64,000 nt of DNA, taken from the NCBI GenBank assembly GCA_965263255.1, contig CBDHHA010000008.1, positions 4,549,987 to 4,613,986 on the forward strand. The letters are read 5' to 3'. The translations under genes and the position numbers were made by a program. The notes below the pieces were generated by a model. The model worked only from the letters and a program-made list of their open reading frames with translations. It was not told where the DNA came from and made no database searches. This document shows positions 1-64,000 of the stretch, piece by piece. Position 1 is the stretch's first letter. The number at the start of each line of letters is the position of its first letter. The DNA comes from Bryobacterales bacterium (GTDB lineage: Bacteria; Acidobacteriota; Terriglobia; Bryobacterales; UBA6623).

Positions 1-1
1 C

Positions 2-343
2 TACCAGCGCGAGCGCTGGGACGCCCACGGGCACTATCGCGCGGTGGACGAGGAGCACCGGCCGATCGACGACAGCGACCGGGGCGTGGTCCCGGACTAC
101 CCGTTCAAGGGAGTGGGCCTGAGCGCGTTCGCCTCGCAAGTGGTGCGCAAGGAGCGGTTCGTTCGCGCTTTCGTCAACCAGCATCACGACATGCTGTTCC
201 ACCGCCCGCTGAGACTCTTCCGGGACCAGAGGGACGACTACAAGGCCCTCTATGACTTTGCCGTTGCCAACGACCTGCAAATCCGGCCGCTCCTCAAGAG
301 GATGGTGCTGATGAGGCTCGGCGACCGGCCTAACAGCCCATAG
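2..343 (+). CDS. C-terminal fragment of an unidentified protein (reading frame open to the window edge)
   Basis: The frame of ORF 44..343 stays open back to nt 2 (YQRERWDAHGHYRAVDEEH...). It lies on the same strand, 80 nt upstream of the DUF1501-like gene. I recognise no diagnostic motif. Confidence 0.4.
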   Translation, partial: YQRERWDAHGHYRAVDEEHRPIDDSDRGVVPDYPFKGVGLSAFASQVVRKERFVRAFVNQHHDMLFHRPLRLFRDQRDDYKALYDFAVANDLQIRPLLKRMVLMRLGDRPNSP

Positions 344-422
344 CCCCTTATTGCTGTCAGGCTGCTTGGCCCACCGCCTATAATCGGACCGACGCGAAGC
401 GTCCCTGAGACGGGGAGATGCG

Positions 423-2087
423 ATGAATCGGCGGGGATTCCTTTCTGGGGCAGCCCGAGGCGCGGGGGCGCTTGCGGCTGCGGACTTTTTCGGCTACTGG
501 CTCGGCGGCGGCCTCGATTCGCTCAGCCCGGCCTTGGCCGGCGCGGTCAAGGAGCACGCGAAGGAGGCGTCGCAGCCCCGCTTCCTCATCTACTGGTTCA
601 TGGAAGGGGCCTGGATGAGCTATGACATGTTCGGGCCCGTGCTTCCCTCTCGGAACGACGCCAGCTTCTCGGACCTCCCGAGGGACCCGAGCGACTGGGG
701 CGTGATTTCGGAGCATATCTATCGCACCAAGGACCTTGCTCCCGAAGACTTCCGGAGACACGGCGAGATCTTCCATGGCCCGCTGGCCGAGGATGGCCGC
801 GAACTGTTCGGGGAAATGGCGATCCTCTCGAGCGCCCTCACCGGCAGCGGGCACACCAGGGACCGCTTCAAGGCGCATTATGGCCAGTACACCGTCGACA
901 TGAAGGCAAGGCGGGAGCCGGACGAGCGAACCGTGCTGCAGGCCTTCTGCGAACAGGCCGGACGCCAGTACCTGTTGCCCAACCTGAACTGGCACCGCTG
1001 GCTGTCCGACGGGGAGCTCGACATCGCAGCCTACCCCGAAGGCACAGGCATCTACCACGCGCTCGGCCCGCCATGGGCGCACATCATCTATCCGCAGACC
1101 CCGAAGTTCACCCGCGGGCTTGTCCAGCAGACGCTCGCGATGCGCAATGACGAGCGCAATCACTCCGTGCAGCGATTCCTGGACCAGTCCCGCAGGAGCC
1201 TGCTGGCCGATCGCAACAGCCCGGAGCTCCAGAGCTTCGCATCCGCGCTTGATGTCTACAAGCGGCTCGTAGAGGGCGGTGGCAAGAGCGTCGAGAGCCG
1301 CTCGATGTTCCTGGACCCGGGACTGAGGGAGGAATTCCGGGTCAGTCCTGCCGACGAGGAAATCCACTTCGAACTCATCAATCAGACCCTGCCGCGGAGC
1401 AAGTACACGCCCAACATCAATGTCCAGGCCATGATGATGTTCGAGATGATGACCAAGGGACTGAGCTGCGCGGGCTGGCTCGAGAACCGCTTGGTCCGCG
1501 GATTCGATCATCACTGGGCGCGCAAGAAGGTCCTGTCGGGCTATCCCTTCGACCAGCGGGAGATGATGCGGGCCGAGCTGTGGACCCCGCTCAAGACATT
1601 CGTGCGCAAGCTCAAGGAGACTGAGTACGCAAGCACGGGGAACTCCTTCTACGACTACACGACGATCGTGCTGAGCAGCGAATTCGGCAGAACCGTCGGC
1701 GGCAGCATCGACAGCATCCTGGCGAATACGGACCTCGACGAGGAGGAGAAGCGGGAGCAGGTTCTCTCGCAGGACATCAGCGCCCACAACCCGGTCAACT
1801 CCTGTGCGTTCCTCGGCCCGCGCGTCCGCGGCGGCACGCAGTTCGGATGGGTCGGCCAGAAGACCTTCCAGCCGATTCCCGTCCACCCGGTGACCGGGGA
1901 ACTGGATCCACGGTACGACCGCGACGGAAACCTCCGCGAGGGCTTCAACGAGCCGGCGCGGGGGTTCATCATGCCGAACCACGGGCACATTTATTCCACG
2001 GCCCTCCGGCTGGCCGGCGTGGATTCCAAGGGGGCCGGGAGGAACGAATCGCCGCACCTTCCGTTTGTCATGGCAGACGGCAGCTAG
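423..2087 (+). CDS. DUF1501-like protein (sulfatase/alkaline-phosphatase superfamily) with a Tat-type signal
   Basis: ATG preceded by GGGGAGA. The N-terminus MNRRGFLSGAARGAGALAAA has an RR-x-FL Tat motif. The SEFGRT motif (IVLSSEFGRTVGG) and the following ...GPRVRGGTQFG are typical of DUF1501. The usual GxDH motif is replaced by SAHNP, and 554 aa is longer than typical. Confidence 0.55.
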   Translation: MNRRGFLSGAARGAGALAAADFFGYWLGGGLDSLSPALAGAVKEHAKEASQPRFLIYWFMEGAWMSYDMFGPVLPSRNDASFSDLPRDPSDWGVISEHIYRTKDLAPEDFRRHGEIFHGPLAEDGRELFGEMAILSSALTGSGHTRDRFKAHYGQYTVDMKARREPDERTVLQAFCEQAGRQYLLPNLNWHRWLSDGELDIAAYPEGTGIYHALGPPWAHIIYPQTPKFTRGLVQQTLAMRNDERNHSVQRFLDQSRRSLLADRNSPELQSFASALDVYKRLVEGGGKSVESRSMFLDPGLREEFRVSPADEEIHFELINQTLPRSKYTPNINVQAMMMFEMMTKGLSCAGWLENRLVRGFDHHWARKKVLSGYPFDQREMMRAELWTPLKTFVRKLKETEYASTGNSFYDYTTIVLSSEFGRTVGGSIDSILANTDLDEEEKREQVLSQDISAHNPVNSCAFLGPRVRGGTQFGWVGQKTFQPIPVHPVTGELDPRYDRDGNLREGFNEPARGFIMPNHGHIYSTALRLAGVDSKGAGRNESPHLPFVMADGS

Positions 2088-2104
2088 GGCTAGGGCCCTC
2101 TTGC

Positions 2105-3307
2105 ATGGACTGCTGCTTGGCTTCCAACCGCCGGCCATCCGCAATTCCTCGTTGCCAGTGGCGCAGTCCGTCCGGACGGGCCCTCGGCCCGGCTGTCCGA
2201 GCCCCGAGCGCGCGTCCGACCCTTCGGGGCGCGTTGCTGGCCGGGCTCCTTGCCGCCTCCGGAGCAGCCGGGTACGGCCAGATCGCGCCACTTGCAGACC
2301 CCGTGCGATTCTGGCAGCACGAGTCCGAGTACAGCGGGTCACGAACCTGCAAGCCCTGCCACGCGGAGATCTACTCGCGCCAGGCTCTCAGCAACCACTC
2401 GAAATCCCTCCGACCGGTAGGGCAGGTCCCGGAACTGGCGGCCGCCGATCCCGTGCAGCGATTCGATCGGGTTTCCGGCTTCACCCTGAGTCTTTCCGGC
2501 GACAGCGCCGGCCGCATTCGGCTCGAAGCCTCCGATGGTGCCGATTCGAGTGGCGCGCTGCTGTCGTGGGCGTTCGGCAGCGGGACGAAGGGCATTACCC
2601 CGATCGGCCGCTCCGACGCGGGCGGCTGGGTGGAGAGCCGCCTCACCTGGTACGAGAGCCTCGGCGGGATCGACTTCACCACGGGGGCGTCGAAGTACGA
2701 TCCGCAGAACGCGGTCGAGAGTCTCGGGCGCGAGCTGACCGCCAAGCAGGTCGCCGAATGCTTCGGCTGCCACACCACCGGTTACGACGGGCGGGTCTCG
2801 GCCCCGACCGCTGACGAAATGGGGATTCGCTGCGAGCGGTGCCACGGCCCCGGCCGCAAGCATGTCGAGAGCGCGACACGCGGCGCCCCGGTAGCCGGGA
2901 CGATCTTCAATCCTGGCGGCCTGGGGGGCTTCGAGCAGGCCCGGATGTGCGGAGCCTGCCATGGTGTCCCGCCCGCGGACAACGACTTCGACGCATTGGC
3001 GTTGCTGGAACGGACCCCGCACAGCGTCCGGTTCCCGAGCCAGAGAATCGTCCTGAGTCGGTGCTTCAACGAGACGTTCGGTGATCTGGCCTGCACCGCC
3101 TGTCACGATCCGCATCGCGACGTTGCCGACGAGGCGGGCTCGTTCGACGAGTCCTGCCTGTCGTGCCATGACGGCCGGTCGCGCCTAGGCGGTTCTGTGT
3201 GCCTGGTAGGGTCCGCGGATTGCGCGAGCTGCCACATGCCAAGCAGGCGGGTGATGCGTCATTCTATGTTCAGCGACCACTGGATCCGTGTCGTGAGGCC
3301 GGAGTAG
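2105..3307 (+). CDS. Multihaem c-type cytochrome (7 CXXCH motifs), secreted
   Basis: Seven haem-binding motifs are present: CKPCH, CFGCH, CERCH, CGACH, CTACH, CLSCH and CASCH. A hydrophobic signal-like segment LRGALLAGLLAASGAAGYGQ is present. The start is uncertain (ATG 2105 or TTG 2117). The upstream part of ORF 1847..3307 overlaps the preceding gene. Confidence 0.8.
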   Translation: MDCCLASNRRPSAIPRCQWRSPSGRALGPAVRAPSARPTLRGALLAGLLAASGAAGYGQIAPLADPVRFWQHESEYSGSRTCKPCHAEIYSRQALSNHSKSLRPVGQVPELAAADPVQRFDRVSGFTLSLSGDSAGRIRLEASDGADSSGALLSWAFGSGTKGITPIGRSDAGGWVESRLTWYESLGGIDFTTGASKYDPQNAVESLGRELTAKQVAECFGCHTTGYDGRVSAPTADEMGIRCERCHGPGRKHVESATRGAPVAGTIFNPGGLGGFEQARMCGACHGVPPADNDFDALALLERTPHSVRFPSQRIVLSRCFNETFGDLACTACHDPHRDVADEAGSFDESCLSCHDGRSRLGGSVCLVGSADCASCHMPSRRVMRHSMFSDHWIRVVRPE

Positions 3308-3349
3308 GGCCGTTCCGTTCGCGCCTGGCTACCGGGCGGACACAAACCG

Positions 3350-5215
3350 ATGATTGCGAGAAGGCCAGCCAGAGCGTTGTGGTTCGCGGTGGGCGCCCTG
3401 CTGGTCGCGGTCGCCGGAGCCAGCGCGCAGGAGACTCCGCTCACGCCTGCCGATTACCGATTCATCGAGACGCGGTTTCGCGCGGCCCGGGATCTCGAGC
3501 GCAGCGGCGAGCTGTCCGAGGCGGCCGCCGAGTACCGAGCGATCCTCAGCAGGTTCCCGACGGCTGTGCCCCGGGTCTATCACAATCTCGGCCTGGTCTG
3601 CTTCCACCAGCGCGATTACCCGCAGGCGATCGAGGCCTTCGAGGCCGGGATCGAACTCGACGGATCGATGCCCGGAAGCCGGCTGTTCCTGGGCATGTCG
3701 TACTTGAATGTCGAGCGTCCGGGAGAGGCCCTCCCGCAGCTCGAGGCGGCGCACCGGCTGCAGCCCAGTTTCGAGAGCGGCCTTCACCTAGGACTCGCTT
3801 ACGCGGCCAATCTGCGCCACGCCGAAGCCATCCGGGCTTACAGCCAGGCGCTGCCGCTGGCCGGGGACGAGGCACCGAACGTGCTCTATTCCATCGGGCA
3901 GGCCTACCTCGACCTCGCCGAGAGGATGGTGAACGAGCAGGCCGCATCCCACCCCGAGTCGAAGGAGACCCATCTCGCGGCTGCCCGCCTCTTCGAGAGC
4001 CAGCAGGTGTACCAGCTGGCGGCGATCAAGTATCTCGAAGCCGCGGAACTGGACCCGTTCAACGCATCCATATTCTTCCCGCTGGCCCGGATGCTTGCAA
4101 TCCTCGGGCTGGACGTCCCCTCGGATCTCGCCTTGGAGCGCTACTGGGACCTGCTGCCGGCCGTGCCTCGAATGCGGATTGACCAGAGCATGCTGCCCAA
4201 GGAGCAGGTCGCCGAGATCGGGACGAAGGTGGAGTTCGAGGGGATCCTGCGATCGCTGCCCGATGTCGAGCCGGGGCGCTTGCCCGCCATGCCGATGGTG
4301 GGCGCGGAAGTCAACGAAGAGCTGGCCACCCGCCTGGCCGGCCCCGATTCCGCTGCATGGGGCCAGGTCGCGCAAGCCGTGTCGGAGGGCAGGTTCGAGG
4401 ACGCCCTGGCGGCCCTCGACCGGCTTGGGGAGAGAGGCGGCGGATGGCTAAGGGACTATCTGGTGACCACCTTGCACGTCTGGCTGGACGACTACAGGTC
4501 CGCAGCTCTGGCGGCTGACGCACCGTCGCTATCGGCGCAGCCCCTGCAGGCCGCCCAGACCCTCCGGGCGGAGGTTTTCCGGCAGGTATCCCTCGAGTAC
4601 TTCGACGAGCTGGTTCGCGAGCACCCGGACTCATGCCGGGCGCGGCTCGTCAGAGCGATGAACTTCGCCGCCCAGGAAATGGCGGAGGCCGAGGCCGAGT
4701 TCCTCGCCGCGATCGAGGCGTGCCCCCTCGACACCCAGATCCGCATCGAACTCGCTGACCACTACCTCTGGAACTCGCAGTACGAGGAGGCGCGGCAGGC
4801 CTGCCTGGACGAACTCAAGATCAACCCGCACTCGAGCGCGGCCAGGAAACGCCTTGGTCGGATCCACGTCCAGTTGCGCGATGGTGAGGAGGCCCTGCCG
4901 TTCCTGCTTGCCGCTACGGAGGCAGACCCGGAGGATGCCGATGTCCGGACCGACTTGGGGAGGGCCTACGAGCTCCTCCAGCGATGGGACAACGCGATCG
5001 CCGAGTACCTGCTAGCCCTGGAGCTGGACCCCGCTCTCAATCGCGTTCACTACGTGCTGGCTAGGCTGTACCGCCAGCTCGGCAGAGACGACCTGGCCCA
5101 GCAGCAGTTCCAGCTCTTCAAGCGGAACGAAGACGAATCGCGGCAAGCGCGCAATGCAAGGATCCAGCGCCTTCGCAAGAAAGAGGCGCTTGGACCCGCG
5201 ACGGCGGGGCGATAG
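3350..5215 (+). CDS. TPR repeat protein with signal peptide
   Basis: Signal peptide MIARRPARALWFAVGALLVAVAGASAQ. Repeated 34-aa TPR-like units occur throughout (e.g. YHNLGLVCFHQRDYPQAIEAFEAGIELD and RTDLGRAYELLQRWDNAIAEYLLALELDP). Confidence 0.8.
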   Translation: MIARRPARALWFAVGALLVAVAGASAQETPLTPADYRFIETRFRAARDLERSGELSEAAAEYRAILSRFPTAVPRVYHNLGLVCFHQRDYPQAIEAFEAGIELDGSMPGSRLFLGMSYLNVERPGEALPQLEAAHRLQPSFESGLHLGLAYAANLRHAEAIRAYSQALPLAGDEAPNVLYSIGQAYLDLAERMVNEQAASHPESKETHLAAARLFESQQVYQLAAIKYLEAAELDPFNASIFFPLARMLAILGLDVPSDLALERYWDLLPAVPRMRIDQSMLPKEQVAEIGTKVEFEGILRSLPDVEPGRLPAMPMVGAEVNEELATRLAGPDSAAWGQVAQAVSEGRFEDALAALDRLGERGGGWLRDYLVTTLHVWLDDYRSAALAADAPSLSAQPLQAAQTLRAEVFRQVSLEYFDELVREHPDSCRARLVRAMNFAAQEMAEAEAEFLAAIEACPLDTQIRIELADHYLWNSQYEEARQACLDELKINPHSSAARKRLGRIHVQLRDGEEALPFLLAATEADPEDADVRTDLGRAYELLQRWDNAIAEYLLALELDPALNRVHYVLARLYRQLGRDDLAQQQFQLFKRNEDESRQARNARIQRLRKKEALGPATAGR

Positions 5216-5222
5216 CGTCCTC

Positions 5223-6941
5223 GTGCCGCGCCTGGATGCTACGCGCGCTTGCTTCCGGGCGGCTGCGTGCCTGATCGTGCTGCCGCCCGCAGCGCCCGGC
5301 GCGCAGGCGGCGTTCGTGGATGTCGCCGCCGAGTCCGGGCTGACGGACATCTTCTACTGCGGCAGGGATGACAGCAAGGACTTCATCCTCGAGGCCATAG
5401 GATCCGGCGTGGCGCTGCTCGACTACGACCGTGACGGATTCCTGGATGCGTTCTTCGTCACGTCTAGCACCTTCGAGGGATTCCCGCCCGGCCGGGCCCC
5501 CAGCAACCACCTGTACCGCAACAACGGCGACGGCACGTTCGCGAACGCCACGGACCGTGCCGGCCTCCGGATGTCCGGGTGGGGACAGGGCGCATGCGTC
5601 GGCGACGTTGACAACGACGGCTTCGACGATCTGTTCGTCACCTACTTCGGAGAGAACCGCCTCTACCGGAACAGCGGCCGCGGGACGTTCGCCGACGTGA
5701 CGCTGCAATCGGGTCTCGGTCCGGAACGGCGCTGGTCGACCGGTTGCGCCTTCCTGGACTACGATCGCGACGGGCATCTCGATCTGTTCGTGGCGAACTA
5801 CCTAGTCTTCGACAGGGACCGCATTCCCGCAAGGGGCAGCGCCCCCTCCTGCCAGTGGCAGGGGCAGGCCGTGGCGTGCGGTCCCCGCGGGCTGCCTGGA
5901 GAGACGAACCAACTGTTCCGCAATCTCGGCGACGGCCTGTTTGCCGACGTTTCCGAGCAGTCGGGTGTCTCCAGCGTCCAAGGCCGATACTCGTTGTCCG
6001 TGACACCGCTGGACTACAACGCTGACGGCTGGCCGGATGTCTACGTGGCCGTCGATTCGCAGGCCAGCATACTGTTTGAGAACAAGGGCGACGGCACTTT
6101 CGAGGATGTCGGGGTATTCGCAGGTGCGGCCCTCGACGAGCACGGGGACGTGCAAGCCGGGATGGGAACGGCAGCTGTCGACATCGATGGCGACGGACGC
6201 CTCGACATCGTGAAGACCAACTTCATGGGGGAGACTTCGAACATCTACTTGAACTCCCCGGCAGCGTCCTTCGACGACCGGGTGCATGCGATGGGCGCGG
6301 GAATCAGCGCGGGCTACATGGGCTGGGGCGTGGCGGCCCTCGATTTCGACCACGACAGCTGGCCGGACATCCTTGTCGCGAACGGCCACACGTACCCGGA
6401 AATCGAGGGCCTCGTTCCGGGCAATCCGTACCGGCAGGGCCGGCTGCTGTACAGGAATGCCGGGGGGCGTCGACTCGAGCCCGTCGAGCCGCCGCAGGGA
6501 TCCGCGATACTGGCCAGGCACTCCGGCCGGGGCGTTGCCGCCGGGGATTACGACAATGACGGCGACGTGGACGTGTTCATAAGCAACATGAACGAGCGTC
6601 CGAGCCTTCTCCGTAACGACTCCAGCCTTGCAGGCGGCTTCCTCTCCATTCGGCTGATTGGTACCGCGTCGAATCGCAGCGCGATCGGAGCGCGCGTGAC
6701 AGTGAAGGCAGGATCCAGAGTCCAGGTCCAGGAGGTGCGGTCGGGATCGAGTTTCATGTCGAGCAACGACCTTAGGCTGCACTTCGGATTAGGGGGCAGT
6801 GCTGTAGTCCGGGAGGTTGTCGTAGACTGGCTGTCCTCCTCGCCCCGCGAAACACTCGAAAACCTCGCAGCGAACCAGTTCCTTGAGGTCACCGAGGGAG
6901 AGGGCATCACGGCCCGCTCGCCGGGAGGCACAGCACAGTGA
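5223..6941 (+). CDS. CRTAC1/ASPIC-UnbV family FG-GAP (VCBS) repeat protein, paralog 1
   Basis: Repeated LYRNxGDGTFxDV and DxDxDG motifs (DYDRDGFLD, DVDNDGFDD). The C-terminal UnbV/ASPIC signature is NRSAIGARVTVKAGSRVQVQEVRSGSSFMSSNDLRLHFGLG. I start it at GTG 5223, just after the TPR stop, which gives the Sec-like leader VPRLDATRACFRAAACLIVLPPAAPGAQA. A start at ATG 5154 would overlap the TPR gene by 62 nt. Confidence 0.8.
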   Translation: MPRLDATRACFRAAACLIVLPPAAPGAQAAFVDVAAESGLTDIFYCGRDDSKDFILEAIGSGVALLDYDRDGFLDAFFVTSSTFEGFPPGRAPSNHLYRNNGDGTFANATDRAGLRMSGWGQGACVGDVDNDGFDDLFVTYFGENRLYRNSGRGTFADVTLQSGLGPERRWSTGCAFLDYDRDGHLDLFVANYLVFDRDRIPARGSAPSCQWQGQAVACGPRGLPGETNQLFRNLGDGLFADVSEQSGVSSVQGRYSLSVTPLDYNADGWPDVYVAVDSQASILFENKGDGTFEDVGVFAGAALDEHGDVQAGMGTAAVDIDGDGRLDIVKTNFMGETSNIYLNSPAASFDDRVHAMGAGISAGYMGWGVAALDFDHDSWPDILVANGHTYPEIEGLVPGNPYRQGRLLYRNAGGRRLEPVEPPQGSAILARHSGRGVAAGDYDNDGDVDVFISNMNERPSLLRNDSSLAGGFLSIRLIGTASNRSAIGARVTVKAGSRVQVQEVRSGSSFMSSNDLRLHFGLGGSAVVREVVVDWLSSSPRETLENLAANQFLEVTEGEGITARSPGGTAQ

Positions 6942-8680
6942 CCGCGGCCTGGTCCCGCCGGCGGATCCTGCGCCTGGCCGCTGCCGCGGCCACTCCCGGA
7001 TGGGGTGCCCTGGGCAGCCGTGCCCTCCTCGGCGCCCCGCCGACAGGGCCCTATGGCGTGCAGTTCGTGGACGTGGCGAGGGATGCCGGCCTGACCGACA
7101 CGGTCTACTACGGAAGCAGCGAGCGGGTGAAGTACATCGTCGAGGCGAACGGTTGCGGCGTCGCCTTCTACGACTACGACAACGATGGCTGGCCCGACCT
7201 GTTCGTCCTCAACGGCACCCGTCTCGAGGGCTTTGAAGATGGTCTCGAGCCCTCGAACCGCTTGTACCGGAACAATCGCGACGGGACTTTCACAGACGTT
7301 ACCGAGGAAGCCGGGCTCGTCCGGTCCGGCTGGGCGAACAGCGTCTGCATCGGTGACTTCGACAACGACGGCAATGATGACCTGTTCGTCACCTACTGGG
7401 GGCAGAACGTTCTGTACCGCAATAACGGGGACGGGACGTTCACGGACGTGACCGCGGACGCTGGACTCGGCGGCTTCCCGGATCGCTGGAACGCGGGGGC
7501 GACGTTCATCGATTACGACCGCGACGGGTATCTGGACCTCTTCGTCTCGAACTATGTGGACGTCGACCTCGAGAGGATCCCGCTGCCCGGCCAGGGCAAC
7601 AACTGCGAGTGGAAGGGCGTCCCCGTCTTCTGCGGGCCCCGCGGAATGCCGGGAACGAAGAACTACCTTTACCGGAACAACGGAGACGGCACGTTCTCGG
7701 ACGTGAGCGAGGAGGCGGGGATCCACAGCCCGCACGGCTACTACGGCATGACCGCTCTCGTGACGGATGTCGACGAGGACGGATGGCCCGACATCTACGT
7801 GGCGTGCGACTCGACTCCCAGCATTCTCTATCGAAACAACCGGGACGGGACATTCACCGACATCGCGGTCGAGTGCGGCGTCGCTTACAGCGAGGACGGG
7901 CGCGAGCAGGCCGGGATGGGGCTTGCAACCGGGGACTACGACCGGGACGGAAGGCTGGACATCGTCAAGACGCTCTTCGCCGACGAGATGCCGGCCCTGT
8001 ACCGGAACTTCGGCAATGGCAGGTTCGCGGACATGTCTGTCGCGGCGGGCCTGCACGTCGTGACGCAGCACATCCAATGGGGCACCGGTCTCGTGGACTT
8101 CGACAACGACGGCTGGCAGGACCTGTTCTATGCGGTCGGGAACCTGTTTCCCCGCGTCGAGCAGTTCAATCCGCGCTACCCGTACCGCGGCCCGCGATTC
8201 CTGTTCCGAAACATGCGGGACGGTTCGTTCTCGAACGTCACCGATACCTGCGGCCCGGGGCTGACGACGCCCCATTCGAGCCGCGGATGCGCCTTCGGTG
8301 ACTTCGACAACGACGGAGACCTGGACATCCTGGTCATGAACATGAACCAGCCGCCGTCGCTGATTCGCGCCGATGTTTCCACAGGCCATCACTGGCTCAA
8401 GGTCAAGCTCGTCGGCGTCGAGTCGAATCGCACGGCGATCGGCGCGCGCGTGGATCTGCGGTCGGGCGGCAGATGGCAGTCTCAGGAGGTGCAGAGCCAG
8501 TCCAGCTACTACTCCGTCAACGACCTTCGGCTCCACTTCGGCCTGGGTGCCGAGTCGAAGGCAGACGAGATCAGAATCCGCTGGCCCAACGGAAGGCGCG
8601 AGCAGCTCGCCACCGTCGCGGCTGACCGGGTCGTGTACATCGAGGAGGGCAGGGGAATCGTGCGATCGGAGGAATTCTGA
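6938..8680 (+). CDS. CRTAC1/ASPIC-UnbV family FG-GAP repeat protein, paralog 2
   Basis: The GTG start overlaps the upstream stop (GTGA). Twin-arginine leader MTAAWSRRRILRLAAAAA. It has six LYRNNxDGTFTDV-type repeats. The C-terminus is NRTAIGARVDLRSGGRWQSQEVQSQSSYYSVNDLRLHFGLG. Confidence 0.85.
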   Translation: MTAAWSRRRILRLAAAAATPGWGALGSRALLGAPPTGPYGVQFVDVARDAGLTDTVYYGSSERVKYIVEANGCGVAFYDYDNDGWPDLFVLNGTRLEGFEDGLEPSNRLYRNNRDGTFTDVTEEAGLVRSGWANSVCIGDFDNDGNDDLFVTYWGQNVLYRNNGDGTFTDVTADAGLGGFPDRWNAGATFIDYDRDGYLDLFVSNYVDVDLERIPLPGQGNNCEWKGVPVFCGPRGMPGTKNYLYRNNGDGTFSDVSEEAGIHSPHGYYGMTALVTDVDEDGWPDIYVACDSTPSILYRNNRDGTFTDIAVECGVAYSEDGREQAGMGLATGDYDRDGRLDIVKTLFADEMPALYRNFGNGRFADMSVAAGLHVVTQHIQWGTGLVDFDNDGWQDLFYAVGNLFPRVEQFNPRYPYRGPRFLFRNMRDGSFSNVTDTCGPGLTTPHSSRGCAFGDFDNDGDLDILVMNMNQPPSLIRADVSTGHHWLKVKLVGVESNRTAIGARVDLRSGGRWQSQEVQSQSSYYSVNDLRLHFGLGAESKADEIRIRWPNGRREQLATVAADRVVYIEEGRGIVRSEEF

Positions 8681-8755
8681 CTGGCCTGGCAGTGCGCCAG
8701 CCGAGCGGGCTCGTCCCGGGCTGGCGTCAGGGTTCGAGCGTTCCCGGCGCCTCAG

Positions 8756-11401
8756 TCAGGGCTCTCCGGTCAGCATGGCGGCGATTCTGCGGAACCCGTT
8801 CGCCTGCGCCAGCGAGAGCGCCGTAGCGCCTTCCGCATTGCGCGCGTCCGCGTCCGCGCCGCGCTCGAGCAGTTCCTGCACGACCAGCGACTGCCCGCGG
8901 GAAACGGCAACCAGCAGGGCGGTGAAGCCTCGCGAGTCCGAGACGTCGAGGCTCGCTCCGCCATCGGCGAGGATGCGGACTCCCGAGAGAGTTCCCGAGG
9001 CCGCGGCCAGCATGAGTGGCGTGACGCCGTCGGGTCGCGCGCGATTCGGGTCGGCGCCCCCCGCGAGCAGCACTTCGATCGACTCCGCGTGGCCATTCGC
9101 GGCCGCGAACATCAGCGCCGAGGTTCCCTCCGCGTCAACCAGGTCGGGGTCCGCGCCGCCCGCCAGCAGCGTCGCGGCAGTCGTGGAGAATCCCTCGGAG
9201 CCGGCCATCATTAGCGCGGTTCGCCCGTCGGGCGTCCTGGCGTTCGGCGCGGCACCGCTGTCTAGCAGGACTTCCACGGTTTCCCTGTGATTCTTCCCGG
9301 CCGCCAGCATCAGGGCCGTCCCTCCGTCCGGTGCCGTGGCATCGGTAGCCGCCCCGTTCGCGAGTAGCTCGGCCACGGCCGCGGCGTGACCCCGGTCGGC
9401 CGCCAGCATCAGGGCCGTGGTCCCGCCGGGATCGCGGCTGTTCACGCGGGCCCCGGCGTCCACTAGGGTCTTGATCCTGTCCGCGCGTCCAGTCGCCGCG
9501 ACGATCCGGAGCAGCTCGTCCAGATCCTCGTCCGCTCCCGCGCGCTCAAGGTCGAGGGCGGCTTCGTCGAACCCCGCCAGAGCCGCATGGACCAGCGCCG
9601 TCCGCCCCCGGTCATCGGAGTCGTCCGGCCGCGCGCCGTTGTCGAGCAGGAACCGGATCGCCTCGGCCTGTCCGGCACCCGCTGCCAGCATCAGGGCCGT
9701 CCTCCCGCCCGACATCCGGGCGCCGACATCCGCGCCCGCCTGCACCAGCGTTTCGAGAGCCACCGTGTCTCCCCTGGCGGCCGCCAGCATCAAGGCCGTG
9801 CGTCCGCCGTCCCCTGCCGGGTCCACGCTGGCTCCCGCTGCAATCAGCGTGCGCAGCATCGAATGGTCGCCCTGGGAAACCGCGATCATCACTGCTGTCG
9901 TCCCGTCGCCAGCCTGGGCGTCAACATCCGCCCCGGCCTCGATCAGGATCCCTGCCATCGTAGGCAGCCCCTTTGAGACGGCAAGCACCAGCGGCGTCCT
10001 GCCGCCCTCGCCCCTCGCGTTCGGGTCGGCGCCTGCCTGTAGCAGCGTTCGAACAATGGAGGTCTGCCCCTCCCAGGCGGCCATCAGCAGCGGCGTCCAG
10101 CCTACCTGGCTCGCCAAGGCAGCGTCGGCCCCTGCCCGCAAGAGCGCCTCGACGATCGCCCGGTGGCCTTCTGCCGATGCCAGCATCAGCGCGGTGACGC
10201 CGCCTCCGTGGATTGTCCCGCTCTGGACGGCGACGGGAACACCTTCCCTGCTCTGCCGGTTGACTTCGGCCCCCTCTGCGATCAGGAGACGAACTGTGCC
10301 CAAGTGCCCGCGCAGCGAAGCGATCATCAGGGCGGTCAGGCCCCTGCTGTCGCTGATGCCGGGATCCGCTCCCCGGCCGAGGGCGGTCGCCGCTTCTTCG
10401 GTCCTGCCGACCCTCGCTGCGAACAGGAGGTCCTCGGACGGTGTCGATGAAGCCCCTCGAGCCCGGAGTTCCTCGACCGTCTCGACGCGGCCGAGCAGCG
10501 CGGCCTGGACAAGAGCCGATTCCCCGAGGGCGTCGACCGCGTCGATCTCGGCTCCGTGCGCCAGCAGGGTGCGGACAATGTCCGTGTGGCCGTTCGACGC
10601 CGCGAACATGAGCGCCGTCCGACCGTCGATCGATGCGTGGCGGACACCCGCTCCCGCACTCAGGAGCGAGGCCACGGTGCGCCCTGCTCCCTTCGACGCC
10701 GCGAGCATGAGGGCCGTCACCCCTCCCAACGGGACGTCGAAGTCGCCGGCGGAGATATTGGCCCCCTCGGCACCGCGGGCATCCGCGTGGGCTCCCGCTT
10801 CCAGGAGCGCGTCGACGACCGGGAGATGGCCTCTGAAGGTTGCGGCCATCAGCGGGGTCTGGCCCGAGTCGTCCGCTTGGTTCGGATCCGCTCCGGCGCG
10901 CAGCAGTGCCTGCACGACCGAATCCTGCCCGCCGGCTGCTGCGAGCAGGAGAGCGGTCTCGCCGCCGTCGCCGCGGACATCGACGCTCGCGGAATCCAGC
11001 AGGGTTGGGACTGCTCCGGTGCGGTTTCCGGCAATGGCGACCATCAGCGCCGTCTGCCCGCTGTCGTTCTGCGCGTCGGCTCGGGCACCCGCATCGAGCA
11101 GCCTTCGGAGGGTCCTCTCATGGCCTGCCGATGCGGCGGCCATCAGGGCCGAGGTGCCTCGATCGTCGACTGCGTGAACGTCCGCGCCCTCGGCGAGCAA
11201 GGCCTCTACTGCTTCGAGACCGCCGCCCAGCGCGGCCAGCATCAGGGGAGTCGTGCCGCGGTCGTTCCGGGCGTCAACGTCCGCTCCCTGCTCGATCAGC
11301 GTGCGGACCCGGAGGCTGTCACCCGCCTGCGAGGCTCCCAGCAGTGCCGTGTCGACGGCCGTCCGTTGCGCGTGCGCCGGTGCAACGTGCCCTAGCGCCA
11401 C
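8756..11401 (-). CDS. Giant ankyrin-repeat protein (881 aa from GTG 11401, made almost entirely of ~33-aa ANK units)
   Basis: The consensus G(x)TALMxAAxxGHxxxVxxLLxxGADxxAxD repeats from the N- to the C-terminus, roughly two dozen units. The true start may be CTG 11422 (see findings). Confidence 0.85.
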   Translation of the reverse strand: MALGHVAPAHAQRTAVDTALLGASQAGDSLRVRTLIEQGADVDARNDRGTTPLMLAALGGGLEAVEALLAEGADVHAVDDRGTSALMAAASAGHERTLRRLLDAGARADAQNDSGQTALMVAIAGNRTGAVPTLLDSASVDVRGDGGETALLLAAAGGQDSVVQALLRAGADPNQADDSGQTPLMAATFRGHLPVVDALLEAGAHADARGAEGANISAGDFDVPLGGVTALMLAASKGAGRTVASLLSAGAGVRHASIDGRTALMFAASNGHTDIVRTLLAHGAEIDAVDALGESALVQAALLGRVETVEELRARGASSTPSEDLLFAARVGRTEEAATALGRGADPGISDSRGLTALMIASLRGHLGTVRLLIAEGAEVNRQSREGVPVAVQSGTIHGGGVTALMLASAEGHRAIVEALLRAGADAALASQVGWTPLLMAAWEGQTSIVRTLLQAGADPNARGEGGRTPLVLAVSKGLPTMAGILIEAGADVDAQAGDGTTAVMIAVSQGDHSMLRTLIAAGASVDPAGDGGRTALMLAAARGDTVALETLVQAGADVGARMSGGRTALMLAAGAGQAEAIRFLLDNGARPDDSDDRGRTALVHAALAGFDEAALDLERAGADEDLDELLRIVAATGRADRIKTLVDAGARVNSRDPGGTTALMLAADRGHAAAVAELLANGAATDATAPDGGTALMLAAGKNHRETVEVLLDSGAAPNARTPDGRTALMMAGSEGFSTTAATLLAGGADPDLVDAEGTSALMFAAANGHAESIEVLLAGGADPNRARPDGVTPLMLAAASGTLSGVRILADGGASLDVSDSRGFTALLVAVSRGQSLVVQELLERGADADARNAEGATALSLAQANGFRRIAAMLTGEP

Positions 11402-11531
11402 GAAGGCGGCCAGCAGACGCAGGCCGCTCCTTGCAAGCTCGATACGCGTAAGCCCCTCCGATACGATAGGCCAAGATTCTCGCTCGGGACGCCTTCTGAT
11501 CGCAAGGCCCGGTCCCGTCGGGCCGTCTGCA

Positions 11532-13292
11532 GTGACAAGGCGCCGCGTCCTCCAACTATTGAACGGGAGCGTTCTCGCGCTTCCGGAATCGCGGGCCCAG
11601 CGCGAAGCGCAGCTACAGCCCTTGCGGGGCCGGTCCGCCGGGTCGAGTTCCGGGGCCTATCCGGCCAGGTTCGTGGACGTCGCGTCCCATGCGGGCCTTA
11701 CGCAAACGGTCTACTACGGCGAGGAGGACACTTCCGACTTCATTTCCGAGGCGAACGGCTGCGGCGTGGCGTTCTATGACTATGACCACGACGGCTGGCT
11801 TGACGTCCTGCTGCTGAACGGTTCACGCCGGAGCGGCATACCTGCCGGCGAGACTGCCACGAATCGGCTCTACCGGAACAACCGCGACGGGACATTCACG
11901 GACGTGACTCGCGAGGCGGGCCTCGTGCGGACCGGCTGGGCGAATGGCGTCTGCATAGGGGACTTCGACAACGACGGCTTCGATGACCTCTTCATCACGT
12001 ATCGCGGCAGTAACGTCCTGTATCGCAACAACGGGGACGGAACATTCACCGATGTGACGGCCGAATCCGGGGTCGGCGGGGACCCGCGATGGTGGAGCAC
12101 TGGCTGCACGTTCGTCGACTTCGACCGGGACGGATACCTAGATCTGTTCGTCGCCAACTACGTGGGCACGGGCAGCCTCGGGAGCCTGCCGCCTAAGGGA
12201 CGTACGACATGGAAGGGCGTGCCGGTGGCATACGGGCCCCAAGGTCTGGAACAAGGGTCGCACGTCCTGTACCGGAACAACCGCGACGGGACATTCACGG
12301 ATGTCACCGACGAGTCCCGGGTGGGTGACGCGCCGGGCTACGGGCTGACCGCGATGTCCACTGACTACAACGAGGACGGATGGCAGGACATCTACATCGC
12401 GTGCGACTCGAGCCCCAGCATCCTGCTGAGGAACAACCGGGACGGCACGTTCACCGACATAGCGACCGAGCGGGGCCTGGCCTACAGCCCTGACGGCGTG
12501 GCCCAAGCGGGCATGGGGCTGGCGATTGCCGACTACACGTCCGACGGCAAGCTGGACATCGTCAAGACGCACTTCGCGGACGACGTTCCAGGCCTGTATC
12601 GGAACGACGGACGCGGGTACTTCTCCGACGAGTCGCCCCGTGTCGGGCTCCGTGCCAGCTCCCGGCATCTGGAGTGGGGCGCCGGGCTCGTCGACTTCGA
12701 CAACGACGGCAGGCCCGACCTGTTCTACGTCTCCGGCAGCGTCTATCCCGAAGTCGAGGCCGTCAATCCCGACTATCCCTACCGGGGCCCTAGGTTCCTC
12801 TTCCGTAATGTGGGCAACGGCGCCTTCGTGAACGTGTCCGAACAGTGCGGGCCTGGTCTCACGGTTCCGCACTCGAGTCGCGGCTGCGCCTTCGGGGACT
12901 TCGACAACGACGGGGACATGGACGTCCTCGTGATGAACATGAACGAGCCCCCCTCGCTGCTCCGGGTGGATTCGCGCTCAGGCAATCACTGGCTGAAGGT
13001 GAAGCTGAAGGGCGTGCGGTCGAACCGCACGGCGATCGGCGCGCGGGTCTACGTCCGGTCGGGCGGCCAGGTCCAGGCCCAGCAGGTTCACAGCCAGGAC
13101 AGCTACCTCTCCGTAAGCGACCTGCGGCTCCACTTCGGCCTCGGGTCAGCTCGCCGGGCGGACTCGGTCCGCGTCGAATGGCCAAGTGGATCCACGGAGA
13201 TTCTCGCGAACGTCGGTGCCGACCAGTTGGTCCATGTCGAGGAAGGCAGGGGAATCGTCCGCAGCGAGCGGTTCAGGGGCAACGGCGCGTGA
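11532..13292 (+). CDS. CRTAC1/ASPIC-UnbV family FG-GAP repeat protein, paralog 3
   Basis: GTG 11532 gives the leader VTRRRVLQLLNGSVLALP, which has an RR motif. The repeat architecture matches paralog 2 (LYRNNRDGTFTDVTREAGL, DFDNDGFDD ...). The C-terminus is NRTAIGARVYVRSGGQVQAQQVHSQDSYLSVSDLRLHFGLG. The upstream part of ORF 11253..13292 is antisense to the ankyrin gene and is not credible. Confidence 0.85.
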   Translation: MTRRRVLQLLNGSVLALPESRAQREAQLQPLRGRSAGSSSGAYPARFVDVASHAGLTQTVYYGEEDTSDFISEANGCGVAFYDYDHDGWLDVLLLNGSRRSGIPAGETATNRLYRNNRDGTFTDVTREAGLVRTGWANGVCIGDFDNDGFDDLFITYRGSNVLYRNNGDGTFTDVTAESGVGGDPRWWSTGCTFVDFDRDGYLDLFVANYVGTGSLGSLPPKGRTTWKGVPVAYGPQGLEQGSHVLYRNNRDGTFTDVTDESRVGDAPGYGLTAMSTDYNEDGWQDIYIACDSSPSILLRNNRDGTFTDIATERGLAYSPDGVAQAGMGLAIADYTSDGKLDIVKTHFADDVPGLYRNDGRGYFSDESPRVGLRASSRHLEWGAGLVDFDNDGRPDLFYVSGSVYPEVEAVNPDYPYRGPRFLFRNVGNGAFVNVSEQCGPGLTVPHSSRGCAFGDFDNDGDMDVLVMNMNEPPSLLRVDSRSGNHWLKVKLKGVRSNRTAIGARVYVRSGGQVQAQQVHSQDSYLSVSDLRLHFGLGSARRADSVRVEWPSGSTEILANVGADQLVHVEEGRGIVRSERFRGNGA

Positions 13293-13310
13293 GCGCCGCT
13301 CTCCCGCTCG

Positions 13311-13330
13311 GGTCGGCTCAGCCGCCGACC
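13311..13330. terminator. GC-rich hairpin between convergent genes (GGTCGGC-N6-GCCGACC)
   Basis: A perfect 7-bp stem sits 19 nt after the CRTAC1-3 stop. It has no U-tract, so its intrinsic-terminator status is uncertain. Confidence 0.3.
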
Positions 13331-13367
13331 GAGGTTGCCGGATCGCGCAGGGATGCCCAGGCAGGAG

Positions 13368-13404
13368 CCGGGTGCCCCCCGAACGGGAGTCCCGCGGCAC
13401 CCGG
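13368..13404. terminator. 9-bp stem hairpin (CCGGGTGCC-N19-GGCACCCGG) between convergent genes
   Basis: Perfect inverted repeat lying 32 nt downstream of the TonB-dependent receptor stop (13436, minus strand). There is no clear U-tract on either strand. Confidence 0.35.
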
Positions 13405-13435
13405 AATCAAGATGGCTGTCAGCGATGCCGAGCGG

Positions 13436-16400
13436 CTACCACTCCACGCGCATGCGGAGCTGAATCGTCCTAGGCCCCTTGGGCTGTTCCGGCACGATCC
13501 TCCCGAACGACGAGCTGTTGATGTTGTTGCCGAAGCGGCCGGCGATCCATCGATGCCGATTCAGGCAGTTGAAGCAATCGGCGCCGATCTGGAGCCGCAC
13601 CTTCTCGGTGGCCAGGGGAATCCGCTTGACGACCGACAGGTCCTCGTTGAAGTTCGGGCACTGCCGGGTCTCCTGATCGACCTCCGGCGCGTTCCCCTCC
13701 ACGAAATCGCCGGGAGGCAGCCATGCCTGCGGGCGGTTGGGGGCGACTTGGGACGGGTTGCCGGCGTTCAGGATGAAGTTCCGGGTGGGATCCCCGAACA
13801 CCATGTCGCCGCAGGCGATGGAACTCCGCCAGGGCACGTCGGGAGCGCGGTCGGCCAGATTGCGGACTCCGCCCGGGATGCCGACGGACAGTCCCCCGCC
13901 CGTCGAGATCGGAAAGCCGTTGACGTATTCCTGCACGCCCGATACGGTCCATCCGCTCAGGACGTACTTGCTGAAATTGCTGGTTCCTCCCCATCTCTCG
14001 CCCGGCCCGAAGGGGAGGTCGTAGGAGTAGTTGAAGACAGCGCGATGAGTCGTGTCATAGCGATTCACCCGCTTGTCCAGCTTGCGGTTGTAGGAGTTCC
14101 GGGTGTTGCTGCCGAATGCGCCGGGAGCCCAGTCAACGTCTCCCAGTTGCTTGGCAACAGTCCAGTGCCCGAGGAACGAGAGGCCGTTTGAGTAGCGTTT
14201 CGTCGCCTTCAGCATGAACGCGTTGTAATTCATTCCGGTGTTGATGCCGGCGTCGTTCGAGATGTTGTTGAACTGCGGGAAGCGCCGCAGGGCGCGGTGG
14301 AGCGGCAGGTTGTCGGGGAACTCCGGATAAGGCTTTCCGAAGCCGGCGGCCGCTACCGCCGGGTCGCTGACCTCGAGATTGAGCAGCGGGCCGAGGTGCC
14401 AGTAGTCCGGGTGCAGGTCGTTGATGCGCTCGTGGTCATGGTTGTTCCGGCCCATGTTCGAGTAGAACGAGGTCTCGAGTACCCAGTCGCCGAACTGGCG
14501 CTGGAAGCCCGCGGTGATCATGTAGAGCACCGGAGGCGTGCCGATGGTGTGCGGGCTCATCCAGTTCGTGATGGACTGGTTGTTCAGGAAGGCCGGGTCG
14601 ATGAAGGGTGGCGTTCCCAGCTGCGAGGCCGGGAAGCCGTTGTCCCACTCGAAGTACGTGGCGAACGGAGTCGTCCGCGGCGGGGGGTTGCCTCGGGCCT
14701 CGTGGCCGGCCCGGTTGACAAACCGGACGTTCGTGTTCTGGATGGCCATGTACTGGACGCCCGCACCGGCCCGGAACACCAGCTTGTCGGCGATCTGGTA
14801 GGCCAGGCCCAGGCGCGGCCCGAAGTTGCCCCAGGTGGCGGGGCCTACCCGGAACTTGCCGTTCGCGCCCTGAGAACTGCCGTAGAATTCGAGCGCACCG
14901 CGGTAGTTCCCGCTGATGCCCGGGTTCGCGAGAGTCTCGTCGAACCCGGAGAACTGGCCGCTGTTCTCCTTGAAGGGCATTTGCACGTCCCAGCGGAGGC
15001 CGAGGTTCAGGGTCAGCTTGGGAAGGACCTTCCAGTCGTCCTGGATGTACAGGGCGTGGTAGGCCTCCCGCTCCTCCAGCGCGAGTCCCGCTGCCGTTCC
15101 GACGAAATTGGGCAGGCCGAGGAAGAAGTCGGCTAGATGGAAGCCGCCCGCGCCGTTCGTGTCCTTCGTCTCGCTGCCGAGATTGCCCTCCGAGACTCCG
15201 AATAGGTAGGTTCCCGCCGCTCCCACGCTGAGGCCCCCGGCGGCGCCGCCCTGGTCATGCCGGTTGATGCGCCAGTACTGCCCTTGGTAGCCGAACTTGA
15301 TGGTGTGCCGGCCCTTGTTCCAGAGGGTGCTGTACGCCCAGTTCGGAATCAGCTTGTTCTCGATGTTCTGGGGCGGATTGGCGCAGATCGAGACGCCGAA
15401 GCTCGAGGCCCGGGCCAGCTGGATCCAGGGACACTCGTTGCTGGGCATGCCCGAGAGGCCGATCTGGTTGGCGATCCCCTGGCCGAAGTTGTTCTGCTCC
15501 CTTCCGTTCTGCTGGTAGTTGAATCCGAACAGGACCTGGTGAACGACCCTGGGACTCTGCACCCACGAGTAGTCCGCGCGCATCCGCTGGAAGGAGTTGA
15601 ACGTCGTTCGTCCGAAGCTGTCGTCCAAGATCCCTCCCGGGTCCGTCTCGATCCGCGGCGCAGTCCCGTACATGTAGAAGGCGGAGATGCGATGGTTCGC
15701 GTTGAACTGGTGGTCGATCTTCGTCGTCAGGTCCCAGGGCTTGAACGTGCTCGAGACCGAGCCGAGATGATTCAGCTCGGGAGTGTCGCGCGCATTGGGT
15801 AGAGGCAGCAGCTGCATCACGTTCGCAGACACGCGGCTCAGCCGGCTCATCGGGATCTGGTTGTTGACGAACGGGCGGAATCGAATCTGATTGTCGGCGT
15901 CCCGGTACTGGTCCTTCCTGTCGAAGAGCTGGTTGAGATCAGGGTGCGAGAAGTCGCCGCTGCGCATGGCCGCAGTCGGCAGGGTCAGGAAGTTCGTGGC
16001 GCTGCCGGTGGCGCTCTGGCGGTAATAGGCCAGGGTCGACCAGAAGAAGGTCTTGTTGCGCCCGTTGTAGGCTCCCGGAATGATGACCGGGCCGCCGGCC
16101 GCGACGCCGTACTCGTTGTTGCGGCTGTTCGCCCGCTCGGCGGCCTGCCACGGCCGGGCGTTCAGGAACGAGTTGTTGTGGAAATTCCATACGGATCCGT
16201 GGAATTCGTTGGTACCGGACTTGGTCGCGTAGGTGATCAACCCGCCGCTGGTGCGCCCGTACTCCGCGGACGTGTTGCTCAGCAGCAGCTTGTACTCTCC
16301 GATCGCTTCCACGCTGGGCTCCGTGCCCGCTGCCTGCTCGCCGACTCCGTTGTTGGTGGTCTCGGTCGAGAGGCCGTCCAGCATGATCACGGTATTGAGT

Positions 16401-16939
16401 GTCCGGGAACCGGCCACGTTGCCCCGGCCGTTCGTGTTGTTCACGCCCGGCGACAGGGAGATGTACTGATACGGCCGGCGCTTCTGCCCCTGCACGGGGA
16501 TCGGGGCGTGGCGCATCAGGTTCTCCTCGATCGCAGCCCCGACAGTCGTGTCGCTTGTCTCCAGCTGGGCCACGGCCGCGGTGACGCTGACCTGCTCGGC
16601 CACCGCCTCGACATCGAGCTCCACGTTGACCGTCGTTTCCGAAGCGGTTGTCACGACCACGCCGGTAGTCAACTTCGTTCCGAAACCCGGCGAGGAGGCC
16701 CGCACATCGTAGGTGCCGAACGGCAGGTAGATGACGTACTGCCCGACCTCGTTGGCATTGATGGTTTGGGACACTCCTGTCGAGGGATTCGCGACTTCAA
16801 TCTCGGCGCCGGGAATCATTGCGCCGGACGTGTCCGTGACCCGGCCGTTGATCTGGCCCTGGGTGGTCTGGGCTGGGCAGATCGGCGTGATGACTGTCGC
16901 AGCGGCTATCACTGCCGCGACGATGGCTGCTCTTTGCAT
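13436..16939 (-). CDS. TonB-dependent outer-membrane receptor-like protein with an N-terminal carboxypeptidase-regulatory-like domain (TBDR-1)
   Basis: ATG 16939 is preceded by GGAGG with a 5-nt spacer. Signal peptide MQRAAIVAAVIAAATVITPICPAQ. The CarboxypepD_reg motif is GQINGRVTDTSGAMIPGAEIEVANPSTG...GTYDVRASSPGF. The protein is about 1160 aa of beta-barrel-like sequence ending in an aromatic residue (...RMRVEW). Confidence 0.85.
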   Translation of the reverse strand: MQRAAIVAAVIAAATVITPICPAQTTQGQINGRVTDTSGAMIPGAEIEVANPSTGVSQTINANEVGQYVIYLPFGTYDVRASSPGFGTKLTTGVVVTTASETTVNVELDVEAVAEQVSVTAAVAQLETSDTTVGAAIEENLMRHAPIPVQGQKRRPYQYISLSPGVNNTNGRGNVAGSRTLNTVIMLDGLSTETTNNGVGEQAAGTEPSVEAIGEYKLLLSNTSAEYGRTSGGLITYATKSGTNEFHGSVWNFHNNSFLNARPWQAAERANSRNNEYGVAAGGPVIIPGAYNGRNKTFFWSTLAYYRQSATGSATNFLTLPTAAMRSGDFSHPDLNQLFDRKDQYRDADNQIRFRPFVNNQIPMSRLSRVSANVMQLLPLPNARDTPELNHLGSVSSTFKPWDLTTKIDHQFNANHRISAFYMYGTAPRIETDPGGILDDSFGRTTFNSFQRMRADYSWVQSPRVVHQVLFGFNYQQNGREQNNFGQGIANQIGLSGMPSNECPWIQLARASSFGVSICANPPQNIENKLIPNWAYSTLWNKGRHTIKFGYQGQYWRINRHDQGGAAGGLSVGAAGTYLFGVSEGNLGSETKDTNGAGGFHLADFFLGLPNFVGTAAGLALEEREAYHALYIQDDWKVLPKLTLNLGLRWDVQMPFKENSGQFSGFDETLANPGISGNYRGALEFYGSSQGANGKFRVGPATWGNFGPRLGLAYQIADKLVFRAGAGVQYMAIQNTNVRFVNRAGHEARGNPPPRTTPFATYFEWDNGFPASQLGTPPFIDPAFLNNQSITNWMSPHTIGTPPVLYMITAGFQRQFGDWVLETSFYSNMGRNNHDHERINDLHPDYWHLGPLLNLEVSDPAVAAAGFGKPYPEFPDNLPLHRALRRFPQFNNISNDAGINTGMNYNAFMLKATKRYSNGLSFLGHWTVAKQLGDVDWAPGAFGSNTRNSYNRKLDKRVNRYDTTHRAVFNYSYDLPFGPGERWGGTSNFSKYVLSGWTVSGVQEYVNGFPISTGGGLSVGIPGGVRNLADRAPDVPWRSSIACGDMVFGDPTRNFILNAGNPSQVAPNRPQAWLPPGDFVEGNAPEVDQETRQCPNFNEDLSVVKRIPLATEKVRLQIGADCFNCLNRHRWIAGRFGNNINSSSFGRIVPEQPKGPRTIQLRMRVEW

Positions 16940-17154
16940 GTGGTCCTCCTCTACCTTGAGATGCCACGACTCGGCGAGGCCGTGACCGTGGTACCACATC
17001 CGGCGTGCTGAAATGACCGCAGCATGGCTGGACTTGGGGCGAATCACCGGATTTCCCTGCATTGCCCGGCCTGAAACAGGAGCAAGGGGACATTCGGGAC
17101 CGCGAGTGCGGGCATCAGCCCGGCCGGGATCGGCGATAGTGGAACTGCCTGTCC

Positions 17155-18453
17155 ATGCTCCGCCAAAGCCTAGTCGCCTACTTCGAACTCGAGCGGCTCG
17201 GAACGTCTGTCAGGACCGAGGTCGTGGCGGGAGCGACGACCTTTCTCGCGATGAGCTACATCATCGCGGTCAACCCGGCAGTGCTCGCCGATGCCGGCAT
17301 CCCCCCTGCCGCCGCGGCGTTCGCCACGTGCCTGGCCAGCGGCCTGGGCACCATCGCAATGGGAGTCTGGGCCCGGGCCCCCCTTGCCCTCGCACCCGGG
17401 ATGGGCCTGAATGCATTCTTCGCTTACTCCGTGGTGCAGGGCGCGGGACTGACCTGGCAGCAGGCCCTGGGGGTAGTGTTCCTTTCCGGGACGATCTTCG
17501 CGCTCACGACCGTCCTCGGGGGCAGGCAGGCGATTGCCAGGGCGTTGCCCGGGGAGCTGCTTCCGGCCATCAGCGCCGGCATCGGCCTTTTCCTCGTGGT
17601 CATCGGGCTCAACAATGCCGGCATCATCCGCAGCCACGAGGCCACCTTGGTGACCCGCGGCGACTTGGCCGAGCCCACAGCCCTTCTCGCTATGGGGACC
17701 CTCCTGCTCATTGCGACCCTGCTTTCTCGCGGGATCCGCGCCGGCATCCTAATCGGCATCGTGGCGGCCACTGCGGTTGCGATCCCGATGGGCCTCTCCG
17801 AAACGGCTTCCGCTCCGGGCGGCGGGGCACTGGACGCCTTGCTGCAGCTGGAGCTAGGGGGTCTTGTCTCGGTGGGGATCCTCGACTTGCTGCTTGCAAT
17901 GGTCTTCGTGGACTTCTTTGATTCGCTTGGCACCATGGTTGGCGTCGTCAAGAGAGCCGGCCTCGGGGACGGACCGGGTGGCACGCCCCGGCTGGGGCGC
18001 ATGCTCGGAGTGGATGCCGGGTCCACCATGGCAGGCGCGCTGATCGGCACCTCCACCATGACCACTTACATCGAAAGCGCGGCCGGTATCGCAGCCGGCG
18101 GGCGGTCCGGCCTGACTGCGGTCGTGACCGGCGCGCTCTTCCTCCTCGCGATTCCGGTCACGCCATTCGTCGCCGCGATACCCTCCGCCGCAGTTTCCGC
18201 AGCTCTCATCGTCATCGGGGCCTCGACCCTGGGCCTGGCGAGGGAGATTGACTGGGACGACATCGACACTGCGGTGCCGGCCCTCTTCCTGATTGCCGGA
18301 ATGCCCCTGACCTTCAGCATCGCCGATGGCCTTGCCATGGGCTTGATTGCCTACTCAGCGCTCAAGATCCTGCGCGGCCGCCCGGCCGACGCGGGCTGGC
18401 CGGTGCACCTGCTGGCGGCGGTCTTCGTGCTGCGCTACGCCCTACTGTCCTGA
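17155..18453 (+). CDS. NCS2-family nucleobase (adenine/guanine/hypoxanthine-type) permease
   Basis: The N-terminus LVAYFELERLGTSVRTEVVAGATTFLAMSYIIAVNPAVLADAGIP is the characteristic AzgA/PbuG-type opening. The protein is polytopic and hydrophobic throughout. Confidence 0.85.
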   Translation: MLRQSLVAYFELERLGTSVRTEVVAGATTFLAMSYIIAVNPAVLADAGIPPAAAAFATCLASGLGTIAMGVWARAPLALAPGMGLNAFFAYSVVQGAGLTWQQALGVVFLSGTIFALTTVLGGRQAIARALPGELLPAISAGIGLFLVVIGLNNAGIIRSHEATLVTRGDLAEPTALLAMGTLLLIATLLSRGIRAGILIGIVAATAVAIPMGLSETASAPGGGALDALLQLELGGLVSVGILDLLLAMVFVDFFDSLGTMVGVVKRAGLGDGPGGTPRLGRMLGVDAGSTMAGALIGTSTMTTYIESAAGIAAGGRSGLTAVVTGALFLLAIPVTPFVAAIPSAAVSAALIVIGASTLGLAREIDWDDIDTAVPALFLIAGMPLTFSIADGLAMGLIAYSALKILRGRPADAGWPVHLLAAVFVLRYALLS

Positions 18454-18463
18454 GCCGGGATCC

Positions 18464-19702
18464 TCAGGCCGTGGTGCGCGCGGCTTCCGAGAGCACCTTC
18501 TGGATCATCCGGCCAACGACCCGCTCGTCGCCCGGGTCCAGCATCCAGACAGCCACCTCGAGGCCGTTCTCGTAACCCGGGCGGACCTCGATGCTGGGCT
18601 CGCCCTGCCTCAGTCTCTCGGCCGCCTGGCGCGCGTCGAGGCCGGTGCGGGCGTAGTCCCATTGGATCCTCAGGTGCGGCACCGCGTTCGCGATCTCGGG
18701 AACGAACACCTCCGTGGATACCCCTCGCACGCCTCGCACGGCCTGCTCGATCCGCCGGCAGCGCCGTGTCCATTCCCGCCAGGTGTCCTCCTGGTCGCGC
18801 TCCAGGAACAGCTCCAGCGCGACCAGCATCCCTACGATCTCCTCCTTGTTGACCTTGTTCGTGCGGGCGACCGAGTCCGAGTTCGGGCTGTTGTTCAGGC
18901 GGGCGGCCTCGATCAGGTCGCGCCGTCCCAGGAGCAGGCCGGCCGACTGCGGGCCTCGCAGGCCCTTGCCGCCCGAATACGCGACAAGGTCGTATCCCAT
19001 CTTGGTGAAACGGAACAGGTTCTCCAGCGGCGGCACGTCGGCCGCCGCGTCGTTGAGTGTCGGCACGCCGTGCTTTTTCCCGATCCGCACGAATTCCTCG
19101 TGGCCGATCCGGCCCTTCTTCTCGCTGCTGTTGAGAAAGAAGAGCATCGCCGTGCGGTCGCCGATCGCAGACTCCATCTCGGCCGCCGTCTCCACCTCGA
19201 CCAGTCGGACTCCGCAGTTACGGATCGCGTGGTCGTAGCCGTTGCGATGAGACTTCTGCATGACGACTTCGTCCTTCATGCCGGCGGTGTCGGGCAGTCG
19301 CCTGATTCGCTCCCGGTCATCTCCTGCGACACAGGCTGCCGTGGCCAGCGTCAATGCCGAGGCGCATCCGGCGGCAACCAGCGCCGCCTCGCATTCCAGC
19401 AGCCCTGCAATCCGGTCGCCGACCTTCTCATGCAGCTCGTTCAGGTCGACGTAGCGGGTCGACGCCGACTGCATGGCGCTGATGACTTCCGGAGGCATCT
19501 TGGACGCGGTCAGCCTGGTGTAGGTGCCAGCAGCGTTGAGGAAGGTTCGGACCTCCAGTTCGCCGAGAACGTCGCGGGCCGCGATTAGTCGCCTGTTCTT
19601 CTTCGTTGCGCCCGGCAGGTCCGGCACGGCGGACCCGGCCGCTGCCAGGCCCAGAGCCGAAGTGAGGAATGCGCGACGGTCGCGCGACAGCCAATTGAAC
19701 AT
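18464..19702 (-). CDS. SelA-like / DgaE-like PLP-dependent enzyme with a Tat signal
   Basis: Tat leader MFNWLSRDRRAFLTSALGLAAAGSA. The PLP-lysine context YSGGKGLRGPQSAGLLLGRRDLI resembles the SelA-family motif SG-x-K-x-x-GGPQ-x-G. Confidence 0.6.
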   Translation of the reverse strand: MFNWLSRDRRAFLTSALGLAAAGSAVPDLPGATKKNRRLIAARDVLGELEVRTFLNAAGTYTRLTASKMPPEVISAMQSASTRYVDLNELHEKVGDRIAGLLECEAALVAAGCASALTLATAACVAGDDRERIRRLPDTAGMKDEVVMQKSHRNGYDHAIRNCGVRLVEVETAAEMESAIGDRTAMLFFLNSSEKKGRIGHEEFVRIGKKHGVPTLNDAAADVPPLENLFRFTKMGYDLVAYSGGKGLRGPQSAGLLLGRRDLIEAARLNNSPNSDSVARTNKVNKEEIVGMLVALELFLERDQEDTWREWTRRCRRIEQAVRGVRGVSTEVFVPEIANAVPHLRIQWDYARTGLDARQAAERLRQGEPSIEVRPGYENGLEVAVWMLDPGDERVVGRMIQKVLSEAARTTA

Positions 19703-19734
19703 CGGTCCCTCGATACCAGACCCAGCTTACGATA

Positions 19735-19759
19735 GCCGGCCCGGTTCAACGGGCCCGGC
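19735..19759 (-). terminator. Hairpin 9 nt downstream of the DUF1080 gene stop
   Basis: GCCGGCCCG-GTTCAA-CGGGCCCGGC forms 6 bp, a bulge, then 3 bp. On the minus strand it is followed by UAUCGUAAGCU, a weak U-tract. Confidence 0.35.
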
Positions 19760-19767
19760 CGGTGGCC

Positions 19768-20409
19768 TCAGAGCCTCTTGATGCGAATGTTCCGGAATTC
19801 GATCGGCTCGTTGTGGCCTAGGAACCCGATGTGCCCGGACTTGCGCTTCAGGCCCGGATGCCGGGCCAGAAGCGCCCGATCCTTAACCTCGGCGGTGTCG
19901 ACGTCGAGAATGGTGGTACCGTTCAGCACTACGCGGATCCTGCTTCCTTGCGCCGTCACTTCCTGGGCGTTCCATTCTCCGACAGGCTTGAGCGCGCCCG
20001 TCTTGGCCGGGGCGACATGGTAGAGCGATCCGTGCTTCTGCCAGGGCTTGATGTCCTTGTAGCGCTCGGAGGTGTTGTCGATGATCTGCAGCTCGTTCCC
20101 GTCATAGGCGAGACTCCGCCAGGCGAGCGGGCAGCGAACGCACAGGCCGTTGTTCGAGCCGTCCTCGAGCTTGAATTCGAATCGCAGCACGAAGTCGGAA
20201 TACTCCTCGGCCGAGAGGAGGTTTCCCCCGCTGCCGCGCGAGCATACGATCTTGCCGTCCTCGACGGTGTACCCCTCGCCGTGCTGGCCCAGCAGCACCC
20301 AGCCGTCGAGGGTGGAGCCGTCGAACAGGGATTCGAACCCCTCCTCCTGGGCCGCGGCCGGCCAGAGCGCTACGAGCGCGATCGCGAGTGCCGAGAAGAT
20401 CCGAGTCAT
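19768..20409 (-). CDS. DUF1080 (3-keto-disaccharide hydrolase-like, LamG fold) secreted protein
   Basis: ATG 20409 gives the signal peptide MTRIFSALAIALVALWPAAAQ. The motifs FESLFDGSTLDGW and the C-terminal GHIGFLGHNEPIEFRNIRIKRL are typical of DUF1080. The longer ORF up to 20739 lacks coding logic. Confidence 0.75.
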   Translation of the reverse strand: MTRIFSALAIALVALWPAAAQEEGFESLFDGSTLDGWVLLGQHGEGYTVEDGKIVCSRGSGGNLLSAEEYSDFVLRFEFKLEDGSNNGLCVRCPLAWRSLAYDGNELQIIDNTSERYKDIKPWQKHGSLYHVAPAKTGALKPVGEWNAQEVTAQGSRIRVVLNGTTILDVDTAEVKDRALLARHPGLKRKSGHIGFLGHNEPIEFRNIRIKRL

Positions 20410-20517
20410 GGCTAGCCCGCATGGTACCAGCGCGGATCGGCGAAGTCGAGCGGCCGGGAAACGCTGCAACGAGGCGGGAATTGCACCGTGTTCCGGCGGC
20501 CGGGAGAATAGGGGAGG

Positions 20518-20895
20518 ATGCCCCGCACACTCTATGAGGTTCTCGGCGAGAGCGGCTTCGAGCGCCTGACGCAGGCGTTCTACGCCCGGGTCCCGGACGA
20601 CGACATCCTCGGTCCGATGTACCCGGCCGGGCAGACCGAGGCAGCTCGGGTCCGGCTTCGCGATTTCCTCGTGGGGAGGTTCGGGGGACCACAGCGCTAC
20701 ATCGAGCAGCGCGGCCACCCCCGGCTGCGGATGCGACACATGCCGTTCCCGATCGACGAACGCGCTCGCGACCGCTGGATGGAACTGATGTCCCAGGCGC
20801 TCGACGAGGCCGGGTTCGAGCCGGAAGTGTCCGCGTTCCTGCTCCGCTACTTCGCCGACACCGCGACGTTCATGATCAACCGCGCCCCGGACTAG
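20518..20895 (+). CDS. glbO: Group II truncated haemoglobin
   Basis: 125 aa. The motifs LYEVLGESGFERLTQAFYARV, GPMYP, RFGGPQRYIEQRGHPRLRMRHMPFPID and RDRWMELM form the trHbO signature. Confidence 0.85.
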   Translation: MPRTLYEVLGESGFERLTQAFYARVPDDDILGPMYPAGQTEAARVRLRDFLVGRFGGPQRYIEQRGHPRLRMRHMPFPIDERARDRWMELMSQALDEAGFEPEVSAFLLRYFADTATFMINRAPD

Positions 20896-20904
20896 CCGGG
20901 ACCG

Positions 20905-21609
20905 CTAGAGGGCCTTCTCGAAGGCGTCGGCCACCTGCCGGGCGATGATCTCGTTCCCCTTGCGGTTCGGGTGGATGCCGTCGCTGTTGTTCAGATCCCT
21001 CACCATCGCGACGTTCTCGAGCAGGAACGGGATCAGCGGCAGGTCCATTTCCCCCGCGATCCGGGGGTAGACGGCCTCGAACTGGCCCACGTACTCGGGT
21101 CCGTAGTTGCGCGGCAGCAGCATGCCGGCCAGCAGCACCCGGGACCCGCCCTCACGGAAGCGGGCGACCATCTTGCGGAGGTTGCTCTCCATGGCGTCGA
21201 GCGGCAGGCCGCGCATGCCGTCGTTTGCCCCTAGCGCCAAGATCACCCACTCCGGATCGTGGCCAAGGGCGGCGTCGACTCGGCTGAGAGCCCTTGCGGT
21301 CGTGTCGCCGCTGACTCCCTCGTTGACGACCCGGAACGGGATGTCGCGACGGTCGAGCTCTGCCTGCAGCAGGGCAGGGTAGGAATCGCCCGCAGCCACG
21401 CCGTGGCCTGCGGTCAGGCTGTCGCCGAAGGCGACGATCACCGGCCTGGAATCGTCGGCCGGCGGGGCCGGGGCCTCCGAGCTGACCGCCTCCCACTCCG
21501 CGTCCGCCCTCGCGGCCGGCTCCTGTGTGCCGCATCCGGACAGCAGCAGGATCCCTGCCAGCGACGCCAGGCTGCCGCGGCACCGTAACGTCTCCGGACA
21601 GCCGGGCAC
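20905..21609 (-). CDS. SGNH/GDSL hydrolase (TesA-like arylesterase/lysophospholipase), lipoprotein
   Basis: Lipobox LLLSGC. Block I is VIVAFGDSLTAGHG, block III is GANDG, and block V is DGIHP. Confidence 0.8.
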   Translation of the reverse strand: MPGCPETLRCRGSLASLAGILLLSGCGTQEPAARADAEWEAVSSEAPAPPADDSRPVIVAFGDSLTAGHGVAAGDSYPALLQAELDRRDIPFRVVNEGVSGDTTARALSRVDAALGHDPEWVILALGANDGMRGLPLDAMESNLRKMVARFREGGSRVLLAGMLLPRNYGPEYVGQFEAVYPRIAGEMDLPLIPFLLENVAMVRDLNNSDGIHPNRKGNEIIARQVADAFEKAL

Positions 21610-21641
21610 CTATGCACATAATAGGGGACTCCGCTCCGCCC

Positions 21642-22364
21642 ATGCCGAATCCTGGCCCCGTGCTCGAGGTGCGAGGCCTCGCTAAGTCCATCCGCAGCGG
21701 TTCGCGCGTGGTGGAGATCCTGCGGGGCATCGATTTCTCCATCCCCGCCGGCACCTTCGCGGTGATTCAGGGGCCTTCCGGCAGCGGGAAGAGTACTCTG
21801 CTCGGCCTGCTCGCCGGCCTCGACAAGCCCTCCGAGGGCGACATCTTCGTGGACGGGGAACCGATCGCAGGGCTGTCCGAGGACCGGCTGGCGCTGCTGC
21901 GGGGGCGGAAGATCGGATTCGTGTTCCAGGCGTACCAGCTCGTTCCCACCCTGACCGCTCTCGAGAACGTCATGCTCCCCCTCGACCTGGCCGGGCTCGT
22001 TGACGCCGAGTCCAGGCAGCGCGCGGCGGCGCTGCTCGGGGAAGTGGGCCTGGGGGATCGAACGGACCATTACCCCGTCCAGCTCTCGGGCGGGGAGCAG
22101 CAGCGGGTTGCGCTCGCCAGGGCGTTTGTCGGCAATCCGCCGATCGTGCTAGCCGACGAGCCGACCGGCAACCTTGACAGCCGCAACGGATCGATGGTCC
22201 TGGAGATGCTGCTCCGGCTCAATCGCGACGCCGGCACCACCCTGGTGATGGTCACGCACGACGACCAGATCGCGTCCCGGGCCGGCCGGCGGATCTCGCT
22301 GATGGACGGACGGATCGTTGCCGATGACGTCCCCGAGCCCCTGGCGGACGCGCTGCTGGCCTGA
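21642..22364 (+). CDS. ABC transporter ATP-binding protein (YbbA/LolD/MacB-type)
   Basis: Walker A GPSGSGKST, signature LSGGEQQRVALARA, Walker B IVLADEPTGNLD, H-loop VTHD. It lies divergent from the TesA-like gene, as in the E. coli tesA/ybbA arrangement. The start is ATG 21642 or 21612. Confidence 0.8.
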   Translation: MPNPGPVLEVRGLAKSIRSGSRVVEILRGIDFSIPAGTFAVIQGPSGSGKSTLLGLLAGLDKPSEGDIFVDGEPIAGLSEDRLALLRGRKIGFVFQAYQLVPTLTALENVMLPLDLAGLVDAESRQRAAALLGEVGLGDRTDHYPVQLSGGEQQRVALARAFVGNPPIVLADEPTGNLDSRNGSMVLEMLLRLNRDAGTTLVMVTHDDQIASRAGRRISLMDGRIVADDVPEPLADALLA

Positions 22365-22396
22365 GCCCGGTGCCGCCGGGCGGGTGCTAGACTGGC

Positions 22397-22503
22397 TGTG
22401 GGCTTCGGACCCGTGCAGCGGGATGCCGTGAACCCCGCCAGGTCCGGGAGGAAGCAACGGTAGCGGCCACTGCCGCGTGCCGCGGTTGTATCCGGAGCCC
22501 ATC
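22397..22503 (+). ncRNA. ffs: Signal recognition particle RNA (small/4.5S type)
   Basis: The conserved domain IV core CCAGGUCCGGGAGGAAGCAACGGUAGC closely matches the E. coli 4.5S sequence CCAGGUCCGGAAGGAAGCAGC. The closing helix pairs GGGCUUCGGA (22400-22409) with UCCGGAGCCC (22491-22500). Its position immediately upstream of dnaX is the classical arrangement. The ends are approximate. Confidence 0.8.
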
Positions 22504-22528
22504 TCCGGCGTCGCCATCGGCCCAGACC

Positions 22529-24337
22529 ATGTACCAGGTCATCGCGCGCAAGTACAGGCCGCAGACCTTCGACGAGGTCGTCGGCCAGGAGCACGTCAAG
22601 CGGACGATCCGCAATGCCATCGAGCAGGGCCGGATTGCCCACGGGTACATCTTCTCCGGCCCCCGCGGCACGGGCAAGACCACCCTGGCCCGCATCCTGG
22701 CCATGGCGCTGAACTGCGAGGACGGCCCGAGCTCCTCCCCCGATCCTGCTTCGCCGGTGTGCCTGGAGATCGCCGCCGGCGGCTCGCTGGACGTAGTCGA
22801 GATCGACGCGGCGTCGAACCGCCGCATCGACGACATCCGCGAGTTGCGCGAGAGCGTCCGGTTCCGGCCTGTTCGCGACCGCTACAAGGTCTTCATCATT
22901 GACGAGGCGCACCAGATCACCGGCGACGCCTTCAACGCCTTGCTCAAGACTCTCGAGGAACCGCCCGAGTGGACGGTCTTCGTGCTCTGCACTACCGAGC
23001 CCCAGGCGATTCCCGCCACGATCGTGTCGCGCTGCCAGAGCTTCGCGTTCCGAGCTGTTGACCAGGCCGCGGTGCTGGCGCACCTGCGCAAGATCTGCGA
23101 GAGCGAGGGCGTGGAGGCGGACGACGACGCCCTCGTGGCGCTCGCCCTGGCGGGTGACGGCTCGATTCGCGACTCGCTGTCCACGCTGGACCAGGCGATC
23201 GCCGCCTTCGGCAAGCGGCTCGAGGCCGAGAGCGTCCGCGACCTGCTCGGAACCATTCCGGCGGAACTCGCCGACCGCATCCTCGCGGCGATCCGGGACT
23301 CCGATCCTGCCGCCATGCTGGCCGTGGCCGACGATCTGTTCCAGCAGGGGCGGCATCCGCAGCATTTCTGCGGGGAGCTGACGCGCCAGTTCCGGAACCT
23401 TCTGGTCATGAAGGTGGCCGGCATCGACTCGAAGCTGGTGGCCGCCGGCCAGGCCGAGCGCGAGGCAGCCGCCAGGTGGCTCGAGGACTTCTCCAACGAG
23501 GATCTCACGCGGTACGTGCAGGTCCTTCTGGCGCTATACCAGGACCTCCAGCAGGCGACGCAGCAGCGCTTCCGGCTGGAAGTGGGCTTGCTGAAGCTCG
23601 TGTACGCAGGCCGTCTGCGTCCGATCGAGCAGGTGCTCGCGGGTCTCGGCCAGGGCAGCGCCGGGCGGGCCGGCCGCCCCGCACCGCGAACCGGTGCCAC
23701 GGGCCCAGCGGGGCCCGCTTCGGCAGCGGGACCCCCGCGCCGAGGGACAGATGATGCCCCGCCGCCCAAGGGGCCTCCTTCCGGCACTTCCGCAGCCGAG
23801 AATTCAGCGGATGGACCGGTCGCGGCGGAACCGGAACCCGCGCCCGCTTCCAAGAATTCCGAACCGTCCGCGCCTGCCGGGGAATCGGAAGCTCCAGTCC
23901 AGGGCGCATCGCCCAACCAGGCCGAGGCTTCCCAGACCGACGACTTCAAGGGGAAGCTCCTCGAGGAGATCAAGCAGGTCGACGCCTATCTGCTGGACGG
24001 ACTGAAGGACTGTCGCCTGGAGCTTGATGGACGGGCCGTGACGGTGCACGTCAGCCCGAAGTGGCTGCCGATGGTGGAACTGCAGCGCGGGTTGCTGGAA
24101 GCGGCGCTGGTCGGCCTCGTGGGAGGCAAGCCCGATGTTAGACTCGTAAGCGACGCGGGCAGTGCGACTCCGAAGGGCCCGGCCGAACCCGAGGGTTCAC
24201 GCGAATCCGGTGGTTCCAAGGCAGCCGGGACGGATGAGGTCATCGAGCGCGCCCAGTCCGACCCGGCCTTCCTCGAGATCAAGAAGCGCATCGGAGGCCG
24301 CGTGACGAAAGTGATGGACTTGAGGGGGAGAGAGTAG
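22529..24337 (+). CDS. dnaX: DNA polymerase III subunits gamma/tau
   Basis: MYQVIARKYRPQTFDEVVGQEHV, Walker A GPRGTGKTT, Walker B FIIDEAHQ, and sensor CTTEP. A P/A/G-rich linker spans roughly aa 370-470. Confidence 0.9.
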   Translation: MYQVIARKYRPQTFDEVVGQEHVKRTIRNAIEQGRIAHGYIFSGPRGTGKTTLARILAMALNCEDGPSSSPDPASPVCLEIAAGGSLDVVEIDAASNRRIDDIRELRESVRFRPVRDRYKVFIIDEAHQITGDAFNALLKTLEEPPEWTVFVLCTTEPQAIPATIVSRCQSFAFRAVDQAAVLAHLRKICESEGVEADDDALVALALAGDGSIRDSLSTLDQAIAAFGKRLEAESVRDLLGTIPAELADRILAAIRDSDPAAMLAVADDLFQQGRHPQHFCGELTRQFRNLLVMKVAGIDSKLVAAGQAEREAAARWLEDFSNEDLTRYVQVLLALYQDLQQATQQRFRLEVGLLKLVYAGRLRPIEQVLAGLGQGSAGRAGRPAPRTGATGPAGPASAAGPPRRGTDDAPPPKGPPSGTSAAENSADGPVAAEPEPAPASKNSEPSAPAGESEAPVQGASPNQAEASQTDDFKGKLLEEIKQVDAYLLDGLKDCRLELDGRAVTVHVSPKWLPMVELQRGLLEAALVGLVGGKPDVRLVSDAGSATPKGPAEPEGSRESGGSKAAGTDEVIERAQSDPAFLEIKKRIGGRVTKVMDLRGRE

Positions 24338-24648
24338 TGAGTTTCCCGGGCAATCCCCAGAAGATGCTCCAGCAGGCGCAGGCCATGCAGGAGCAGCTCA
24401 AGAGAGAGATCGCTGCGATCCGCGTCGAGGCGTCGACCGGGGGCGGCATGGTCACCGTCAGGATGGACGGCGACAAGAAGATGCTGGGCATCGAGATCGA
24501 TCGCGAGGCCCTCGATGACGTCGAGATGCTCCAGGACATGGTGCTGGGTGCCTGCAACGAGGCGGTGAAACGCGTCGAGGAGGAAACGCAGCGCAGGGTC
24601 GGTGGAATGCTGGGCGGTCTCGGTCTCCCGGCCGGGCTGACGGGCTAG
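24337..24648 (+). CDS. ybaB: YbaB/EbfC nucleoid-associated protein
   Basis: 103 aa. KMLQQAQAMQEQLKREIAAIRVEASTGGGMVTVRMDGDKKMLGIEID is the family signature. The GTG start abuts the dnaX stop. Confidence 0.9.
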   Translation: MSFPGNPQKMLQQAQAMQEQLKREIAAIRVEASTGGGMVTVRMDGDKKMLGIEIDREALDDVEMLQDMVLGACNEAVKRVEEETQRRVGGMLGGLGLPAGLTG

Positions 24649-24679
24649 TGGGCACGGGCCAGGCGGGCTGGATCCGACG

Positions 24680-25285
24680 ATGCCGTCCGACGACCTCGCG
24701 GCACCGATGTCCCGACTGGTGGACGAGTTCAAGCGTCTTCCGGGAGTCGGGGCCAAGTCCGCCCAGCGCCTTGCCTTCCACCTGCTCGGGATCGACCGCA
24801 AGCGCGCCGAGGGCCTGGCCACGGCCATCCTCGAGATGCGCGAGAAGATCCAGCTCTGCGAGCGCTGCAACAACATCGCGGAGGGAGCCCTTTGCCCGCT
24901 CTGTAGCGATCCGAAACGCGACCACGCTCTCGTCTGCGTCCTCGAGCAGCCCAACAACATCATGGTCGTCGAGCGCACGCGAGCCTACCGCGGCGTCTAC
25001 CACATCCTGCACGGGGCTCTCTCGCCGCTGCGGAACGTCGGGCCGCAGGACCTCAAGATCCAGAGCCTCCTGGAGCGCATGCGCGACGGGGCTGTCCGCG
25101 AGATCATCCTCGCCACGAGTCCGACCACCGAGGGCCAGGCGACTTCCGCGTACCTAGGGAGGCTGCTCAAGCCGCTGGATGTCCGGATCACCAGGATCGG
25201 GCTCGGCATTCCGATCGGAAGCGAGCTCGAGTTCGTCGACGAGGCGACGATGATCGAGTCCATCGAGGGACGGCGCGACTTCTGA
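24680..25285 (+). CDS. recR: Recombination protein RecR
   Basis: The HhH motif is LPGVGAKSAQRLAFHLL. The Cys4 zinc finger is CERCNNIAEGALCPLC. The Toprim segment is VCVLEQPNNIMVVERT...ILATSPTTEGQATS. Confidence 0.9.
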   Translation: MPSDDLAAPMSRLVDEFKRLPGVGAKSAQRLAFHLLGIDRKRAEGLATAILEMREKIQLCERCNNIAEGALCPLCSDPKRDHALVCVLEQPNNIMVVERTRAYRGVYHILHGALSPLRNVGPQDLKIQSLLERMRDGAVREIILATSPTTEGQATSAYLGRLLKPLDVRITRIGLGIPIGSELEFVDEATMIESIEGRRDF

Positions 25286-25310
25286 CCCGTTCGATGGGCC
25301 CCGGGTCTTG

Positions 25311-26252
25311 TCAGGTCAGCTGCATGAACAGCTGGATCAAGGCGATCAGTTCCGGGGCCGCGTCTTCCTGGCAGAAATGGCCCGCCCGCTCGATCCGCAC
25401 CACGGGGCCTGCCGGGAACAGCGCCTGGAAGTCTGCGATCGCGAGATCCGGGGGGATCGCACGGTCGCGCATGCCCTCGGCCAGCATGGCCGGCTTGGAT
25501 CGCAAGTCCGGGACGCCGGCCGCTCCCGCCTTCACGTAGGCGCCGATCCTGTTGAGCGCAACGTCCAGCGGGAACTCCACGGCGCCCTTGCACTCCTCCG
25601 GTGTGCCGAAAGGGGCGGAGTACGCCGTCCGCTCCGTTTCGCCTAGCTCCGACGCCATCCCGAGGCGCGTCATGAGGCTGCCCGCGGTCCGTCCCAGCCC
25701 TTGCATGGTGCGGAGATAGGAGCCGTCCTCCAGTCCTGCGCGGACCCATCGGAACCAGTCCGATTCGTGGAGCTTGGGCGGCCGCGGCGCGTCCTTCGGC
25801 GCCACCATGGCTCCGTAGCCGCACACGCTGTTCATCAGGAAGATGCGCTTGACCCTCTCGGGATTCCGGACCGCGTACGCCGCGAGCATCGGGCCGCCCC
25901 AGTCCTGCCCGACGAATGTGATGCCGTCCAGCGAAAGGTCGTCGATGAGGGCGGCGAGGTTGGCGACGTGCGATTCCAGGGTGTATTCGCGGTCCTGCGG
26001 TGTCTCGCTCTTGCCGAAGCCCATGTGATCCGGAACGATCACGCGCCATTGCCGGGCCAGCGGCGGCACGAACTTGCGGTACAGGTACCCCCAGGTCGGC
26101 TCCCCGTGCAGGAGCACGATCGGCTCCCCGCTCCCCTCGTCCACGTAGTGCATCCGGAATCCCGCCGCGGTGCAGAAGCGAGCAGGGAAGGGGAAGGTGC
26201 CGTCGAACGTCTCGTGGGCGGGAATCATGTTCGCACCATCATAGGCCGGCAC
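25311..26252 (-). CDS. Alpha/beta hydrolase, haloalkane dehalogenase-like
   Basis: MHYVDEGSGEPIVLLHGEPTWGYLYR and the nucleophile-elbow motif FVGQDWGG (Asp nucleophile) are typical of the HLD/epoxide-hydrolase clade. Confidence 0.75.
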   Translation of the reverse strand: MPAYDGANMIPAHETFDGTFPFPARFCTAAGFRMHYVDEGSGEPIVLLHGEPTWGYLYRKFVPPLARQWRVIVPDHMGFGKSETPQDREYTLESHVANLAALIDDLSLDGITFVGQDWGGPMLAAYAVRNPERVKRIFLMNSVCGYGAMVAPKDAPRPPKLHESDWFRWVRAGLEDGSYLRTMQGLGRTAGSLMTRLGMASELGETERTAYSAPFGTPEECKGAVEFPLDVALNRIGAYVKAGAAGVPDLRSKPAMLAEGMRDRAIPPDLAIADFQALFPAGPVVRIERAGHFCQEDAAPELIALIQLFMQLT

Positions 26253-26362
26253 TCGGGCGGCAACCCCGGGCGAGGAGGTGGGGCATGCGAGAGCACGCTG
26301 CGAGGGCGCACCTGCGGGCGCTCCCGAAGGCAGGTGCTACACTCTGGCGAACTTCCACCGCA

Positions 26363-27805
26363 ATGCGCCGAGTCTGTTTGTTCCTGCTTCTCACGGCCTT
26401 CCATTCGGGTGCCTCCGCCCAGGTGCCCGATCAGCCGAACTTCATCGTCATCTTCGCCGACGACCAGGGCTGGGGCGATCTGGGCGTGTACGGCCACCCG
26501 GACATCCGGACCCCGCACATCGACAGCATGGCCCGCGAGGGCATCCGCTTTACGAGCTTCTACGCGGCGCCGTTCTGCGGGCCTTCCAGAGCTGCGCTGA
26601 TGACCGGCAGCTATCCGCCCCGCGCGAGTCTTGCCTTCAATCACGGCCCGAAGGCGAGCACTGGAATCCACCCCGACGAGATCACGGTAGCCGAGTTGCT
26701 CAGCGAACGCGGTTACGCGACGCGGATGATCGGAAAGTGGCATCTGGGCGACGCGCTGGAGTACCTGCCGCACCGTCATGGGTTCGACAGCTGGTTCGGC
26801 ATTCCTTTCTCCAACGACATGTGGCGCTATCACCCGGTCATGCCGGTCCGCGAGCCCGAGGACGAGCGGATGGTCTCCGCCCGACAGCGTGCGGAAATGA
26901 CCGGTTTCGCCGGCAGGGGGTCCTACTACGACTTGGAGAGGGGCCAGGGCTTCCCTCATCCTTTGCCGCTCATGCGGGACGACGAAGTCGTCGACGAGGA
27001 CCCGGACCAGCGCCGGCTCACGACCATGTACACCGAATTGGCCTTGGAATTCATCGAGGAGCACAGCAGCGAGCCGTTCTTCCTGTACCTGCCCCACGCG
27101 ATGCCGCATGTTCCGCTGTTCGTCTCGAACCAGCGCTGGGGCCGGTCGCTGCGGGGCCGGTACGGCGACGTCATCGAGGAGCTGGACTGGTCCGTCGGGC
27201 AGATCCTGGACAAGCTCAGGGAACTCGCGATTGACCGCCGGACCATGGTGGTGTACACCTCCGACAACGGCCCGTGGCTCCAGTACGGCATCGACGCCGG
27301 CTCCGCCGGCCCGCTGAAGCTCGGCAAGGGGACCACGTGGGAGGGAGGCATGCGCGTGCCGGGGATCTTCTGGATGCCGGGCTCGATCCCCGAGGGCCGG
27401 GTGAGCTCGGCCGTGGCTGCCAACATGGACCTGCTGCCCACGTTCGCGGGCCTGGCCGGCGCGGAGCTTCCGGCAGATCGCGTGCTCGATGGCCGGGACT
27501 TGTGGCCGCTGCTGAGCGGGGCCACCGACGAGTCGCCGCACGAGTACTTCTACTACTTCGCTGGCAGTGCTCCGGGAAATCCGATTCGCCTGCAGGGTGT
27601 CCGAAAGGGGAGGCACAAGCTCCGCATCGGCCGGTCTGGGAGCGGCGAGCTCGAGGCCCGGGGCCTCTACGACCTGCTGGCGGACGCTGGGGAGGAGTTC
27701 GACATCCGGGACCGGCATGCCGCCTTGGCCGAGAGCCTGCTCGAGCAGGCAGGGAGATTCCTCTCCGAGCTCGAAGCCGGGGTTCGGCCGTTGGGCGGCC
27801 GCTGA
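26363..27805 (+). CDS. Arylsulfatase (formylglycine-dependent)
   Basis: ATG 26363 gives the signal peptide MRRVCLFLLLTAFHSGASAQ. FIVIFADDQGWGD is followed by the C-x-P-x-R motif FCGPSRAALMTG. The upstream 121 codons of ORF 26000..27805 are antisense to the dehalogenase gene. Confidence 0.85.
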   Translation: MRRVCLFLLLTAFHSGASAQVPDQPNFIVIFADDQGWGDLGVYGHPDIRTPHIDSMAREGIRFTSFYAAPFCGPSRAALMTGSYPPRASLAFNHGPKASTGIHPDEITVAELLSERGYATRMIGKWHLGDALEYLPHRHGFDSWFGIPFSNDMWRYHPVMPVREPEDERMVSARQRAEMTGFAGRGSYYDLERGQGFPHPLPLMRDDEVVDEDPDQRRLTTMYTELALEFIEEHSSEPFFLYLPHAMPHVPLFVSNQRWGRSLRGRYGDVIEELDWSVGQILDKLRELAIDRRTMVVYTSDNGPWLQYGIDAGSAGPLKLGKGTTWEGGMRVPGIFWMPGSIPEGRVSSAVAANMDLLPTFAGLAGAELPADRVLDGRDLWPLLSGATDESPHEYFYYFAGSAPGNPIRLQGVRKGRHKLRIGRSGSGELEARGLYDLLADAGEEFDIRDRHAALAESLLEQAGRFLSELEAGVRPLGGR

Positions 27806-27842
27806 CCGCCTCCTCCCGGCGACGGGCAGCCGGGTGCAGGTC

Positions 27843-29186
27843 TCAGACGGATGGCGGCATGCCCAGCGACCATTCCCACGCCGACTGGACGGCCACGCCA
27901 GGGGGCGCCTCGTCCGGATACCCGTCCGCGGTCAGCGTCAGGATGCGCTTGCAGGCATCCGGCCGGGCGGTGCCTGCCGACTCCAAGGCGCGGATCTCCC
28001 GCCGGGCCGTGGCAGGATCGGACAGGTCGGCACACGCTTGGATGAGCTCCTCCTCCCCGCCCGGTCCGCGCGCAAGAAAGTCAACTTCGAACCCTTCCTC
28101 GGTCCGAACGTAAGTGACCTCGAATCCTCTCCGCTCGAGTTCCACGAGCACTGCCGTCTCGAGGGCGTGGCCTAGGTTCGCCCGGCCCGTCCTGTCGAAG
28201 ATCGGGATGAGGCCCGTGTCTACCGGATACGCCTTGCGCGGGTTCACCATCCGCTGGCGCTCCGACGCCGATTCCATCCAGATCACGCGCACCAGGAAAC
28301 TGTCATCGAGGTGATTGAGCAGTTGATGCACGGAATCCTTCCCGATCGCTATTCCCTGCGATTTCAGTGCCCCGTAGAACTTCTCGACGCTGAACAGCGA
28401 CCCGGCGTTGCCGAGCAGCTGTCGCACCAGCCAGCGAAGTCCGGTCACGTTTCGTACCTCGTGGCGCTCCACGACATCCCGCAGCATCGCGACATCCACG
28501 TAATCCCGCAGCAGCTTGCGGTGCTGGGACGGTTCAATGCCCTGGGCTTCCGGGAACCCTCCCGTCCGCAGCCAATCCATGTAGGCCCGCTCCATCGAGA
28601 GCCTGTCGCGAGCCGTCAGTGCAGTAGCCTCGAGAGGAATGTTGGCCCCTCTGTGCCGGAGTGCCTCCTCAAAGCTGAACGGATGCAGGAGCACGCTCCA
28701 CCCGCGCCCGCGAAGCGCGGTCGCGATTTCCTTGGAGAGCAAGGCTGCGGAGGAGCCCGTGACAACGACGGCGTCCCCCTCGGATTCGAGGAGGCGCCGA
28801 ACGAATCGCTCCCACCCGCTCACTAGCTGAATCTCGTCGAAGTGCCAAGTCACCCCAGCCTGCGGGCCGGCTCCCGGGAACAGTCGGTGATACTCGTGAT
28901 GCAGCAGGCCCAGATCGGAGGCCTCCAGGCCTGCAAGACGCTCGTCCTCGAACGACACGAACGGAAGCATCTGAAGGGGCATGCCTTCTCGAACCTTATC
29001 GAGGCGCATCTGGTGCAGGAGGGTCGTCTTGCCCGCCCGGCGGACTCCGACAACCGCCGTCGCCTTGCCCGGGAACTGGACTGGCCCGCGCACGTTGCGA
29101 GGCGTCAAGTCCGCCAGCGACTTCCGCGCGGAGTCCGCAAGAAGGTCCCTGAATACCTGCCTCAATGCTGGATTCGTGACCGCCAC
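27843..29186 (-). CDS. AAA_14 + DUF4143-type ATPase (function unknown)
   Basis: GTG start with AGGTGA upstream. Walker A GVRRAGKTTLL and Walker B-like DEIQ (HFDEIQLVSGWERF). The C-terminal half resembles the DUF4143 region of this widespread ATP-binding protein family. Confidence 0.75.
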   Translation of the reverse strand: MAVTNPALRQVFRDLLADSARKSLADLTPRNVRGPVQFPGKATAVVGVRRAGKTTLLHQMRLDKVREGMPLQMLPFVSFEDERLAGLEASDLGLLHHEYHRLFPGAGPQAGVTWHFDEIQLVSGWERFVRRLLESEGDAVVVTGSSAALLSKEIATALRGRGWSVLLHPFSFEEALRHRGANIPLEATALTARDRLSMERAYMDWLRTGGFPEAQGIEPSQHRKLLRDYVDVAMLRDVVERHEVRNVTGLRWLVRQLLGNAGSLFSVEKFYGALKSQGIAIGKDSVHQLLNHLDDSFLVRVIWMESASERQRMVNPRKAYPVDTGLIPIFDRTGRANLGHALETAVLVELERRGFEVTYVRTEEGFEVDFLARGPGGEEELIQACADLSDPATARREIRALESAGTARPDACKRILTLTADGYPDEAPPGVAVQSAWEWSLGMPPSV

Positions 29187-29201
29187 TTCGTCAACTTCAC
29201 C

Positions 29202-29216
29202 TTATCATAAGGATAA
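29202..29216. promoter_or_regulatory. Inverted repeat TTATC-N5-GATAA in the AT-rich region just upstream of the ATPase start
   Basis: It is read directly from the sequence and lies 16-30 nt upstream of GTG 29186 (minus strand). An operator or promoter role is speculative. Confidence 0.25.
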
Positions 29217-29470
29217 TATTTAATGATTTTGTCATTTTTGCAAGATTATATGCGCAGCCTTCGATCAAGAATCCGGGAAACCTCGCTCGGGGTGCAGTGC
29301 CGATAGGTCTACGAGCGCCTTGGGTGTGGATTCGCCAGTCTACGTGCATGCTAGTCGGCAACAACTGCCGCCGGCTCTCCGGCCGAGCGGTCGAAGCGCG
29401 GCCGATGCAGACAAGCGCGCTCCAATGCAGGTGTTGCATTCACTTCACCTGTGCGTGAGATGAATATTCA

Positions 29471-29503
29471 GCACATTTCTCACTGTGACAAGGAGAAATG
29501 TGC
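29471..29503. repeat. Perfect 11-bp inverted repeat (GCACATTTCTC-N11-GAGAAATGTGC)
   Basis: It is read directly from the sequence, in the 455-bp spacer between the PSCyt gene stop (29642) and the ATPase start (29186). Its function is unknown (protein-binding site or terminator-like hairpin). Confidence 0.5.
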
Positions 29504-29641
29504 CCTAGCGCTTCGAGTCGGATGCGATGCGACGCACTGCTGGCAGGTCAGACGCGCGATAGGGTCGCAATCGATGCGCCCGCCCCGAGGACTGGCCGGG
29601 GACCCTCTGGGGAATCAGCGCGGGCCAAATCACGGCCGCGA

Positions 29642-32600
29642 TCATTCCCGGGTGATTGCCTCGTCCAGATTCAGGACGACCCTAGCCACGGCTGTCCATG
29701 CGGCCCACTCCCGCTTCGGCCCTGCGGCAATCGCGTCGCCCGCGTGCGTCGATCCCCGGACCAGCGCCCTTGCGTCCTTGTCGCTCCTGGCGAATCGCGT
29801 GCGTGCCCTTCGAAGCAGGGACAGCAGCTCCGTGCGCTCGGCCCGCCCGGGACTGCGCGAGAGCACCCTCCGGAACAGGAACTCCGCCCGCTCGCTGTCG
29901 TTTGCCCCTCCCACGGACAGCACGGCCAAGGCCAGAGACCGGGCTGCTTCGACGAAGGTGGTCTCGTTCAGAGTGATGAGCGCTTGCAAGGGCGTGTTGG
30001 ATCGCTCCCTGCGCACGCAGGAGAACTTTCCCGACGGCGCGTCGAAGGTCTCGAAGACAGGGTAGGGCACGGATCGGTAGCGGAACACGTACAGGCCCCT
30101 GCGGTATCGCTGCCGACCCTTCGCCACGGGCCAGCGCTTGGGCCCGTAGCTGGCTGGCGGACGGAACAGGAATGCCGGGGCGGGCGGGTGGACGGGTGGA
30201 CCGCCCAGATCCTTCGACAGGAGGCCGCCGGCAGCCAGTGCGATGTCCCGGACGGTCTCCGCATCGACACGGAAACGGCCGGCCCTCGCGAGCAGGCGGT
30301 TGCGGGGATCGCGTTCCAGGAGGGAGGCAGGGATCCGCGATGACTGCCGATAGGTTGCCGAAAGGACGACCAGCCTGTGAATGTGCTTGAGGCTCCAGGT
30401 GTTGTCCATCAGCTCGACCGCCAGCCAGTCAAGCAGTTCCGGGTGGGAAGGTCCGGCGGAGCGCAGGCCCAAGTCTTCGACCGACGCGACTAGCCCGGCG
30501 CCGAAATGGCCGTGCCAGATTCGGTTGGCCACGGCCCTCGCCGTGGTCGGCGCATTGCGGTCGACCAGCCATCTGGCGAGTTCCAGCCTGCCGGGCTTCG
30601 AGTCTCCGGCAGGGCCGGGGTGCATGGAGGACGGCACGCCCGGCTCCACCGCCCCTGCGGGTCTCAGGAAGTCCCCGCGCATCAGCAGGTAAGTGGTGCG
30701 CGGCTGCTCACGCTTGACGCTGACGAGCTGGCTCGTCCCCTCGGGATGCTGTTCCCAGAGGCGCTCGATACGGTGCCTTGCGGCATCCCATGAGGGCACG
30801 GTAGAGAGCCAGTGTCGGAAGACGGCCGCTTCCTGCTGCGGGCTGCGCTGGCTCCCGGGGACGCTCGACACGATCCGCCTGACCTCAGCCGGCAGGGGAT
30901 CCGCCACGGCGCCCGGAGCGTGGGTGACGGAGAACCGGAAGCGTCCCAGGTTCTGCGAATGGTCGGCGTCGGTGTCCGAGCCGCCGTGCTTCATCGCCAG
31001 GTTGAAGCGGATCAGCGAGGGTTCGCGGACTGCGATCGGTTCCGCAAGCTGGAACACGGCCTTGCGATGGACGTTGCGTCGCCCCGGCCCGGAATCCGTG
31101 TGCCAGGCCGTCAGATCGTCGCCATCGATCGCGAGGCTGATGTCCCCGACGACGCGGGACTTTCCGTCCGCCTGCGGGAACAGTGCGGCGTCCAGGGTCC
31201 GGACCGGCGGATTGACGTCCGCGCTCGCCTGTCGTATGCGTACCGGTTCCCAGACATCGGGAGAGGCCTGGGAAGCGAAGTCGATCGTGAACTCGCTGAG
31301 GGCGGCCGTTCCCCGGAAGGACCGCCCCGGCCCGCCCAGCGGCAGCCGCGGATCGGGTATGAGTTCCAGCCGGACCGCCCGGATGACGCCAGCCTCGATG
31401 GCGGCCGTCGGGCTCACGACGCTCTGGGTCGGGGCGAATCCTTGGGCGAGGATTGACTTGTCGGGCAGGGACTGGTACTTCTCGCCGCTGCCGAGTTCGA
31501 TGCGCGCGTCGAGCGGCACCCAGGCCGGCTGGTCCCCGGCTACCGCCGCCTCCCACCCTCCCTGCCTCTCACGCCAGTCGGGAATGCTCCGGCGGAGCTC
31601 GCGCTCGACCGCCCTGATGCCTTCGAGCACCCTCTGCCGCTGCCGCTCCTCGTCTCGGTCGTAGACAGCCTGCGTGGCGTCGTAGGAATCGTTGAGCATC
31701 GCAAGCATGCGGTAGTAGTCGCCTTGCGAGATCGGGTCGTACTTGTGGTCGTGGCACTGAGCGCACTGGATCGTCAGGCCGAGCACGGCCTTGCCGATCG
31801 CATCCATGCGGTCGAACAGCGCTTCCATGCGGAACTGCTCGGGATCGGCACCTCCCTCCTCGTTGGCCATCGAGTTCCGCAGGAAGCCGGTAGCGACCCT
31901 CTGCGGCTGCCCTGCGCCCGGCAGCAGGTCGCCCGCCACCTGCTCGATCACGAACCGGTCGTACGGCATGTCCTGGTTGAGCGCCTCCACGACCCAGTCG
32001 CGGTATGCCCATACCGCTCGGGGCCGGTCCTTCTCGTAGCCGTTCGAGTCGGCGTAGCGAGCCGCGTCAAGCCATGTGCGCCCCCATCGCTCTCCGTAGT
32101 GCGGGGAGGCGAGCAGACGGTCCACCAGCCGCTCGTAGTACCCCGGGTCGTTGTCCGCGAGGAAGGCGTCCAGTTCCCCGGTCGTCGGTGGGATTCCTGT
32201 GAGATCGAGGCTGGCCCTGCGTATGAGCGTCTCCTTGCTGGCGCGTGGAGACGGCTCCATGCCGGCCGACTCAATGCGGGCCAGGACGAAGCGGTCGATC
32301 GGATTCTCGATCCATGCCTCGTCGCCGACTGCAGGCGGCCGCTGCCTCTCGGGCGACGTGTAGGCCCAGTCCGGGGGCAGTCGCGGCCGCGCCGTGCCAT
32401 CCTCGGGCCAGGGCGCACCCTCCTCGATCCACCTACGGATGAGGGCAATCTCCTGCGGGGCCAGCCTGCCCCCCATCGGCATTCGCTCGCGGGTGCCCAG
32501 ACCGGCCACCCTGCGATAGAGCTCGCTCCCTTCCGGGTTGCGCGGCACGACCCTGCGGCCGTTCGCACCTTCCCCGAGCGCGGCCTCTCGGTCGTCGAGC

Positions 32601-32764
32601 CGTAGCCCCGCCTCGGCTTCGCCCGTTCCGTGGCAGCCGTAGCAGCGCTCGCGGAAGACCGGCTCGATATCGCGGGCGAAGTCGACGTGCTCCGGATCGT
32701 GCGAACTGCAGGATAGCGCGGCCAAGGCCAGGCCGCTCAATGTCCCGGCACGCACAGCCTTCAA
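29642..32764 (-). CDS. PSCyt1-DUF1549-DUF1553 protein (planctomycete-type cytochrome c domain protein)
   Basis: The N-terminal haem motif is FRERCYGCHG. The DUF1549 region is ENPIDRFVLARIE...LIRRASLDLTGIPPT...LLASPHYGERWGRTWLDAARYADSNGYEKD. The DUF1553 region is RAVANRIWHGHFGAGLV...PSHPELLDWLA...LSATYRQSS. Confidence 0.85.
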   Translation of the reverse strand: MKAVRAGTLSGLALAALSCSSHDPEHVDFARDIEPVFRERCYGCHGTGEAEAGLRLDDREAALGEGANGRRVVPRNPEGSELYRRVAGLGTRERMPMGGRLAPQEIALIRRWIEEGAPWPEDGTARPRLPPDWAYTSPERQRPPAVGDEAWIENPIDRFVLARIESAGMEPSPRASKETLIRRASLDLTGIPPTTGELDAFLADNDPGYYERLVDRLLASPHYGERWGRTWLDAARYADSNGYEKDRPRAVWAYRDWVVEALNQDMPYDRFVIEQVAGDLLPGAGQPQRVATGFLRNSMANEEGGADPEQFRMEALFDRMDAIGKAVLGLTIQCAQCHDHKYDPISQGDYYRMLAMLNDSYDATQAVYDRDEERQRQRVLEGIRAVERELRRSIPDWRERQGGWEAAVAGDQPAWVPLDARIELGSGEKYQSLPDKSILAQGFAPTQSVVSPTAAIEAGVIRAVRLELIPDPRLPLGGPGRSFRGTAALSEFTIDFASQASPDVWEPVRIRQASADVNPPVRTLDAALFPQADGKSRVVGDISLAIDGDDLTAWHTDSGPGRRNVHRKAVFQLAEPIAVREPSLIRFNLAMKHGGSDTDADHSQNLGRFRFSVTHAPGAVADPLPAEVRRIVSSVPGSQRSPQQEAAVFRHWLSTVPSWDAARHRIERLWEQHPEGTSQLVSVKREQPRTTYLLMRGDFLRPAGAVEPGVPSSMHPGPAGDSKPGRLELARWLVDRNAPTTARAVANRIWHGHFGAGLVASVEDLGLRSAGPSHPELLDWLAVELMDNTWSLKHIHRLVVLSATYRQSSRIPASLLERDPRNRLLARAGRFRVDAETVRDIALAAGGLLSKDLGGPPVHPPAPAFLFRPPASYGPKRWPVAKGRQRYRRGLYVFRYRSVPYPVFETFDAPSGKFSCVRRERSNTPLQALITLNETTFVEAARSLALAVLSVGGANDSERAEFLFRRVLSRSPGRAERTELLSLLRRARTRFARSDKDARALVRGSTHAGDAIAAGPKREWAAWTAVARVVLNLDEAITRE

Positions 32765-32830
32765 TTGTAGGGGCGCACGCTCGGGAGATTGTCCGGCCGG
32801 AACTCGGCTGCCTTCGCCTTGGCCAAGGCT

Positions 32831-34096
32831 CTATGGACCCGCGGCGGGTATGGCCCGCTGCGCTGTCACCGGTTCGTTCGAGGCTCCCGCCGCGGACGCG
32901 GGTGCTTGCGACGACCGCAGCGCTTGGTACGTTTGCAGCGCCTTGCGCATTTCCGCGGTCTCTCCGAGCGCCCGATGGGCCTGTGCCAGGCGGTAGTGGG
33001 ACACGTGGTTGCGGCCGTTGATCGCGATTGCGGTACGAAGGTGCGCCAGCGCCAGCTCGGGCTGCCCCAGGCTTGTAAGCACCCCTCCAAGGGCGATCTG
33101 CGCCTGCTCGAACGCCGGGTAGGACTCGACCGCCTGCTCGAATAGCCTCCGGGCCCTTTCCATCTCGCCGCCCTTCCGATGGATCTCGCCCAACTCGTAC
33201 GCGGCATTGGCGTTGGTCGGATCCCCCCTCAGCTCGAGCTCGAACTGCCTCACCGCCTCGTCAACTGCCTCGGGCCCCTGGGCCGCCCGCAGCAAGGCCC
33301 GGCCCAGCCGGTAATGAATCCCACGCTGGCCGGGGTTGATCTCCAAGGCCCTGCGATACTCGGCAGCTGCCCTCTCGTACTGCCCGTCGCTCTCGTAGGC
33401 CTCTCCCGCGGCCTGCTTCGTCCAGACCGAATCGGGAGCAGCCTTGGACATCTGGCTGACCGTGACGTATGCCAGGTGCCCGAGCAGCCGCCCGGCGTGA
33501 TAGAGAACTTCCGGATCCTGCGGATACAGCTTCGTCAACTTGAGCGCGACCTCGACCGCCTCGTGATCGCGCGCCAGACCGCTGTACGACCGCTGGAGCT
33601 GAAGCCCGGCGAGCCGCTTGAGAGCCGGATCGGCGACGGACGAGAAGGAACTCTCCAATTCCGGGATCGCTTCCCGGAACCTGCCCAGCTCGCTGCGCGT
33701 GGCGGCGAGCAGGAGGGCGACGTTGGGCATCCCGCGCTTGAGCTCGACTGCCCGCTCCAGCGCGGGCGCCGCCTCCACGAATCTTCCCTGCTGGAAGTAG
33801 CTGAATCCCAGGCTGGCGTGTAGTTCCGGTATGTCGGGGCCAAACTCCAGGGCCTTCTCGAGTGCCCGCGAGGCATCCGCGTAGCGGTTCTCGATGATCG
33901 CCTGCTGGCCCTCGCCGAAGTGCAACTGGAGCAGATCGCCGGGCGGGGCGGTCTGAGCCGCTAGGCTCAGGGCCGACAGCAGCGCCGCGAGTCCGGATGC
34001 TCCCCGCCAGAACAGCACGCGTCCTCGCCCGCAGTCAGCCCAGTTGGGTCCGGGCGGATTGGCCGAGGCTGGTTCCGGGCGGAGCATCGGCTCCAT
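32831..34096 (-). CDS. TPR repeat protein, secreted (paralogous in architecture to 3350..5215)
   Basis: It has a hydrophobic leader (GLAALLSALSLAAQTAPP) and several TPR units (e.g. AAYELGEIHRKGGEMERARRLFEQAVESYP). It lies 51 nt downstream of TBDR-2 and 66 nt upstream of the PSCyt gene on the same strand. Confidence 0.75.
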   Translation of the reverse strand: MEPMLRPEPASANPPGPNWADCGRGRVLFWRGASGLAALLSALSLAAQTAPPGDLLQLHFGEGQQAIIENRYADASRALEKALEFGPDIPELHASLGFSYFQQGRFVEAAPALERAVELKRGMPNVALLLAATRSELGRFREAIPELESSFSSVADPALKRLAGLQLQRSYSGLARDHEAVEVALKLTKLYPQDPEVLYHAGRLLGHLAYVTVSQMSKAAPDSVWTKQAAGEAYESDGQYERAAAEYRRALEINPGQRGIHYRLGRALLRAAQGPEAVDEAVRQFELELRGDPTNANAAYELGEIHRKGGEMERARRLFEQAVESYPAFEQAQIALGGVLTSLGQPELALAHLRTAIAINGRNHVSHYRLAQAHRALGETAEMRKALQTYQALRSSQAPASAAGASNEPVTAQRAIPAAGP

Positions 34097-34147
34097 GGTT
34101 CGCAGGCCCGCATTCCCTGTGGAAGCGGGCCTGCGTATATTCGGAAT

Positions 34148-37100
34148 CTACCAGACGACCTTGAGACCCATCTGGTTGATCCGCGCTGCGCGCGTGCCCG
34201 TGATGCGGCCGAAGTTCGGACTCGCGCGATTCCGGTTGGGCGGACTCCATTGCGTGTGGTTGAATGCGTTGAACGACTCCAACCGCAACTGCACGCTCAG
34301 TCTCTCCGTTACGAAGAAGTTCTTGAACAGGCCCGTGTCGAAGTTGTTGATGCCGGGTGCCTCCATGATGCTCCTGCCGGAATTTCCGAGGATCCCGCGA
34401 GCCGGCTGCTCGAACGCGTCGGTGTTGAACCAGCGGTCGATCGTGCGCTGCGAGGCGGCCAGCTCGTGGTCGCCGACCACGTTCGCCCGGTTGGTTCCGA
34501 AGGTGTCGTTCAGGCCACCGAGGTCGGCTGCCTGAATCGTCATCGGGAATCCGTCCTGGAATGTCACGATGCCGTTGATCTGCCAGCCGCCGAGCACGTG
34601 ATTGGCGATTGCGGGGATACCGGACAGGAACCTCTTGCCGCGGCCGAACGGAAGCTCGTAGACGAAGCTCGTCACCAGCCTGTGGTCCACGTTGAAGTCC
34701 GACAGGCCGTAGTCGCGCCTGAAATCGTGGTTGTCGAGGAAGCCCTGCCAGCCGGCCACCGCCCCGCCCCTGCCGATGCCCGCGGCGGCGGACTTCGTGT
34801 CAAGGCTCTTGGACCAGGTGTAGGCCGAGGTGAAGATCATCGTGCTGGTGCGCTTTTCGAACTTGAAATTGAACGCGTTGTAGCTCGAGACGCCGCTCCA
34901 GTCGCTGTCGATGTAGACGCCGAAGTTCGGGTGCGGCTTCCGCGCGGCCACCGGACAGTCGCGAAGGCCCTCGTTGCCGGGAGTCCCGCAGAACACCGGA
35001 TCCTGCATCTGCAGCGCCTGCGCAATGTTCCGCCGCATCAGCAGGTGGGTGCCCTTGGTGCCGACATAGCTGAAGTCGATGATGGTGGTGCTGTCAAGTG
35101 CACGCTGGAGGCCGAAGGTCCATTGCGTGACGTAGGGGTTGCGCGGCTCCGGCGACATGCTGACCGCTAGGAAGGTGTTGAACGCCGGGTCGGCCGGATC
35201 GCCTACTCGGATTGCCGGGAACATGTTGTCGCTGGACCGCAGGGTGTTGCCCGGCCCCTCGCCGCCTGCGACGGTCTGCTGGTAGAGCCCGCGGCTGACA
35301 TAGGGGTAGATGTCCGACGCTCCGTCGATCTCGCGGCCCTCGGCGGAGTCGAAGAACACGCCGAAGCCGCCGCGGATCACAGTCTTCTCGTCATCGAACG
35401 GCCGGAATGCGAAGCCGAAGCGAGGGGCGAGCACGCGCCTCGACGCGTCGTACGGGTTCGGGCGGCCGGCGAATCGGTAATAGGACTGGTCGCCGACAAT
35501 GCCCTTGTCGACCAGGTTCTGGTCCGCGACCATCAACCCGCCGGCAGGGTTGGCGAGGTCTCGCCAGCCCATTCGGTCGTTGGTCTCGTTCGGGACGGTG
35601 CGGAAATCGTAGCGCAGCCCCAAGTTGAGAGTCAGGCGGGAATTGACCTTCCAGTCGTCTTGGAAGTAGGGAGCGAAGTACAAGAAGTTGAAGTCGCGGG
35701 GATTGCCTGCTTGGTCGCCGACCGCGAACCCGCCGGGCTGGAAGACGCTGGCGTTGCTGTAGTAGCCCAGCAGCATGTCAGCCACGGCGTGGTCCCAGTT
35801 CGCGTCGCCGGTGAAGAATCCGCGATAGGTAAACTGGCCCAGAAAGTCGTTCGCGAGATCCCGCTGAAGCGACCACTGCCGGAAGTTGGCGCCGAACTTG
35901 AACGTGTGGTTGCCGCGGATCCAGGTCGAGCCGTTCGAGATGTCCCACATGGGCTGGTTGCTTGCCTGGTAGTCGTTGACGGCGCTGCCGCCGCCCGAAA
36001 GGCCGGAGCCGTTGCCGCCGAAGCCGACGCCCGGGTACGAGCGCTGTTCCTCGTTCAGGTTGGTGAACACGCCGCTCAGGGCTAACGTGTCGATATCCGA
36101 CTGTTCGGCCAAGGCCCCGTGCTGGTTGGCCAGGGCGCGAACGTACCCGAAGCGGGACTCGTTGACGAAGGTGGCGCCTAGCGGGACCGTGTGGGAGATC
36201 TGCCAGTTCTCGGTCTCCTGCACGAAGAACACGTCGCCGAGATCGGTCGTGTTGCCGAGCGTGATGGCCGTGTAGTCTGAGTTGGTGAAGCGCCCGAAGA
36301 GGTTCCCCCATCTCCCGAGATTCTGGTCGACCCGGATCGTGTACTGGTCGACGTCCGTCGGAAGCGATCGCTGCCGGAGGTAGTTGCCGCGGTCGGAACT
36401 CGAATTGGGGCTGGGAATGAACTTCGAGACCACTAGATTGGCCAGCCGCGAATTGCGGCTCTTGGGCACGCGGTTGTCGGGGAACGGCACTGTCGGAGCG
36501 CCGACCGGGCCGCTAAGGGGGTCGAGCACGGGCAGGGGCATCGCGTCCCGGTTCGGCCCCTGGTAGCCCGTGAAGATTCCGTCCAGCTGGTCCTGGGTGG
36601 GCACGTTCAGGAACGCGAGCGACGCCCGGCGAGTGCGACGCCCTTCGAAGTTCGCCAGCCAGAACGTCTTGTTCCTGACGGCCGGGCCGCCGGCCACGAA
36701 TCCGAACTGGTTCTGGCGCAGCGGGTTCTTCGGTGTGTCGGAGAGGTTGTTGAAGAACGTGCTGGCATCGAGTGCGTCGTTGCGCAGGAAATGGAACAGC
36801 GTGCCGTGCAGCTCGTTCGTCCCGGTCTTGCTCACGATGTTGATCTGGTTCGCGCTGAAGCCGTACTCGGCGGAATAGGTCGCGGTCTGCTCCTTGAATT
36901 CCTGGATCGCGTCGATTGACAGGATCGCCGCGGGCGTCCCGAGCGCCGTGTCAGTGTTGGACGTGCCGTCCAGCAAGTAGTTGTTCGAGGTCGGGCGAGC
37001 GCCGTTGATGCTGATGGCTCCGCCGGCGTCCCGCCGCATGCTGGCCTGCTCGCCGCTCGTCTCGACTGCTCCGTTGCCAAGAAACAGGAGTTGCAAGAAG

Positions 37101-37555
37101 CTGCGGCCGTTCAGCGGCAGTTGGGTGACCTGCCTCTGGCTGACAGTGTGCCCGACCGACGCCGTTTCTGTGTCGATCGCGGCCGCGACTGCGGCCACCT
37201 CGATCGTCTCGGTGACCTCGCCGATGACCATGTCGAAATCGATCCGCAGGGTTTGGTTGACGTTCAGGCGGACATTAGTTCGCCGGGCCTGCTGGAAGCC
37301 CTCGGAGTTGGCTTGCACCGTGTAGAGTCCGACCGGCAGGAACGGGAATGTGTAATCGCCGCTCTCGTTGGTGGAGGATTCCCGGGTGAGGCCCGTCTCC
37401 TCATTGACCACGCTTACTCCAGCTCCCGGCACTACCGCGCCACTGGTGTCGCTGATCGTTCCGTTGATTTGGCCAGTGGCCGTCTGGGCGCTCAGCGCGC
37501 CTGCGAAAAGTGCTCCCACTAGCAGCGTCAGCGCTAGAGTTCGTACAGTTCTCAT
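34148..37555 (-). CDS. TonB-dependent receptor-like outer-membrane protein with CarboxypepD_reg domain (TBDR-2)
   Basis: Signal peptide MRTVRTLALTLLVGALFAGALSAQ. CarboxypepD_reg motif GQINGTISDTSGAVVPGAGVSVVNEETG...GLYTVQANSEGF. It ends in ...GLKVVW and is a paralog of TBDR-1. Confidence 0.85.
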   Translation of the reverse strand: MRTVRTLALTLLVGALFAGALSAQTATGQINGTISDTSGAVVPGAGVSVVNEETGLTRESSTNESGDYTFPFLPVGLYTVQANSEGFQQARRTNVRLNVNQTLRIDFDMVIGEVTETIEVAAVAAAIDTETASVGHTVSQRQVTQLPLNGRSFLQLLFLGNGAVETSGEQASMRRDAGGAISINGARPTSNNYLLDGTSNTDTALGTPAAILSIDAIQEFKEQTATYSAEYGFSANQINIVSKTGTNELHGTLFHFLRNDALDASTFFNNLSDTPKNPLRQNQFGFVAGGPAVRNKTFWLANFEGRRTRRASLAFLNVPTQDQLDGIFTGYQGPNRDAMPLPVLDPLSGPVGAPTVPFPDNRVPKSRNSRLANLVVSKFIPSPNSSSDRGNYLRQRSLPTDVDQYTIRVDQNLGRWGNLFGRFTNSDYTAITLGNTTDLGDVFFVQETENWQISHTVPLGATFVNESRFGYVRALANQHGALAEQSDIDTLALSGVFTNLNEEQRSYPGVGFGGNGSGLSGGGSAVNDYQASNQPMWDISNGSTWIRGNHTFKFGANFRQWSLQRDLANDFLGQFTYRGFFTGDANWDHAVADMLLGYYSNASVFQPGGFAVGDQAGNPRDFNFLYFAPYFQDDWKVNSRLTLNLGLRYDFRTVPNETNDRMGWRDLANPAGGLMVADQNLVDKGIVGDQSYYRFAGRPNPYDASRRVLAPRFGFAFRPFDDEKTVIRGGFGVFFDSAEGREIDGASDIYPYVSRGLYQQTVAGGEGPGNTLRSSDNMFPAIRVGDPADPAFNTFLAVSMSPEPRNPYVTQWTFGLQRALDSTTIIDFSYVGTKGTHLLMRRNIAQALQMQDPVFCGTPGNEGLRDCPVAARKPHPNFGVYIDSDWSGVSSYNAFNFKFEKRTSTMIFTSAYTWSKSLDTKSAAAGIGRGGAVAGWQGFLDNHDFRRDYGLSDFNVDHRLVTSFVYELPFGRGKRFLSGIPAIANHVLGGWQINGIVTFQDGFPMTIQAADLGGLNDTFGTNRANVVGDHELAASQRTIDRWFNTDAFEQPARGILGNSGRSIMEAPGINNFDTGLFKNFFVTERLSVQLRLESFNAFNHTQWSPPNRNRASPNFGRITGTRAARINQMGLKVVW

Positions 37556-38126
37556 CGTGAATTGATTCCCCTTGACAAGAATTCGAATGCCGACCGGCGA
37601 ATGCTGCCGGTCGCTCAGTGGGCATGGCCTGCACGGCCCGTACCGCAGTGAAGTATAGCCGACCCGCAGGGGTTCGGCAAGCGTGATTTACTAATTTTAC
37701 ATTTGGGCCGCTATGCATCGTCCGCAGGCCTTGCCGCTTCTGTGGTCCGCCCTTCGTGCAATCCACTCTGCGAGGCGGTCGCGGGTCACAGATGTTAACC
37801 CGGGCCCCGTGCTGTCTCTGGAACTCGAGCCCCAAATGCGAGCGAGTGGATTGTCTCGAGTGTTGCCGCCCCCGCGGCTGCTGAGCTGCGTGGCCTCGAC
37901 CGGCCTGCCGCCGACAAGCAGCGGACACTGCCCAGCCCGGCCACGCGACCACCATATGTCCCGGCTCCAGTCCCCTCCTCGACGTGTGGTCAGGGGCGTC
38001 GCGTGCCCGCAGGCTTGACCGGTAGCGAGATGAGCCGAGGCTCGACTGCAGCATCCCGGCCGGCGGCAGCTCGCGGCGGAGCGTGGACCTTGCATGCAGG
38101 ATCGCTCGCAACGAGCCGGCATGGGA

Positions 38127-38687
38127 TCACTTTCCGCTCGCCTTGGCCCAGGCGGCCCACTGCTTGCGCCGCTCTTTCGGGTCAGTCTCGGAATCGATCA
38201 GCGCCATCACGCGTCCTTCGATTCCACTCGAATCCAGGGACTTCGCGAGGTGCCCCAGTGCTGTGATCACGTCCGTGCGCACCAACCCAGCGTTCTTTGC
38301 CTCGATGCACTCCTCGTACCGTTGCGCAAGCGCATCCACGACTAGCGCAGCGCGGTCGGAGCCGGCAAGGCCGATCCGCCACAGCGATTGGAGCGCGTGC
38401 CGTGCCGTCACTGTCTTCGGGTCGCGCATGATTGCGGCTACCGATTGGAAGTCCCGGATCATCCTCGACTCCGGATCGCTGATCGCGAGGCGCGCCAGAA
38501 GCTGCGCAGCGAACGAGCGCCTCGCTCCGTCACGATGGCTCAGTTCCGCGAGCATTCGGTCCCAGACGTCGTAGGCCCAGTTGACTGGCTGCTCGGTCAT
38601 CGCGAACAGCTCCACCAGAGCCTGGTACGAAGCCCCGCGATCGGAGGAGAAGCGGGCTTCGAACAGAGCCTCAATCCGTTGTTCCAC
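38127..38687 (-). CDS. Hypothetical all-helical (HEAT/ARM-like) protein
   Basis: The 186-aa ORF has host-like codon bias and no signal peptide. I see no recognisable catalytic motif. The helical-repeat impression is by eye only. Confidence 0.5.
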   Translation of the reverse strand: MEQRIEALFEARFSSDRGASYQALVELFAMTEQPVNWAYDVWDRMLAELSHRDGARRSFAAQLLARLAISDPESRMIRDFQSVAAIMRDPKTVTARHALQSLWRIGLAGSDRAALVVDALAQRYEECIEAKNAGLVRTDVITALGHLAKSLDSSGIEGRVMALIDSETDPKERRKQWAAWAKASGK

Positions 38688-38955
38688 TGCTCAGGCCTCA
38701 CTTGCGGCGTTGGGACGAAGCGACACCAACGCGTCCCGGAAGAACGGCTCCTCGCGAATTGCGCGTGGAGCCCCGGCAGCCCCCTGGCACCCGGGATGGC
38801 GGAAGGGCAGGCTCATCAAGGCCAGCCGGCACCGGACCGTCCACCGACCTCCAGCATCCTGTCTGATTGCGACGCCGCGGCAAGGCCGGACCGGCTCGAA
38901 CGCAGGCTGATGCCTGATCCCACGGGCTCCTGGCGCTGCCCCAACGTCCTTCATG

Positions 38956-40692
38956 TCAGCCGAAGCTCTGGGCACTGACGATTCCTTCCCCTTCCCGCAG
39001 GACCAGCAGCCGGTCAGCCGCTACCGGCCCGATCCTCTCCACCTCCCCGGTCGGCCACCGGATATCGATGCTCGCCTCGGTGGCGTCGCCCAGGCCGAAA
39101 TGGAGACGCCGGTCGTTGACGGAGTAGAAGCTCGATTGCGCCTGTACCGATTGCGTCTGCACGGCGTTCCCGTAGCGGGCCGTGACGCGCGCGCCTATCG
39201 CCGCCCGGTTCGAGGTCGTGCCCACGAGCAGGACCTTCAACCAGTGCCTTTCGCTGCTGACATCGTTGCGTAGCAGCGATGGCGGCTCGTTCATGTTCAC
39301 GACCAGGATGTCCATGTCGCCGTCATTGTCGAAGTCCCCGAAGGCGCAGCCCCGCGAGGAATGCAGGGCAGTCACGCCCGGCCCGGCTTGGTCGATGATC
39401 TGCTCGAACCTGCCCCCTCCGAGATTTCGGAACACGCACCGGGGGGTCTTATACGGGTAGCGGGGCAGGCTTGCTTCCAGTTCCGGATATACGCTGCCGG
39501 TCACTAGGAAGATGTCCGGCAGTCCATCGTTGTCGAGGTCGACCATTCCCGCCCCCCAGGCGGTGAAGCGCGTCTCCACTCCGATCCTGGCTGCCAGCGT
39601 CACATCGAAGAACGAAGCGCCGCCGTCGTTGCGGTAGAGCACGTCAGTGTCGTCGGAGAAGTGCGTCTTGAAGATGTCCAGGTCGCCATCGAGATCGTAG
39701 TCGGCGACGCCTAGGCCCATGCCGGCCTGCTCCTGGCCGTCCTCGTTCATGGCGACCCCGCGGAACAGTGCGTCCTCGGTGAACGTGCCGTCCCGATTGT
39801 TCTGGAAGTAGAAGCTCGGGGACGAGTCGCACGCGACATAAATGTCGGCCCAGCCGTCGTCGTCATAGTCCGCCGCCACCGCTGTCATTCCGTAGGAGCG
39901 GCGGGCAGAGGCGATCCCGGTTTCGTCGCTGACGTCGGTGAAGTGACCGTCGCCATCGTTGCGATACAGGTAGCAGCGGGCCGGCGGCAGCCCCCGGGGG
40001 CCGCAATTGACGGGCACGCCCTCGTAGAAGCAGAAGTCATGCTCGCCGGGCTTCGGAGTCGTTTCGGGATCGAACTCCAGATAGTTGGCAACGAACAAGT
40101 CCAGATGGCCGTCCCTGTCGTAATCGACCCAGGTGCATCCGGACCCCCAGCGTCGGTCCGGCCGGAGCAGTCCTGCCTGCTCCGTCACGTCCTCGAAGCC
40201 GCCCTTGCCGTTGTTTCGATACAGCACGTCCTGCCCCCAGTACGTAATGAAGAGATCGTCGTAGCCGTCGTTGTCGTAGTCGCCGACGGTTACGGCGGAC
40301 GCCCAGCCGCTGCGTTGCAAGCCGGCTTCCTCCGTGACCTCTCGGAACGTGCCGTCCCGTTCGTTCCTGTACAGCCGGATTGACTTCTCCGGCCCGTCTG
40401 CGCCCAAGCGCGCCCCGGACAGCAGGAGCACGTCCAGCCAGCCGTCGTTGTCGTAGTCCAGGAACGCGCAGCCGCAGCCGATCGCCTCAAGGATGAACGT
40501 CGTCTTGGCGGGATCGCCGTAGATGACCGGCTCCGTCAGGCCGGCTTCGGCGGCTATGTCGGTCAGCGTGCACTCGAACGGGATCCCTGACGGGCGCGCC
40601 CGGCGCTGCGGCTGCACGTTTCGGACGGCCGGCCCCTGCGCGAGCAGGGGCGAGGCTGCGAGGCTTAGCCAGCTGCGGCGCGTCCATCTCAC
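38956..40692 (-). CDS. CRTAC1/ASPIC-UnbV family FG-GAP repeat protein, paralog 4
   Basis: Leader MRWTRRSWLSLAASPLLAQ has an RR motif. Repeats include LYRNERDGTFREVTEEAGL and DYDNDGYDD. The C-terminus is NRAAIGARVTARYGNAVQTQSVQAQSSFYSVNDRRLHFGLG. Confidence 0.85.
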   Translation of the reverse strand: MRWTRRSWLSLAASPLLAQGPAVRNVQPQRRARPSGIPFECTLTDIAAEAGLTEPVIYGDPAKTTFILEAIGCGCAFLDYDNDGWLDVLLLSGARLGADGPEKSIRLYRNERDGTFREVTEEAGLQRSGWASAVTVGDYDNDGYDDLFITYWGQDVLYRNNGKGGFEDVTEQAGLLRPDRRWGSGCTWVDYDRDGHLDLFVANYLEFDPETTPKPGEHDFCFYEGVPVNCGPRGLPPARCYLYRNDGDGHFTDVSDETGIASARRSYGMTAVAADYDDDGWADIYVACDSSPSFYFQNNRDGTFTEDALFRGVAMNEDGQEQAGMGLGVADYDLDGDLDIFKTHFSDDTDVLYRNDGGASFFDVTLAARIGVETRFTAWGAGMVDLDNDGLPDIFLVTGSVYPELEASLPRYPYKTPRCVFRNLGGGRFEQIIDQAGPGVTALHSSRGCAFGDFDNDGDMDILVVNMNEPPSLLRNDVSSERHWLKVLLVGTTSNRAAIGARVTARYGNAVQTQSVQAQSSFYSVNDRRLHFGLGDATEASIDIRWPTGEVERIGPVAADRLLVLREGEGIVSAQSFG

Positions 40693-40947
40693 GGAATGTG
40701 GCCCGGAACGGCTAGGTTACCAGTGGCTGGGGCGGCGCGACCCGACCCGTGGCGAGGGACGGGCATCGACAGCCGCACGAGGCTCGCGACCTTCAACTGC
40801 GATCGGCGATGTTGCGGCCGGTCAGGCGGCGTATCTTTGCCTGTTCCAGTGGATGAGACGCGCGAAGGCCCTGCCTCGACGTTGGCGCCGACCGCCCCCG
40901 GCGACGGCTAAGCCACCGCTGGCCGCCGACGAGCCAGGCTCCGCACC

Positions 40948-42234
40948 CTACAGCGACGGCGCGTCGAAAAGGATTCCGCCGAACAGGAGCCAGGCGATGA
41001 CCAGCGTCCACAGGATATTGACGCCCTGCGCGAGCAGGAACGCGATGGCCGGCCGCCCCTCGTCCATTGCCACCAAGTCCCGGAACCGTGTCTCGAGGCC
41101 GATGCAGACGAATGCCAGCGCGAACCACCAGGTGCGCAGCCCCCGCATGAGGCCCTTGGTCGAGTCGACGAATTCCGGGCTCAGCGCGAACGAGAACAGC
41201 AGCGAAGCGGCGATGAAGCCCAGCACGAACTTCGGGAAGCGTTCCCAGATGATCGAGGGGGATGCCTTCTCCCCGGTCGCCGCCCCCGCCCGGAGCGTCC
41301 ACCAGACCGACAGCGCGAAGGCCGCCAGGCCGAGCATTGCGTTCTGCGAGAACTTGACGATTACCGCGGCGTTCATCGCCGCGTCCCCGACGATCTCCCC
41401 TGCCGCGACGACCGCTCCGGAGGTGTCGATCGTTCCTCCGAGCCACGCCCCCCCGACGACCGGAGGGATTTCCAGCCAGCCAATGATCCACGGCATGACC
41501 AGCATCATCGGAATGGCAACAATCAGCACCAGCGACGTGACATAGGAGAGCTTCTTGCGATCGCCTTGGATCGCCCCGCATGCGGCGATCGCGGCGGAGA
41601 CGCCGCAAATCGAGACTGCGGTCGCCAGCATCGCCGAGAATTCGTCGTCGACCCGCAGCTTGCGGGCGATCCAGAAACAGGCGTACCAGATCACGAGGAT
41701 GACAAGGAGCGCCTGGCCAATCCCCAGCAGTCCCGCCTGGAGGATGTCGCCGATCAGGATGTTCGAACCGAGAATGACGAGTCCGGTCTTGATGTAGTAC
41801 TCGGTGCGCACGGCCTGGCGCATCCACTGCGGAACTGCCAGCACGTTGGAAATCAGCAAGCCGAGCAGGAGGGCCGTGATCACGTAGGTGAGGCCCCACT
41901 CCTTCATCGCGGAGTGCCCCGCTACGAACTGTGAGAGCCAGGCCAGCAGGAAGACCGCGGGGAATCCCAGAGCGAAGGCCTTTAAGGACCCTCCCATGAG
42001 CAGGGTGCCAGCCCCCGCCACGGCCAGGAAGAGCGCCGCCAGCACGCCTGTGGCCGCGAGGTTGCCGGGAGCTAGGACCGTGCCAGCCGCGCCGCCCTCC
42101 CAGCCGAAGCCCGGCAGAGCGGGCTGGACTCCCGCGAGGGCCAGCAGGATGAGCGCGAATCCCAGCCAGCACGCAACCCAGTCCTCGGACTTCAGGAGGC
42201 TCGTGAGACGGCCGTGGCTGTCCGCTGCGTTCAT
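40948..42234 (-). CDS. YeiH/UPF0324-like putative sulfate-exporter family membrane protein
   Basis: It is polytopic. The motif TAVSICGVSAAIAACGAI resembles the conserved ICG-x-SAI segment of the YeiH family. At 428 aa it is longer than typical members. Confidence 0.6.
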   Translation of the reverse strand: MNAADSHGRLTSLLKSEDWVACWLGFALILLALAGVQPALPGFGWEGGAAGTVLAPGNLAATGVLAALFLAVAGAGTLLMGGSLKAFALGFPAVFLLAWLSQFVAGHSAMKEWGLTYVITALLLGLLISNVLAVPQWMRQAVRTEYYIKTGLVILGSNILIGDILQAGLLGIGQALLVILVIWYACFWIARKLRVDDEFSAMLATAVSICGVSAAIAACGAIQGDRKKLSYVTSLVLIVAIPMMLVMPWIIGWLEIPPVVGGAWLGGTIDTSGAVVAAGEIVGDAAMNAAVIVKFSQNAMLGLAAFALSVWWTLRAGAATGEKASPSIIWERFPKFVLGFIAASLLFSFALSPEFVDSTKGLMRGLRTWWFALAFVCIGLETRFRDLVAMDEGRPAIAFLLAQGVNILWTLVIAWLLFGGILFDAPSL

Positions 42235-42298
42235 CGAGGCGCCTCTCGATCAGGTTCTCGGGCAGCTCCCGCTGCGCCAGAGCGGGGCATCTGCAGCC

Positions 42299-43897
42299 TC
42301 ATGTCGCTTTCTCGGCCCCTAGTCCGGTGTTCGCGCGGACAGTCAGCTCGACGTACTTGTCTTCCGCCGACGGCTCGCGCGAGAAGACCGAGCCCAGCCA
42401 GGCGGCGACGAACCCGAGCGGGATGCTGATGATGCCGGGGTTCTTGAGAGGGTACAGCGGCTGGGACTGGATCATCCGACGGGCGCTCTCCGCCACCTCC
42501 GGGCCGTCAATGCCCATGAAGCTCGGGCTGACCAGGATTAGCCCTACCGACGAGAGCAGGCCCGCGGCCAGGCCCCACACCGCCCCTCGCGTCGTGAAGC
42601 GCTTCCAGTAGAGCGAGAACAGGATGACCGGGAGGTTCGCCGAGGCCGCTACGGCGAAAGCGAGACCCACGAGGAATGCGACGTTCGCGTCGGGCCCGAG
42701 GCCGATCGCGATCAGGATCGACACGGCGCCCACGACGAACGCCGTCCAGCGCGCGACCCGGACCTCCTCGCCCGGTGCGCGCTCCTTGCCGTGGTGGATC
42801 ACGTTCGAGTAGAAGTCGTGAGCGAACGAGGTCGAGGCGCTGATGGTCAGACCAGCCACCACTGCCAGGATCGTTGCGAAAGCCACGGCGGAGATGAACG
42901 CGAAGAACACATCGCCAGCCAGCGCCTGGGCGAGGAGCGGGGCGCTCATGTTCGTGCCGCCGTTCGCCGTGATCGTCGCCGGCCCTAGGATGGTCGCGGC
43001 TCCGAATCCCAGGAAGGTGGTCATGATGTAGAAGGCTCCGATCAGGACCATTGCCCAGAAGACGCTGACGCGCGCCGTCTTGCCGTCGGGAACGGTGTAG
43101 AAGCGAATCAGGATGTGCGGCAGGCCCGCCGTCCCGAAGATCAGCGCCATTCCCAGCGAGATCAGGTCGAGGGCGCCGAATGGCGGCTTGTAATAGCGGC
43201 CCGGCGTCAGGAAGTCTTGGGTGGTCTCGGTGCCTCCGGCCTGGACCGTCACGGTGCCCGCCGCGTCGAAGAATGCCCCGAGGCTGAACCCGAAATGGGC
43301 CATTACCAGGACGCTGAGCAGGAAGGTTCCGCTCATCAGGAGCACGGCCTTCACGATCTGCACCCAAGTGGTCGCCAGCATTCCGCCGAACACCACGTAG
43401 ACGATCATCAGAATGCCCACGCCGGTGACCGCTCCGGTGTAGCCGATGCCGGAGTCGGCCAGCAGCAGACTTACGAGGGCCCCGGCCCCGACCATCTGGG
43501 CGATCATGTAGAACGTCGAGACGGTGAGCGTGCTCAGGGATGCCCAGGCTCGGACCGGGCGCTCCCGGAGCCGGTACGCAAGCACGTCGGCCATCGTGTA
43601 CTTGCCGGTATTGCGGAGCGGCTCGGCCACGACCAGCAGCACGGTCAGGTACGCCACTAGGAAGCCGACCGAGTACATGAATCCGTCGTAGCCGTAGAAC
43701 GCGATCAGGCCCGCGATCCCCAGGAACGAGGCCGCGCTCATGTAATCACCGGAAATGGCCAGCCCGTTCTGCCACCCGCTGATGCGGCGGCCCGCCGCGA
43801 AGTAGGCGCTGGCGCCAGCGGACCGGCCTGCGGCCCAGTAGGTGATTCCCAGCGTGGCGGCGATGAACGCCAGGAACATCAATAGCGGTAGCGACAT
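42299..43897 (-). CDS. actP: Cation/acetate symporter (SSS family)
   Basis: YFAAGRRISGWQNGLAISGDYMSAASFLGIAGLIAFYGYDGFMYSVGFL is the ActP-type opening. It is paired with an upstream DUF485 gene, with a stop-N1-ATG junction. Confidence 0.85.
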   Translation of the reverse strand: MSLPLLMFLAFIAATLGITYWAAGRSAGASAYFAAGRRISGWQNGLAISGDYMSAASFLGIAGLIAFYGYDGFMYSVGFLVAYLTVLLVVAEPLRNTGKYTMADVLAYRLRERPVRAWASLSTLTVSTFYMIAQMVGAGALVSLLLADSGIGYTGAVTGVGILMIVYVVFGGMLATTWVQIVKAVLLMSGTFLLSVLVMAHFGFSLGAFFDAAGTVTVQAGGTETTQDFLTPGRYYKPPFGALDLISLGMALIFGTAGLPHILIRFYTVPDGKTARVSVFWAMVLIGAFYIMTTFLGFGAATILGPATITANGGTNMSAPLLAQALAGDVFFAFISAVAFATILAVVAGLTISASTSFAHDFYSNVIHHGKERAPGEEVRVARWTAFVVGAVSILIAIGLGPDANVAFLVGLAFAVAASANLPVILFSLYWKRFTTRGAVWGLAAGLLSSVGLILVSPSFMGIDGPEVAESARRMIQSQPLYPLKNPGIISIPLGFVAAWLGSVFSREPSAEDKYVELTVRANTGLGAEKAT

Positions 43898-43898
43898 G

Positions 43899-44219
43899 TC
43901 AGGCGGTGCCCTCCCCGCCTGCGTCCGCCCGTGCCTCGGCCAGGATCCGTTCGGACATGTCGTCGAATCGGCCGGCGTGGCGCATGTAGGCGTACGCGAC
44001 TGCCCAGGTCATCAGGAACTGGGAGAAGGCGAACAGGTAGGCCCAGTTCACGTAGCCCCAGACCTTGCGGGCCATCAGCTCGGGCCAGTACCCGACCAGC
44101 ACGGGCAGGGCGAAGTAGTAAGCGAGGAAGAACGCCGACAGTGCGATGACCGCCCGCGTCTTGAGGGCGATCATCTTCCTGTAGGACGGCAGCTTATGGA
44201 TGTGATCCCAGTCCGTCAT
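43899..44219 (-). CDS. DUF485 (YjcH-like) small membrane protein
   Basis: It has two predicted TM helices (AVIALSAFFLAYYFALPVLVGYW and WAYLFAFSQFLMTWAVAYAYM) and occupies the canonical position directly upstream of actP. The start is ATG 44219 or 44243. Confidence 0.7.
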   Translation of the reverse strand: MTDWDHIHKLPSYRKMIALKTRAVIALSAFFLAYYFALPVLVGYWPELMARKVWGYVNWAYLFAFSQFLMTWAVAYAYMRHAGRFDDMSERILAEARADAGGEGTA

Positions 44220-44293
44220 GGTGAGAGTCCCAACAGGATACATGGTCGGCCGGCCGGCCCGTTCTGCCGTCCGACTGCGGCGTCCGCGACCAT

Positions 44294-45931
44294 TCACCGG
44301 GTCCGCGGCGCGGGGGGAGCTGGCTCCGGGCCTCCGCCGCCGGCCATGTCGGCGGAAACCTGCCCGCGGATCCGGGCCAGGAGCCACTGCGCGGCCTGCC
44401 TCGGCGATTCCCCGCCCGTCTCGACCCTCAGGTTGGCGCGGGCCATGGTAGTGTCGTCGATCCGGTTCACCAGCCCGGAGAGGACTTCTAACAGGGCCGC
44501 GTTCGCGGAGGCGCTCGGCGACACCAGTAGGATCGCGTCGTAGGGTGGGAAGCCCTGCTTGGGATCGTCGAGCAGGATCAGCCCTCCCTCGGCCAGCCTT
44601 CCGTCAGTCGTGTACGCCGTGACCACGTCCACCTGTTCGTTCTTGACAGCGTCGAACATGTAGATCGGCTGCATGGGGCGCGTGGTCAGCGACTCCAGCC
44701 CATAAAGCCTTCGCAGCCGTGTCCATTCCGGCCGCCCGAAGACCTCCGGATCCCCGCCCACCTCCAGGCTCCGTCCCGACAGGTCGGCGATCGAGCCGAT
44801 CCCCAGCTCGCGCGCCCGGGCTTGCGTCATCGCCAGCGCGTAGTCGTTCCGGAATCCGAGGTGGCCGACCGATACGACTCCGTGCTGCTCGTGGAGGTAG
44901 CTGGCGACCTCGATCCGTGTCTGGACTCGGGGCGCTGGCTCGGCCCTCTTCATCAGCGTTGACCAAATCGTGCCCGTGTAATCGACATACGCGTCGACCG
45001 AGTCGCCTCGGAGCGCGTCGAAGAGAATCGTCGAGCCCATGCTGGGCAGGTTGGAGACCTCGGCACCCGCGCCTTCCAGGTACAGGCCGACGAGCTCCGC
45101 CAGCACGTGGCTCTCCACGAAGGACTTCGATCCAGTGACGAACTGCTGGCCTGCTAGCGGCAGGCTGCGGGCCTGTCCCGGCAGGTCGACCTCCTCGGCA
45201 CTGGCAGTCCTCGTTGCTCCGGCTCCAGGACGTGTCGGCCACAATGACCACGCTGCGGCCGCGACCAAGATGAAAGCCAGCAGGACCCCGATGCCCGCCG
45301 CGCGACGGTGCCGGCGCTGCTGCACGGCCTTCTCCACCGATCGCAAGGCCTGGTCTAGGACCAGCGCCAGCATCGCGGCGAAACCGCACCCGAACAGCGT
45401 CGTCGCATGGTTGCGGGTCTGCAGGCCCGTGAAGATATACGCACCCAGGCCGGAGGCACCGACGGCAGTCGCCAGCGTCGCTGTCCCTACGGTCCAAACG
45501 GTCGATGTCCGCAGGCCGGCCAGGATCACCGGCATCGCCAGCGGGAACCGGACTCGGAAGAGGATCTGTCGCTCGGTCATTCCGATGCCGCGCGCGGCCT
45601 CGACAACCTGGGCATCCGTGCCGGCCAGTCCTGTCACGGTGTTCTGCAGCAGAGGCAGCAGGGCGTAGACCGTCATCGCGATGAACGCGGGTGCGAAGCC
45701 GATCGCACCGCCCAGCATCGGAACCATCAGAGCTAGCAGTGCCAGGCTGGGGACGGTCTGTAGGATGCTTGCAACCGAGAGAACCCCGCTCTGGAGGCGG
45801 GTGCGCCGGCTCGCCACAATGGCGGTCGAAACTGCAATGGTCGCCGCCGCGAGAATCGCGCAGAGCGAGAGCAGGATATGGCCTGACAGCAGCTTCGGCA
45901 GCTCGGATAGGTTCTGCAGCAGGGAGCTCAA
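44294..45931 (-). CDS. Osmoprotectant (glycine betaine/choline-type) ABC transporter, fused permease and substrate-binding protein
   Basis: The N-terminal about 215 aa are a BPD-type permease with EAA-like loop VEAARGIGMTERQILFRVRFPLAMP. The C-terminal about 300 aa resemble an OpuBC/ProX-like binding domain (FVESHVLAELV...VDAYVDYTGT...DYALAMT). Confidence 0.8.
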   Translation of the reverse strand: MSSLLQNLSELPKLLSGHILLSLCAILAAATIAVSTAIVASRRTRLQSGVLSVASILQTVPSLALLALMVPMLGGAIGFAPAFIAMTVYALLPLLQNTVTGLAGTDAQVVEAARGIGMTERQILFRVRFPLAMPVILAGLRTSTVWTVGTATLATAVGASGLGAYIFTGLQTRNHATTLFGCGFAAMLALVLDQALRSVEKAVQQRRHRRAAGIGVLLAFILVAAAAWSLWPTRPGAGATRTASAEEVDLPGQARSLPLAGQQFVTGSKSFVESHVLAELVGLYLEGAGAEVSNLPSMGSTILFDALRGDSVDAYVDYTGTIWSTLMKRAEPAPRVQTRIEVASYLHEQHGVVSVGHLGFRNDYALAMTQARARELGIGSIADLSGRSLEVGGDPEVFGRPEWTRLRRLYGLESLTTRPMQPIYMFDAVKNEQVDVVTAYTTDGRLAEGGLILLDDPKQGFPPYDAILLVSPSASANAALLEVLSGLVNRIDDTTMARANLRVETGGESPRQAAQWLLARIRGQVSADMAGGGGPEPAPPAPRTR

Positions 45932-46698
45932 GGTGCCAGCACCGCCTTCCAGGCCTCGGCCTGCCTCCGCGGCGTCGTCAGCAGTTCCTCGACATCCGCG
46001 GTTGCGGGGTTCCTCAGTATCTCGGCCGGTGCGCCAGTCTGTACAACGCGCCCGCGCGAGAGGATTGCGATTCTGTTCCCGAGTCGCAGGGCCTCGGAGA
46101 CGTCATGGGTGACCAGGACCACTGTGAATCCGAGGCTGCGTTGGAGCTCTTGGAAGTCCGATTGCAGTCCCTCCCTGGTCAGCGCGTCAAGCGCCCCGAA
46201 GGGCTCGTCCAATAGCACCAAGCCCGGCTCGACCGCGAGGGCCCGCGCCACCCCGACCCGCTGCTGCTGCCCGCCCGAAAGGCTCTCGGGAAAACGATCC
46301 CGGTACTCCGCCGGGTCCAGCCGGACCAGTTCCAGCAGTTCGTCCACGCGTCGAGTGGTGCGGACTGGGTCCCAGCCCACCAGCCTCGGGACGGTAGCGA
46401 TGTTTTGGGCGACCGTCCAGTGCGGGAACAGCGCCGCCCCCTGCAGCACGTATCCCGTCGAGAGCCGCAGGGCGACCGGGTCGAGGCCGGCGATATCCCG
46501 GCCGGCGACTTCGATCCGGCCCGCTTCAAGCCGCACCAGGCGGTTTACGCTTCGCAGGAGGGTCGTCTTGCCGGAACCGGATGCTCCCAGCAGGACGAGG
46601 ATCTCGCCAGCCTCTGCCTCTAGAGAGATGTCGTGGAGGATCCGAACGGGAGGAGCGCCCAGGCTCACGCAGGCCCCTTGGATCCGTAGACCGCTCAT
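45928..46698 (-). CDS. ABC transporter ATP-binding protein (osmoprotectant system, no CBS domains)
   Basis: Walker A GASGSGKTT, signature LSGGQQQRVGVARA, Walker B LVLLDEPFGALD. It overlaps the permease gene by 4 nt. The start is ATG 46698. Confidence 0.85.
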   Translation of the reverse strand: MSGLRIQGACVSLGAPPVRILHDISLEAEAGEILVLLGASGSGKTTLLRSVNRLVRLEAGRIEVAGRDIAGLDPVALRLSTGYVLQGAALFPHWTVAQNIATVPRLVGWDPVRTTRRVDELLELVRLDPAEYRDRFPESLSGGQQQRVGVARALAVEPGLVLLDEPFGALDALTREGLQSDFQELQRSLGFTVVLVTHDVSEALRLGNRIAILSRGRVVQTGAPAEILRNPATADVEELLTTPRRQAEAWKAVLAP

Positions 46699-46776
46699 CT
46701 CAGCTTTCCCGCCGTGACGGCAGGGGGGCACCGCGCCGCTCGGCCGCCCTCCGGCGCGATTGAGGAGTCGTGGGGC

Positions 46777-48453
46777 TCACGCGAAGTAGATCAGCATGAA
46801 GACTGTCGCCGCCCCCAGCAGCCAGCCCCATGGGCGCTCGCTGCGCCAGAATCCCCGCACGGTCTCTGTTGCCGCGTCTTCCCGGCCCTGCCATGTCAGC
46901 CTGGCGGCATCGGGCGAGGCCCTCTTCTTGCCGAGGCTTAGGGCCACGAGGATCGCCAGGGCGAAGGCCGCGGTCAGCGCCGTCCGGTGAAGGAAGTTCA
47001 GCTGCGGGCCGAATAGGCTCGCGACGGCCGAGCCGGGCCCGATCCACGCCCCGTAAACCCACTCGATTCCGAACGAGAACAGCGGCGAGACGAGCATCGC
47101 CCAGAACGCTCCCGACGCCGAAGCCGCTCTCCAGAGCACACCCGCCAGGAAGGCGACCGCCATGCCGGGGACGAAATGGCCGATCTGGGCAGGCACCTTT
47201 AGGAAGAAGTTATCGGCGGCGTCTTCCGTGTAGATCGCCGCCGCGATGGACGCCGCGATGACAACGAACGCGAGTATCGTGACCCGGCCCACGAGTATCA
47301 GGTTCCGCTCCGACGCCTCGGGTCTCACGAACCGCCGGTAGAAGTCGAACGTGAGCAGCGTGGCGCCGGAGTTCATCATCGAGTCGATGCTGGAGAGGAT
47401 CGCTCCGATCAACCCCGCCGTGATGATGCCTACCAGCCCGTATCCTGCCGGTACGATCAGCTGCACCAGCAGCGGGAACGCGTCGTCCGGGAGCGGGAGG
47501 CCGGAAATCTCCCCGCTCGCCATGCGGGACTCGAACAGGAAGCCGGCCGCGACGCCGGTCGCGATCGATACGAACGGGATCAGCAGCTTGAGGAAGCCGG
47601 CCGCCAGGATACCCATCTTCGCGTCGAATTCGGATCGCGCGGCGAGCGCGCGCTGGGCGATGAACTGGTTGGTCGACCAGTAGAAGATGTGAATGATCAG
47701 AAGGCCGCTGAAGACCCCGGTCCATGGCAGCTGCGGGTGGTCCGGCGGCAGGTAGAGATGGAACTTCTGCTCCGCTGCGGGGAGGGCGGCGTCCTTGGCC
47801 AGCAGGCCGCCGAGCCCGCCGATCTCCGGCTGGGCAAACACCAGCACCGCCACGAAGATCCCTGCCAGCAGAAGGAGCACGGACTGGATGACATCTGTCC
47901 AGATGACCGCCTTCAACCCGCCGACGATCGTGTAGGTTGCCGTCACCGCTGCGAAGATCAGGATCCCGGTGCCGTAGTCGACAGCGAGCGGAGTGCCGTC
48001 CAGCAGGTAGCTCAGGGCCCGGGCGCCGATGTAGAACCCGAGCGCCATCCGAACCACGACGATCATGATGATGTTGAGGCCCGAGTAGAGAACGCTGCTG
48101 CGTTCGTCGTAGCGCTCGCCGAGGTATTCCGAGAGTGTGTACAGGCCCATCCTCCGATACAGGGGGAGGAACACGAACGCAAGCAGGAGCAGCCCGGCGA
48201 TCGCCCCGTACTCGAAGTGCGCCTGGGCGAATCCGATCGAGTAGCCGATCCCGAGCATCCCGACCAAGTGCTCGGCGCTGACGTTCGTGCCGAAGATCGA
48301 GCCGGCGACGCCCCACCAAGGCACGCTCTTGCCCGCGAGGTAGAAGTCCTCGCTGGTGTCTTCCTTCCTCCCGGCCCAGAGCCCGATCGCCAGGACGAGG
48401 CAGATGCTCGCCAGGAAAATGACGATGTCGAACGCGGTCAGCGGAATCGGCAC
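46777..48453 (-). CDS. Sodium:solute symporter family (SSS/SGLT-like) transporter
   Basis: The opening FYLAGKSVPWWGVAGSIFGTNVSAEHLVGMLGIGYSIGF is typical of the SSS family. The protein is 558 aa and polytopic. Confidence 0.85.
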   Translation of the reverse strand: MPIPLTAFDIVIFLASICLVLAIGLWAGRKEDTSEDFYLAGKSVPWWGVAGSIFGTNVSAEHLVGMLGIGYSIGFAQAHFEYGAIAGLLLLAFVFLPLYRRMGLYTLSEYLGERYDERSSVLYSGLNIIMIVVVRMALGFYIGARALSYLLDGTPLAVDYGTGILIFAAVTATYTIVGGLKAVIWTDVIQSVLLLLAGIFVAVLVFAQPEIGGLGGLLAKDAALPAAEQKFHLYLPPDHPQLPWTGVFSGLLIIHIFYWSTNQFIAQRALAARSEFDAKMGILAAGFLKLLIPFVSIATGVAAGFLFESRMASGEISGLPLPDDAFPLLVQLIVPAGYGLVGIITAGLIGAILSSIDSMMNSGATLLTFDFYRRFVRPEASERNLILVGRVTILAFVVIAASIAAAIYTEDAADNFFLKVPAQIGHFVPGMAVAFLAGVLWRAASASGAFWAMLVSPLFSFGIEWVYGAWIGPGSAVASLFGPQLNFLHRTALTAAFALAILVALSLGKKRASPDAARLTWQGREDAATETVRGFWRSERPWGWLLGAATVFMLIYFA

Positions 48454-48488
48454 GTCTTAGACGCTAGCGCAACCGACCGGCACCGCGT

Positions 48489-49919
48489 TTACCAAATGCC
48501 CAGCAGCTTCCACCAAAGGCTGCCGACGGAGCACCAGACCAGTATGTTCCATACCCCGACAAGGAAGCCAGCCTGCCACCATTGCCGGAAGCTGGCGTAT
48601 CCCTGCGAGTAGAAGATGGGGGACGGGACGGTGCCGTAGTGGGTCAGCCCCGCCGAGAGGTTTCCCAGGCAGGCGAAGAGGAAGACGGCAAGACCCGCCG
48701 GGGCGCCCTGCTCGACCAGCATCAGCAGGAAGACCGGAAGCATCGTCAGGAAGTGCATCGTGATGCTGGCCAGCCCGTAATGGGCGAAGAAGTAGATCGG
48801 AACCGCGACCGCGAGCATGGGAAGCCAAGGAATGTCCCCCAGCGTCACGCCGATGTAGTCCGTGATCGCGCTGGGAACTCCCGCGTCGCTGAGCGCCCGG
48901 CCCAGCGTGATCACCCCGCCGTACCAGATCATGATGTCCCAGACCGCGTGCTGACGGACTGCGTCTTGCCAGCGGAGGACTCCGGACAGCAGCAGGACGG
49001 ACGCCCCGGAGACCGAGGCTAGGGCAACAGGTACGCCGTGCAGGTTGGATGTCGTCCAGAGGCCGCATACGACGCCGACGACGGTGATCGTGGTCCACTC
49101 GCGGCTGCCCATGCGTCCGAGCTTGCGCAGCTCGTCACGGGCGAACTCCCTGGCGTGCGGCGTCCGGCGTATCTCCGGCGGAAGCAGCTTCGACACGATC
49201 CAGACCAGGCCGACGACGCTGACGAGCGCCGGGACCACGCCCGCGGCCGCCCAGCCGGCCCAGGTCAGCTCGTAGCCCGCCACGCTGCGCGCGATCTCGA
49301 CGGCGATGAAGTTACCCGCTTGGCCGGTCAGGAACGTAGCTGCCGCGACCGCCTCGCCTTGGTACACCGCCACCATCAGGAACGTGCCGAGCAGCTTTGC
49401 GGTCGCGCCGGGCTTGGAGCCGTACAGCTCGGCCAGGCTGCGCGTGATCGGCATGATCACGCCGCCCGCCCGCGAGGTGTTCGAAGGGATCATCGTCGCC
49501 AGGGACATGTCGCTGAGAATCAGGGCGTAGGCAACGCCGTTCGAACTCGCCCCGAAGAACCGCACGAAGAGCAGCGCCACCCGTTTCGCCAGGGACGTCT
49601 CGATCAGCACGTGAGCGATCAGCAGCGCCCCGACCACCAGCCATACCGCTGGCGTCGCGAAGCCCGAGAGCGCCTGCTCCAGCGTCATCGACCGGGTCCA
49701 GACAGCAGCTACCAGCGACAGCAGGATGACGGCGCCGCCCGGCAAGGGGCGCAGGATCAGGCCGGCTATGGCCGTGGAGAACACCGCCAGCAGCCGCCAG
49801 CCCTCGTCGGAGACGCTCTCGGGCCTGGGAAGCAGCCAGTAAACGGCAACGCCCGTAGCGACAACTGCCAGGAGGCGGCGCGGGTCCGGCAGACCGCCTT
49901 CCGGTGCGTTTCCAGGCAT
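48489..49919 (-). CDS. DASS/SLC13-family anion:sodium symporter
   Basis: GVAYALILSDMSLATMIPSNTSRAGGVIMPI matches the conserved SNT-x-R hairpin motif of DASS carriers, and a second repeat lies in the C-terminal half. Confidence 0.8.
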   Translation of the reverse strand: MPGNAPEGGLPDPRRLLAVVATGVAVYWLLPRPESVSDEGWRLLAVFSTAIAGLILRPLPGGAVILLSLVAAVWTRSMTLEQALSGFATPAVWLVVGALLIAHVLIETSLAKRVALLFVRFFGASSNGVAYALILSDMSLATMIPSNTSRAGGVIMPITRSLAELYGSKPGATAKLLGTFLMVAVYQGEAVAAATFLTGQAGNFIAVEIARSVAGYELTWAGWAAAGVVPALVSVVGLVWIVSKLLPPEIRRTPHAREFARDELRKLGRMGSREWTTITVVGVVCGLWTTSNLHGVPVALASVSGASVLLLSGVLRWQDAVRQHAVWDIMIWYGGVITLGRALSDAGVPSAITDYIGVTLGDIPWLPMLAVAVPIYFFAHYGLASITMHFLTMLPVFLLMLVEQGAPAGLAVFLFACLGNLSAGLTHYGTVPSPIFYSQGYASFRQWWQAGFLVGVWNILVWCSVGSLWWKLLGIW

Positions 49920-49979
49920 AAGCGGGTATTGTAGTTCGCTGCCGAGCCGGACGGGGCGCGCGAACCCCGTGCCGAGCGG

Positions 49980-51149
49980 TCAGGCGACCGACAGGGTGTC
50001 GGAGTCCCAGCCGATCTTCCGGCCCTCCCGGATCGACAGGTTTGCCAGCTGGACGATGAGTGCCGCCTGGAATCCCTTGTCCATGGTCGCCCGAGGGGAC
50101 TCGCGCGTCCGCACGCAGTGCAGGAAGTTCATCACGTGATCGATCGTGGCCTGGGCGAACCCGCCCGGCTGCTCCTTCGAGAACGACGCCGTCTCCGGGG
50201 CGTCCCTGGGGTACACCCGGAGGAACTCCCGGCCGATGTCCATTCGGGCAATCGAGCCGTCGTACGCATTGAGCTGGTCCGCGCGCATCTCGTAGCGCAT
50301 CGCGTTGTAGTTGATGGTGAAGATCGCCAGGAATCCCTGCGGGTATTCGGCGGCCACGACCACGGATTCGGGCTGGTCCATCCCTTCGACATGGGGCCGC
50401 AGCGACGTCGCATTGACGGATACCGGATAGCCAGCGTCCATGATCAGGTGGATCGAGTCGAAGATATGGCAGCCTTGGTCCTGCGCGATTCCCCCCGAGT
50501 ACGCCGACAGGCTCCGCCAGTTGAAGAAGACGAGAGGGTCTTCGGGAACGTCAGGGGCAGGGCCTAGCCAGCCCTTCCAGTCGATGGGCCCCCTGAACGG
50601 CGCCCGCCGGGGCTCGGTCCGCGAGTTGAGCCAGTAGGTCCGTACCATGCGCACGATGCCGAGATCCCCTCCCCGGCGCATGTCGCGCGCCTCGAGGTAG
50701 AGGTTGTAGCTGCGGCGTTGCATCCCGACCTGCACGATCCGATCAGACTCGCGCCACGCTTCCACCAGTTCCTTGCCCTCTTGCGGCGTGTGGCACAGCG
50801 GCTTCTCCACGTACACGTCCTTGCCGGCAGCCATCGCGTCCAGCGTCATGCGATGGTGCCAGTGCTCGGGCGTCGCGATCAGCACCGCGTCCACGTCACG
50901 GTCTTCCAGGACCTTGCGGTAGTCGCGGTATGCGACGGTTCCCGGGCCCGCGGCGGACAGGCCTGCCTCGAGGTTGGGTTCGTAGACGTCGCATACTCCA
51001 TGGACCTTGAGGTTCGGGTCGCGCTTGAACTCGGACATTACCCGGCGGCCCCTCCCGCCGGATCCGATCACACCCAGGCGGACTGCATCGGACGGCGATT
51101 GAGCGAGCGCGGCCCCGGCGGAGGATAGGAAGAAGATGCGGCGGTTCAC
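49980..51149 (-). CDS. Gfo/Idh/MocA-family oxidoreductase with a Tat signal
   Basis: GTG 51149 gives VNRRIFFLSSAGAALAQS. The Rossmann motif is LGVIGSGGRGRR, and EKP is present (DVYVEKPL). Confidence 0.8.
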   Translation of the reverse strand: MNRRIFFLSSAGAALAQSPSDAVRLGVIGSGGRGRRVMSEFKRDPNLKVHGVCDVYEPNLEAGLSAAGPGTVAYRDYRKVLEDRDVDAVLIATPEHWHHRMTLDAMAAGKDVYVEKPLCHTPQEGKELVEAWRESDRIVQVGMQRRSYNLYLEARDMRRGGDLGIVRMVRTYWLNSRTEPRRAPFRGPIDWKGWLGPAPDVPEDPLVFFNWRSLSAYSGGIAQDQGCHIFDSIHLIMDAGYPVSVNATSLRPHVEGMDQPESVVVAAEYPQGFLAIFTINYNAMRYEMRADQLNAYDGSIARMDIGREFLRVYPRDAPETASFSKEQPGGFAQATIDHVMNFLHCVRTRESPRATMDKGFQAALIVQLANLSIREGRKIGWDSDTLSVA

Positions 51150-51537
51150 GGCACCGAGGATTCTCGCACAGAAGGGTGTGGGAGCCGGCAGCCACTTAGG
51201 TGCTTCCCGGCTTGCGCAACGCGGAGAAGGCCGAACGGCGACGAGCGGCGGACGCCCCCGTTCCAGACGCGCCCTTCCCAATGCCTGCTAGGCTTCCATA
51301 CGCCATCCGTCACTGTCGGCGCATGAGTTGGACGGGATGCCTCGGGGCGAATGCCGGACGGAACGGCAAGCTTGGGTAAGGACTAGAATGAGTTCGAGCG
51401 ACGCCGGGCTCATTGGACACCGTTCCGGATGAGCCAGGGCTACTTCCGTGGAGCAGCCGGATGCAAGGCCGGTCGCAGCGTAAGAATCCTGCATACGTCG
51501 TTACGGGACGTTGCCAAGGCACGAAGTGGAGTCGAGT

Positions 51538-52656
51538 ATGGCCGGACATCAGGACCGGATTACCGAAATCAAGGTCTCCAACTATCGGAGTATCGGGCAA
51601 GAGCAGCAGGTCGAACTCGGGCGGCTGACAGTACTCGTCGGACCCAACGGTTCTGGCAAGAGCAACCTAGTCGATGTGCTCAGCTTCGTGCGCGATGCAA
51701 TGCACAATGGCCTCTCGGCCGCAATCACGGGCCGGGGTGGCATCGACGCTGTGCGGCGCAAGAGTGCAGGGCGAGGGCGTCCCTGTAACGTAACCATCCA
51801 GCTATCGGTCAGCCTTGAGTCCGGACAGGGCTCCTACGAATTCGAGATCTCAGGGGACCGGAGAGAGGAGTATCGCGTCAAGTCGGAATCGGCGTTCGTT
51901 CGTCTGAGCGATGGGCCGCAGCGGTTCAGGGTCGAAAAGGGAATCTGGCAGGGACCGGAGGGGCTTGAGCCGAAGATCAGTGACACAGGGCTCGCGCTTC
52001 CCGCTGTGGCTGGGGATGACCGATTCCGTCCTTTGTTTGAATTGATATCACGAGTGGTTATCTATGCCATCTTCCCCGACACGCTGCGAGAACCCCAGAA
52101 ACCCAACCCCGAGAAGCCGATGCACAGGCACGGCGAAAATTGGGTCTCAATTCTGCGGAATCAGGAAGTGTCCACGTGGAAGCCAGAACTCGTTGCCGGG
52201 CTCAAGTATCTCATCGGCGATGTAAGCGACATTAGGGTCAATAGAGTTGCGAATTTCCTGGTTGCGCAGTTCCGACACGGGCAGGGGAGGTGGTTTGATG
52301 CGGGCCAGGAGTCTGACGGCACGCTTCGGGTTGCGGGAATCCTAACCGCCCTGTTGCAAGAGCCGCCACTGCCACTCGTCGGTATCGAGGAGCCTGAACT
52401 GACAATTCACCCTGGAGCGCTTCCAATGTTGATGGACTACCTGCGGCAGGCCAGTGACATATCTCAGGTGCTCCTTACCTCCCACAGCCCCGAGCTGTTG
52501 GATCTTGTCGAAACGGATGAAGTCCGAGTGGTGGCCCGAGCGAATGGCGCAACGCGAATCCGTCCTATGGCGGGGCACCAGAGGGATGTTGTCAAGAGCC
52601 GACTGCTGACCCTCGGCGAGCTCATGACGACTGAAGGCCTATTGCAGCAATTGTGA
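51538..52656 (+). CDS. ABC/SMC-type AAA ATPase (AAA_15/AAA_21-like), partner of the DUF4276 gene
   Basis: ATG 51538 lies 6 nt after GGAG. The opening IKVSNYRSIG precedes Walker A GPNGSGKSN. Signature-like ESDGTLRVAGIL, Walker B LVGIEEPE, H-loop LTSHSPELL. Its stop overlaps the next gene's start (GTGA). Confidence 0.8.
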   Translation: MAGHQDRITEIKVSNYRSIGQEQQVELGRLTVLVGPNGSGKSNLVDVLSFVRDAMHNGLSAAITGRGGIDAVRRKSAGRGRPCNVTIQLSVSLESGQGSYEFEISGDRREEYRVKSESAFVRLSDGPQRFRVEKGIWQGPEGLEPKISDTGLALPAVAGDDRFRPLFELISRVVIYAIFPDTLREPQKPNPEKPMHRHGENWVSILRNQEVSTWKPELVAGLKYLIGDVSDIRVNRVANFLVAQFRHGQGRWFDAGQESDGTLRVAGILTALLQEPPLPLVGIEEPELTIHPGALPMLMDYLRQASDISQVLLTSHSPELLDLVETDEVRVVARANGATRIRPMAGHQRDVVKSRLLTLGELMTTEGLLQQL

Positions 52657-53312
52657 GAATCCTGGTAGTGATGAATAAATCGAAGAAGGTATATGTTCTT
52701 GTAGAGGGCCACGGAGAGGTAGCGTCAGTACAGAACCTTCTCACCAGAATTTCCAGTGAACAGGACGTTCACTTTGCGTGGGCGAAACCCATTAGATGGA
52801 AGAACCTCCACAAGCAAAGTGGGTGCCAGCGTGGGGCGGATTTCATTCGGGCCAAGCCCGATGCGGAGGCCATGCTCGTTCTCCGGGATGGAGACCGCGG
52901 CTGCCCCAAGCAACTGGGACCAGAAATGGCGGATTGGATGCGCAAAGCGAGTCTTCCCTTCCCGTCGGCCGTCGTCTTGCTGCACCCGGAGTACGAGGTT
53001 CTCTTCCTGCCATGCCTCGACCTCATTGCGGGAAGGCTGCTTGACGGTCGTCCTGGCCTCTCTCCGGGAACGGTGTGGGATCGACCGACCTGGGAGTCGA
53101 AACGAGGAGTCAAGGAGTGGCTGACTCGCAACTATCCAAAGAATCGATGCTATAGGGAAACTCTTGACCAACTCCCAATGACACGGATGGTGGATCTTGA
53201 ACGCCTAAGGAAAGCCAATGTGCCGTGTTTCGGAACACTGGAACGGGCCGTGCAATTCCTGGCTCGGAGCTCGGATGCGGGAGCGGTGTATCCCGCAATG
53301 CCCGAGCCGTGA
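52653..53312 (+). CDS. DUF4276-like protein with Toprim-like motifs
   Basis: The strand-1 glutamate is in KKVYVLVEGHGE. The DxD motif is in MLVLRDGDRGCP. A later acidic motif is LLHPEYEVLFL. The start is GTG 52653 or ATG 52671. The DUF4276 assignment comes from memory of the family pattern and needs an HMM check. Confidence 0.7.
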   Translation: MRILVVMNKSKKVYVLVEGHGEVASVQNLLTRISSEQDVHFAWAKPIRWKNLHKQSGCQRGADFIRAKPDAEAMLVLRDGDRGCPKQLGPEMADWMRKASLPFPSAVVLLHPEYEVLFLPCLDLIAGRLLDGRPGLSPGTVWDRPTWESKRGVKEWLTRNYPKNRCYRETLDQLPMTRMVDLERLRKANVPCFGTLERAVQFLARSSDAGAVYPAMPEP

Positions 53313-53555
53313 ACGAATGTGCGCCGCGCGTAGCGCATTGATTCCGCAACGTGCTCCTAGGCAAAGCGGATTCGCGCGTCAATGGACGTTCGTGGGCAGC
53401 CGGCTCATGGCTTGCCTCACTGCCCTCCCGATGTGTAGTCCATAGCCTGGCCGGCCAGCCAATTCGCCCAGGGTCGCACCCATGGTCGTACACTGTCTTC
53501 GGACTGATGGACGGCCCGTCGCCACGAATGGTCCCGGGCCTCGCGAGCTAGCGAA

Positions 53556-55286
53556 GTGCTATCCAAGCTGAGGATCCGCAACTTCAAGCGTTTCGACCAG
53601 CTCGAGGTGGCACTCGGGAACCCGGTCTTGCTCCTTGGGCCCAATGACTCGGGCAAGTCCACCGTGATGCAGGCGCTCTCGCTCTGGGAGACCGGCCTCC
53701 GGCGTTGGCTGGAACGGCATTCCAGGGCACGGGCACCGGCGGACCGGCCCGGGGTGACCCTCAACCGGCGTGATCTCGTCTCGATGCCCGTCCCCAGGGC
53801 CAACCTTCTCTGGAAGGACCTTCGCTTGCGCGACGTTGGCGGGAGTGATGGCTGGCAAGCAACCGAGCACGTCAGGATCGAGATCGTCGTCGAGGGCACT
53901 GGCGGGGGCAGCGCGTGGGAGTGCGGTCTGGAGTTCGACTACGCAAACGAGGACTTGATCTACTGCCGTCCGCTCCGAGCCGACGATGGCCCGGACATCC
54001 GGAGAATCCCTGTACCCGAGCAGGCTGCCGAGGTTCGCACCGCATTCCTGCCCTCGATATCCGGGCTCGCACCGAGCGAGACATTGCTGGCGCCCGGCAC
54101 CGTCGGTGTCCGCATTGGCGAGGGCCGCACCGCCGAGGTGCTGCGGAATCTGTGCCTGGCCGTGTGGGAGCGCCAGCCCGAGAACTGGGACAAGATAGTC
54201 GGGCATATCCGCTCCCTGTTCGGAGCGACCGTCGACCCGCCCCGCTACCAGGTCGAGCGAGGCGAAATCACAGTCGCGTTCCGTGACGGCGACCTGCTAA
54301 TGGACATCTCCTCAGCCGGGCGGGGCTTCCACCAGCTGCTGCTGGTGCTCTCATTCATGTACGCTCGCCCGGGTACGGTGCTGCTGCTGGACGAGCCCGC
54401 TGCACATCTGGAGCCCTCGCGCCAGCGCCAGTCGTATCGGGCGATTCGCGAGGTCTCGCGGGAGACCGGCAGTCAGGTCATCATCTCGACGCATTCCGGG
54501 GTGCTGCTGGACGAGGCCCTCGATCAGGACCTCGTGCTCGCCTTCGTGGGAAAGCCCCGCCAGATTGGCAGGCACTACGGCGAGCGTGCCGCGCAGGCGC
54601 TCCGCGAGATTGGTTTCGAGGACTGCATGCAGGCGGAACAGGCGGGCTGGGTGCTCTACATTGCCGGCCCGGCGGACCTCTCCGCGCTGCGGGCGTTCGC
54701 TCGCCGCCTCGGCCACGAGCGGGCGGTTGCAGCGCTTCAGCGCCCGTTCGTCCGCTACCTCGCGAATTCCGGTTCCGCTGCCGAGCGCCATTTTGGGGCG
54801 CTCGCGACCGTCGTGCCGGAAGTCCGGGGCTGCGCGCTCTTGGACAGCCGGAACTCTGATGACAGTGCCGGCAGTAGTCCCAACGGGCCCGCATTACTTC
54901 GCTGGAGCAGGGGCCGGCTCGAGGACTACGTGCTGACGCCCGCGGCGCTTGAAGCATACGCAGTCCGCGAAGCACGCTCTCAGGCTGTCGGCCCACTCTT
55001 CGCTCCAGACCAGGCCGCGACGCGGCGCCAGGCCATGAGGGAAGCGATCGATTCCGTAGGGGACCTCCAAGGGGAGGACTTGGCCGGGTCGCGGGCTGCC
55101 CATGGCGGGTGGGCTGCGCTCGAGCCGGTCTTCCGGCTCTACAGGCTGAAGCTCGGTCTCGGTGCAGATCTTCCGCTTCCGGATGCGGCGGATCTGGTGG
55201 AGGGCCTCCCCGACAGCGAGATTGATGCCGAGATCCGCGAGAAGCTCGACGCGATCGTTCTCGCGGCGGAGGGTGTGGGCGATTGA
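53556..55286 (+). CDS. OLD-family-like fusion of an N-terminal ABC-type ATPase and a C-terminal Toprim-like domain with degenerate motifs
   Basis: GTG start. The opening LRIRNFKRFD precedes Walker A GPNDSGKST. Signature-like SSAGRGFHQLL, Walker B VLLLDEPAAHLEP, H-loop ISTHSG. In the C-terminal part, WVLYIAGPADLSALRAF parallels the OLD/GajA motif VLLIEGPSEKILFEKV, followed by CALLDSRNSDD and LEDYVLTP, which resembles IENYLL. Confidence 0.7.
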   Translation: MLSKLRIRNFKRFDQLEVALGNPVLLLGPNDSGKSTVMQALSLWETGLRRWLERHSRARAPADRPGVTLNRRDLVSMPVPRANLLWKDLRLRDVGGSDGWQATEHVRIEIVVEGTGGGSAWECGLEFDYANEDLIYCRPLRADDGPDIRRIPVPEQAAEVRTAFLPSISGLAPSETLLAPGTVGVRIGEGRTAEVLRNLCLAVWERQPENWDKIVGHIRSLFGATVDPPRYQVERGEITVAFRDGDLLMDISSAGRGFHQLLLVLSFMYARPGTVLLLDEPAAHLEPSRQRQSYRAIREVSRETGSQVIISTHSGVLLDEALDQDLVLAFVGKPRQIGRHYGERAAQALREIGFEDCMQAEQAGWVLYIAGPADLSALRAFARRLGHERAVAALQRPFVRYLANSGSAAERHFGALATVVPEVRGCALLDSRNSDDSAGSSPNGPALLRWSRGRLEDYVLTPAALEAYAVREARSQAVGPLFAPDQAATRRQAMREAIDSVGDLQGEDLAGSRAAHGGWAALEPVFRLYRLKLGLGADLPLPDAADLVEGLPDSEIDAEIREKLDAIVLAAEGVGD

Positions 55287-55500
55287 AGGCATAGCCGCCA
55301 TGCGCCGCTCCCAGCGCGATTCCCCGGTCCAAGCGCGACACCGGGACGGGTCGAGAGCACGTGGCGAACCAACCGCGCACCAAGCAGGGGACCAACCGCG
55401 GGTGCCGCAGCGTGGGGCGGCGGCTCCGAAGTCGCACCGAGCAGACCATGCGAGGGCAGCCTGACGCCAACCTCTGCGAACAGGCCCCACAATAAGAGAT

Positions 55501-56385
55501 ATGGCTGCGGCAGACCCGTCCTCCAGCGAAACGCCCGTTTCCCGCAAGGCGACGCTGCTGATCACCCTAGTGGCCGTGGCCAGCATCGTCATTCCGTTCT
55601 GGTTCTGGATGGACACGTGGTTCGGAAAGCGCCTCACCGAGGAGCAGATCGGCCAGTACCTGGTTGACGAAGATCGCCCTCGCCGTGCGCAGCATGCGCT
55701 AGCACAGATCTCCCAGCGGATGACTTCCGGAGACGAGTCCGTCAGGGTCTGGTACCCGAGAATCCTGGAATTGGCGCGTCACCAGCTGCCCGAGCTCCGC
55801 GTCACGGTTGCCTGGCTGATGGGAGACGACCCGTCCAGCGAGGAGTTCCACGACGCCCTCCGGGTGCTGGTTGCCGACCCCCACCCCCTGGTACGCCGCA
55901 ACGCCGCGCTCGCTCTGGCGAGATTCGGCGATTCCAGCGGCCGTGAAGAGATGCGCGCGATGCTGCAACCCTACCGCGTTGCCTCGGATCACTCCGGCAT
56001 TGTCACCAATCGCCTCGAGCCTGGCGACGCATTCGAGGCCGGCGCGCTTCTGGTTCGGATCCAGCCGGAAGACGACGCGGACCCGTTGGACGTTCGCGCG
56101 CCCGTGCCCGGGATCGTCGACCGCCAGCTGCGCGCTGATGGCGACCGCGTCACAACGGGCGACGAAGTGACGGTCGTCCGCCCCGAGTCGACGCATATCT
56201 TGCAAGCCCTCGCGGGGCTCTATCTAGTGGGTACTTCCGAGGACATTGGCCTCATCCAGCCGTACCGGAGGCCGAGAAGCGGCCTCAGCGCCCAGATACC
56301 CCAGCAAGCCGCGCTGACGCTGGCCGGAATCCGCGAGCGCTTGGCGGGCGGCTCCCCGGTACCGGCTGCGGGAAGCCAGCTCTAA
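55501..56385 (+). CDS. Membrane-anchored HEAT-repeat protein with a C-terminal barrel-sandwich-hybrid (lipoyl/HlyD-like) motif
   Basis: It has one N-terminal TM helix (LLITLVAVASIVIPFWFWM) and HEAT-like units (DPHPLVRRNAALALARFGDSSGREEM). The segment GIVTNRLEPGDAFEAGALLVRI...VRAPVPGIVDRQLRADGDRVTTGDEVTVV resembles a barrel-sandwich hybrid. Confidence 0.55.
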   Translation: MAAADPSSSETPVSRKATLLITLVAVASIVIPFWFWMDTWFGKRLTEEQIGQYLVDEDRPRRAQHALAQISQRMTSGDESVRVWYPRILELARHQLPELRVTVAWLMGDDPSSEEFHDALRVLVADPHPLVRRNAALALARFGDSSGREEMRAMLQPYRVASDHSGIVTNRLEPGDAFEAGALLVRIQPEDDADPLDVRAPVPGIVDRQLRADGDRVTTGDEVTVVRPESTHILQALAGLYLVGTSEDIGLIQPYRRPRSGLSAQIPQQAALTLAGIRERLAGGSPVPAAGSQL

Positions 56386-57263
56386 GGCAGCGTCGTGACC
56401 TCGTAGCTGTCAGGATCCTTCATGATCCTGTCGACAAGGGCCACGTGCATCGCATGTCCGGCACGCGAGGCCACGACCTTGCCTAGGATCGAGTGACCGA
56501 GCAGGGCTAGGTCCCCGATTAGGTCCAGCACCTTGTGTCGGCACGGCTCGTCCTCATAGCGGAGCCCGCCCTCGTTGAGCACGGATCCGTCCTCGCGGAA
56601 GCAGACTGCGTTCTCCAGGCTCGCGCCGCGGATCAGGCCCATGTCCCGCATCGCCGACAGTTCGTTCTCGAAGCCGAATGTCCGCGCCGGCGCGATCTCT
56701 GCCAGGTAGGACTCGGGAGTCACCCGGATTCCGACCTGCTGCTGCTCCACCCCGGGCTTGTTGTAGTTCGTCCGGCAGTCGATTTCGAATGAATCCGCAG
56801 GCTCTATCGAGACCAGCTTGTCTCCCTCGGCGACCTCGACCCGCTTCCGCAGCCGAAGGTATCTCCGGCGTCTCCTCTGCCTCTCGACTCCGGCCTCCTC
56901 GATGAGCCGTGCGAATGGGCGGGCGCTCCCGTCAAGGATGGGCACTTCCAGGTTGTCGATCTCGATCCGGACGTTGTCGACTCCGACCGCGCGCAGCACG
57001 CTCAGCAAGTGCTCCGTCGTGGAGAGCAGGACCCCTTGGCGCATCAGGCTCGTCGCGTAGGACACCCTGGCAACGTGTCGCCAGCTGGCTGGGATCTCGA
57101 AGCCGGCCAGATCCGTTCGGGCGAAGACGACGCCCCGGCCCGATGGAGACGGAACCATGCGCAGACGGACTTCGACGCCGCTGTGGAGTCCGACGCCGCT
57201 CGCCGACACCGGCTTGCCAATGGTGTGCTCGTAGGTCGCGGAGAGGGGAGCGGGTGAGCGCAT
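56382..57263 (-). CDS. lpxC: UDP-3-O-acyl-N-acetylglucosamine deacetylase
   Basis: It aligns by eye with E. coli LpxC: SGVGLHSG, TTEHLLSVLRAVGVDN, PILDGSARPF, ARTFGF, DEPCRHKVLDLIGDLALLG, GHAMH. The start is ATG 57263 (alternative 57284). Confidence 0.9.
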   Translation of the reverse strand: MRSPAPLSATYEHTIGKPVSASGVGLHSGVEVRLRMVPSPSGRGVVFARTDLAGFEIPASWRHVARVSYATSLMRQGVLLSTTEHLLSVLRAVGVDNVRIEIDNLEVPILDGSARPFARLIEEAGVERQRRRRRYLRLRKRVEVAEGDKLVSIEPADSFEIDCRTNYNKPGVEQQQVGIRVTPESYLAEIAPARTFGFENELSAMRDMGLIRGASLENAVCFREDGSVLNEGGLRYEDEPCRHKVLDLIGDLALLGHSILGKVVASRAGHAMHVALVDRIMKDPDSYEVTTLP

Positions 57264-57372
57264 TCGCCAATCAGTGCACTCCATTGTAGTTGGCGGGGGA
57301 TGGGCACCCCAAGTGATTGTCAAACAAGGATTTCGACACACCGGGGTGTGTCGGGAACGCAACTATTCCGGG

Positions 57373-58545
57373 CTAGATCCTGCCGTACAGCCGGCCGCGG
57401 TTGAGTAGCAGGAGAGGGTCGAAGTCCGCCTTGACCCGTTGCATGAGGTCGAATTCGCTTCCGCTTGCGTCCCACTGGACGAGGTCGCGCTTCACGTCGT
57501 CGTGCGCGGACTCGAGAGTCGCGCTGAAGCCCTCGTCGCGGAGGGCCTGGAGTGCCCTGCTCGCTGTCTCGGCGTCGGGCGCTAGGCACAGCCCCGTAGC
57601 GTTGCCCGCCCGCAGCGCTGCGGCGCAACCGGCCCGCTCGGCCTGACCTAGGAGGGTGTCGAGTCGCGAGTGCACTGTCGAAACACGGATCAACGCCCCT
57701 GACGGATGTCCGTCGAGCCACTGCGGCCCGCATTCCCTGATCCGCTCCCAGGCGTCGGCCGGCAGATCCTCGAGTTCCACGCCTGCGCGGCTCGCAAGGG
57801 ATCGGTATTCGTCCGCGTAGCGGCGTGTCACCGCGGCACTTCCCGACGCCTCCACCAGCAGCGAATGGAACGGATCCAGCCCGGTGTGCGCAGCCGCCCT
57901 CGGGTCGAGCCAGTCGATTGCCACGGGCTGGAGCTCCGAGCCGAGCACCTCCTGCTTGACCGCCAGCAGCGCTTCCATGGATGCGGACCGGAACGCGAAC
58001 GACGCCATGGACTCGGGTCTCGGAAACACCTTGAAGTTGGCCGATGCGATCACCGCGAGCGTCCCGAAGGAGCCGATCATGAGCTTCCCCATATCGAGGC
58101 CGGTCACGTTCTTGACGACCATTCCGCCGGAGCTGACCAGCTTGCCGTCCAGCGTCGCGAAGCGCATTCCGATGACCATGTCTCGCGCCGTCCCGTACCG
58201 CCTCCGCCGCGGACCGCTGGAATTCGTGGCGAGGATCCCACCGATCGTGGCGCTCTCCTGGCAGGGAGGGTCAAGGGGCAGGAACTGGTTGTTCTCCGCA
58301 AGGATCCTAACCAGCTCGGAATACCGCATGCCGGCCTGCAGGCTGACCGTCAGGTCGGCGGGCTCGTAAGCGAGCAGCCGGTCCAGCTTCTTGGTCTCGA
58401 TCCGATAGCGCGCCTCGGACACCGGGCCTCCGGAGAGGCGCTTCGAGAAGGATCCGCCTGTTTCGACGCTAGCCTGCTCCTCGCTGCATCGAACCAGCGC
58501 ATCGCGCAGTTCCTCGGCTGTCGCCGGCACGATCGAATCTGGCAT
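57373..58545 (-). CDS. FAD-binding oxidoreductase (FAD_binding_4, GlcE-like)
   Basis: LLAYEPADLTVSLQAGMRYSELVRILAENNQFLPLDPP...TIGGILATNSSGPRR..YGTARDMVIGMRFATLDGKLV..GGMVVKNVTGLDMGKLMIGSFGTLAVI is the glycolate-oxidase GlcE / D-lactate dehydrogenase fold signature. Confidence 0.75.
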   Translation of the reverse strand: MPDSIVPATAEELRDALVRCSEEQASVETGGSFSKRLSGGPVSEARYRIETKKLDRLLAYEPADLTVSLQAGMRYSELVRILAENNQFLPLDPPCQESATIGGILATNSSGPRRRRYGTARDMVIGMRFATLDGKLVSSGGMVVKNVTGLDMGKLMIGSFGTLAVIASANFKVFPRPESMASFAFRSASMEALLAVKQEVLGSELQPVAIDWLDPRAAAHTGLDPFHSLLVEASGSAAVTRRYADEYRSLASRAGVELEDLPADAWERIRECGPQWLDGHPSGALIRVSTVHSRLDTLLGQAERAGCAAALRAGNATGLCLAPDAETASRALQALRDEGFSATLESAHDDVKRDLVQWDASGSEFDLMQRVKADFDPLLLLNRGRLYGRI

Positions 58546-58646
58546 GTGTCTGGTCGGGATCCCTGGCAAGCGGGACCCTCGGCTCCGCGATCAGCCGGAA
58601 CCTGCGGCCCGTTGGAGTGTGCTGCGGCTTCTGGAGCCGGACTCCC

Positions 58647-59714
58647 TCACATTACCTGCTCGAAGACGGCGAAGTCGCCAGGGTTCCAAGCCTGGGCGAT
58701 CACGTAGAGCTTGCCGTTGGAGCGGTGCAGGACCGCGTTGTGCACGTGCTGGAACTTCTCGAGCCCGAGTTCAGCCTTCGGAAGGATCGTCGACACCAGC
58801 TTGTCGTCCTCGAGAATGTAGATCGGAGCGCCCTGCGGGCGGTCCGGTCCATGCAGCGCCCCGACCACCCCGAGGTTGCCGAGATAATCCACGTCGCACG
58901 GATAGGAACCGAGCGGGAGCTTCAGCGTCGAAATGTACTGCCCGTGCCGGGTGAACCGGTCGATCTCCGCGTTCGGACGGTCCGCGACGTCGACTCGGCT
59001 GGTTCCCGAAGGCACCGTGATGCCGTGGCCCGTCCCGAACTGGCCCGCTCCGCTGCCCTTGCCGCCGAACGCCAGGTCGTACCACGAGACCTTGAACGGG
59101 CTGGTGCTCTCGATCTTGGCCGTGATTACGTAGTCCAGCTGGGAGTAGCCGGTCGCGACGTACAGGAGACTGCCCAGCTTCTCCACGTCGGTGGGCACGA
59201 AGTTGCCTCGTCCGAAGAAGTACTGGGTCGCGGTCGGGAATCCTAGGTCCTCGGTGCCGTCCGGGGCGCCGAGCGTATGCTCCAGATTTCCGGTCAGGTC
59301 CGTCGTGTAGACTGCCGACGACCCGTTTCCGGGGAACGAGAGATGGCCCTTGCCGTCCGAGTCGTACCAGATGGTCGCGTTATGCATGTTGTGCGGCTTC
59401 ATCGCCTCGTCCGTGGCTAGCATCGTGGCTTTCGAGAGGTCCGGGCTGAGCTGGATGATGCCGGCGCCGGGCAACGCGAAGTAAACCTCGCCCTTGCCAT
59501 CGCGGCGATCGATCGCGAAGCCTCCGTGCGCTTTCTCCAGAACCGCCTGAGCTTCCGCAGGCAGGTGACTGCCCTTGTAGGCGACCTTGAACTTGTACTT
59601 CCCCTGGCCACTTACCAAGTGGTTGTCTGCTGACGTCGGCTCGGGCGTGAACCCGGCTGTCCATGCGAAGACTAGTAGCGCTGCGAAGAGCGCTGCGATT
59701 GCTGTGCGGTACAT
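58647..59714 (-). CDS. Secreted NHL-repeat beta-propeller protein (peptidyl-alpha-hydroxyglycine lyase-like)
   Basis: ATG 59714 gives the leader MYRTAIAALFAALLVFAWTAG. The NHL-type motif is GSGAGQFGTGHGITV and the sequence has propeller-like periodicity. The PAL-like call is tentative. Confidence 0.6.
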   Translation of the reverse strand: MYRTAIAALFAALLVFAWTAGFTPEPTSADNHLVSGQGKYKFKVAYKGSHLPAEAQAVLEKAHGGFAIDRRDGKGEVYFALPGAGIIQLSPDLSKATMLATDEAMKPHNMHNATIWYDSDGKGHLSFPGNGSSAVYTTDLTGNLEHTLGAPDGTEDLGFPTATQYFFGRGNFVPTDVEKLGSLLYVATGYSQLDYVITAKIESTSPFKVSWYDLAFGGKGSGAGQFGTGHGITVPSGTSRVDVADRPNAEIDRFTRHGQYISTLKLPLGSYPCDVDYLGNLGVVGALHGPDRPQGAPIYILEDDKLVSTILPKAELGLEKFQHVHNAVLHRSNGKLYVIAQAWNPGDFAVFEQVM

Positions 59715-60045
59715 GACTTCGAGCCTCGCCAATACTGTACACGAAGTAGCCGTAGCTTCCATATTGTGCTCGGACAAGTACAGTGCCAGCCTCCGCCTGG
59801 AGCAGGAACGAATCAGCTTCGGATGGGTGCAGGATGCGCTGGCGTCGCTAACCGGCCGGGACGACGCACTGGGCGAAGAGTAGCTCGCCCTATGTCCGAG
59901 CCCGGGAATCCGGTCTCCGCGCGCCTCGAAAGGGGCTCTGGGTCGGCTGAATCCCGGTACCCCAGTGCTACCATCGCAAGTAATGCACTGAGTTGCGCCC
60001 CTGCCGGGAGGCGATTAGCCAGGCAGCGCCGGCCGGCTTGCGACA

Positions 60046-62196
60046 GTGTCTCCGCATTACATGCCCGCGCACCAGCCAGCACCTGTCGACACCACCTCGG
60101 AGTGGGGCCACCTTCCTCCCGACATTCGGGAGGAGATCGATGTCTTCGAAACGGAGTTGCGGAGGGTCCAGGCTGGCCTTGTCGACGACAAGCTGTTCAC
60201 CGAGTTCCGCCTGCGCCACGGTGTGTACGGACAGCGCCAGGACCGGGTCCAGATGCAGCGGATCAAGATCCCGATGGGGAGGCTGACGGCGGACCAGCTG
60301 GTGGCCCTGGCCGATATCGCGGAGGAGTACGCGGTCGGCGTGCTCCACGTCACAACCCGACAGGACTTCCAGTGCCACTTCGTTGACATCAACGACACGC
60401 CGAACCTGATGAGACGGCTCGCAGCGGTCGGGATCACCACTCGCGAGGCCTGCGGCAACGTCATCCGCAACGTCACCTGCTGCCCGCAGGCCGGCGTCTG
60501 CTGCGACGAGGCCTTCGACGTGGCTCCTCACGCCCACGCGATGGCGTACTTCATGCTGCGCCATTCGGACGCCCAGAACTTCGGGCGTAAGTTCAAGATC
60601 TCCTATTCCGGCTGCGAGGGGCATGCCTGCGGGCTCGGCCGGATGCATGACATCGGTGCCGTCGCGCGTGTCCGGGACGGTGTCGAGGGCTTCCAGGTGC
60701 TTGTCGGGGGAGGGCTGGGATCGCTCCCGCACCAGGCCAAGGTGTACAGCGAGTTCGTACCCGCCGGCGAGATGCTCCCGCTGGCTCAGGCGATCTCGAG
60801 GGTGTTCGCACGATTCGGTGAGAAGAAAAACCGCGCCAAGGCTCGGATGAAGTTCCTGATCGCCAAGCAGGGAATCGACGAGTTCCGGCGGCTGGTCGAG
60901 GAGGAGCGGGCTCGGCTTCCGACCGACGCTCGCTGGGAGAGCGAGATCGCCTCAGCGGTCGGAAAGCTGGAAGATGCTCCCTTGAAGCCTCCCTCCGAGC
61001 TGGCGACGCCCGAGGACCCGGACCCCGGCTTGGCCGAGTGGCTCGAATTCAATGTCCGCCCGCAGCGCCAGGCCGGCTACTCCACCGTTGACGTCTTCCT
61101 GCCGCTCGGCGACATCACATCGGAGCAGGCCCGCGAGTTCGCAGAGCTCTCTCGCGCGTTCGTCAAGGACACCCTCCGGACGACCGTGGACCAGAACCTG
61201 CTGCTGCAGTGGGTCTCGAACGCCGACCTCCCCGACCTCTTCCGGGCTCTCAAGGCGATCGGCCTCGCCGAGGCGGGAGCCGGCCGGCTCAAGGATGTGG
61301 TCGCCTGCCCGGGCACCGACTCGTGCAAGCTCGGGATCACCTCGTCCCGCGGGCTGGCAGCCCACCTGCATCGGAAGTTCGCCAACGGGATGAGCGGAAT
61401 CGCCCATCGATCGGACCTCAAGATCAAGATCAGCGGCTGCTTCAATTCGTGCGGGCAGCACCATATCGCCGATATCGGGTTCTTCGGGTCGGTCCAGCGC
61501 AAGAAGAACGACACCGCCCCGGTCTTTCAGGTCACCCTCGGGGGCTCCACGCGCAGCAACGCCGAGTCCTACGGCCTCGCCATCGGCAAGATCCCCTCCC
61601 AGAACGTGGACAAGGCAATCGCCAAAGTGAGCGAGTTCTACAGCCGCGAGAAGCGCGGAGAGGAGACGCTCGCCGACGTTGTGGCGCGCTTGGGCAAGAG
61701 CCGCGTCAAGGAAGAACTCAGCGAATTCATGACGCTCCCGTCCTACGAGGATGCCCCGGGCTATTACAAGGACATCCGCCAGCCATGGCAGTACCAGCGC
61801 TCGATCGGCGTGGGAGAGTGCGCGGGCGAGGTTGTCGACCAGGCGGAGTTCATGCTTGAGGATGCAGACCGGATTCACTTCGAGTCGACACTGGATCTAG
61901 AGGCCAGCCGATACGCCGACGCGTCCGCCAAGGCCTTCGACGCCTGCCGCAAGGCAGCGGATGCGTTGCTGTTCACGAAGGGGCTCTGGCTGTCGGACCG
62001 GTACGACACCGTCGCGGAGTTCCGCAAGCACTTCTACGACTCCGACGGCTTCTACAGGCCGTTCGCGGAGAACTTCCTGCGCACTGCCCAGGAGGGACAC
62101 AGCAGCGATCCGGAGCGAGCCCGCCTGCAGGTCGAGGAGGCAACGCTCTTCATCGAAGCGGCACAGGGAGTCTACTCCCAGGCTGTGGCCTTCTAG
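60046..62196 (+). CDS. Assimilatory ferredoxin-type sulfite/nitrite reductase (sirohaem-[4Fe-4S]) with a C-terminal extension of about 135 aa
   Basis: It has a duplicated NIR_SIR fold. The Cys cluster is CPGTDSC (C-x5-C) ... SGCFNSCGQHHI (C-x3-C). At 716 aa it is longer than the usual about 560-600 aa. The start is GTG 60046 or ATG 60061. Confidence 0.85.
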   Translation: MSPHYMPAHQPAPVDTTSEWGHLPPDIREEIDVFETELRRVQAGLVDDKLFTEFRLRHGVYGQRQDRVQMQRIKIPMGRLTADQLVALADIAEEYAVGVLHVTTRQDFQCHFVDINDTPNLMRRLAAVGITTREACGNVIRNVTCCPQAGVCCDEAFDVAPHAHAMAYFMLRHSDAQNFGRKFKISYSGCEGHACGLGRMHDIGAVARVRDGVEGFQVLVGGGLGSLPHQAKVYSEFVPAGEMLPLAQAISRVFARFGEKKNRAKARMKFLIAKQGIDEFRRLVEEERARLPTDARWESEIASAVGKLEDAPLKPPSELATPEDPDPGLAEWLEFNVRPQRQAGYSTVDVFLPLGDITSEQAREFAELSRAFVKDTLRTTVDQNLLLQWVSNADLPDLFRALKAIGLAEAGAGRLKDVVACPGTDSCKLGITSSRGLAAHLHRKFANGMSGIAHRSDLKIKISGCFNSCGQHHIADIGFFGSVQRKKNDTAPVFQVTLGGSTRSNAESYGLAIGKIPSQNVDKAIAKVSEFYSREKRGEETLADVVARLGKSRVKEELSEFMTLPSYEDAPGYYKDIRQPWQYQRSIGVGECAGEVVDQAEFMLEDADRIHFESTLDLEASRYADASAKAFDACRKAADALLFTKGLWLSDRYDTVAEFRKHFYDSDGFYRPFAENFLRTAQEGHSSDPERARLQVEEATLFIEAAQGVYSQAVAF

Positions 62197-62212
62197 GCGG
62201 CGAACCCCGAGC

Positions 62213-62752
62213 ATGGACCCCTCCCTGCAGCGAATCGACGTCAAGCTGTTGCTTGACGCCCCGGTCGATCCCGATCTCGACCCGTTCCTAGTCATCTTCG
62301 ACCGGTGGCGCAAGCAGTCCGGCCACCCGTCGGACTGGGTGGACCTCGCCGACTACGCGCACATGCCGAGCGGCCCGGGAATCCTCCTCGCGGGCAAGCG
62401 GGACTCCTTTTCCGTCAACTTGAACCCGCCCGGCCCGGGGTTGCTCACGAGCGTCCGCGCCGGCCTGGAAGGCTCTATGGAGGATCGCTTCCGGGAGGCC
62501 TTCCGGCGCGCCCGTGAACTGAACTCGGCCCTTCTCGCGGAGCCCGAATTCCCCTCTGCGCTGCGGGTATCCGAGGGTGCCTGGGAGGTGTTCGTGAATG
62601 ACCGGCTCCGCTTTCCCAACACCGTGGAATCCGACAGGGTCATCCGACCCGCCTTGGCGGCCGCGCTGGGCGTGTCCGCAGATTCCCTCTCGCGCCATCC
62701 GCGGCGCGATGCCCGCCTCGGCTATTCCATCCGGCCGGGTGGAGAAGCCTGA
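62213..62752 (+). CDS. Hypothetical protein, possibly co-transcribed with the sulfite reductase
   Basis: ATG lies 16 nt after the reductase stop. The protein is 179 aa with no signal peptide, no motif I recognise, and host-like GC3 bias. Confidence 0.5.
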   Translation: MDPSLQRIDVKLLLDAPVDPDLDPFLVIFDRWRKQSGHPSDWVDLADYAHMPSGPGILLAGKRDSFSVNLNPPGPGLLTSVRAGLEGSMEDRFREAFRRARELNSALLAEPEFPSALRVSEGAWEVFVNDRLRFPNTVESDRVIRPALAAALGVSADSLSRHPRRDARLGYSIRPGGEA

Positions 62753-62873
62753 ATCCCCAGCGGGTTGGACTTCCCGCGCCGGTGGTATTCTCAAGGTTCG
62801 GGCCTCCGCGCGTGCGCGAACCGGCCACTAAGCGCCCTGCCAACCCCTGCCTGCGGGGCTCCTTCCTAGGCTC

Positions 62874-63776
62874 ATGCTGACGTTCCAGGAAATCGTCATG
62901 CGGCTCAAGGCCTACTGGGCACGCCAGGGCTGCATCATCCAGGAGCCATTCGACTGCGAGGTTGGGGCCGGGACCATGTGCCCGGAGACGTTCCTGCGGG
63001 TGCTCGGGACGGAGCCCTACCGAGTGGCCTACGTGCAGCCGAGCCGCCGCCCTGCGGACGGGCGCTACGGCGAGAATCCCAACCGGCTCTACAAGCACAT
63101 GCAGCTGCAGGTCATTCTGAAGCCTGCTCCCGAGGACGTTGTCGAGCTGTATCTCAAGAGCCTCGAGGAAATCGGAATCGACCTTTCGGTCCATGACTGC
63201 AAGCTCGAGGAGGACAACTGGGAGTCACCCACGCTCGGTGCATGGGGCGTCGGCTGGCAGGTCATGCTGGACGGCCTAGAAATCACCCAGTTCACCTACT
63301 TCCAACAATGCGGCGGACTCGATCTGGAAGTGGTTCCGGCCGAGCTGACCTACGGCCTGGAGAGGCTGACCGCGTTCATCCAGGGCGTCGAGAGTGTCTA
63401 TGACATCCAGTGGAACGATCGCTGGACCTACGGCGACGTCAGGCTGTCCGACGAGGAGCAGTACTCCACGTACAACTTCGAGGAGGCGGACGTCGATTTC
63501 GTCTGGAAGGAATTCGATCTGCACGAGGCCGAGTGCCGGCGCTTGCTGGACCGCTACGGCGATCGCCCTGAAGGGCAGGCGAGGCAGCGTTACCCGCTGC
63601 TCGCCGCATTCGATCAGACCTTGAAGTGCTCTCACCTCTTCAATACCCTCCAGGCCCGTGGCGCCATCAGCGTCACCGAGCGTGCCCAAGTGATCCAGCG
63701 CGTGCGCAATCTGGCGGTCGGCGTGGCTACCGCGTGGGTGGACCAGCAGTGCTGCGTTACGGAGCCGGGCCCGTGA
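62874..63776 (+). CDS. glyQ: Glycine--tRNA ligase alpha subunit
   Basis: [44 protein letters not shown]...[27 protein letters not shown] is near-invariant GlyQ sequence. Confidence 0.95.
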
Positions 63777-64000
63777 GCGACTTCCTCCTCGAAATCGGGA
63801 CCGAAGAGATTCCCGCCCGCATGATCGAGCGCGCCCGGGGCGAGCTGGAGCTTCGGTTCACCCAGGCACTGGGATCGGCAGGGTTGGACGGGGAGGCGAG
63901 CGTCTCCGTCGACGCGACGCCGCGACGCCTCACGGTGTTCGCCCGCGATGTCCTGCCGAAGCAGCGCGACCGCAACGAAACGCTCACCGGCCCGCCCCGG
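63773..64000 (+). CDS. glyS: Glycine--tRNA ligase beta subunit (N-terminal part, runs off the window)
   Basis: The GTG start overlaps the glyQ stop (GTGA). [21 protein letters not shown] is the canonical GlyS N-terminus. Confidence 0.85.

Follow-up and report, generated by a model that had tools for sequence, protein, structure and literature searches.

Among the structurally characterized multihaem cytochromes, the best sequence matches to the cytochrome described here are OcwA, a nonahaem cell-surface reductase from Thermincola potens (PDB ID: 6I5B), and OmhA (6QVM); it also shares a clade of NrfA-type cytochromes (clade 3, PMC9250108) with the octahaem sulfite reductase MccA (4RKM) and cytochrome c554 (1FT5). 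Haem 2 is five-coordinate in the c554/MccA/OcwA clade (PMC6703420, PMC9250108), and an extra β-sheet domain occurs in OcwA and MccA alone (PMC6703420). The only published case found in our literature search of a bacterial CRTAC1-type FG-GAP propeller gene lying between genes for haem-c proteins is that of the hydrazine-synthase-like clusters of Planctomycetota, Syntrophobacter and the acidobacterium Paludibaculum, for which no TPR partner is reported (PMC12758564). In the full-text literature, a single paper was found to mention a bacterial "CRTAC1 family protein", and no account of a cytochrome, a TPR protein and CRTAC1 together was found, in keeping with an earlier interpretation of this DNA made without database searches (the sequence-only reading), which could name no pathway for these genes. 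Vertebrate CRTAC1 (cartilage acidic protein 1) combines an FG-GAP propeller bearing DxDxDG calcium loops with a UnbV_ASPIC domain and a C-terminal EGF-like domain; to our knowledge, neither the vertebrate nor the bacterial group has an established biochemical activity, and we know of no cofactor or catalytic residue for CRTAC1-like proteins. Nor do we know of a function for the canonical planctomycete-type PSCyt/PSD and DUF1501 gene pairs, in which a haem-motif protein of ~1000 aa is followed by a Tat-exported DUF1501-family protein.

The DNA analysed here, hereafter the window, is a 64-kb stretch from a soil acidobacterium of the same order as Paludibaculum. Five co-directional plus-strand ORFs occupy positions 423–8680 and encode a divergent DUF1501-family protein (423–2087, 554 aa), a heptahaem c-type cytochrome, cyt7 (2105–3307, 400 aa), an exported TPR protein (3350–5215, 621 aa, Pfam TPR families), and two CRTAC1-like propellers, A (5223–6941, 572 aa) and B (6938–8680, 580 aa), with gaps of 17, 42, 7, and −4 nt. 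These coordinates agree with the sequence-only reading, whose view that all five products are exported is likewise borne out by a leader in each: a twin-arginine leader with RRGFL in the DUF1501-like protein (MNRRGFLSGAARGAGALAAA), a hydrophobic stretch ending in AAGYGQ and preceded by a 35-aa N-extension in cyt7, leaders ending in VAGASA (followed by QE) in the TPR protein and, Sec-type, in APGAQA (followed by AF) in propeller A, and a twin-arginine-like SRRRILRL in propeller B. Its domain calls were also right, the multihaem, TPR, and FG-GAP/UnbV_ASPIC assignments being recovered by Pfam and that of DUF1501 through full-length homologues. No sigma-70-like promoter or terminator was detected between the five genes, in a scan that is uninformative for Acidobacteriota. 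Upstream lies the 3′ end of a plus-strand gene (1–343) for an exported PSCyt-like protein of 1056 aa, most of which precedes the window. Downstream, an ankyrin-repeat gene (8756–11401, minus strand, at least 881 aa, Pfam Ank families) converges on the five genes; its true start, with a Sec leader, is probably further upstream, and an in-frame signal-like sequence (...LRLLAAFVALGHVAPAHA) precedes the ORF. It is followed by a third CRTAC1-like propeller gene (11253–13292, plus strand), which has a twin-arginine-like TRRRVLQL leader and whose true start is probably later, and by a gene for an Oar-subclass, TonB-dependent-receptor (TBDR)-like outer-membrane barrel (13436–17062, minus strand) consisting of a CarboxypepD_reg N-terminal domain and OMP_b-brl_4. 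In an identical public contig (L001) the gene calls are the same, apart from the start assigned to propeller A, the fourth gene.

Besides multihaem Pfam matches, cyt7 has seven CXXCH motifs (C82, C219, C243, C282, C330, C351, and C373), which are invariant in a 131-sequence alignment, and of 89 relatives at 81 loci, 83 have exactly seven; the motifs are therefore not chance occurrences, as the sequence-only reading had anticipated. Profile searches matched OcwA (3e-20), OmhA (9e-20), chain A of 6r2q (2e-17), which we take to be MtrA, MccA (9e-15), and c554 (6e-12), and no hydrazine synthase chain was among the PDB matches. With OcwA and OmhA, cyt7 has in common the first-haem motif YxGxxxCxxCH...SxH and the haem 2–3 pair CxGCHxTG...GxxCExCHGPGxxH. 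The AlphaFold2 model (pLDDT 92; pTM, 0.88) contains a predicted β-sheet domain (~residues 100–215) as an insertion between the first and second haem motifs, a position after haem 1 that resembles that of the β-sheet domain of OcwA. By fold, too, OcwA ranked first (Foldseek E, 4e-6), but with a TM-score of only 0.47; cyt7 has seven haems instead of the nine or eleven of OcwA and OmhA, its model has no C-terminal three-helix bundle, and it belongs to a Gram-negative host and is accompanied by TPR and propeller partners that OcwA does not have. The haem-1 segment and the C-terminal haem-motif segment align with those of MccA, whereas the fold matches to MccA and c554 reached a Foldseek E of only ~1e-2 and a TM-score of 0.39, the CX15CH haem of MccA is lacking, and the Fe–S and membrane subunits of the mcc operon are absent from the locus. 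These comparisons place cyt7 in the branch of NrfA-type multihaem cytochromes formed by c554, MccA, OcwA, and OmhA, a clade of redox-active proteins. Only about six or seven candidate distal ligands are conserved outside the motifs, namely H253, H337, H392, M378, C320, H/M98, and the less conserved H386, of which C320 is the sole conserved lone cysteine of the family. By homology with OcwA, MccA, and c554, and from residue counting, the second haem may have an open coordination site. In the hydrazine-synthase-like clusters the CRTAC1 family gene is flanked by haem-c protein genes, which recalls the cyt7 locus, but the haem proteins there are propeller-haem α and fused β–γ subunits, not a heptahaem OcwA-like cytochrome.

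The sequence-only reading had treated all five genes, including the DUF1501-like gene, as a single pathway, and the 17-nt gap between this gene and that of cyt7 is in its favour. So is the order PSCyt-like, DUF1501-like, cyt7, TPR, CRTAC1, CRTAC1, ankyrin, which is kept in two relatives (L002 and L083), the ankyrin gene being syntenic in L002 and matched in L083 by position alone (an 866-aa gene in the corresponding spot). However, the DUF1501-like gene was found in only one of 80 cytochrome loci, that of the closest relative, and was missing from the other 79; the gap to the cytochrome gene widens to ~200 nt in L083, and in L005 the place upstream of the cytochrome is taken by a TBDR and a propeller. 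The DUF1501-like gene instead travels with the upstream PSCyt-like gene: the two are paired in L002, L083, and L084, and cytochrome, TPR, and CRTAC1 genes are all lacking beside the pair in L084 (65% identity) and in Hyalangium (L082, 44%), where it is accompanied by a CBM60 protein. A single five-gene pathway is thus quite improbable, and the locus is mosaic, with two cassettes that both encode exported proteins: the first is the PSCyt-like and DUF1501-like pair, and the second, the real unit, consists of the cytochrome, the TPR protein, and the two CRTAC1-like propellers. The PSCyt-like protein, whose 5′ part was taken from the identical contig and which is matched in the window by positions 2–340 (phmmer), contains an N-terminal CRACH and a C-terminal CYSCH. 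The first cassette shares the grammar of the planctomycete-type pairs, but its proteins are too divergent for the Pfam cut-offs of those families: the DUF1501-like protein scores 14.9 bits against a DUF1501 cut-off of 27, although PF07394 is present in its full-length homologues (42–67% identity), which NCBI labels DUF1501, and the large protein has no clear PSD domains, only faint DUF1549/DUF1588 matches and a Golvesin_C-like segment just above the Pfam cut-off. A canonical PSCyt1/DUF1549/DUF1553 gene also lies within the window (29642–32764).

Propellers A and B each contain FG-GAP_3/FG-GAP repeats with seven DxDxDGxxD loops and a UnbV_ASPIC domain, the same elements as in vertebrate CRTAC1, and residues 254–566 of propeller B match the human CRTAC1 structure (PDB ID: 9ETN) with an E-value of 1.2e-36 in a profile search. 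The bacterial propellers differ from the vertebrate protein in occurring as many paralogues (four CRTAC1 genes within the window), in the Tat-like leaders of some members, and in their pairing with TPR genes; no EGF match was found by Pfam in those of the window. The start of propeller A is ambiguous, since an alternative ATG at 5154 would give a 595-aa product with an overlap of 62 nt, and near-identical proteins have been called at 554, 572, 583, or 595 aa.

The TPR protein, composed of two TPR blocks (~residues 40–250 and 400–610), has counterparts that are fused to, or encoded beside, each of the two partners. In 48 of the 80 genomic cytochrome loci, a TPR domain is fused to either end of cyt7 (34 loci) or encoded next to it (14 loci). 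Fusions with the TPR at the C terminus were found in Bacteroidota, Marinimicrobia, Rhodopirellula, Stieleria, Latescibacterota, and Acidobacteriota, and those in low-GC loci are genuine genes; other representatives have the TPR at the N terminus. On the propeller side, a TPR gene is present in 60 of 80 propeller-seeded metagenome loci, mostly adjacent to the propeller gene, and in planctomycete loci a TPR–CRTAC1 propeller of ~1000 aa, encoded as one polypeptide, adjoins the cytochrome. TPR is thus the hub of the second cassette, and we propose from these arrangements that the TPR protein may act as an adaptor between cytochrome and propellers. That it instead serves specifically in cytochrome maturation, as a chaperone of the NrfG/CcmI type, is very improbable indeed. 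Some fused TPR domains do exceed the Pfam TPR_CcmH_CycH cut-off (68–83 bits in L054 and L061), but the weak matches of the window protein fall far below the cut-offs for both TPR_CcmH_CycH (18.9 versus 42 bits) and NrfG (19 versus 306 bits). Moreover, all seven haem sites of cyt7 are standard CXXCH and so need no special lyase, maturation factors are not usually fused permanently to either end of their clients, and TPR genes of this kind accompany CRTAC1 propellers in 57 loci without a cytochrome.

Recurrence of the second cassette was surveyed in these two sets, the 80 cytochrome loci of genomic relatives and the 80 loci seeded from CRTAC1 propellers in metagenomes. Of the 80 cytochrome loci, 17 have a CRTAC1 gene no more than 2.5 kb from the cytochrome; of the 22 CRTAC1 genes located up to 10 kb from a cytochrome, 17 fall inside the 2.5-kb limit (binomial P = 4e-7 versus a uniform spread). 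The linkage is seen in nine of 13 cytochrome sequence clusters, including all seven members (the window's among them) of the window's own cluster, and L137, which was picked up independently in the propeller-seeded set, has TBDR, cyt7, TPR, CRTAC1, and TPR genes on one strand. The cytochrome–TPR–CRTAC1–CRTAC1 order is kept at 70–80% identity and rearranged at 52%, and the tight spacing with the 4-nt propeller overlap is retained in L002 and L083. On this gene-neighbourhood evidence, the triad recurs across phyla; the gene-neighbourhood check suggested by the sequence-only reading thus gives a positive result for cytochrome, TPR, and CRTAC1, while the DUF1501-like gene falls outside the conserved unit. 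Two independent functions might nevertheless lie side by side: TPR and CRTAC1, whether or not joined by an Oar-type barrel, would form a non-redox substrate-capture or uptake module of a logic comparable to polysaccharide-utilisation loci, the cytochrome–TPR pair would be a separate periplasmic electron carrier passing no electrons to the propellers, and the adjacency of the modules at this locus would reflect their common use of TPR partners in a genome crowded with paralogues. The propeller-seeded loci, with TPR in 60, a TBDR in 26, and cyt7 in only three, agree with such a separation, as do the many cyt7–TPR fusions found alone among housekeeping genes with no propeller nearby, the glycoside hydrolases (GH20, GH3, and a GHL10-like protein) flanking some close relatives, and the four CRTAC1 and two TBDR genes of the window. 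However, the concentration of CRTAC1 genes close to the cytochrome rather than over the flanks, its spread over clusters, the conserved order, and the single TPR gene placed between cytochrome and propellers with gaps of 42 and 7 nt argue against it, and we regard this explanation as doubtful, though with a real chance of being right.

The barrels might point to a role in secretion or surface display, in which Oar-type TonB-dependent barrels would export the cytochrome and propellers as Oar does PopC in Myxococcus, the TPR protein serving as a periplasmic targeting adaptor, the surface cytochrome as an OcwA-like terminal reductase, and the propellers as modules for adhesion or for binding minerals or polymers. 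A CarboxypepD_reg N-terminal extension defines the Oar subclass, a member of which is required for protein secretion (PMC6434023), and OcwA and OmhA, the best structural and sequence matches, are cell-surface terminal reductases (PMC6703420). Oar-subclass TBDRs adjoin TPR–cyt7 in five loci (L010, L011, L014, L015, and L032), TPR–CRTAC1 in others, and all three in L005 and L137; on the minus strand of the window (29642–37555), this kind of arrangement recurs, with a TBDR followed by TPR and then a variable client. Nevertheless, TBDR linkage is found in a minority of loci (11/80 for the cytochrome and 26/80 for the propellers), and in the window the nearest TBDR gene lies 4.7 kb downstream and on the other strand. 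By default, TonB-dependent transporters import and do not export, the barrels of the window gave no Pfam match to a Plug domain, and a permanently fused TPR is more in keeping with a functional domain than with a targeting factor that acts transiently. Export by the barrels is therefore unlikely.

We favour, with a probability of roughly 40%, a TPR-tethered extracytoplasmic complex of cytochrome and propellers, as suggested by the gene arrangements. Three observations limit this reading: the rarity of the cytochrome in propeller loci (3/80) implies that most TPR–CRTAC1 modules work without it, the solitary cytochrome–TPR fusions imply that the cytochrome needs no propeller, and the abundance of CRTAC1 paralogues in these genomes raises the chance of adjacency. 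Neither a quinol dehydrogenase nor another link to the respiratory chain was found in the putative operon, and our analysis identified no cofactor or catalytic residue in the CRTAC1-like propellers. The preference of the sequence-only reading for electron transfer over adhesion is a reasonable inference. In the tethered complex, the TPR protein would be a periplasmic, or more generally extracytoplasmic, adaptor holding cytochrome and propellers together; a target bound by the propellers would thereby be connected to the seven-haem wire, with electrons flowing between cytochrome and propellers and with a possible open coordination site at the second haem. Its substrate would probably be able to pass through the Oar-type TonB-dependent barrels encoded nearby. 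Altogether, cyt7 belongs to a large undescribed family (8365 cluster representatives), and its combination with TPR and CRTAC1 is new as a system, one in which whatever the propellers bind may be wired to seven haems.

From position 423 the window carries five co-directional ORFs on the + strand, separated by gaps of 17, 42, 7, and -4 nt, just as the sequence-only reading had described. These encode a DUF1501-like protein (gene 1; 423–2087; 554 aa), a heptahaem cytochrome with matches to multihaem Pfam families (gene 2; 2105–3307; 400 aa), a TPR protein matching many Pfam TPR families (gene 3; 3350–5215; 621 aa), and the CRTAC1-like propellers A (gene 4; 5223–6941; 572 aa) and B (gene 5; 6938–8680; 580 aa), both composed of FG-GAP_3/FG-GAP and UnbV_ASPIC matches. 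The source genome is GC-rich (about 66%), and, judged by the cytochrome (70% identity), its nearest counterpart in the species collection is a MAG of the Bryobacterales (Acidobacteriota). As read from the sequence, the leader of gene 1 is twin-arginine (RRGFL), that of gene 5 is twin-arginine-like (SRRRILRL), and those of genes 2, 3, and 4 are Sec-like. The start of gene 4 is uncertain, with an alternative ATG at 5154 that yields 595 aa; gene callers gave 554, 572, 583, or 595 aa on near-identical contigs. A promoter and terminator scan between the five genes, which is not informative for Acidobacteriota, returned nothing.

The operon begins upstream of the window and is a mosaic of two cassettes. 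Based on the identical 272-kb contig L001, window bases 1–343 are the 3′ end of a 1056-aa exported protein with an N-terminal CRACH and a C-terminal CYSCH motif, a Golvesin_C match barely over the Pfam cut-off, faint DUF1549/DUF1588 matches, and, as the upstream partner of gene 1, faint PSCyt3/PSCyt2 matches under the cut-off. Further upstream (L001 1983–3641), a 552-aa exported protein with one CARCH motif and no Pfam family was observed, which is tandemly duplicated immediately 5′ of the PSCyt-like gene in L002, the closest relative among the cytochrome loci. Gene 1 scored 14.9 bits against DUF1501 (PF07394; gathering cut-off, 27; E, 0.015) and had no NCBIfam match; because direct assignment failed, its family was reached through homologues (42–67% identity over 99% of the length), which contain PF07394 and are listed by NCBI as "DUF1501 domain-containing protein". 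The first cassette, in which a DUF1501 protein with a Tat leader comes after a large protein bearing haem motifs, appears to follow the familiar grammar of PSCyt/PSD and DUF1501 pairs; no published work on DUF1501 with DUF1553 was found in our literature search. The pair is a unit of its own. In locus L084 (65% identity) its two genes overlap by 4 nt and are followed by no cytochrome-, TPR-, or CRTAC1-like gene, and in Hyalangium minutum (44%) the DUF1501-like gene comes after a CBM60 protein gene. Among the 80 loci found with the cytochrome, only the closest has a DUF1501-like gene, and in locus L083 (80%) the cytochrome ORF starts at least about 195 nt past it. The independent behavior of the pair and the spacing in L083 therefore indicate that the two genes are only locally juxtaposed across the window's 17-nt gap, with no conserved coupling. 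Hence, the five-gene unit proposed earlier stands in part: the cytochrome, TPR, and two propeller genes are conserved together, but the DUF1501-like gene does not belong to them, and a single pathway built from all five products, for which their tight spacing would speak, is improbable.

Alignments of 15 and of 131 family members preserve all seven CXXCH motifs of gene 2 without exception, which bears out the earlier view that they do not reflect chance cysteines, and exactly seven were present in 83 of the 89 cytochrome domains collected from 81 loci. An exhaustive profile search recovered 8365 representatives (of clusters at 50% identity) at E ≤ 1e-3, 3719 at 1e-10, and 670 at 1e-30; the family is therefore large, and it spreads over Acidobacteriota, Planctomycetota, Bacteroidota, Marinimicrobia, and others. 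We know of no described member. When compared with solved structures, the 131-sequence profile matched OcwA best (3e-20), followed by OmhA (9e-20), 6R2Q chain A (2e-17; which we take to be MtrA, as the depositors' label looks wrong), MccA (9e-15), c554 (6e-12), and, more weakly, the octahaem nitrite reductases (ONR) and NrfA. The segment around haems 2 and 3 (CFGCHTTG...GIRCERCHGPG) aligns with its counterpart in OcwA. An AlphaFold2 model built on the 131-sequence alignment (pLDDT, 92.2; pTM, 0.88) superseded a run with 15 sequences (pLDDT, 54). In this model, residues 63–172, between haem motifs 1 and 2, form confident β-strands, and the chain ends in short helices and a β-hairpin in place of the C-terminal three-helix bundle of NrfA, HAO, MccA, and OcwA. 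A Foldseek search of the PDB gave OcwA (E, 4e-6; TM-score, 0.47) and MccA (E, about 1e-2; TM-score, 0.39), and no others. An extra β-sheet domain is common to OcwA and MccA alone, and haem 2 is the open-coordination active site in OcwA, MccA, and c554 (PMC6703420), which Soares et al. grouped as one clade (PMC9250108). By its position between haem motifs 1 and 2, the β-sheet region of the modeled cytochrome may be a counterpart of that extra domain. On the basis of sequence, the cytochrome is assigned to the NrfA-type superfamily, nearest to OcwA, OmhA, MccA, and c554, a branch that includes a sulfite reductase (MccA) and surface reductases (OcwA and OmhA). It differs from these relatives in haem number, in the missing helix bundle, and in a TM-score below 0.5, and is therefore regarded as a new subfamily.

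Outside the haem motifs, His253, His337, His392, Met378, and a lone Cys320 in an S-R-C motif are conserved family-wide, Cys320 being kept in 87 of 89 relatives; position 98 is His in 52 and Met in 31 of these, and His386 is less conserved. By this count of conserved residues, the seven haems have six or seven candidate distal ligands between them, a number that leaves room for one haem with an open site or an unusual ligand but does not argue for it. It is possible that Cys320 and position 98 provide unusual haem ligands (His/Cys, His/Met) or an MccA-like metal site. At its called start (window 2105–2220), the cytochrome has a 35-aa Cys- and Arg-rich extension ahead of the signal peptide (MDCCLASNRRPS...). 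This extension is present in the 70% relative (MNHCVASHGRS...) but not in L083, whose ORF begins with an ordinary signal peptide, which leaves the true start in doubt.

The TPR protein is the hub of the second cassette. In distant relatives of gene 2, the cytochrome domain and the TPR repeats that follow it form one protein of 600–770 aa; such C-terminal fusions occur in Bacteroidota, Marinimicrobia, Rhodopirellula, Stieleria, Latescibacterota, and Acidobacteriota, and are unambiguous genes in low-GC loci. Other family representatives have the TPR at the N-terminus. Altogether, TPR repeats lie within the cytochrome's own ORF in 34 of 80 loci and within 600 nt in 14 more, and this habitual fusion points to electron-transfer proteins that dock to their clients via a repeat scaffold. 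Independently, TPR repeats are also joined to propellers: in planctomycetes, the products of genes adjoining the cytochrome, about 1000 aa long, begin with TPR repeats that are fused to an FG-GAP propeller and UnbV_ASPIC. Conversely, when 80 metagenome loci were sampled with the propeller as seed (47–61% identity), a TPR gene was found in 60, two or more propellers in 24, and the cytochrome in 3, one of which (L137) has the order TBDR-cyt7-TPR-CRT-TPR on a single strand (TBDR, TonB-dependent-receptor-like barrel; cyt7, heptahaem cytochrome; CRT, CRTAC1-like propeller gene). The TPR protein of the window matches TPR_CcmH_CycH at 18.9 bits (cut-off, 42) and NrfG NF007692 at 19 bits (cut-off, 306), and a role for it as a maturation chaperone is very improbable, being contradicted by the 57 of the 60 TPR-bearing propeller-seeded loci that have no cytochrome. 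Profile comparison did not separate a cytochrome-binding from a propeller-binding half of the protein, both halves matching fused TPR domains generically; it resembles the TPR proteins from loci with propellers only to a low degree (≤ 123 bits) where those loci lack the cytochrome.

Genes 4 and 5 show FG-GAP_3 (1.8e-48 and 2.8e-56) and UnbV_ASPIC (1.9e-20 and 9.3e-21) matches in Pfam, and have seven DxDxDGxxD calcium-loop motifs each; the match to the human CRTAC1 structure 9ETN is at 1.2e-36. They fall within the FG-GAP plus UnbV_ASPIC definition and are homologues of human CRTAC1. As for the EGF-like domain of vertebrate CRTAC1, the Pfam matches contain no EGF family, and the proteins stop right after UnbV_ASPIC. 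Soil bacteria have abundant propellers of this type, which are conserved as far as humans and, to our knowledge, have no known biochemical function in either. Two further paralogues in the window also have twin-arginine-like motifs (11253–13292, +, TRRRVLQL; 38956–40692, -, TRRSWLSL). A Tat leader as a general propeller trait, which would hint at a cofactor, was rejected, since 24 of 25 other propellers have none; the motif was confined to the window paralogues and the closest relative, and such leaders seem to be restricted to this lineage.

The neighbourhood conservation of cytochrome, TPR, and propellers was supported on wider comparison. When a CRTAC1 gene is present in a cytochrome locus, it lies within 2.5 kb in 17 of 22 cases (binomial P = 4e-7, with 2.5 kb taken as one quarter of the flank space), and the linkage recurs in 9 of 13 cytochrome sequence clusters; in the cluster of the window itself, each of the seven cytochromes has it (L001, L002, L005, two in L006, and two in L007). 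The order cyt-TPR-CRT-CRT-ankyrin is conserved in L002 and L083, the latter also keeping the 4-nt propeller overlap, and L005 (52% identity) has TBDR-CRT-cyt-TPR-CRT. Two or three cytochrome, TPR, and propeller modules were observed within 18–21 kb, on both strands, in L006 (a marine Terriglobia MAG; GC, 39%) and L007, where a GHL10-like protein and a PhyH dioxygenase lie among them, as a local amplification of the module. Against the linkage count the abundance of paralogues in these genomes, with four CRTAC1 genes and two Oar-type barrels inside the window itself, and the majority of TPR-propeller modules, which have no cytochrome. These last would suit two independent functions that merely share TPR-type partners, an explanation that we consider unlikely, albeit the strongest of the alternatives, in view of the recurrent close spacing. 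Hydrazine-synthase-like clusters likewise contain CRTAC1-type genes with haem proteins, but haem proteins of other kinds (PMC12758564); no hydrazine synthase chain was among the PDB sequence or fold matches of the cytochrome, and its companion genes in the window encode TPR or FG-GAP proteins. Literature searches (CRTAC1, ASPIC/UnbV, and FG-GAP with multihaem and TPR) found no other published bacterial link between CRTAC1 and haem, and no description of cytochrome, TPR, and CRTAC1 together.

On the 3′ side of the cassette are a convergent ankyrin-repeat gene, the third propeller, and a barrel of the Oar subclass. The ankyrin-repeat protein (8756–11401, possibly to about 11450, -; 881 aa; 13–15 Pfam Ank repeat matches) is syntenic in L002, and the same position in L083 is occupied by an 866-aa gene with no recorded Pfam match. 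In-frame sequence upstream of its start (...LRLLAAFVALGHVAPAHA/QRT) resembles a Sec signal, so that the protein probably has a Sec leader and may be a putative exported scaffold. The barrel (13436–17062) matches PF13620 (5.5e-17), OMP_b-brl_4 (4e-155), and, weakly, the TonB_dep_Rec barrel, with no PF07715 match at E ≤ 0.01; it thus combines a CarboxypepD_reg N-terminal extension with a TBDT barrel. This extension defines the Oar subclass, whose founding member is required for secreting a protein (PMC6434023). A second cassette of this kind on the - strand (29642–37555) consists, in order, of an Oar-type barrel (34148–37555), a TPR protein (32831–34096; 421 aa), and a canonical PSCyt1/DUF1549/DUF1553 protein (29642–32764; 1040 aa), followed by AAA_14/DUF4143 and not by a DUF1501 gene. 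A surface-export system using Oar-type barrels would account for this arrangement; with such barrels in 26 of the 80 propeller-seeded loci, we regard it as rather doubtful. The recurring combination of Oar-type barrel, TPR, and variable exported client may organise the very large outer-membrane gene repertoires of Acidobacteriota. GH20, GH3, a GHL10-like protein, and a PhyH dioxygenase adjoin the cassette in close relatives, none consistently. ORF clustering over the 80 loci yielded no family consistent enough to name a substrate, only the generally Planctomycetota-abundant DUF1559, sulfatase, DUF1501, and WD40 with sporadic glycoside hydrolases and PhyH dioxygenase. At window 18464–20739 (-), a SelA/aminotransferase-like gene is accompanied by one that encodes a 3-keto-disaccharide hydrolase (DUF1080) domain; these two, an FGGY kinase upstream in L001, and the relatives' glycoside hydrolases together hint at a carbohydrate context.

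The system is a multihaem-cytochrome-based extracytoplasmic module, and its anatomy is solid, comprising two cassettes, a unit of cytochrome and TPR, and a unit of TPR and propeller. From this anatomy we infer the complex and the electron flow: the TPR protein would hold cytochrome and propellers together as a single extracytoplasmic complex, whereby propeller-bound material would be linked to the haem wire. This is the best-supported reading, with a probability of roughly 40%. A further extension is a long shot, namely that a widespread, undescribed class of TPR-docked multihaem cytochromes has bacterial CRTAC1-like calcium propellers as its partners for substrate binding, and that in Acidobacteriota and Planctomycetota Oar-type barrels move the complex to the surface for extracellular electron transfer or for oxidative or reductive processing of polymers or minerals. 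If true, such a surface complex would represent the first biochemical role for CRTAC1-type proteins and a new electron route through the outer membrane of abundant soil phyla. The cassette itself presents a cytochrome family that is large and uncharacterised and has a clear docking domain, together with a first functional lead for bacterial CRTAC1 homologues, the reproducible genetic link to a redox protein making that lead concrete and testable.

Follow-up and report, generated by a model that had tools for sequence, protein, structure and literature searches.

The window analysed here, a 64,000-nt stretch of DNA from a Bryobacterales bacterium, contains two gene clusters, referred to below as locus 1 and locus 2, whose features are listed in Table 1. 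An earlier note, made from the sequence alone, had read locus 2 on the minus strand between positions 29642 and 40692 in the order CRTAC1-4, a small protein, TBDR2, TPR2 and a PSCyt1-DUF1549-DUF1553 protein, here named PSC, and this agrees with the Pfam annotation. The gaps of 51 and 66 nt that it gave within the TBDR2-TPR2-PSC trio are right for maximal ORFs. Its statement that locus 1 holds the same families is also borne out, with three CRTAC1 genes, TPR1, TBDR1 and a cytochrome whose seven CXXCH motifs were confirmed.

Table 1. Positions of genes and other features in the 64-kb window
Feature	Position	Strand	Annotation
DUF1549-like haem protein, C-terminal 113 codons	2..340	+	80% identity to L089 protein
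X554, remote DUF1501 relative	423..2087	+	Own HMM, hhalign; no Pfam match
Heptahaem c-type cytochrome	2105..3307	+	7 CXXCH; weak multihaem Pfam matches
TPR1, 621 aa	3350..5215	+	Pfam
CRTAC1-1	5154-6941	+	Pfam; end of locus-1 operon
CRTAC1-2	6938-8680	+	Pfam; end of locus-1 operon
CRTAC1-3	11253..13292	+	Pfam; true start probably near 11526
TBDR1	13436..17062	-	Pfam
Sulfatase-family gene	26000..27805	+	Pfam Sulfatase and SGSH_C; convergent with locus-2 operon
PSC, 1040 aa	29642..32764	-	Pfam PSCyt1, PSCyt2 (DUF1549) and PSD1 (DUF1553); operon gene 3
TPR2, 421 aa	32831..34096	-	Pfam TPR; operon gene 2
TBDR2, 1135 aa	34148..37555	-	Pfam CarboxypepD_reg and OMP_b-brl_4; operon gene 1
Promoter-like -35/-10 site	37652..37680	-	Consensus scan and sequence
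186-aa protein	38127..38687	-	No family match, no signal peptide
CRTAC1-4	38956..40692	-	Pfam, 6 FG-GAP_3 repeats and UnbV_ASPIC

TBDR2 is, as predicted from its sequence, an outer-membrane TonB-dependent-type transporter of the Oar/CarboxypepD_reg subclass. Its Pfam matches are CarboxypepD_reg (E = 4e-22) and OMP_b-brl_4 (E = 8e-208, residues 241-1128), the latter corresponding to the 22-strand β-barrel of a TonB-dependent transporter (TBDT). Plug (PF07715) had no match in TBDR2 itself at an E value of ≤0.01; homologues with 64% identity have precomputed Plug or PF00593 matches and bear the NCBI name "TonB-dependent receptor," and PF00593 is present in some homologues at 62 to 67% identity. 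The protein carries a signal peptide and ends in W; a TonB-box-like ETIEVAA occupies residues 115-121. This motif, together with LPLNGRSF and ISINGARPTSNNYLLDG, may represent the TonB box and plug. None of the solved TBDT structures matched TBDR2 by sequence, and the best 50 Foldseek matches of a poor TBDR2 model (pLDDT, 42) were all TBDTs, with E values down to 6e-10. Identity to the counterparts in the related loci L002, L082 and L083 is 89 to 93%. The promoter-like -35/-10 site, a consensus match only, lies about 100 nt upstream of TBDR2, after an AT-rich stretch. An ORF at 37401-38111, which runs into the 5' end of TBDR2 and spans the upstream intergenic region with this site, failed the GC3 filter and is probably not a real gene.

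The second operon gene, TPR2, matched only TPR families in Pfam. Its orthologues have signal peptides ending in LLAQ(Q), with no lipobox conserved among them, and TPR2 is predicted to be Sec-exported and apparently not a lipoprotein. Hydrophobic signal-like N termini were seen in TPR2 and PSC, and visible Sec- or TAT-type signals were seen in TBDR2, TPR1, CRTAC1 and X554. All four CRTAC1 proteins of the window carry an FG-GAP β-propeller and a C-terminal UnbV_ASPIC domain (Pfam). CRTAC1-4, which matches the human CRTAC1 structure 9etn (E = 9e-16) and has an N-terminal TRRSWL resembling a twin-arginine signal, is predicted to be exported. It is predicted to be a separate transcription unit, upstream of the operon and only loosely linked to it, with an unrelated gene and gaps of 268 and 571 nt in between; an orthologue lies upstream of TBDR in L081, L083 and L002 but not in L082. 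The intervening gene encodes the 186-aa protein, which had no Pfam, NCBIfam or PADLOC-relevant match, is present in L081 and L082 and absent in L083 and L002, and is probably not part of the system.

PSC of locus 2 and X554 of locus 1

The three PSC domains, PSCyt1 (2e-12), PSCyt2 (9e-88) and PSD1 (1e-87), all score above the Pfam cut-offs, and CXXCH motifs are located at residues 41 and 334. This is exactly the PSCyt1-PSCyt2-PSD1 (PSCyt1, DUF1549 and DUF1553) architecture of the DUF1501 module of Planctomycetes and Verrucomicrobia (PMC3542564, PMC5615132). The earlier note was right that a DUF1501 gene usually adjoins such genes, since a DUF1501 ORF lies directly downstream in 48 of 80 related genome loci, and right that PSC has no such neighbour, as none was found by tblastn or HMM. 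A tblastn search of the window with 56 ORFs that lie downstream in related loci, most of them DUF1501, gave zero matches, and the gene downstream of PSC encodes an AAA_14/DUF4143 ATPase (Pfam). A DUF1501 gene is likewise missing after PSC in L081, L083/84 and L002. The TBDR-TPR-PSC order is kept in L081 (PSC identity, 99%), L082 (73%), L083/84 (69%) and L002 (64%), so that at least four related lineages have the operon, none of them with DUF1501. In the tree, the PSC proteins linked to a TBDR group in a single clade, a sister to the DUF1501-linked PSC proteins, and a DUF1501 neighbour is absent from this clade in every genome seen. In L141, a PSC of another lineage directly follows a TBDR, which suggests that PSC joined TBDR more than once.

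PSC differs from the known module in belonging to a clade without DUF1501 and in coming third in an operon with TBDR and TPR. As reported for Verrucomicrobia, sulfatase genes are found near PSC: sulfatase-family genes lie convergent downstream of it in L081, L083/84 and L002. Identity among these neighbours is only about 29%. According to one proposal (PMC5615132), PSCyt genes "mirror" glycoside hydrolases and sit near sulfatases.

The DUF1549/DUF1501 pair of locus 1 is far more divergent. The gene at its head, X554, had been called DUF1501-like; it is indeed the sole DUF1501-like sequence in the window, but only a remote relative, with no match in NCBIfam or in Pfam, where the gathering score of DUF1501 (PF07394) is not reached. 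Its relationship to DUF1501 was seen with our own DUF1501 HMM (E = 7e-4) and with hhalign (78% probability; E = 1.8e-5), and a homologue at 39% identity has a weak Pfam DUF1501 match. A Foldseek search with the X554 model (pLDDT, 64; pTM, 0.75) gave nothing significant, with 36 of the 37 matches listed falling in the alkaline-phosphatase superfamily. X554 carries a twin-arginine signal (RRGFL) and belongs to a rare family, with only 81 representatives among 1.84 billion proteins. The protein end encoded by bases 2-340, cut by the window start, is 80% identical to the end of an 886-aa L089 protein that has a weak PSCyt2 match and a CYSCH motif and is encoded directly upstream of the X554 homologue. 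We therefore assign these bases to a predicted DUF1549-like haem partner of X554, an arrangement that is also found in L088.

Also kept in L089 are the heptahaem cytochrome after the X554 homologue, a TPR1 counterpart with 78% identity, and both CRTAC1-1 and CRTAC1-2, whose ORFs overlap by 4 nt. The alignment of CRTAC1-3 to CRTAC1-2 starts at residue 92, and no TPR gene follows TBDR1. In the distant Acidobacteriota L014 and L020, there are clusters with CRTAC1-PSC-DUF1501, CRTAC1-TPR and a fusion of a multihaem cytochrome to TPR; the fused cytochrome, similar to that of locus 1, is in L014. Judged by sequence, TPR1 is not an orthologue of TPR2 (about 30% identity over 185 aa, confined to the repeats), and TBDR1 is a distant paralogue of TBDR2 (26 to 29% identity). 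We read locus 1 as a system of its own that draws on these families, with its own divergent DUF1549-like/DUF1501-like pair, and not as the missing half of locus 2.

The TBDR-TPR pair in related loci

Among the metagenomic loci with enough sequence, which were sampled by anchoring on TBDR and in which genes were called from raw ORFs, TPR2 orthologues (41 to 54% identity over 330 to 420 aa) directly follow TBDR in 45 of 58. TBDR-TPR is a widespread conserved pair in Acidobacteriota, and a literature search found no published description of it. A census of 80 proteins encoded up to three genes downstream of the pair gave GH106 (11 proteins), CRTAC1 (7 to 8), GH39 (7), an AraA-like isomerase (4), GH78 (2) and an apiosidase-like protein (2), so that glycoside hydrolases and CRTAC1 predominate. 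Upstream, we found six or seven IclR-HTH regulators with a sugar-binding domain, together with more GH106 and GH78. CRTAC1 stands immediately after TBDR-TPR in 7 to 9 other loci, and in at least seven loci, the TBDR-TPR-CRTAC1 gaps are only 0 to 30 nt. The earlier note had proposed a functional module resembling a polysaccharide-utilisation locus (PUL) on the ground that the families recur within 40 kb. A module of this kind is supported by the observed gene content, synteny and neighbour families across genomes and not by the recurrence within the window.

Since the TBDR-TPR pair is usually accompanied by sugar-cleaving enzymes in related soil bacteria, locus 2 looks like a variant carbohydrate-uptake locus. 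Our main reading, to which we assign a probability of roughly 0.55, is that locus 2 is the operon TBDR2-TPR2-PSC of such a variant locus, with CRTAC1 loosely linked upstream, and that locus 1 is separate and not a duplicate. The carbohydrate link comes from the homologous loci only; within locus 2, Pfam found neither a glycoside hydrolase or other CAZyme nor a sugar-sensing regulator, whereas GH106, GH39, GH78 and IclR/PBP regulators are present in homologous TBDR-TPR loci. Locus 2 shares with a Bacteroidota PUL a TBDT whose N-terminal domain is carboxypeptidase-regulatory-like and, after it, an all-helical repeat protein; in the homologous loci, variable glycan-degrading enzymes come next and a sugar-sensing regulator is nearby. 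The differences are that the host here belongs to the Acidobacteriota, the enzyme slot of the window locus holds a haem protein, and the gene beside the TBDT encodes a canonical TPR protein and not a SusD/RagB-family lipoprotein. The SusC/SusD analogy is loose, as TPR2 does not resemble SusD and lacks a conserved lipobox. Outside Bacteroidota, the CUT loci of Xanthomonas and similar bacteria cluster a TBDT with glycoside hydrolases and a regulator without SusD; these loci are not known to have an obligatory TPR partner.

Interpretation of locus 2

It is conceivable that TBDR2 serves export, with PSC, CRTAC1 and the glycoside hydrolases as cargo sent out through the outer membrane and TPR as a periplasmic chaperone. 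The Myxococcus xanthus TBDT Oar, which is required for secretion of the protease PopC (PMC6434023), is of the same subclass and shares the CarboxypepD_reg N-terminal extension with TBDR2 (Pfam; PMC6434023). The enzymes encoded downstream are exported and would be of use beyond the cell, and a soluble TPR protein fits the chaperone role. However, Oar is a single known case and has not been reported with a TPR partner or CAZyme neighbours; SusC-type importers also bear such an N-terminal extension, and homologous loci contain sugar-sensing regulators as well as sugar isomerases of the cytoplasm, which fit uptake and catabolism. We consider export unlikely.

TBDTs classically import iron complexes, and TBDR2 could take up haem or a complexed metal; alternatively, the haem proteins could form an envelope electron conduit. 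No carbohydrate would then be involved. c-type haem proteins are present in both loci (PSC, the heptahaem cytochrome and the DUF1549-like protein), and a part in electron transport has been suggested for the DUF1501/PSCyt module (PMC3542564). This is quite unlikely, however, as the neighbours of orthologous TBDR-TPR pairs are overwhelmingly glycoside hydrolases and sugar regulators and not siderophore or haem genes. Moreover, Rfam detected no regulatory RNA in the 64-kb window, and hence no riboswitch before TBDR2, and Pfam detected no Fur or ECF/anti-sigma gene in locus 2.

Chance could also have brought high-copy CRTAC1, TBDR, TPR and PSCyt families together as two clusters within 40 kb without functional meaning. 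Solibacter usitatus has large paralogue families of both TBDR and ASPIC/UnbV (PMC3174227), the two loci have no recent common ancestry, and CRTAC1-4 is neither contiguous with the operon nor kept upstream in L082. Chance co-location is nevertheless very improbable and, for the TBDR2-TPR2-PSC operon, is refuted by the conserved synteny, namely, the adjacency of TPR to TBDR in most loci, the persistence of the operon down to 64% PSC identity and the tight TBDR-TPR-CRTAC1 spacing. Finally, the proposal of the earlier note that PSC and X554 are one partnership split between duplicate loci, which the lack of a DUF1501 neighbour for PSC and of another DUF1501-like sequence in the window might suggest, can practically be dismissed, because X554 has its own haem partner directly upstream in L088 and L089 as well, PSC orthologues are without DUF1501 in lineages in which locus-1 genes are missing from the fetched flanks (up to 10 kb on each side, the L082 sequence stopping right behind PSC), and the TBDRs and TPR proteins of the two loci are too dissimilar for a locus duplication.

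Under the carbohydrate-uptake reading, in which the transport direction, the substrate and the parts played by TPR, PSC and CRTAC1 are deduced from gene neighbourhoods, TBDR2 would import a glycan-derived substrate into the periplasm, and TPR2 would act there as an adaptor or binding partner. PSC would process the substrate in the periplasm without an adjacent DUF1501 protein, possibly alongside the nearby sulfatases. More generally, the TBDR-TPR pair may serve as the front end for uptake in carbohydrate-utilisation loci, and the position after it a swappable cargo slot, usually taken by a glycoside hydrolase (mostly rhamnosidases) and often by a CRTAC1 propeller, which in this Bryobacterales lineage would be filled by the PSCyt1-DUF1549-DUF1553 haem protein.

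Gene content of the two loci

Likely genes of the window, whose G+C content is ~66%, were chosen by third-position G+C and then scanned with Pfam. The resulting gene content, which includes TPR1, three CRTAC1 genes and the receptor gene TBDR1 in locus 1 (0.4 to 17 kb), matches the description in the earlier note, and the observation stands after two corrections: the DUF1501-like gene is only remotely so, and its partner was hidden at the window edge.

Features of the two loci and of their surroundings in the window
Feature	Position	Strand	Content
X554, 554 aa	423-2087	+	no family match
Locus-1 cytochrome	~2105-3307	+	seven CXXCH motifs
TPR1	3350-5215	+	TPR protein
881-aa protein	8756-11401	-	nearly all ankyrin repeats
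SRP RNA	22402-22501	+	Rfam RF00169, 67.9 bits; a short way upstream of dnaX-ybaB-recR
Sulfatase-family gene	26000-27805	+	convergent with PSC
ATPase	27843-29186	-	AAA_14 + DUF4143; PADLOC candidate PDC-S01, E 9e-88
PSC, 1040 aa	29642-32764	-	PSCyt1-DUF1549-DUF1553
TPR2, 421 aa	32831-34096	-	TPR protein
TBDR2, 1135 aa	34148-37555	-	CarboxypepD_reg + OMP_b-brl_4 (Pfam)
186-aa protein	38127-38687	-	no family match
CRTAC1-4	38956-40692	-	CRTAC1-type protein; six FG-GAP_3 repeats + UnbV_ASPIC (Pfam)
HEC-01A candidate	51511-52656		PADLOC, E 8e-100
HEC-01B/DUF4276 candidate	52653-53312		PADLOC, E 6e-31
OLD/Gabija-like ATPase	53556-55286		follows the HEC-01A/HEC-01B pair

The duplication raised as a possibility for the two loci is not borne out, and a recent one was rejected. 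The two receptors share 26 to 29% identity and the two TPR proteins ~30%, in the repeats only, far below the values for orthologues elsewhere (43 to 93% for TBDR2 and 41 to 80% for TPR2); the four CRTAC1 proteins of the window are 48 to 63% identical to one another. Outside both loci, G+C falls to 0.60 across positions 51511-55286, which hold a candidate anti-phage pair and an OLD/Gabija-like ATPase, and this drop suggests a horizontally acquired island.

The TBDR2-TPR2-PSC operon and the missing DUF1501 neighbour

Gaps of 51 and 66 nt lie between TBDR2, TPR2 and the haem protein gene PSC; gene callers place the PSC start 3 codons downstream of the start of the 1040-aa open reading frame. A promoter-like -35/-10 site, recognized by consensus match only and preceded by an AT-rich stretch, lies ~100 nt upstream of TBDR2. 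An Rfam scan of the window revealed no riboswitch upstream of TBDR1 or TBDR2, the SRP RNA being the only RNA found.

The nearest PSC relatives are encoded in metagenome-assembled genomes of Bryobacterales and other Acidobacteriota. The order TBDR-TPR-PSC without a subsequent DUF1501 gene is shared by a strain with 99% identity (L081) and by loci whose PSC proteins are 73% (L082), 69% (L083/L084) and 64% (L002) identical to that of the window. Across L002, L082 and L083, identity is 89 to 93% for the TBDR, 72 to 80% for the TPR protein and 64 to 73% for PSC; the receptor is thus far better conserved than its operon partners. A CRTAC1 gene is found upstream of the TBDR in L081, L083 and L002 and not in L082, and the intervening genes vary, so that CRTAC1 is best described as a loosely linked neighbour and not as an operon member. 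The 186-aa protein was rejected as a component of the system for lack of a signal peptide and for its patchy occurrence.

DUF1549/DUF1553 genes are known to form a module with DUF1501 (PMC3542564). In agreement with this, PSC relatives from 80 genome loci are immediately followed by a DUF1501 open reading frame in 48 cases, and Pfam confirmed four of these (E < 1e-150). PSC or TBDR2 served as the anchor in sampling the loci, so that these and the following frequencies describe the sample and are not genome-wide; genes were called in the loci from raw open reading frames with composition filters. No DUF1501 gene was detected with Pfam among the other scanned genes of the window, which cover most of its likely genes, and a tblastn search with 56 open reading frames from downstream of PSC relatives, mostly DUF1501, returned zero matches in the window, which also disposes of the idea that a DUF1501 pseudogene lies between PSC and the next gene. 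In L001 and L085/86, where the PSC relatives are 61 to 62% identical, DUF1501 adjoins the gene as usual, and TBDR and TPR genes are absent. A neighbour-joining tree places the TBDR-linked PSC proteins in a single clade, sister to these DUF1501-linked ones; the simplest reading is that PSC relocated once behind a TBDR-TPR pair and that the adjacent DUF1501 gene was lost. In one further locus (L141), a PSC gene lies directly behind a TBDR as an independent case.

The position after PSC, where DUF1501 would be expected, is variable: it is occupied by an AAA_14 + DUF4143 ATPase gene in the window and the 99% identical strain and by a mechanosensitive-channel gene in related genomes. Further on, sulfatase-family genes convergent with PSC were seen in every TBDR-TPR-PSC lineage for which sequence is available there (the window, L081, L083/84 at 15105-16442 of L083, and L002 at 14803-17527). 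These sulfatases are only ~29% identical to one another, and the sulfatase is therefore a recurring neighbour but a different gene each time.

The DUF1501-like gene and its own partner

X554, the gene at the head of locus 1 that had been labelled DUF1501-like, encodes a protein with a twin-arginine signal and without a Pfam or NCBIfam match. An HMM built from the DUF1501 proteins of the fetched loci matches X554 with an E value of 7e-4, via the motifs LIYWFMEGAWMSYDMF and IVLSSEFGRT; a profile-profile comparison with DUF1501 gave a probability of 78% (E 1.8e-5), and a homologue with 39% identity has a weak precomputed DUF1501 match. A search of the PDB with phmmer gave no useful match. The AlphaFold model is of limited quality (pLDDT 64, pTM 0.75), and of the 37 matches listed by Foldseek, none of them significant, 36 were alkaline-phosphatase-superfamily enzymes. 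Taken together, these profile matches make remote homology to DUF1501 the most that is defensible. The X554 family is rare, with 81 representatives, mostly fragments, in 1.84 billion clustered proteins, in contrast to DUF1501, which adjoins PSC-type genes in so many of the fetched loci.

The earlier note regarded the DUF1553/DUF1501 partnership as split between the two loci. However, a gene for an 850- to 890-aa protein lies directly upstream of the X554 homologue in both L089 (88% identity to X554) and L088 (39%). In L089 this protein contains a CXXCH motif and matches DUF1549 weakly, and bases 2-340 of the window encode the last 113 residues of an L089-type upstream protein (80% identity). 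X554 therefore has its own partner directly upstream, and no partnership is divided. L089 keeps the full layout of locus 1, from the partner gene, X554, the cytochrome, the TPR gene and two CRTAC1 genes to an opposite-strand ankyrin gene and a third CRTAC1 gene. In both, the ankyrin gene interrupts the locus on the other strand, and the two ankyrin proteins are 69% identical. An additional X554 homologue (47%) lies in L087, where the sequence stops just past the gene.

The same families are clustered in two distant Acidobacteriota loci with PSC identity of 42%, of which L014 was scanned with Pfam and L020, analysed by BLAST, has a similar gene order. In L014, one CRTAC1 gene lies directly upstream of a PSC-DUF1501 pair and a second overlaps a TPR gene by 4 nt, and a 717-aa protein (3425-5578) is a multihaem cytochrome with paired CXXCH motifs, cytochrome c7-like, fused to TPR repeats. 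The fused parts correspond to two adjacent genes of locus 1, which hints that the locus-1 cytochrome and TPR protein work together. Independently of the recurrence within the window, these clusters support a real association of CRTAC1, TPR, cytochrome and PSC-DUF1501-type genes.

A TBDR-TPR pair with variable neighbours

Scanning metagenomes with TBDR2 yielded 80 loci on contigs of unassigned taxonomy. In 45 of the 58 loci whose sequence extends 900 nt or more past the TBDR, the next gene encodes a TPR2 orthologue (41 to 54% identity, 330 to 420 residues), and the gene after it varies: CRTAC1 in 7 to 9 loci, often with a gap of 0 to 30 nt, and elsewhere a GH106 rhamnosidase (6), a GH39-like protein (5), a sugar-isomerase-like protein (3), an apiosidase-like protein (2), GH78 or a carboxylesterase. 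Among the 80 proteins encoded by up to three downstream genes, we counted 11 GH106, 7 to 8 CRTAC1, 7 GH39, 4 AraA-like, 2 GH78, 2 apiosidase-like and 2 MGH1-like glycoside hydrolase proteins, and upstream of the TBDR there are 6 to 7 IclR-HTH regulators with a sugar-binding domain and further rhamnosidases. Judged by these predicted functions, the neighbourhoods carry the signature of carbohydrate-utilisation loci. In the window lineage, PSC fills the position held elsewhere by enzymes, which fits earlier work suggesting that PSCyt genes adjoin sulfatases and "mirror" the glycoside hydrolases (PMC5615132). The proposal of a module resembling a polysaccharide-utilisation locus is supported for the TBDR-TPR family and, through it, also for this operon, while its function, substrate and transport direction are matters that we only infer. 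We found no open-access paper on an acidobacterial TBDR-TPR pair or on PSC as its cargo, and searches combining DUF1553 with DUF1501, CRTAC1 with TonB, or Acidobacteria with TonB and PUL-like yielded none on such an arrangement.

The barrel domain of TBDR2 is clear in Pfam. A Plug domain was not matched in the window protein, whereas homologues with 64% identity do match and are named TonB-dependent receptor by NCBI, and the TBDR2 sequence itself shows plug-like and TonB-box-like motifs. The AlphaFold model is of poor quality, with a pLDDT of 42, so that the Foldseek top 50, all TonB-dependent transporters, are supportive at most; phmmer against the PDB gave no useful match, and a TBDR profile matched only a carboxypeptidase-D regulatory domain. 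TBDR2 belongs to the CarboxypepD_reg subclass, a characterised member of which, Oar of Myxococcus, is needed for protein secretion (PMC6434023). By this analogy, export rather than import by TBDR2 stays a live alternative. As for TPR2, the signal peptides of its orthologues are of the ordinary type and a lipobox is not conserved in them. The idea that TPR2 is a SusD homologue was rejected: TPR2 differs from SusD in family and probably also in location.

Acidobacteriota, Planctomycetota and Verrucomicrobiota of soils and waters encode very large numbers of proteins with DUF1549, DUF1553 or DUF1501 domains and of bacterial CRTAC1 proteins, to which, to our knowledge, no role has been assigned. 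The position of PSC in the glycoside hydrolase slot of a conserved TonB-dependent operon leads to the hypothesis that such proteins act periplasmically on imported glycans. Under the most far-reaching reading, to which we give a tentative probability of roughly one in four, PSCyt1-DUF1549-DUF1553 haem proteins and CRTAC1 propellers would be periplasmic glycan processors that can be exchanged for glycoside hydrolases as cargo of an undescribed acidobacterial TBDR-TPR uptake pair, and would link a non-hydrolytic, possibly redox, breakdown of glycans to a TonB-dependent importer, here without DUF1501 and perhaps with neighbouring sulfatases substituting for it. If true, this would be a first lead to the function of two very large, uncharacterized families. 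The TBDR-TPR pair may correspond in Acidobacteriota to SusC/SusD, in which case it would help to predict which polymers are eaten by these dominant, poorly cultured soil bacteria.

What the first reader, a model, noticed from the sequence alone, without database searches (positions are those of the whole stretch)
53556..55286. Stand-alone OLD-like ATPase-Toprim fusion whose catalytic Toprim residues appear substituted
The 576-aa protein has the size and layout of class-1 OLD / GajA-type nucleases. Its putative Toprim strand-1 motif reads YIAGPAD (A370, nt ~54663), whereas OLD/GajA proteins have IEGPSE as I recall them. The expected DxD position reads LLDSRNSDD (from nt ~54843). The downstream LEDYVL motif (resembling IENYLL) is retained. 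No UvrD-like (GajB) or other partner gene follows it. This suggests either a nuclease-dead sensor or scaffold version, or a divergent active site. Unlike its neighbour module, it has host-like GC.
Basis: inference. Interest (0 to 1): 0.65.

Follow-up and report, generated by a model that had tools for sequence, protein, structure and literature searches.

The report
Nuclease-dead OLD-like ATPase kept by selection
This gene encodes a stand-alone relative of the OLD/GajA anti-phage ATPase-nucleases. Its lineage has lost the metal-binding residues of the nuclease site, yet the whole protein is still conserved by selection, which points to a job that does not need DNA or RNA cutting.

Summary
ORF 53556-55286 (+) encodes a 576-aa protein with an intact ABC-type ATPase half. 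Its C-terminal domain aligns collinearly with OLD-type Toprim motifs. The protein belongs to a large, unnamed, stand-alone family present in over 500 species-level genomes across many phyla. Six aligned positions in that family almost always read E, D, L/I/V, D, E, E. By alignment these match the OLD metal ligands.

The window protein reads A370, D374, L428, D430, R454, E456. It has lost one glutamate from each predicted metal site. The loss is shared by a whole clade of Bryobacterales MAGs:
- E370 and E454 are absent in 14 of 14 members.
- D430 and E456 survive in only half to two thirds.
- Three charged C-terminal residues invariant elsewhere are also gone.

This clade sits at one conserved chromosomal locus and diverges in step with its neighbours. 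It evolves under purifying selection (dN/dS about 0.2), including in the dead domain. The best reading is a naturally nuclease-dead OLD-like ATPase kept for a non-catalytic role. It is not a pseudogene.

The Toprim assignment rests on profile alignments. Fold search of the isolated domain was not significant. This is a new variant of a known kind, of moderate interest.

The parts
53556..55286 (+). Complete gene for the 576-aa OLD-like ATPase-Toprim protein (GTG start, stop included).
   Evidence: Full-length homologues at 45-98% identity.
53556..54560 (+). ABC-type ATPase half (residues 1-335). Contains Walker A GPNDSGKST (K34 at 53655-53657), Walker B VLLLDE (D279/E280 at 54390-54395) and the H-loop His313 (54492-54494). 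A282 (54399-54401) replaces a near-invariant Asp.
   Evidence: Pfam AAA_15 9.7e-18 and AAA_21 1.8e-17. Profile hit to 6p74 at E 1.2e-13. Motif tables.
54561..54983 (+). Toprim-like alpha/beta domain (residues 336-476). Predicted strands are 365-369, 398-401, 424-429 and 446-449, with no helical insert before strand 4.
   Evidence: AF2 models. hhalign. BLASTP. No Pfam hit. Foldseek of the isolated domain was not significant.
54663..54677 (+). Motif 1, 'AGPAD'. A370 stands in place of the family-invariant Glu, which corresponds to GajA E379 and TsOLD E377 (metal A). D374 is retained and corresponds to TsOLD D381 (metal B).
54837..54845 (+). Motif 2, 'LLD' (L428-L429-D430). This is the family's [L/I/V]-x-D in place of DxD, and D430 is retained. 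The register against DxD is ambiguous by two residues between BLASTP and hhalign.
   Evidence: Cran1 provides a precedent with L391/D393.
54915..54929 (+). Motif 3, 'RLEDY', against the family's 'EIENY'. R454 replaces an invariant Glu and E456 is retained. These correspond to TsOLD S478/E480 (metal B).
54984..55283 (+). C-terminal helical domain (residues 477-576). K516, D519 and K541 are invariant in active-looking relatives but are not conserved in this clade.
51184..53483 (+). A 2.3-kb lower-GC cassette (GC 0.593) inserted just upstream. It carries HEC-01A (51511-52656) and HEC-01B/DUF4276 (52653-53312). It is context, not part of the gene's own system.
   Evidence: PADLOC HEC-01A 8e-100 and HEC-01B 6e-31. 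The cassette is absent from the 98-99% identical relative L093.

Best explanation
The gene encodes a Class-1-like (single-gene) OLD-family protein: an N-terminal ABC ATPase fused to a C-terminal Toprim-fold domain and a helical tail. It belongs to a widespread family that has no dedicated Pfam, NCBIfam or PADLOC model.

Most members of that family carry a full acidic site (E370, D374, [LIV]428-x-D430, E454-x-E456). By alignment this site matches the two-metal site of TsOLD, BpOLD and Cran1, so those members are presumably nucleases.

In the Bryobacterales lineage that includes this window, the ancestor lost one ligand of each predicted metal site (E370 and E454). The remaining ligands and three conserved charged residues of the helical tail have since drifted. 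The Toprim domain can therefore no longer carry out two-metal cleavage.

The protein is nevertheless kept. It is inherited vertically at one locus, keeps its ATP-binding and hydrolysis motifs, and is under purifying selection in all three domains.

The most likely working model is an ATP-driven, dimeric ABC-type nucleic-acid- or ligand-binding protein. Its Toprim fold would serve as a binding or regulatory module, and its output would be something other than cleavage: sensing, scaffolding, ATPase-mediated toxicity or a domesticated host role.

Shown: loss of the residues, their mapping by alignment, synteny, selection, and absence of a partner gene. Inferred: loss of nuclease activity, and any specific role.
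For: **Architecture**
- Pfam AAA_15/AAA_21; 6p74 is the best solved-structure sequence hit.
- Foldseek of the full model gives TsOLD at E 2.9e-11 over 636 columns and GajA over about 680 columns. ATPase-only PtuA aligns over about 400 columns.

**Toprim mapping**
- BLASTP to the B. glumae protein is collinear through all three motifs.
- hhalign A2 vs A4 gives probability 92%, E 5.6e-7.
- hhalign of 53 diverse family representatives against the B. glumae C-terminus aligns 96 columns over all three motifs, P 3.5e-4.
- The B. glumae Glu aligns with GajA E379.
- 15 of 40 B. glumae-family members hit PF20469 OLD-like_TOPRIM.
- Ligand identities in TsOLD and Cran1 come from PMC7049728 and PMC12796447.

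**Clade-level loss**
- E370 0/14, E454 0/14, D430 7/14, E456 9/14. K516 and K541 are lost in all 14; D519 survives in one.
- The canonical signature E-D-[LIV]-D-E-E is found in 79 of 91 locus sequences.

**Not a pseudogene**
- ORFs are intact in six diverged genomes.
- dN/dS is 0.23 against the 98% relative.
- Against L001 and L002, dN/dS is 0.20-0.22 for the whole gene, 0.19-0.26 for the Toprim domain and 0.18-0.30 for the tail.

**Vertical inheritance**
- SSF, Na/sulfate symporter and GFO lie upstream in all clade loci and only there.
- Identity falls in step with the flanking genes.

**Stand-alone**
- No neighbour family recurs in more than 8 of 81 loci.

**Precedent**
- The E. coli YbjD Toprim domain is dispensable for its anti-phage phenotype (PMC13261556).
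Against: - The C-terminal domain has no Pfam hit even at E <= 10.
- It has no profile hit to solved-structure sequences.
- The Toprim assignment therefore rests on moderate-strength profile alignments plus predicted topology.
- The window protein itself still has three acidic residues (D374, D430, E456). TsOLD single-site triple mutants still nick DNA, so residual activity in this particular protein is not excluded.
- The clade evolves faster than all its neighbours.
- Single members show changes in ATPase motifs: P0018 has Walker B E to A, P0012 has H-loop H to R, and the window and P0001 have A282. This fits some general relaxation of constraint.
- No biochemical or expression data exist.
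Confidence: 0.7

Rival explanations
1. The protein is still a nuclease that uses a remodelled or one-metal active site built from the remaining D374, D430 and E456, possibly with R454 replacing a metal's positive charge.
For: - Three of five acidic ligands persist in the window protein.
- TsOLD metal-A or metal-B triple mutants retain nicking.
- Cran1 is active with LxD instead of DxD.
- Position 454 is R, K or H in 9 of 14 clade members.
- The domain is under purifying selection.
Against: - The remaining ligands are not conserved within the clade: D430 7/14 and E456 9/14. Some members (P0008, P0012) keep almost none.
- Position 370 is hypervariable and differs (A vs S) even between 98% identical strains.
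- No clade-specific new acidic residue appears in the domain apart from E472.
- The conserved Lys residues of the tail are also lost.
Confidence: 0.15
2. The gene is a slowly decaying relic of a defence gene. It has no remaining function and has not yet been disrupted.
For: - It is the fastest-evolving gene in its neighbourhood.
- There are scattered hits to ATPase motifs in single members.
- Similar active-site losses recur independently in the family: L014, L047/L053, L080, P0133, P0184, P0190 and P0249. This is what sporadic decay would produce.
Against: - Full-length intact ORFs exist in six genomes whose synonymous sites are near saturation (dS about 1.2-1.3).
- dN/dS is about 0.2 in every domain.
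- 84 of 178 ATPase positions and 20 of 42 Toprim positions that are invariant in the rest of the family remain fully retained.
- There are clade-specific fixed conservative replacements such as S36T, S312T and A419V.
Confidence: 0.1
3. The C-terminal domain is not a Toprim at all, so the 'lost catalytic residues' are a misreading of an unrelated alpha/beta domain.
For: No Pfam, PDB-sequence or significant Foldseek match for the isolated domain.
Against: - Collinear three-motif profile alignment to an OLD-like Toprim family, with a link to GajA E379.
- The predicted beta-alpha-beta-alpha-beta-beta topology is as expected for Toprim.
- Full-length fold matches to TsOLD and GajA extend about 250 columns beyond the ATPase-only matches.
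- The best, though weak, hits of the domain are GajA, AriB and AriAB.
- The family's invariant E / D / ExE pattern has the spacing of OLD metal ligands.
Confidence: 0.05

Closest known systems
Class 1 OLD family nucleases (P2 Old, Thermus scotoductus OLD 6P74, Vibrio cholerae OLD, E. coli YbjD/OldB)
   Same: - Single gene with no conserved partner.
- Length of 500-600 aa.
- N-terminal ABC ATPase with an inserted beta-rich region.
- C-terminal Toprim-type domain without the Class 2 helical insert, followed by a helical tail.
- TsOLD is the best sequence and fold match.
   Different: - No match to Pfam OLD-like_TOPRIM or DUF2813.
- The family uses [LIV]xD and ExE instead of DxD and SxE.
- The window's clade lacks two ligands that are conserved in all Class 1 homologues.
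- It is chromosomal, syntenic and vertically inherited. It was not found on any phage or plasmid in the collections searched.
GajA (Class 2 OLD, Gabija)
   Same: ATPase-Toprim fusion. The motif 'IEGPSE' corresponds to the window's 'YIAGPAD'. Full-length fold match.
   Different: - No GajB/UvrD-like gene nearby.
- No helical insert in the Toprim domain.
- The residue equivalent to GajA E379 is Ala.
PARIS (Class 4; AriA + AriB/DUF4435, sometimes fused as AriAB)
   Same: AAA_15/AAA_21 ATPase. PADLOC AriA is among the best hits. There are weak AriB and AriAB hits from a few family members' C-termini.
   Different: No DUF4435 Pfam hit. The AriB hits are sub-threshold (E 0.02). This is a single polypeptide with a different tail.
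Cran1 (Class 5 OLD, Sulfolobales; essential, cell-cycle linked)
   Same: The E / LxD / ExE ligand pattern resembles this family's canonical site. Cran1 is a precedent for an OLD protein recruited to a non-defence chromosomal role.
   Different: Cran1 is archaeal, has a helical insert, keeps all catalytic residues and is an active nickase. No direct sequence comparison could be made here.
Burkholderia-type 'ATP-dependent nuclease' family (WP_257814229 and relatives)
   Same: About 585 aa with the same domain order. Alignable from the ABC signature through the Toprim motifs.
   Different: Canonical VEGPSD / DSD / REIENY motifs are all intact. Only about 24% identity. It occurs on plasmids.

Membership tests
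OLD family (ATPase-Toprim nucleases) | N-terminal ABC-type ATPase with Walker A, Walker B and H-loop | tested here: met
   Pfam AAA_15/AAA_21. Profile hit to TsOLD 6p74 at E 1.2e-13. GPNDSGKST, LLLDE and THS are present.
OLD family (ATPase-Toprim nucleases) | C-terminal Toprim-fold domain | tested here: met
   hhalign probability 92%. Collinear alignment over 96 columns, P 3.5e-4. BLASTP. Predicted topology. Full-length fold matches. Caveat: no Pfam hit, and Foldseek of the isolated domain was not significant.
OLD family (ATPase-Toprim nucleases) | Conserved acidic metal-binding residues (Glu after strand 1, DxD after strand 3, S/T/E-x-E after strand 4) | tested here: not met
   A370 and R454 replace family-invariant glutamates. 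Only one Asp is present at the DxD site. The loss is clade-wide.
OLD family (ATPase-Toprim nucleases) | Metal-dependent nuclease activity | not testable with these tools
   Requires biochemistry.
Class 1 OLD | Single gene with no conserved adjacent partner | tested here: met
   Contexts of 10 or more homologues. Neighbour clustering found no family in more than 8 of 81 loci.
Class 1 OLD | Length of 500-600 aa and no helical insert between helix 3 and strand 4 of the Toprim domain | tested here: met
   576 aa. The AF2 model shows a loop with no helix between strands 424-429 and 446-449. Criteria are from PMC10568477 and PMC12392090.
Class 2 OLD / Gabija GajA | UvrD/PcrA-like helicase gene (gajB) immediately downstream | tested here: not met
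   The downstream genes are a HEAT-repeat membrane protein and LpxC. None is seen in relatives.
Class 3 OLD (retron effector) | Adjacent reverse transcriptase and ncRNA | tested here: not met
   No RT among the neighbours. The retron Eco8 effector model was not among the 25 best of the target's 59 sub-threshold NCBIfam hits. It appeared only for the upstream HEC-01A protein, far below its cut-off.
Class 4 OLD / PARIS fused AriAB | DUF4435-type Toprim domain | tested here: inconclusive
   No PF14491 hit. PADLOC AriB matched 3 of 31 members with best E 0.02, and AriAB matched 1 of 31 at E 0.062.
Class 5 OLD / Cran1 | Archaeal, with a helical insert in the Toprim domain and an E / LxD / ExE site | tested here: inconclusive
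   The ligand pattern of the canonical family resembles Cran1. However, there is no helical insert, the family is almost entirely bacterial, and no Cran1 sequence was available to compare.

The most novel reading that the evidence does not exclude
An OLD-family defence ATPase-nuclease has been domesticated in a Bryobacterales lineage into a nuclease-independent chromosomal protein. It would use ATP-driven binding through its dead Toprim fold for a host function, or as a guard or sensor at a defence-gene insertion hotspot. This would be a bacterial counterpart to archaeal Cran1, but without catalysis. It would also be natural evidence that OLD ATPase modules have an output other than cleavage.
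Probability: 0.3. Interest if true: 0.7.

Novelty: new variant of a known kind. Interest (0 to 1): 0.5.

Why it matters
- **Open question in the field.** OLD proteins are treated as nucleases whose ATPase half only regulates cutting. How Class 1 (single-gene) OLDs work is still unresolved (PMC10568477). A recent report found the YbjD Toprim domain dispensable (PMC13261556).
- **A natural experiment.** Here a clade has discarded the metal ligands yet kept the whole protein under purifying selection at a fixed chromosomal site. That makes the question of a nuclease-independent function directly testable. One can compare an E-containing family member with a dead one, and revert A370E/R454E.
- **An unmodelled family.** The work also flags a large, cross-phylum, stand-alone OLD-like family that current Pfam, NCBIfam and PADLOC models miss in its Toprim half. 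Surveys that depend on those models may therefore undercount Class-1-like OLDs.

Tried and rejected
**Searches that found nothing useful**
- Pfam on the C-terminal 272 aa at E <= 10: nothing.
- Pfam on 31 family C-termini: only noise.
- Family C-terminal profile against PDB sequences: nothing relevant.
- Foldseek of the isolated C-terminal model against PDB and BFVD: no significant hit.
- PADLOC on the C-termini: only weak AriB and PDC-M55B hits.
- hhalign with low-diversity alignments: found only motif 1. It needed the more diverse representatives.
- C-terminal profile against 1.84 billion representatives: 907 clusters, but the 150 listed are all the same family, so no bridge to other families came from it.
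- Plasmid and phage collections: no family member. They gave only ATPase-level matches, one of which (B. glumae) became the bridge.
- Promoter and terminator scan around the gene: uninformative.

**Hypotheses rejected**
- Partner gene: the HEAT-repeat neighbour is syntenic only within the clade, and nothing recurs family-wide.
- The HEC-01 cassette as an obligate partner: it is absent from the 98% relative.
- Pseudogene: rejected by dN/dS and intact ORFs.
- A second paralogue in the window: none.

**Correction of my own note**
- A282 is not the D-loop. It is the acidic position two residues after the Walker B Glu (alignment).
Full report
**Observation**

The ORF at 53556-55286 (+) is real. It is 576 aa, starts with GTG, and lines up at its N-terminus with homologues that begin MLTKL.
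- A370 at 54663-54665
- D430 at 54843-54845
- R454 and E456 at 54915-54923

The gene's GC content (0.673) matches the window (0.661). The cassette just upstream is lower at 0.593.

**What the protein is**

Residues 1 to about 330 form an ABC-type ATPase.
- Pfam gives AAA_15 at 9.7e-18 and AAA_21 at 1.8e-17.
- PADLOC gives partial hits to NsnB, AriA, MAD3, Old and GajA. All of them lie in the ATPase half.
- A family profile finds Thermus scotoductus OLD (6p74) as the best solved-structure sequence, at E 1.2e-13.

The C-terminal 240 aa have no Pfam hit even at E <= 10.

An AF2 model of the full protein has mean pLDDT 78.7.
- Its best Foldseek hits are TsOLD (E 2.9e-11, 636 columns) and GajA (about 680 columns).
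- ATPase-only PtuA and SMC heads align over only about 350-450 columns.
- The extra alignment length fits a shared two-domain layout.

**Mapping the Toprim motifs**

A tblastn search of plasmids turned up a Burkholderia glumae 585-aa protein that NCBI names 'ATP-dependent nuclease'. Its alignment to the window protein runs from the ABC signature through residue 510.

That protein's family has invariant VWVEGPSD, MDSD[KR] and GREIENY motifs. Fifteen of 40 members give sub-threshold hits to Pfam OLD-like_TOPRIM. phmmer aligns its 'VEGPSD' with GajA 'IEGPSE', so that its Glu corresponds to GajA E379.

Three alignments tie the window protein to this family:
- BLASTP aligns YIAGPAD with WVEGPSD, LLDSRNS with VMDSDRS, and RLEDYV with EIENYV.
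- Full-length profile-profile hhalign gives probability 92% and E 5.6e-7, and puts A370 on the Glu.
- hhalign of 53 diverse representatives' C-termini gives a collinear 96-column alignment across all three motifs, P 3.5e-4.

The hhalign places the family's single Asp on the second Asp of DxD. BLASTP places it on the first. The register is therefore uncertain by two residues.

Published work gives the ligands in characterised enzymes:
- TsOLD uses E377, D431 and D433 for metal A, and D381, S478 and E480 for metal B (PMC7049728).
- The active nickase Cran1 uses E338, L391 and D393, and E341, E409 and E411 (PMC12796447).

The family's canonical site (E370, D374, [LIV]428-x-D430, E454-x-E456) fits that pattern. 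In form it is closest to Cran1's LxD and ExE.

**The family and the dead clade**

The family is large.
- There are thousands of full-length homologues of about 576-580 aa.
- The C-terminal domain is found in 907 clusters at 50% identity.
- At least 519 of 185,579 species-level genomes carry it. These span Acidobacteriota, Chloroflexota, Latescibacterota, Proteobacteria, Actinomycetota, Planctomycetota, Spirochaetota and one Bathyarchaeota MAG.
- No member is on a plasmid or phage in the collections searched.

The six-position signature reads E-D-[LIV]-D-E-E in 79 of 91 locus sequences.

The window protein and its closest relatives form a distinct clade. The members are P0001-P0014 and P0018. 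Their loci are L001-4, L011/L097, L012/L094, L093 and L096, and those with a taxon label are Bryobacterales MAGs. Across 14 non-redundant members:

| Position | Retained in clade | Residues seen |
|---|---|---|
| E370 | 0/14 | A, S, G, N, R |
| E454 | 0/14 | R, K, T, G, H |
| D430 | 7/14 | |
| E456 | 9/14 | |
| D374 | 13/14 (the other is Glu) | |
| K516, K541 | 0/14 each | invariant elsewhere |
| D519 | 1/14 | invariant elsewhere |

No new conserved acidic residue appears in the domain apart from E472. Position 370 differs (A vs S) even between the window and a 98% identical strain.

Similar losses arose independently at least three more times. They occur in L014, the Spirochaetia pair L047/L053, and L080, each of which has E-containing nearest relatives. 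They also occur in the cluster representatives P0133, P0184, P0190 and P0249.

**Genomic behaviour**

All clade loci share SSF transporter, Na/sulfate symporter and GFO oxidoreductase genes upstream, on the opposite strand. Most also have a HEAT-repeat membrane protein, LpxC and an FAD-binding oxidase downstream. No other family member sits at this locus.

Identity of the ATPase falls in step with the flanking genes, but faster:

| Genome | ATPase identity | Flanking genes |
|---|---|---|
| 1 | 97.6% | 97-99% |
| 2 | 67.5% | 76-92% |
| 3 | 65% | 87-91% |
| 4 | 61.5% | 70-88% |
| 5 | 59.7% | 71-83% |
| 6 | 56.8% | 67-85% |

This indicates vertical inheritance with a faster rate of change.

dN/dS values point to purifying selection:
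- 0.23 against the 98% relative, from 22 synonymous and 15 non-synonymous differences.
- Against L001 and L002, 0.20-0.22 overall, 0.19-0.26 in the Toprim domain and 0.18-0.30 in the tail, at dS of about 1.2-1.3.

The dead domain is therefore still under purifying selection, which argues against a pseudogene.

E-containing members lie alone in unrelated housekeeping contexts. Clustering of neighbours in 81 loci finds no family in more than 8 loci. The family is genuinely stand-alone.

**Interpretation**

The best-supported reading is a Class-1-like OLD-family protein whose lineage has become nuclease-dead but is retained for an ATP-dependent, non-catalytic role.

The finding that the E. coli YbjD Toprim domain is dispensable for its anti-phage phenotype (PMC13261556) makes such a role plausible. 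So does the recruitment of Cran1 to cell-cycle control. Neither identifies the role.

The rivals are less likely but not excluded:
- Residual or remodelled catalysis.
- Slow decay without function.
- The domain not being a Toprim.

The main weakness is that the fold assignment of the isolated domain lacks a significant structural match.

**Comparison and novelty**

The protein meets the architectural and contextual criteria of Class 1 OLDs (PMC10568477 and PMC12392090). It fails the conserved-ligand criterion. It lacks the partners that define Classes 2 and 3, and the DUF4435 signature of Class 4.

Two literature searches turned up no report of a naturally ligand-less OLD clade. I rate it a new variant of a known kind, with moderate interest.

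Noticed in passing
window 51184-53483 (HEC-01A 51511-52656; HEC-01B 52653-53312): A 2.3-kb lower-GC cassette (0.593) carries a PADLOC HEC-01 pair: an AAA_21 ATPase plus a DUF4276 protein. It replaces 229 bp found in a 98-99% identical relative (L093), so it is a strain-level insertion. Its DUF4276 protein keeps a canonical Toprim Glu (LVEGHGE) and DxD (DGD), in contrast to the dead Toprim of the resident gene. Only 72 bp of the resident gene's original upstream region remain, so the gene may now be read through from the cassette.
   Followed up: partly
L001 10061-14142; L094 9761-15649; L097 12028-15414: The stretch just downstream of the gene differs between clade genomes. L001 has a 390-aa protein plus a 970-aa AAA_16/TPR protein. 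L094 has a 1,962-aa PDC-S37/Hhe-like helicase. L097 has a TonB-dependent receptor. Together with the upstream cassette in the window, the gene appears to sit at an insertion or rearrangement hotspot that sometimes receives defence genes.
   Followed up: partly
Loci L013-L090; alignment statistics: E-containing family members from different phyla share roughly 65-80% identity per domain. They are about 45-53% identical to the window protein whatever their phylum. Many come from MAGs whose names suggest sponge association, and one from a Bathyarchaeota MAG (L060). This pattern suggests frequent horizontal transfer of the active form, in contrast to the vertically inherited dead clade.
   Followed up: no
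L014, L047, L053, L080; proteins P0133, P0184, P0190, P0249: Losses of one or more predicted metal ligands occur independently in other branches of the family. Examples are YLKG, YLRSSTD with IGNY or IVSY, and YLGGSKD. Each has ligand-bearing nearest relatives.
   Followed up: partly
Proteins P0018, P0012; window 54399-54401: Single members of the dead clade also carry changes in ATPase motifs. P0018 has Walker B LLLDAP (the catalytic Glu is changed to Ala). P0012 has an H-loop reading STRS (His changed to Arg). The window and its 98% relative have Ala282 in place of a near-invariant Asp two residues after the Walker B Glu.
   Followed up: no
Protein P0050 (alignment A1, columns about 475-535): This 658-aa member contains a tandem duplication of about 50 residues covering Toprim strand 1 to strand 2 (AEQTGWVLYLEGSTDL...RPFVRYVKN appears twice).
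   Followed up: no
Protein P0087: This 765-aa family member carries an extra Pfam HsdM_N (PF12161) domain. That hints at a link to type I restriction-modification in at least one lineage.
   Followed up: no
window 55501-56385: The downstream gene encodes a 294-aa protein with an N-terminal transmembrane helix, HEAT repeats and a weak HlyD_3-like segment. It is syntenic with the gene only inside the Bryobacterales clade, at 69-99% identity. It is probably a housekeeping neighbour, but a functional link was not excluded.
   Followed up: partly
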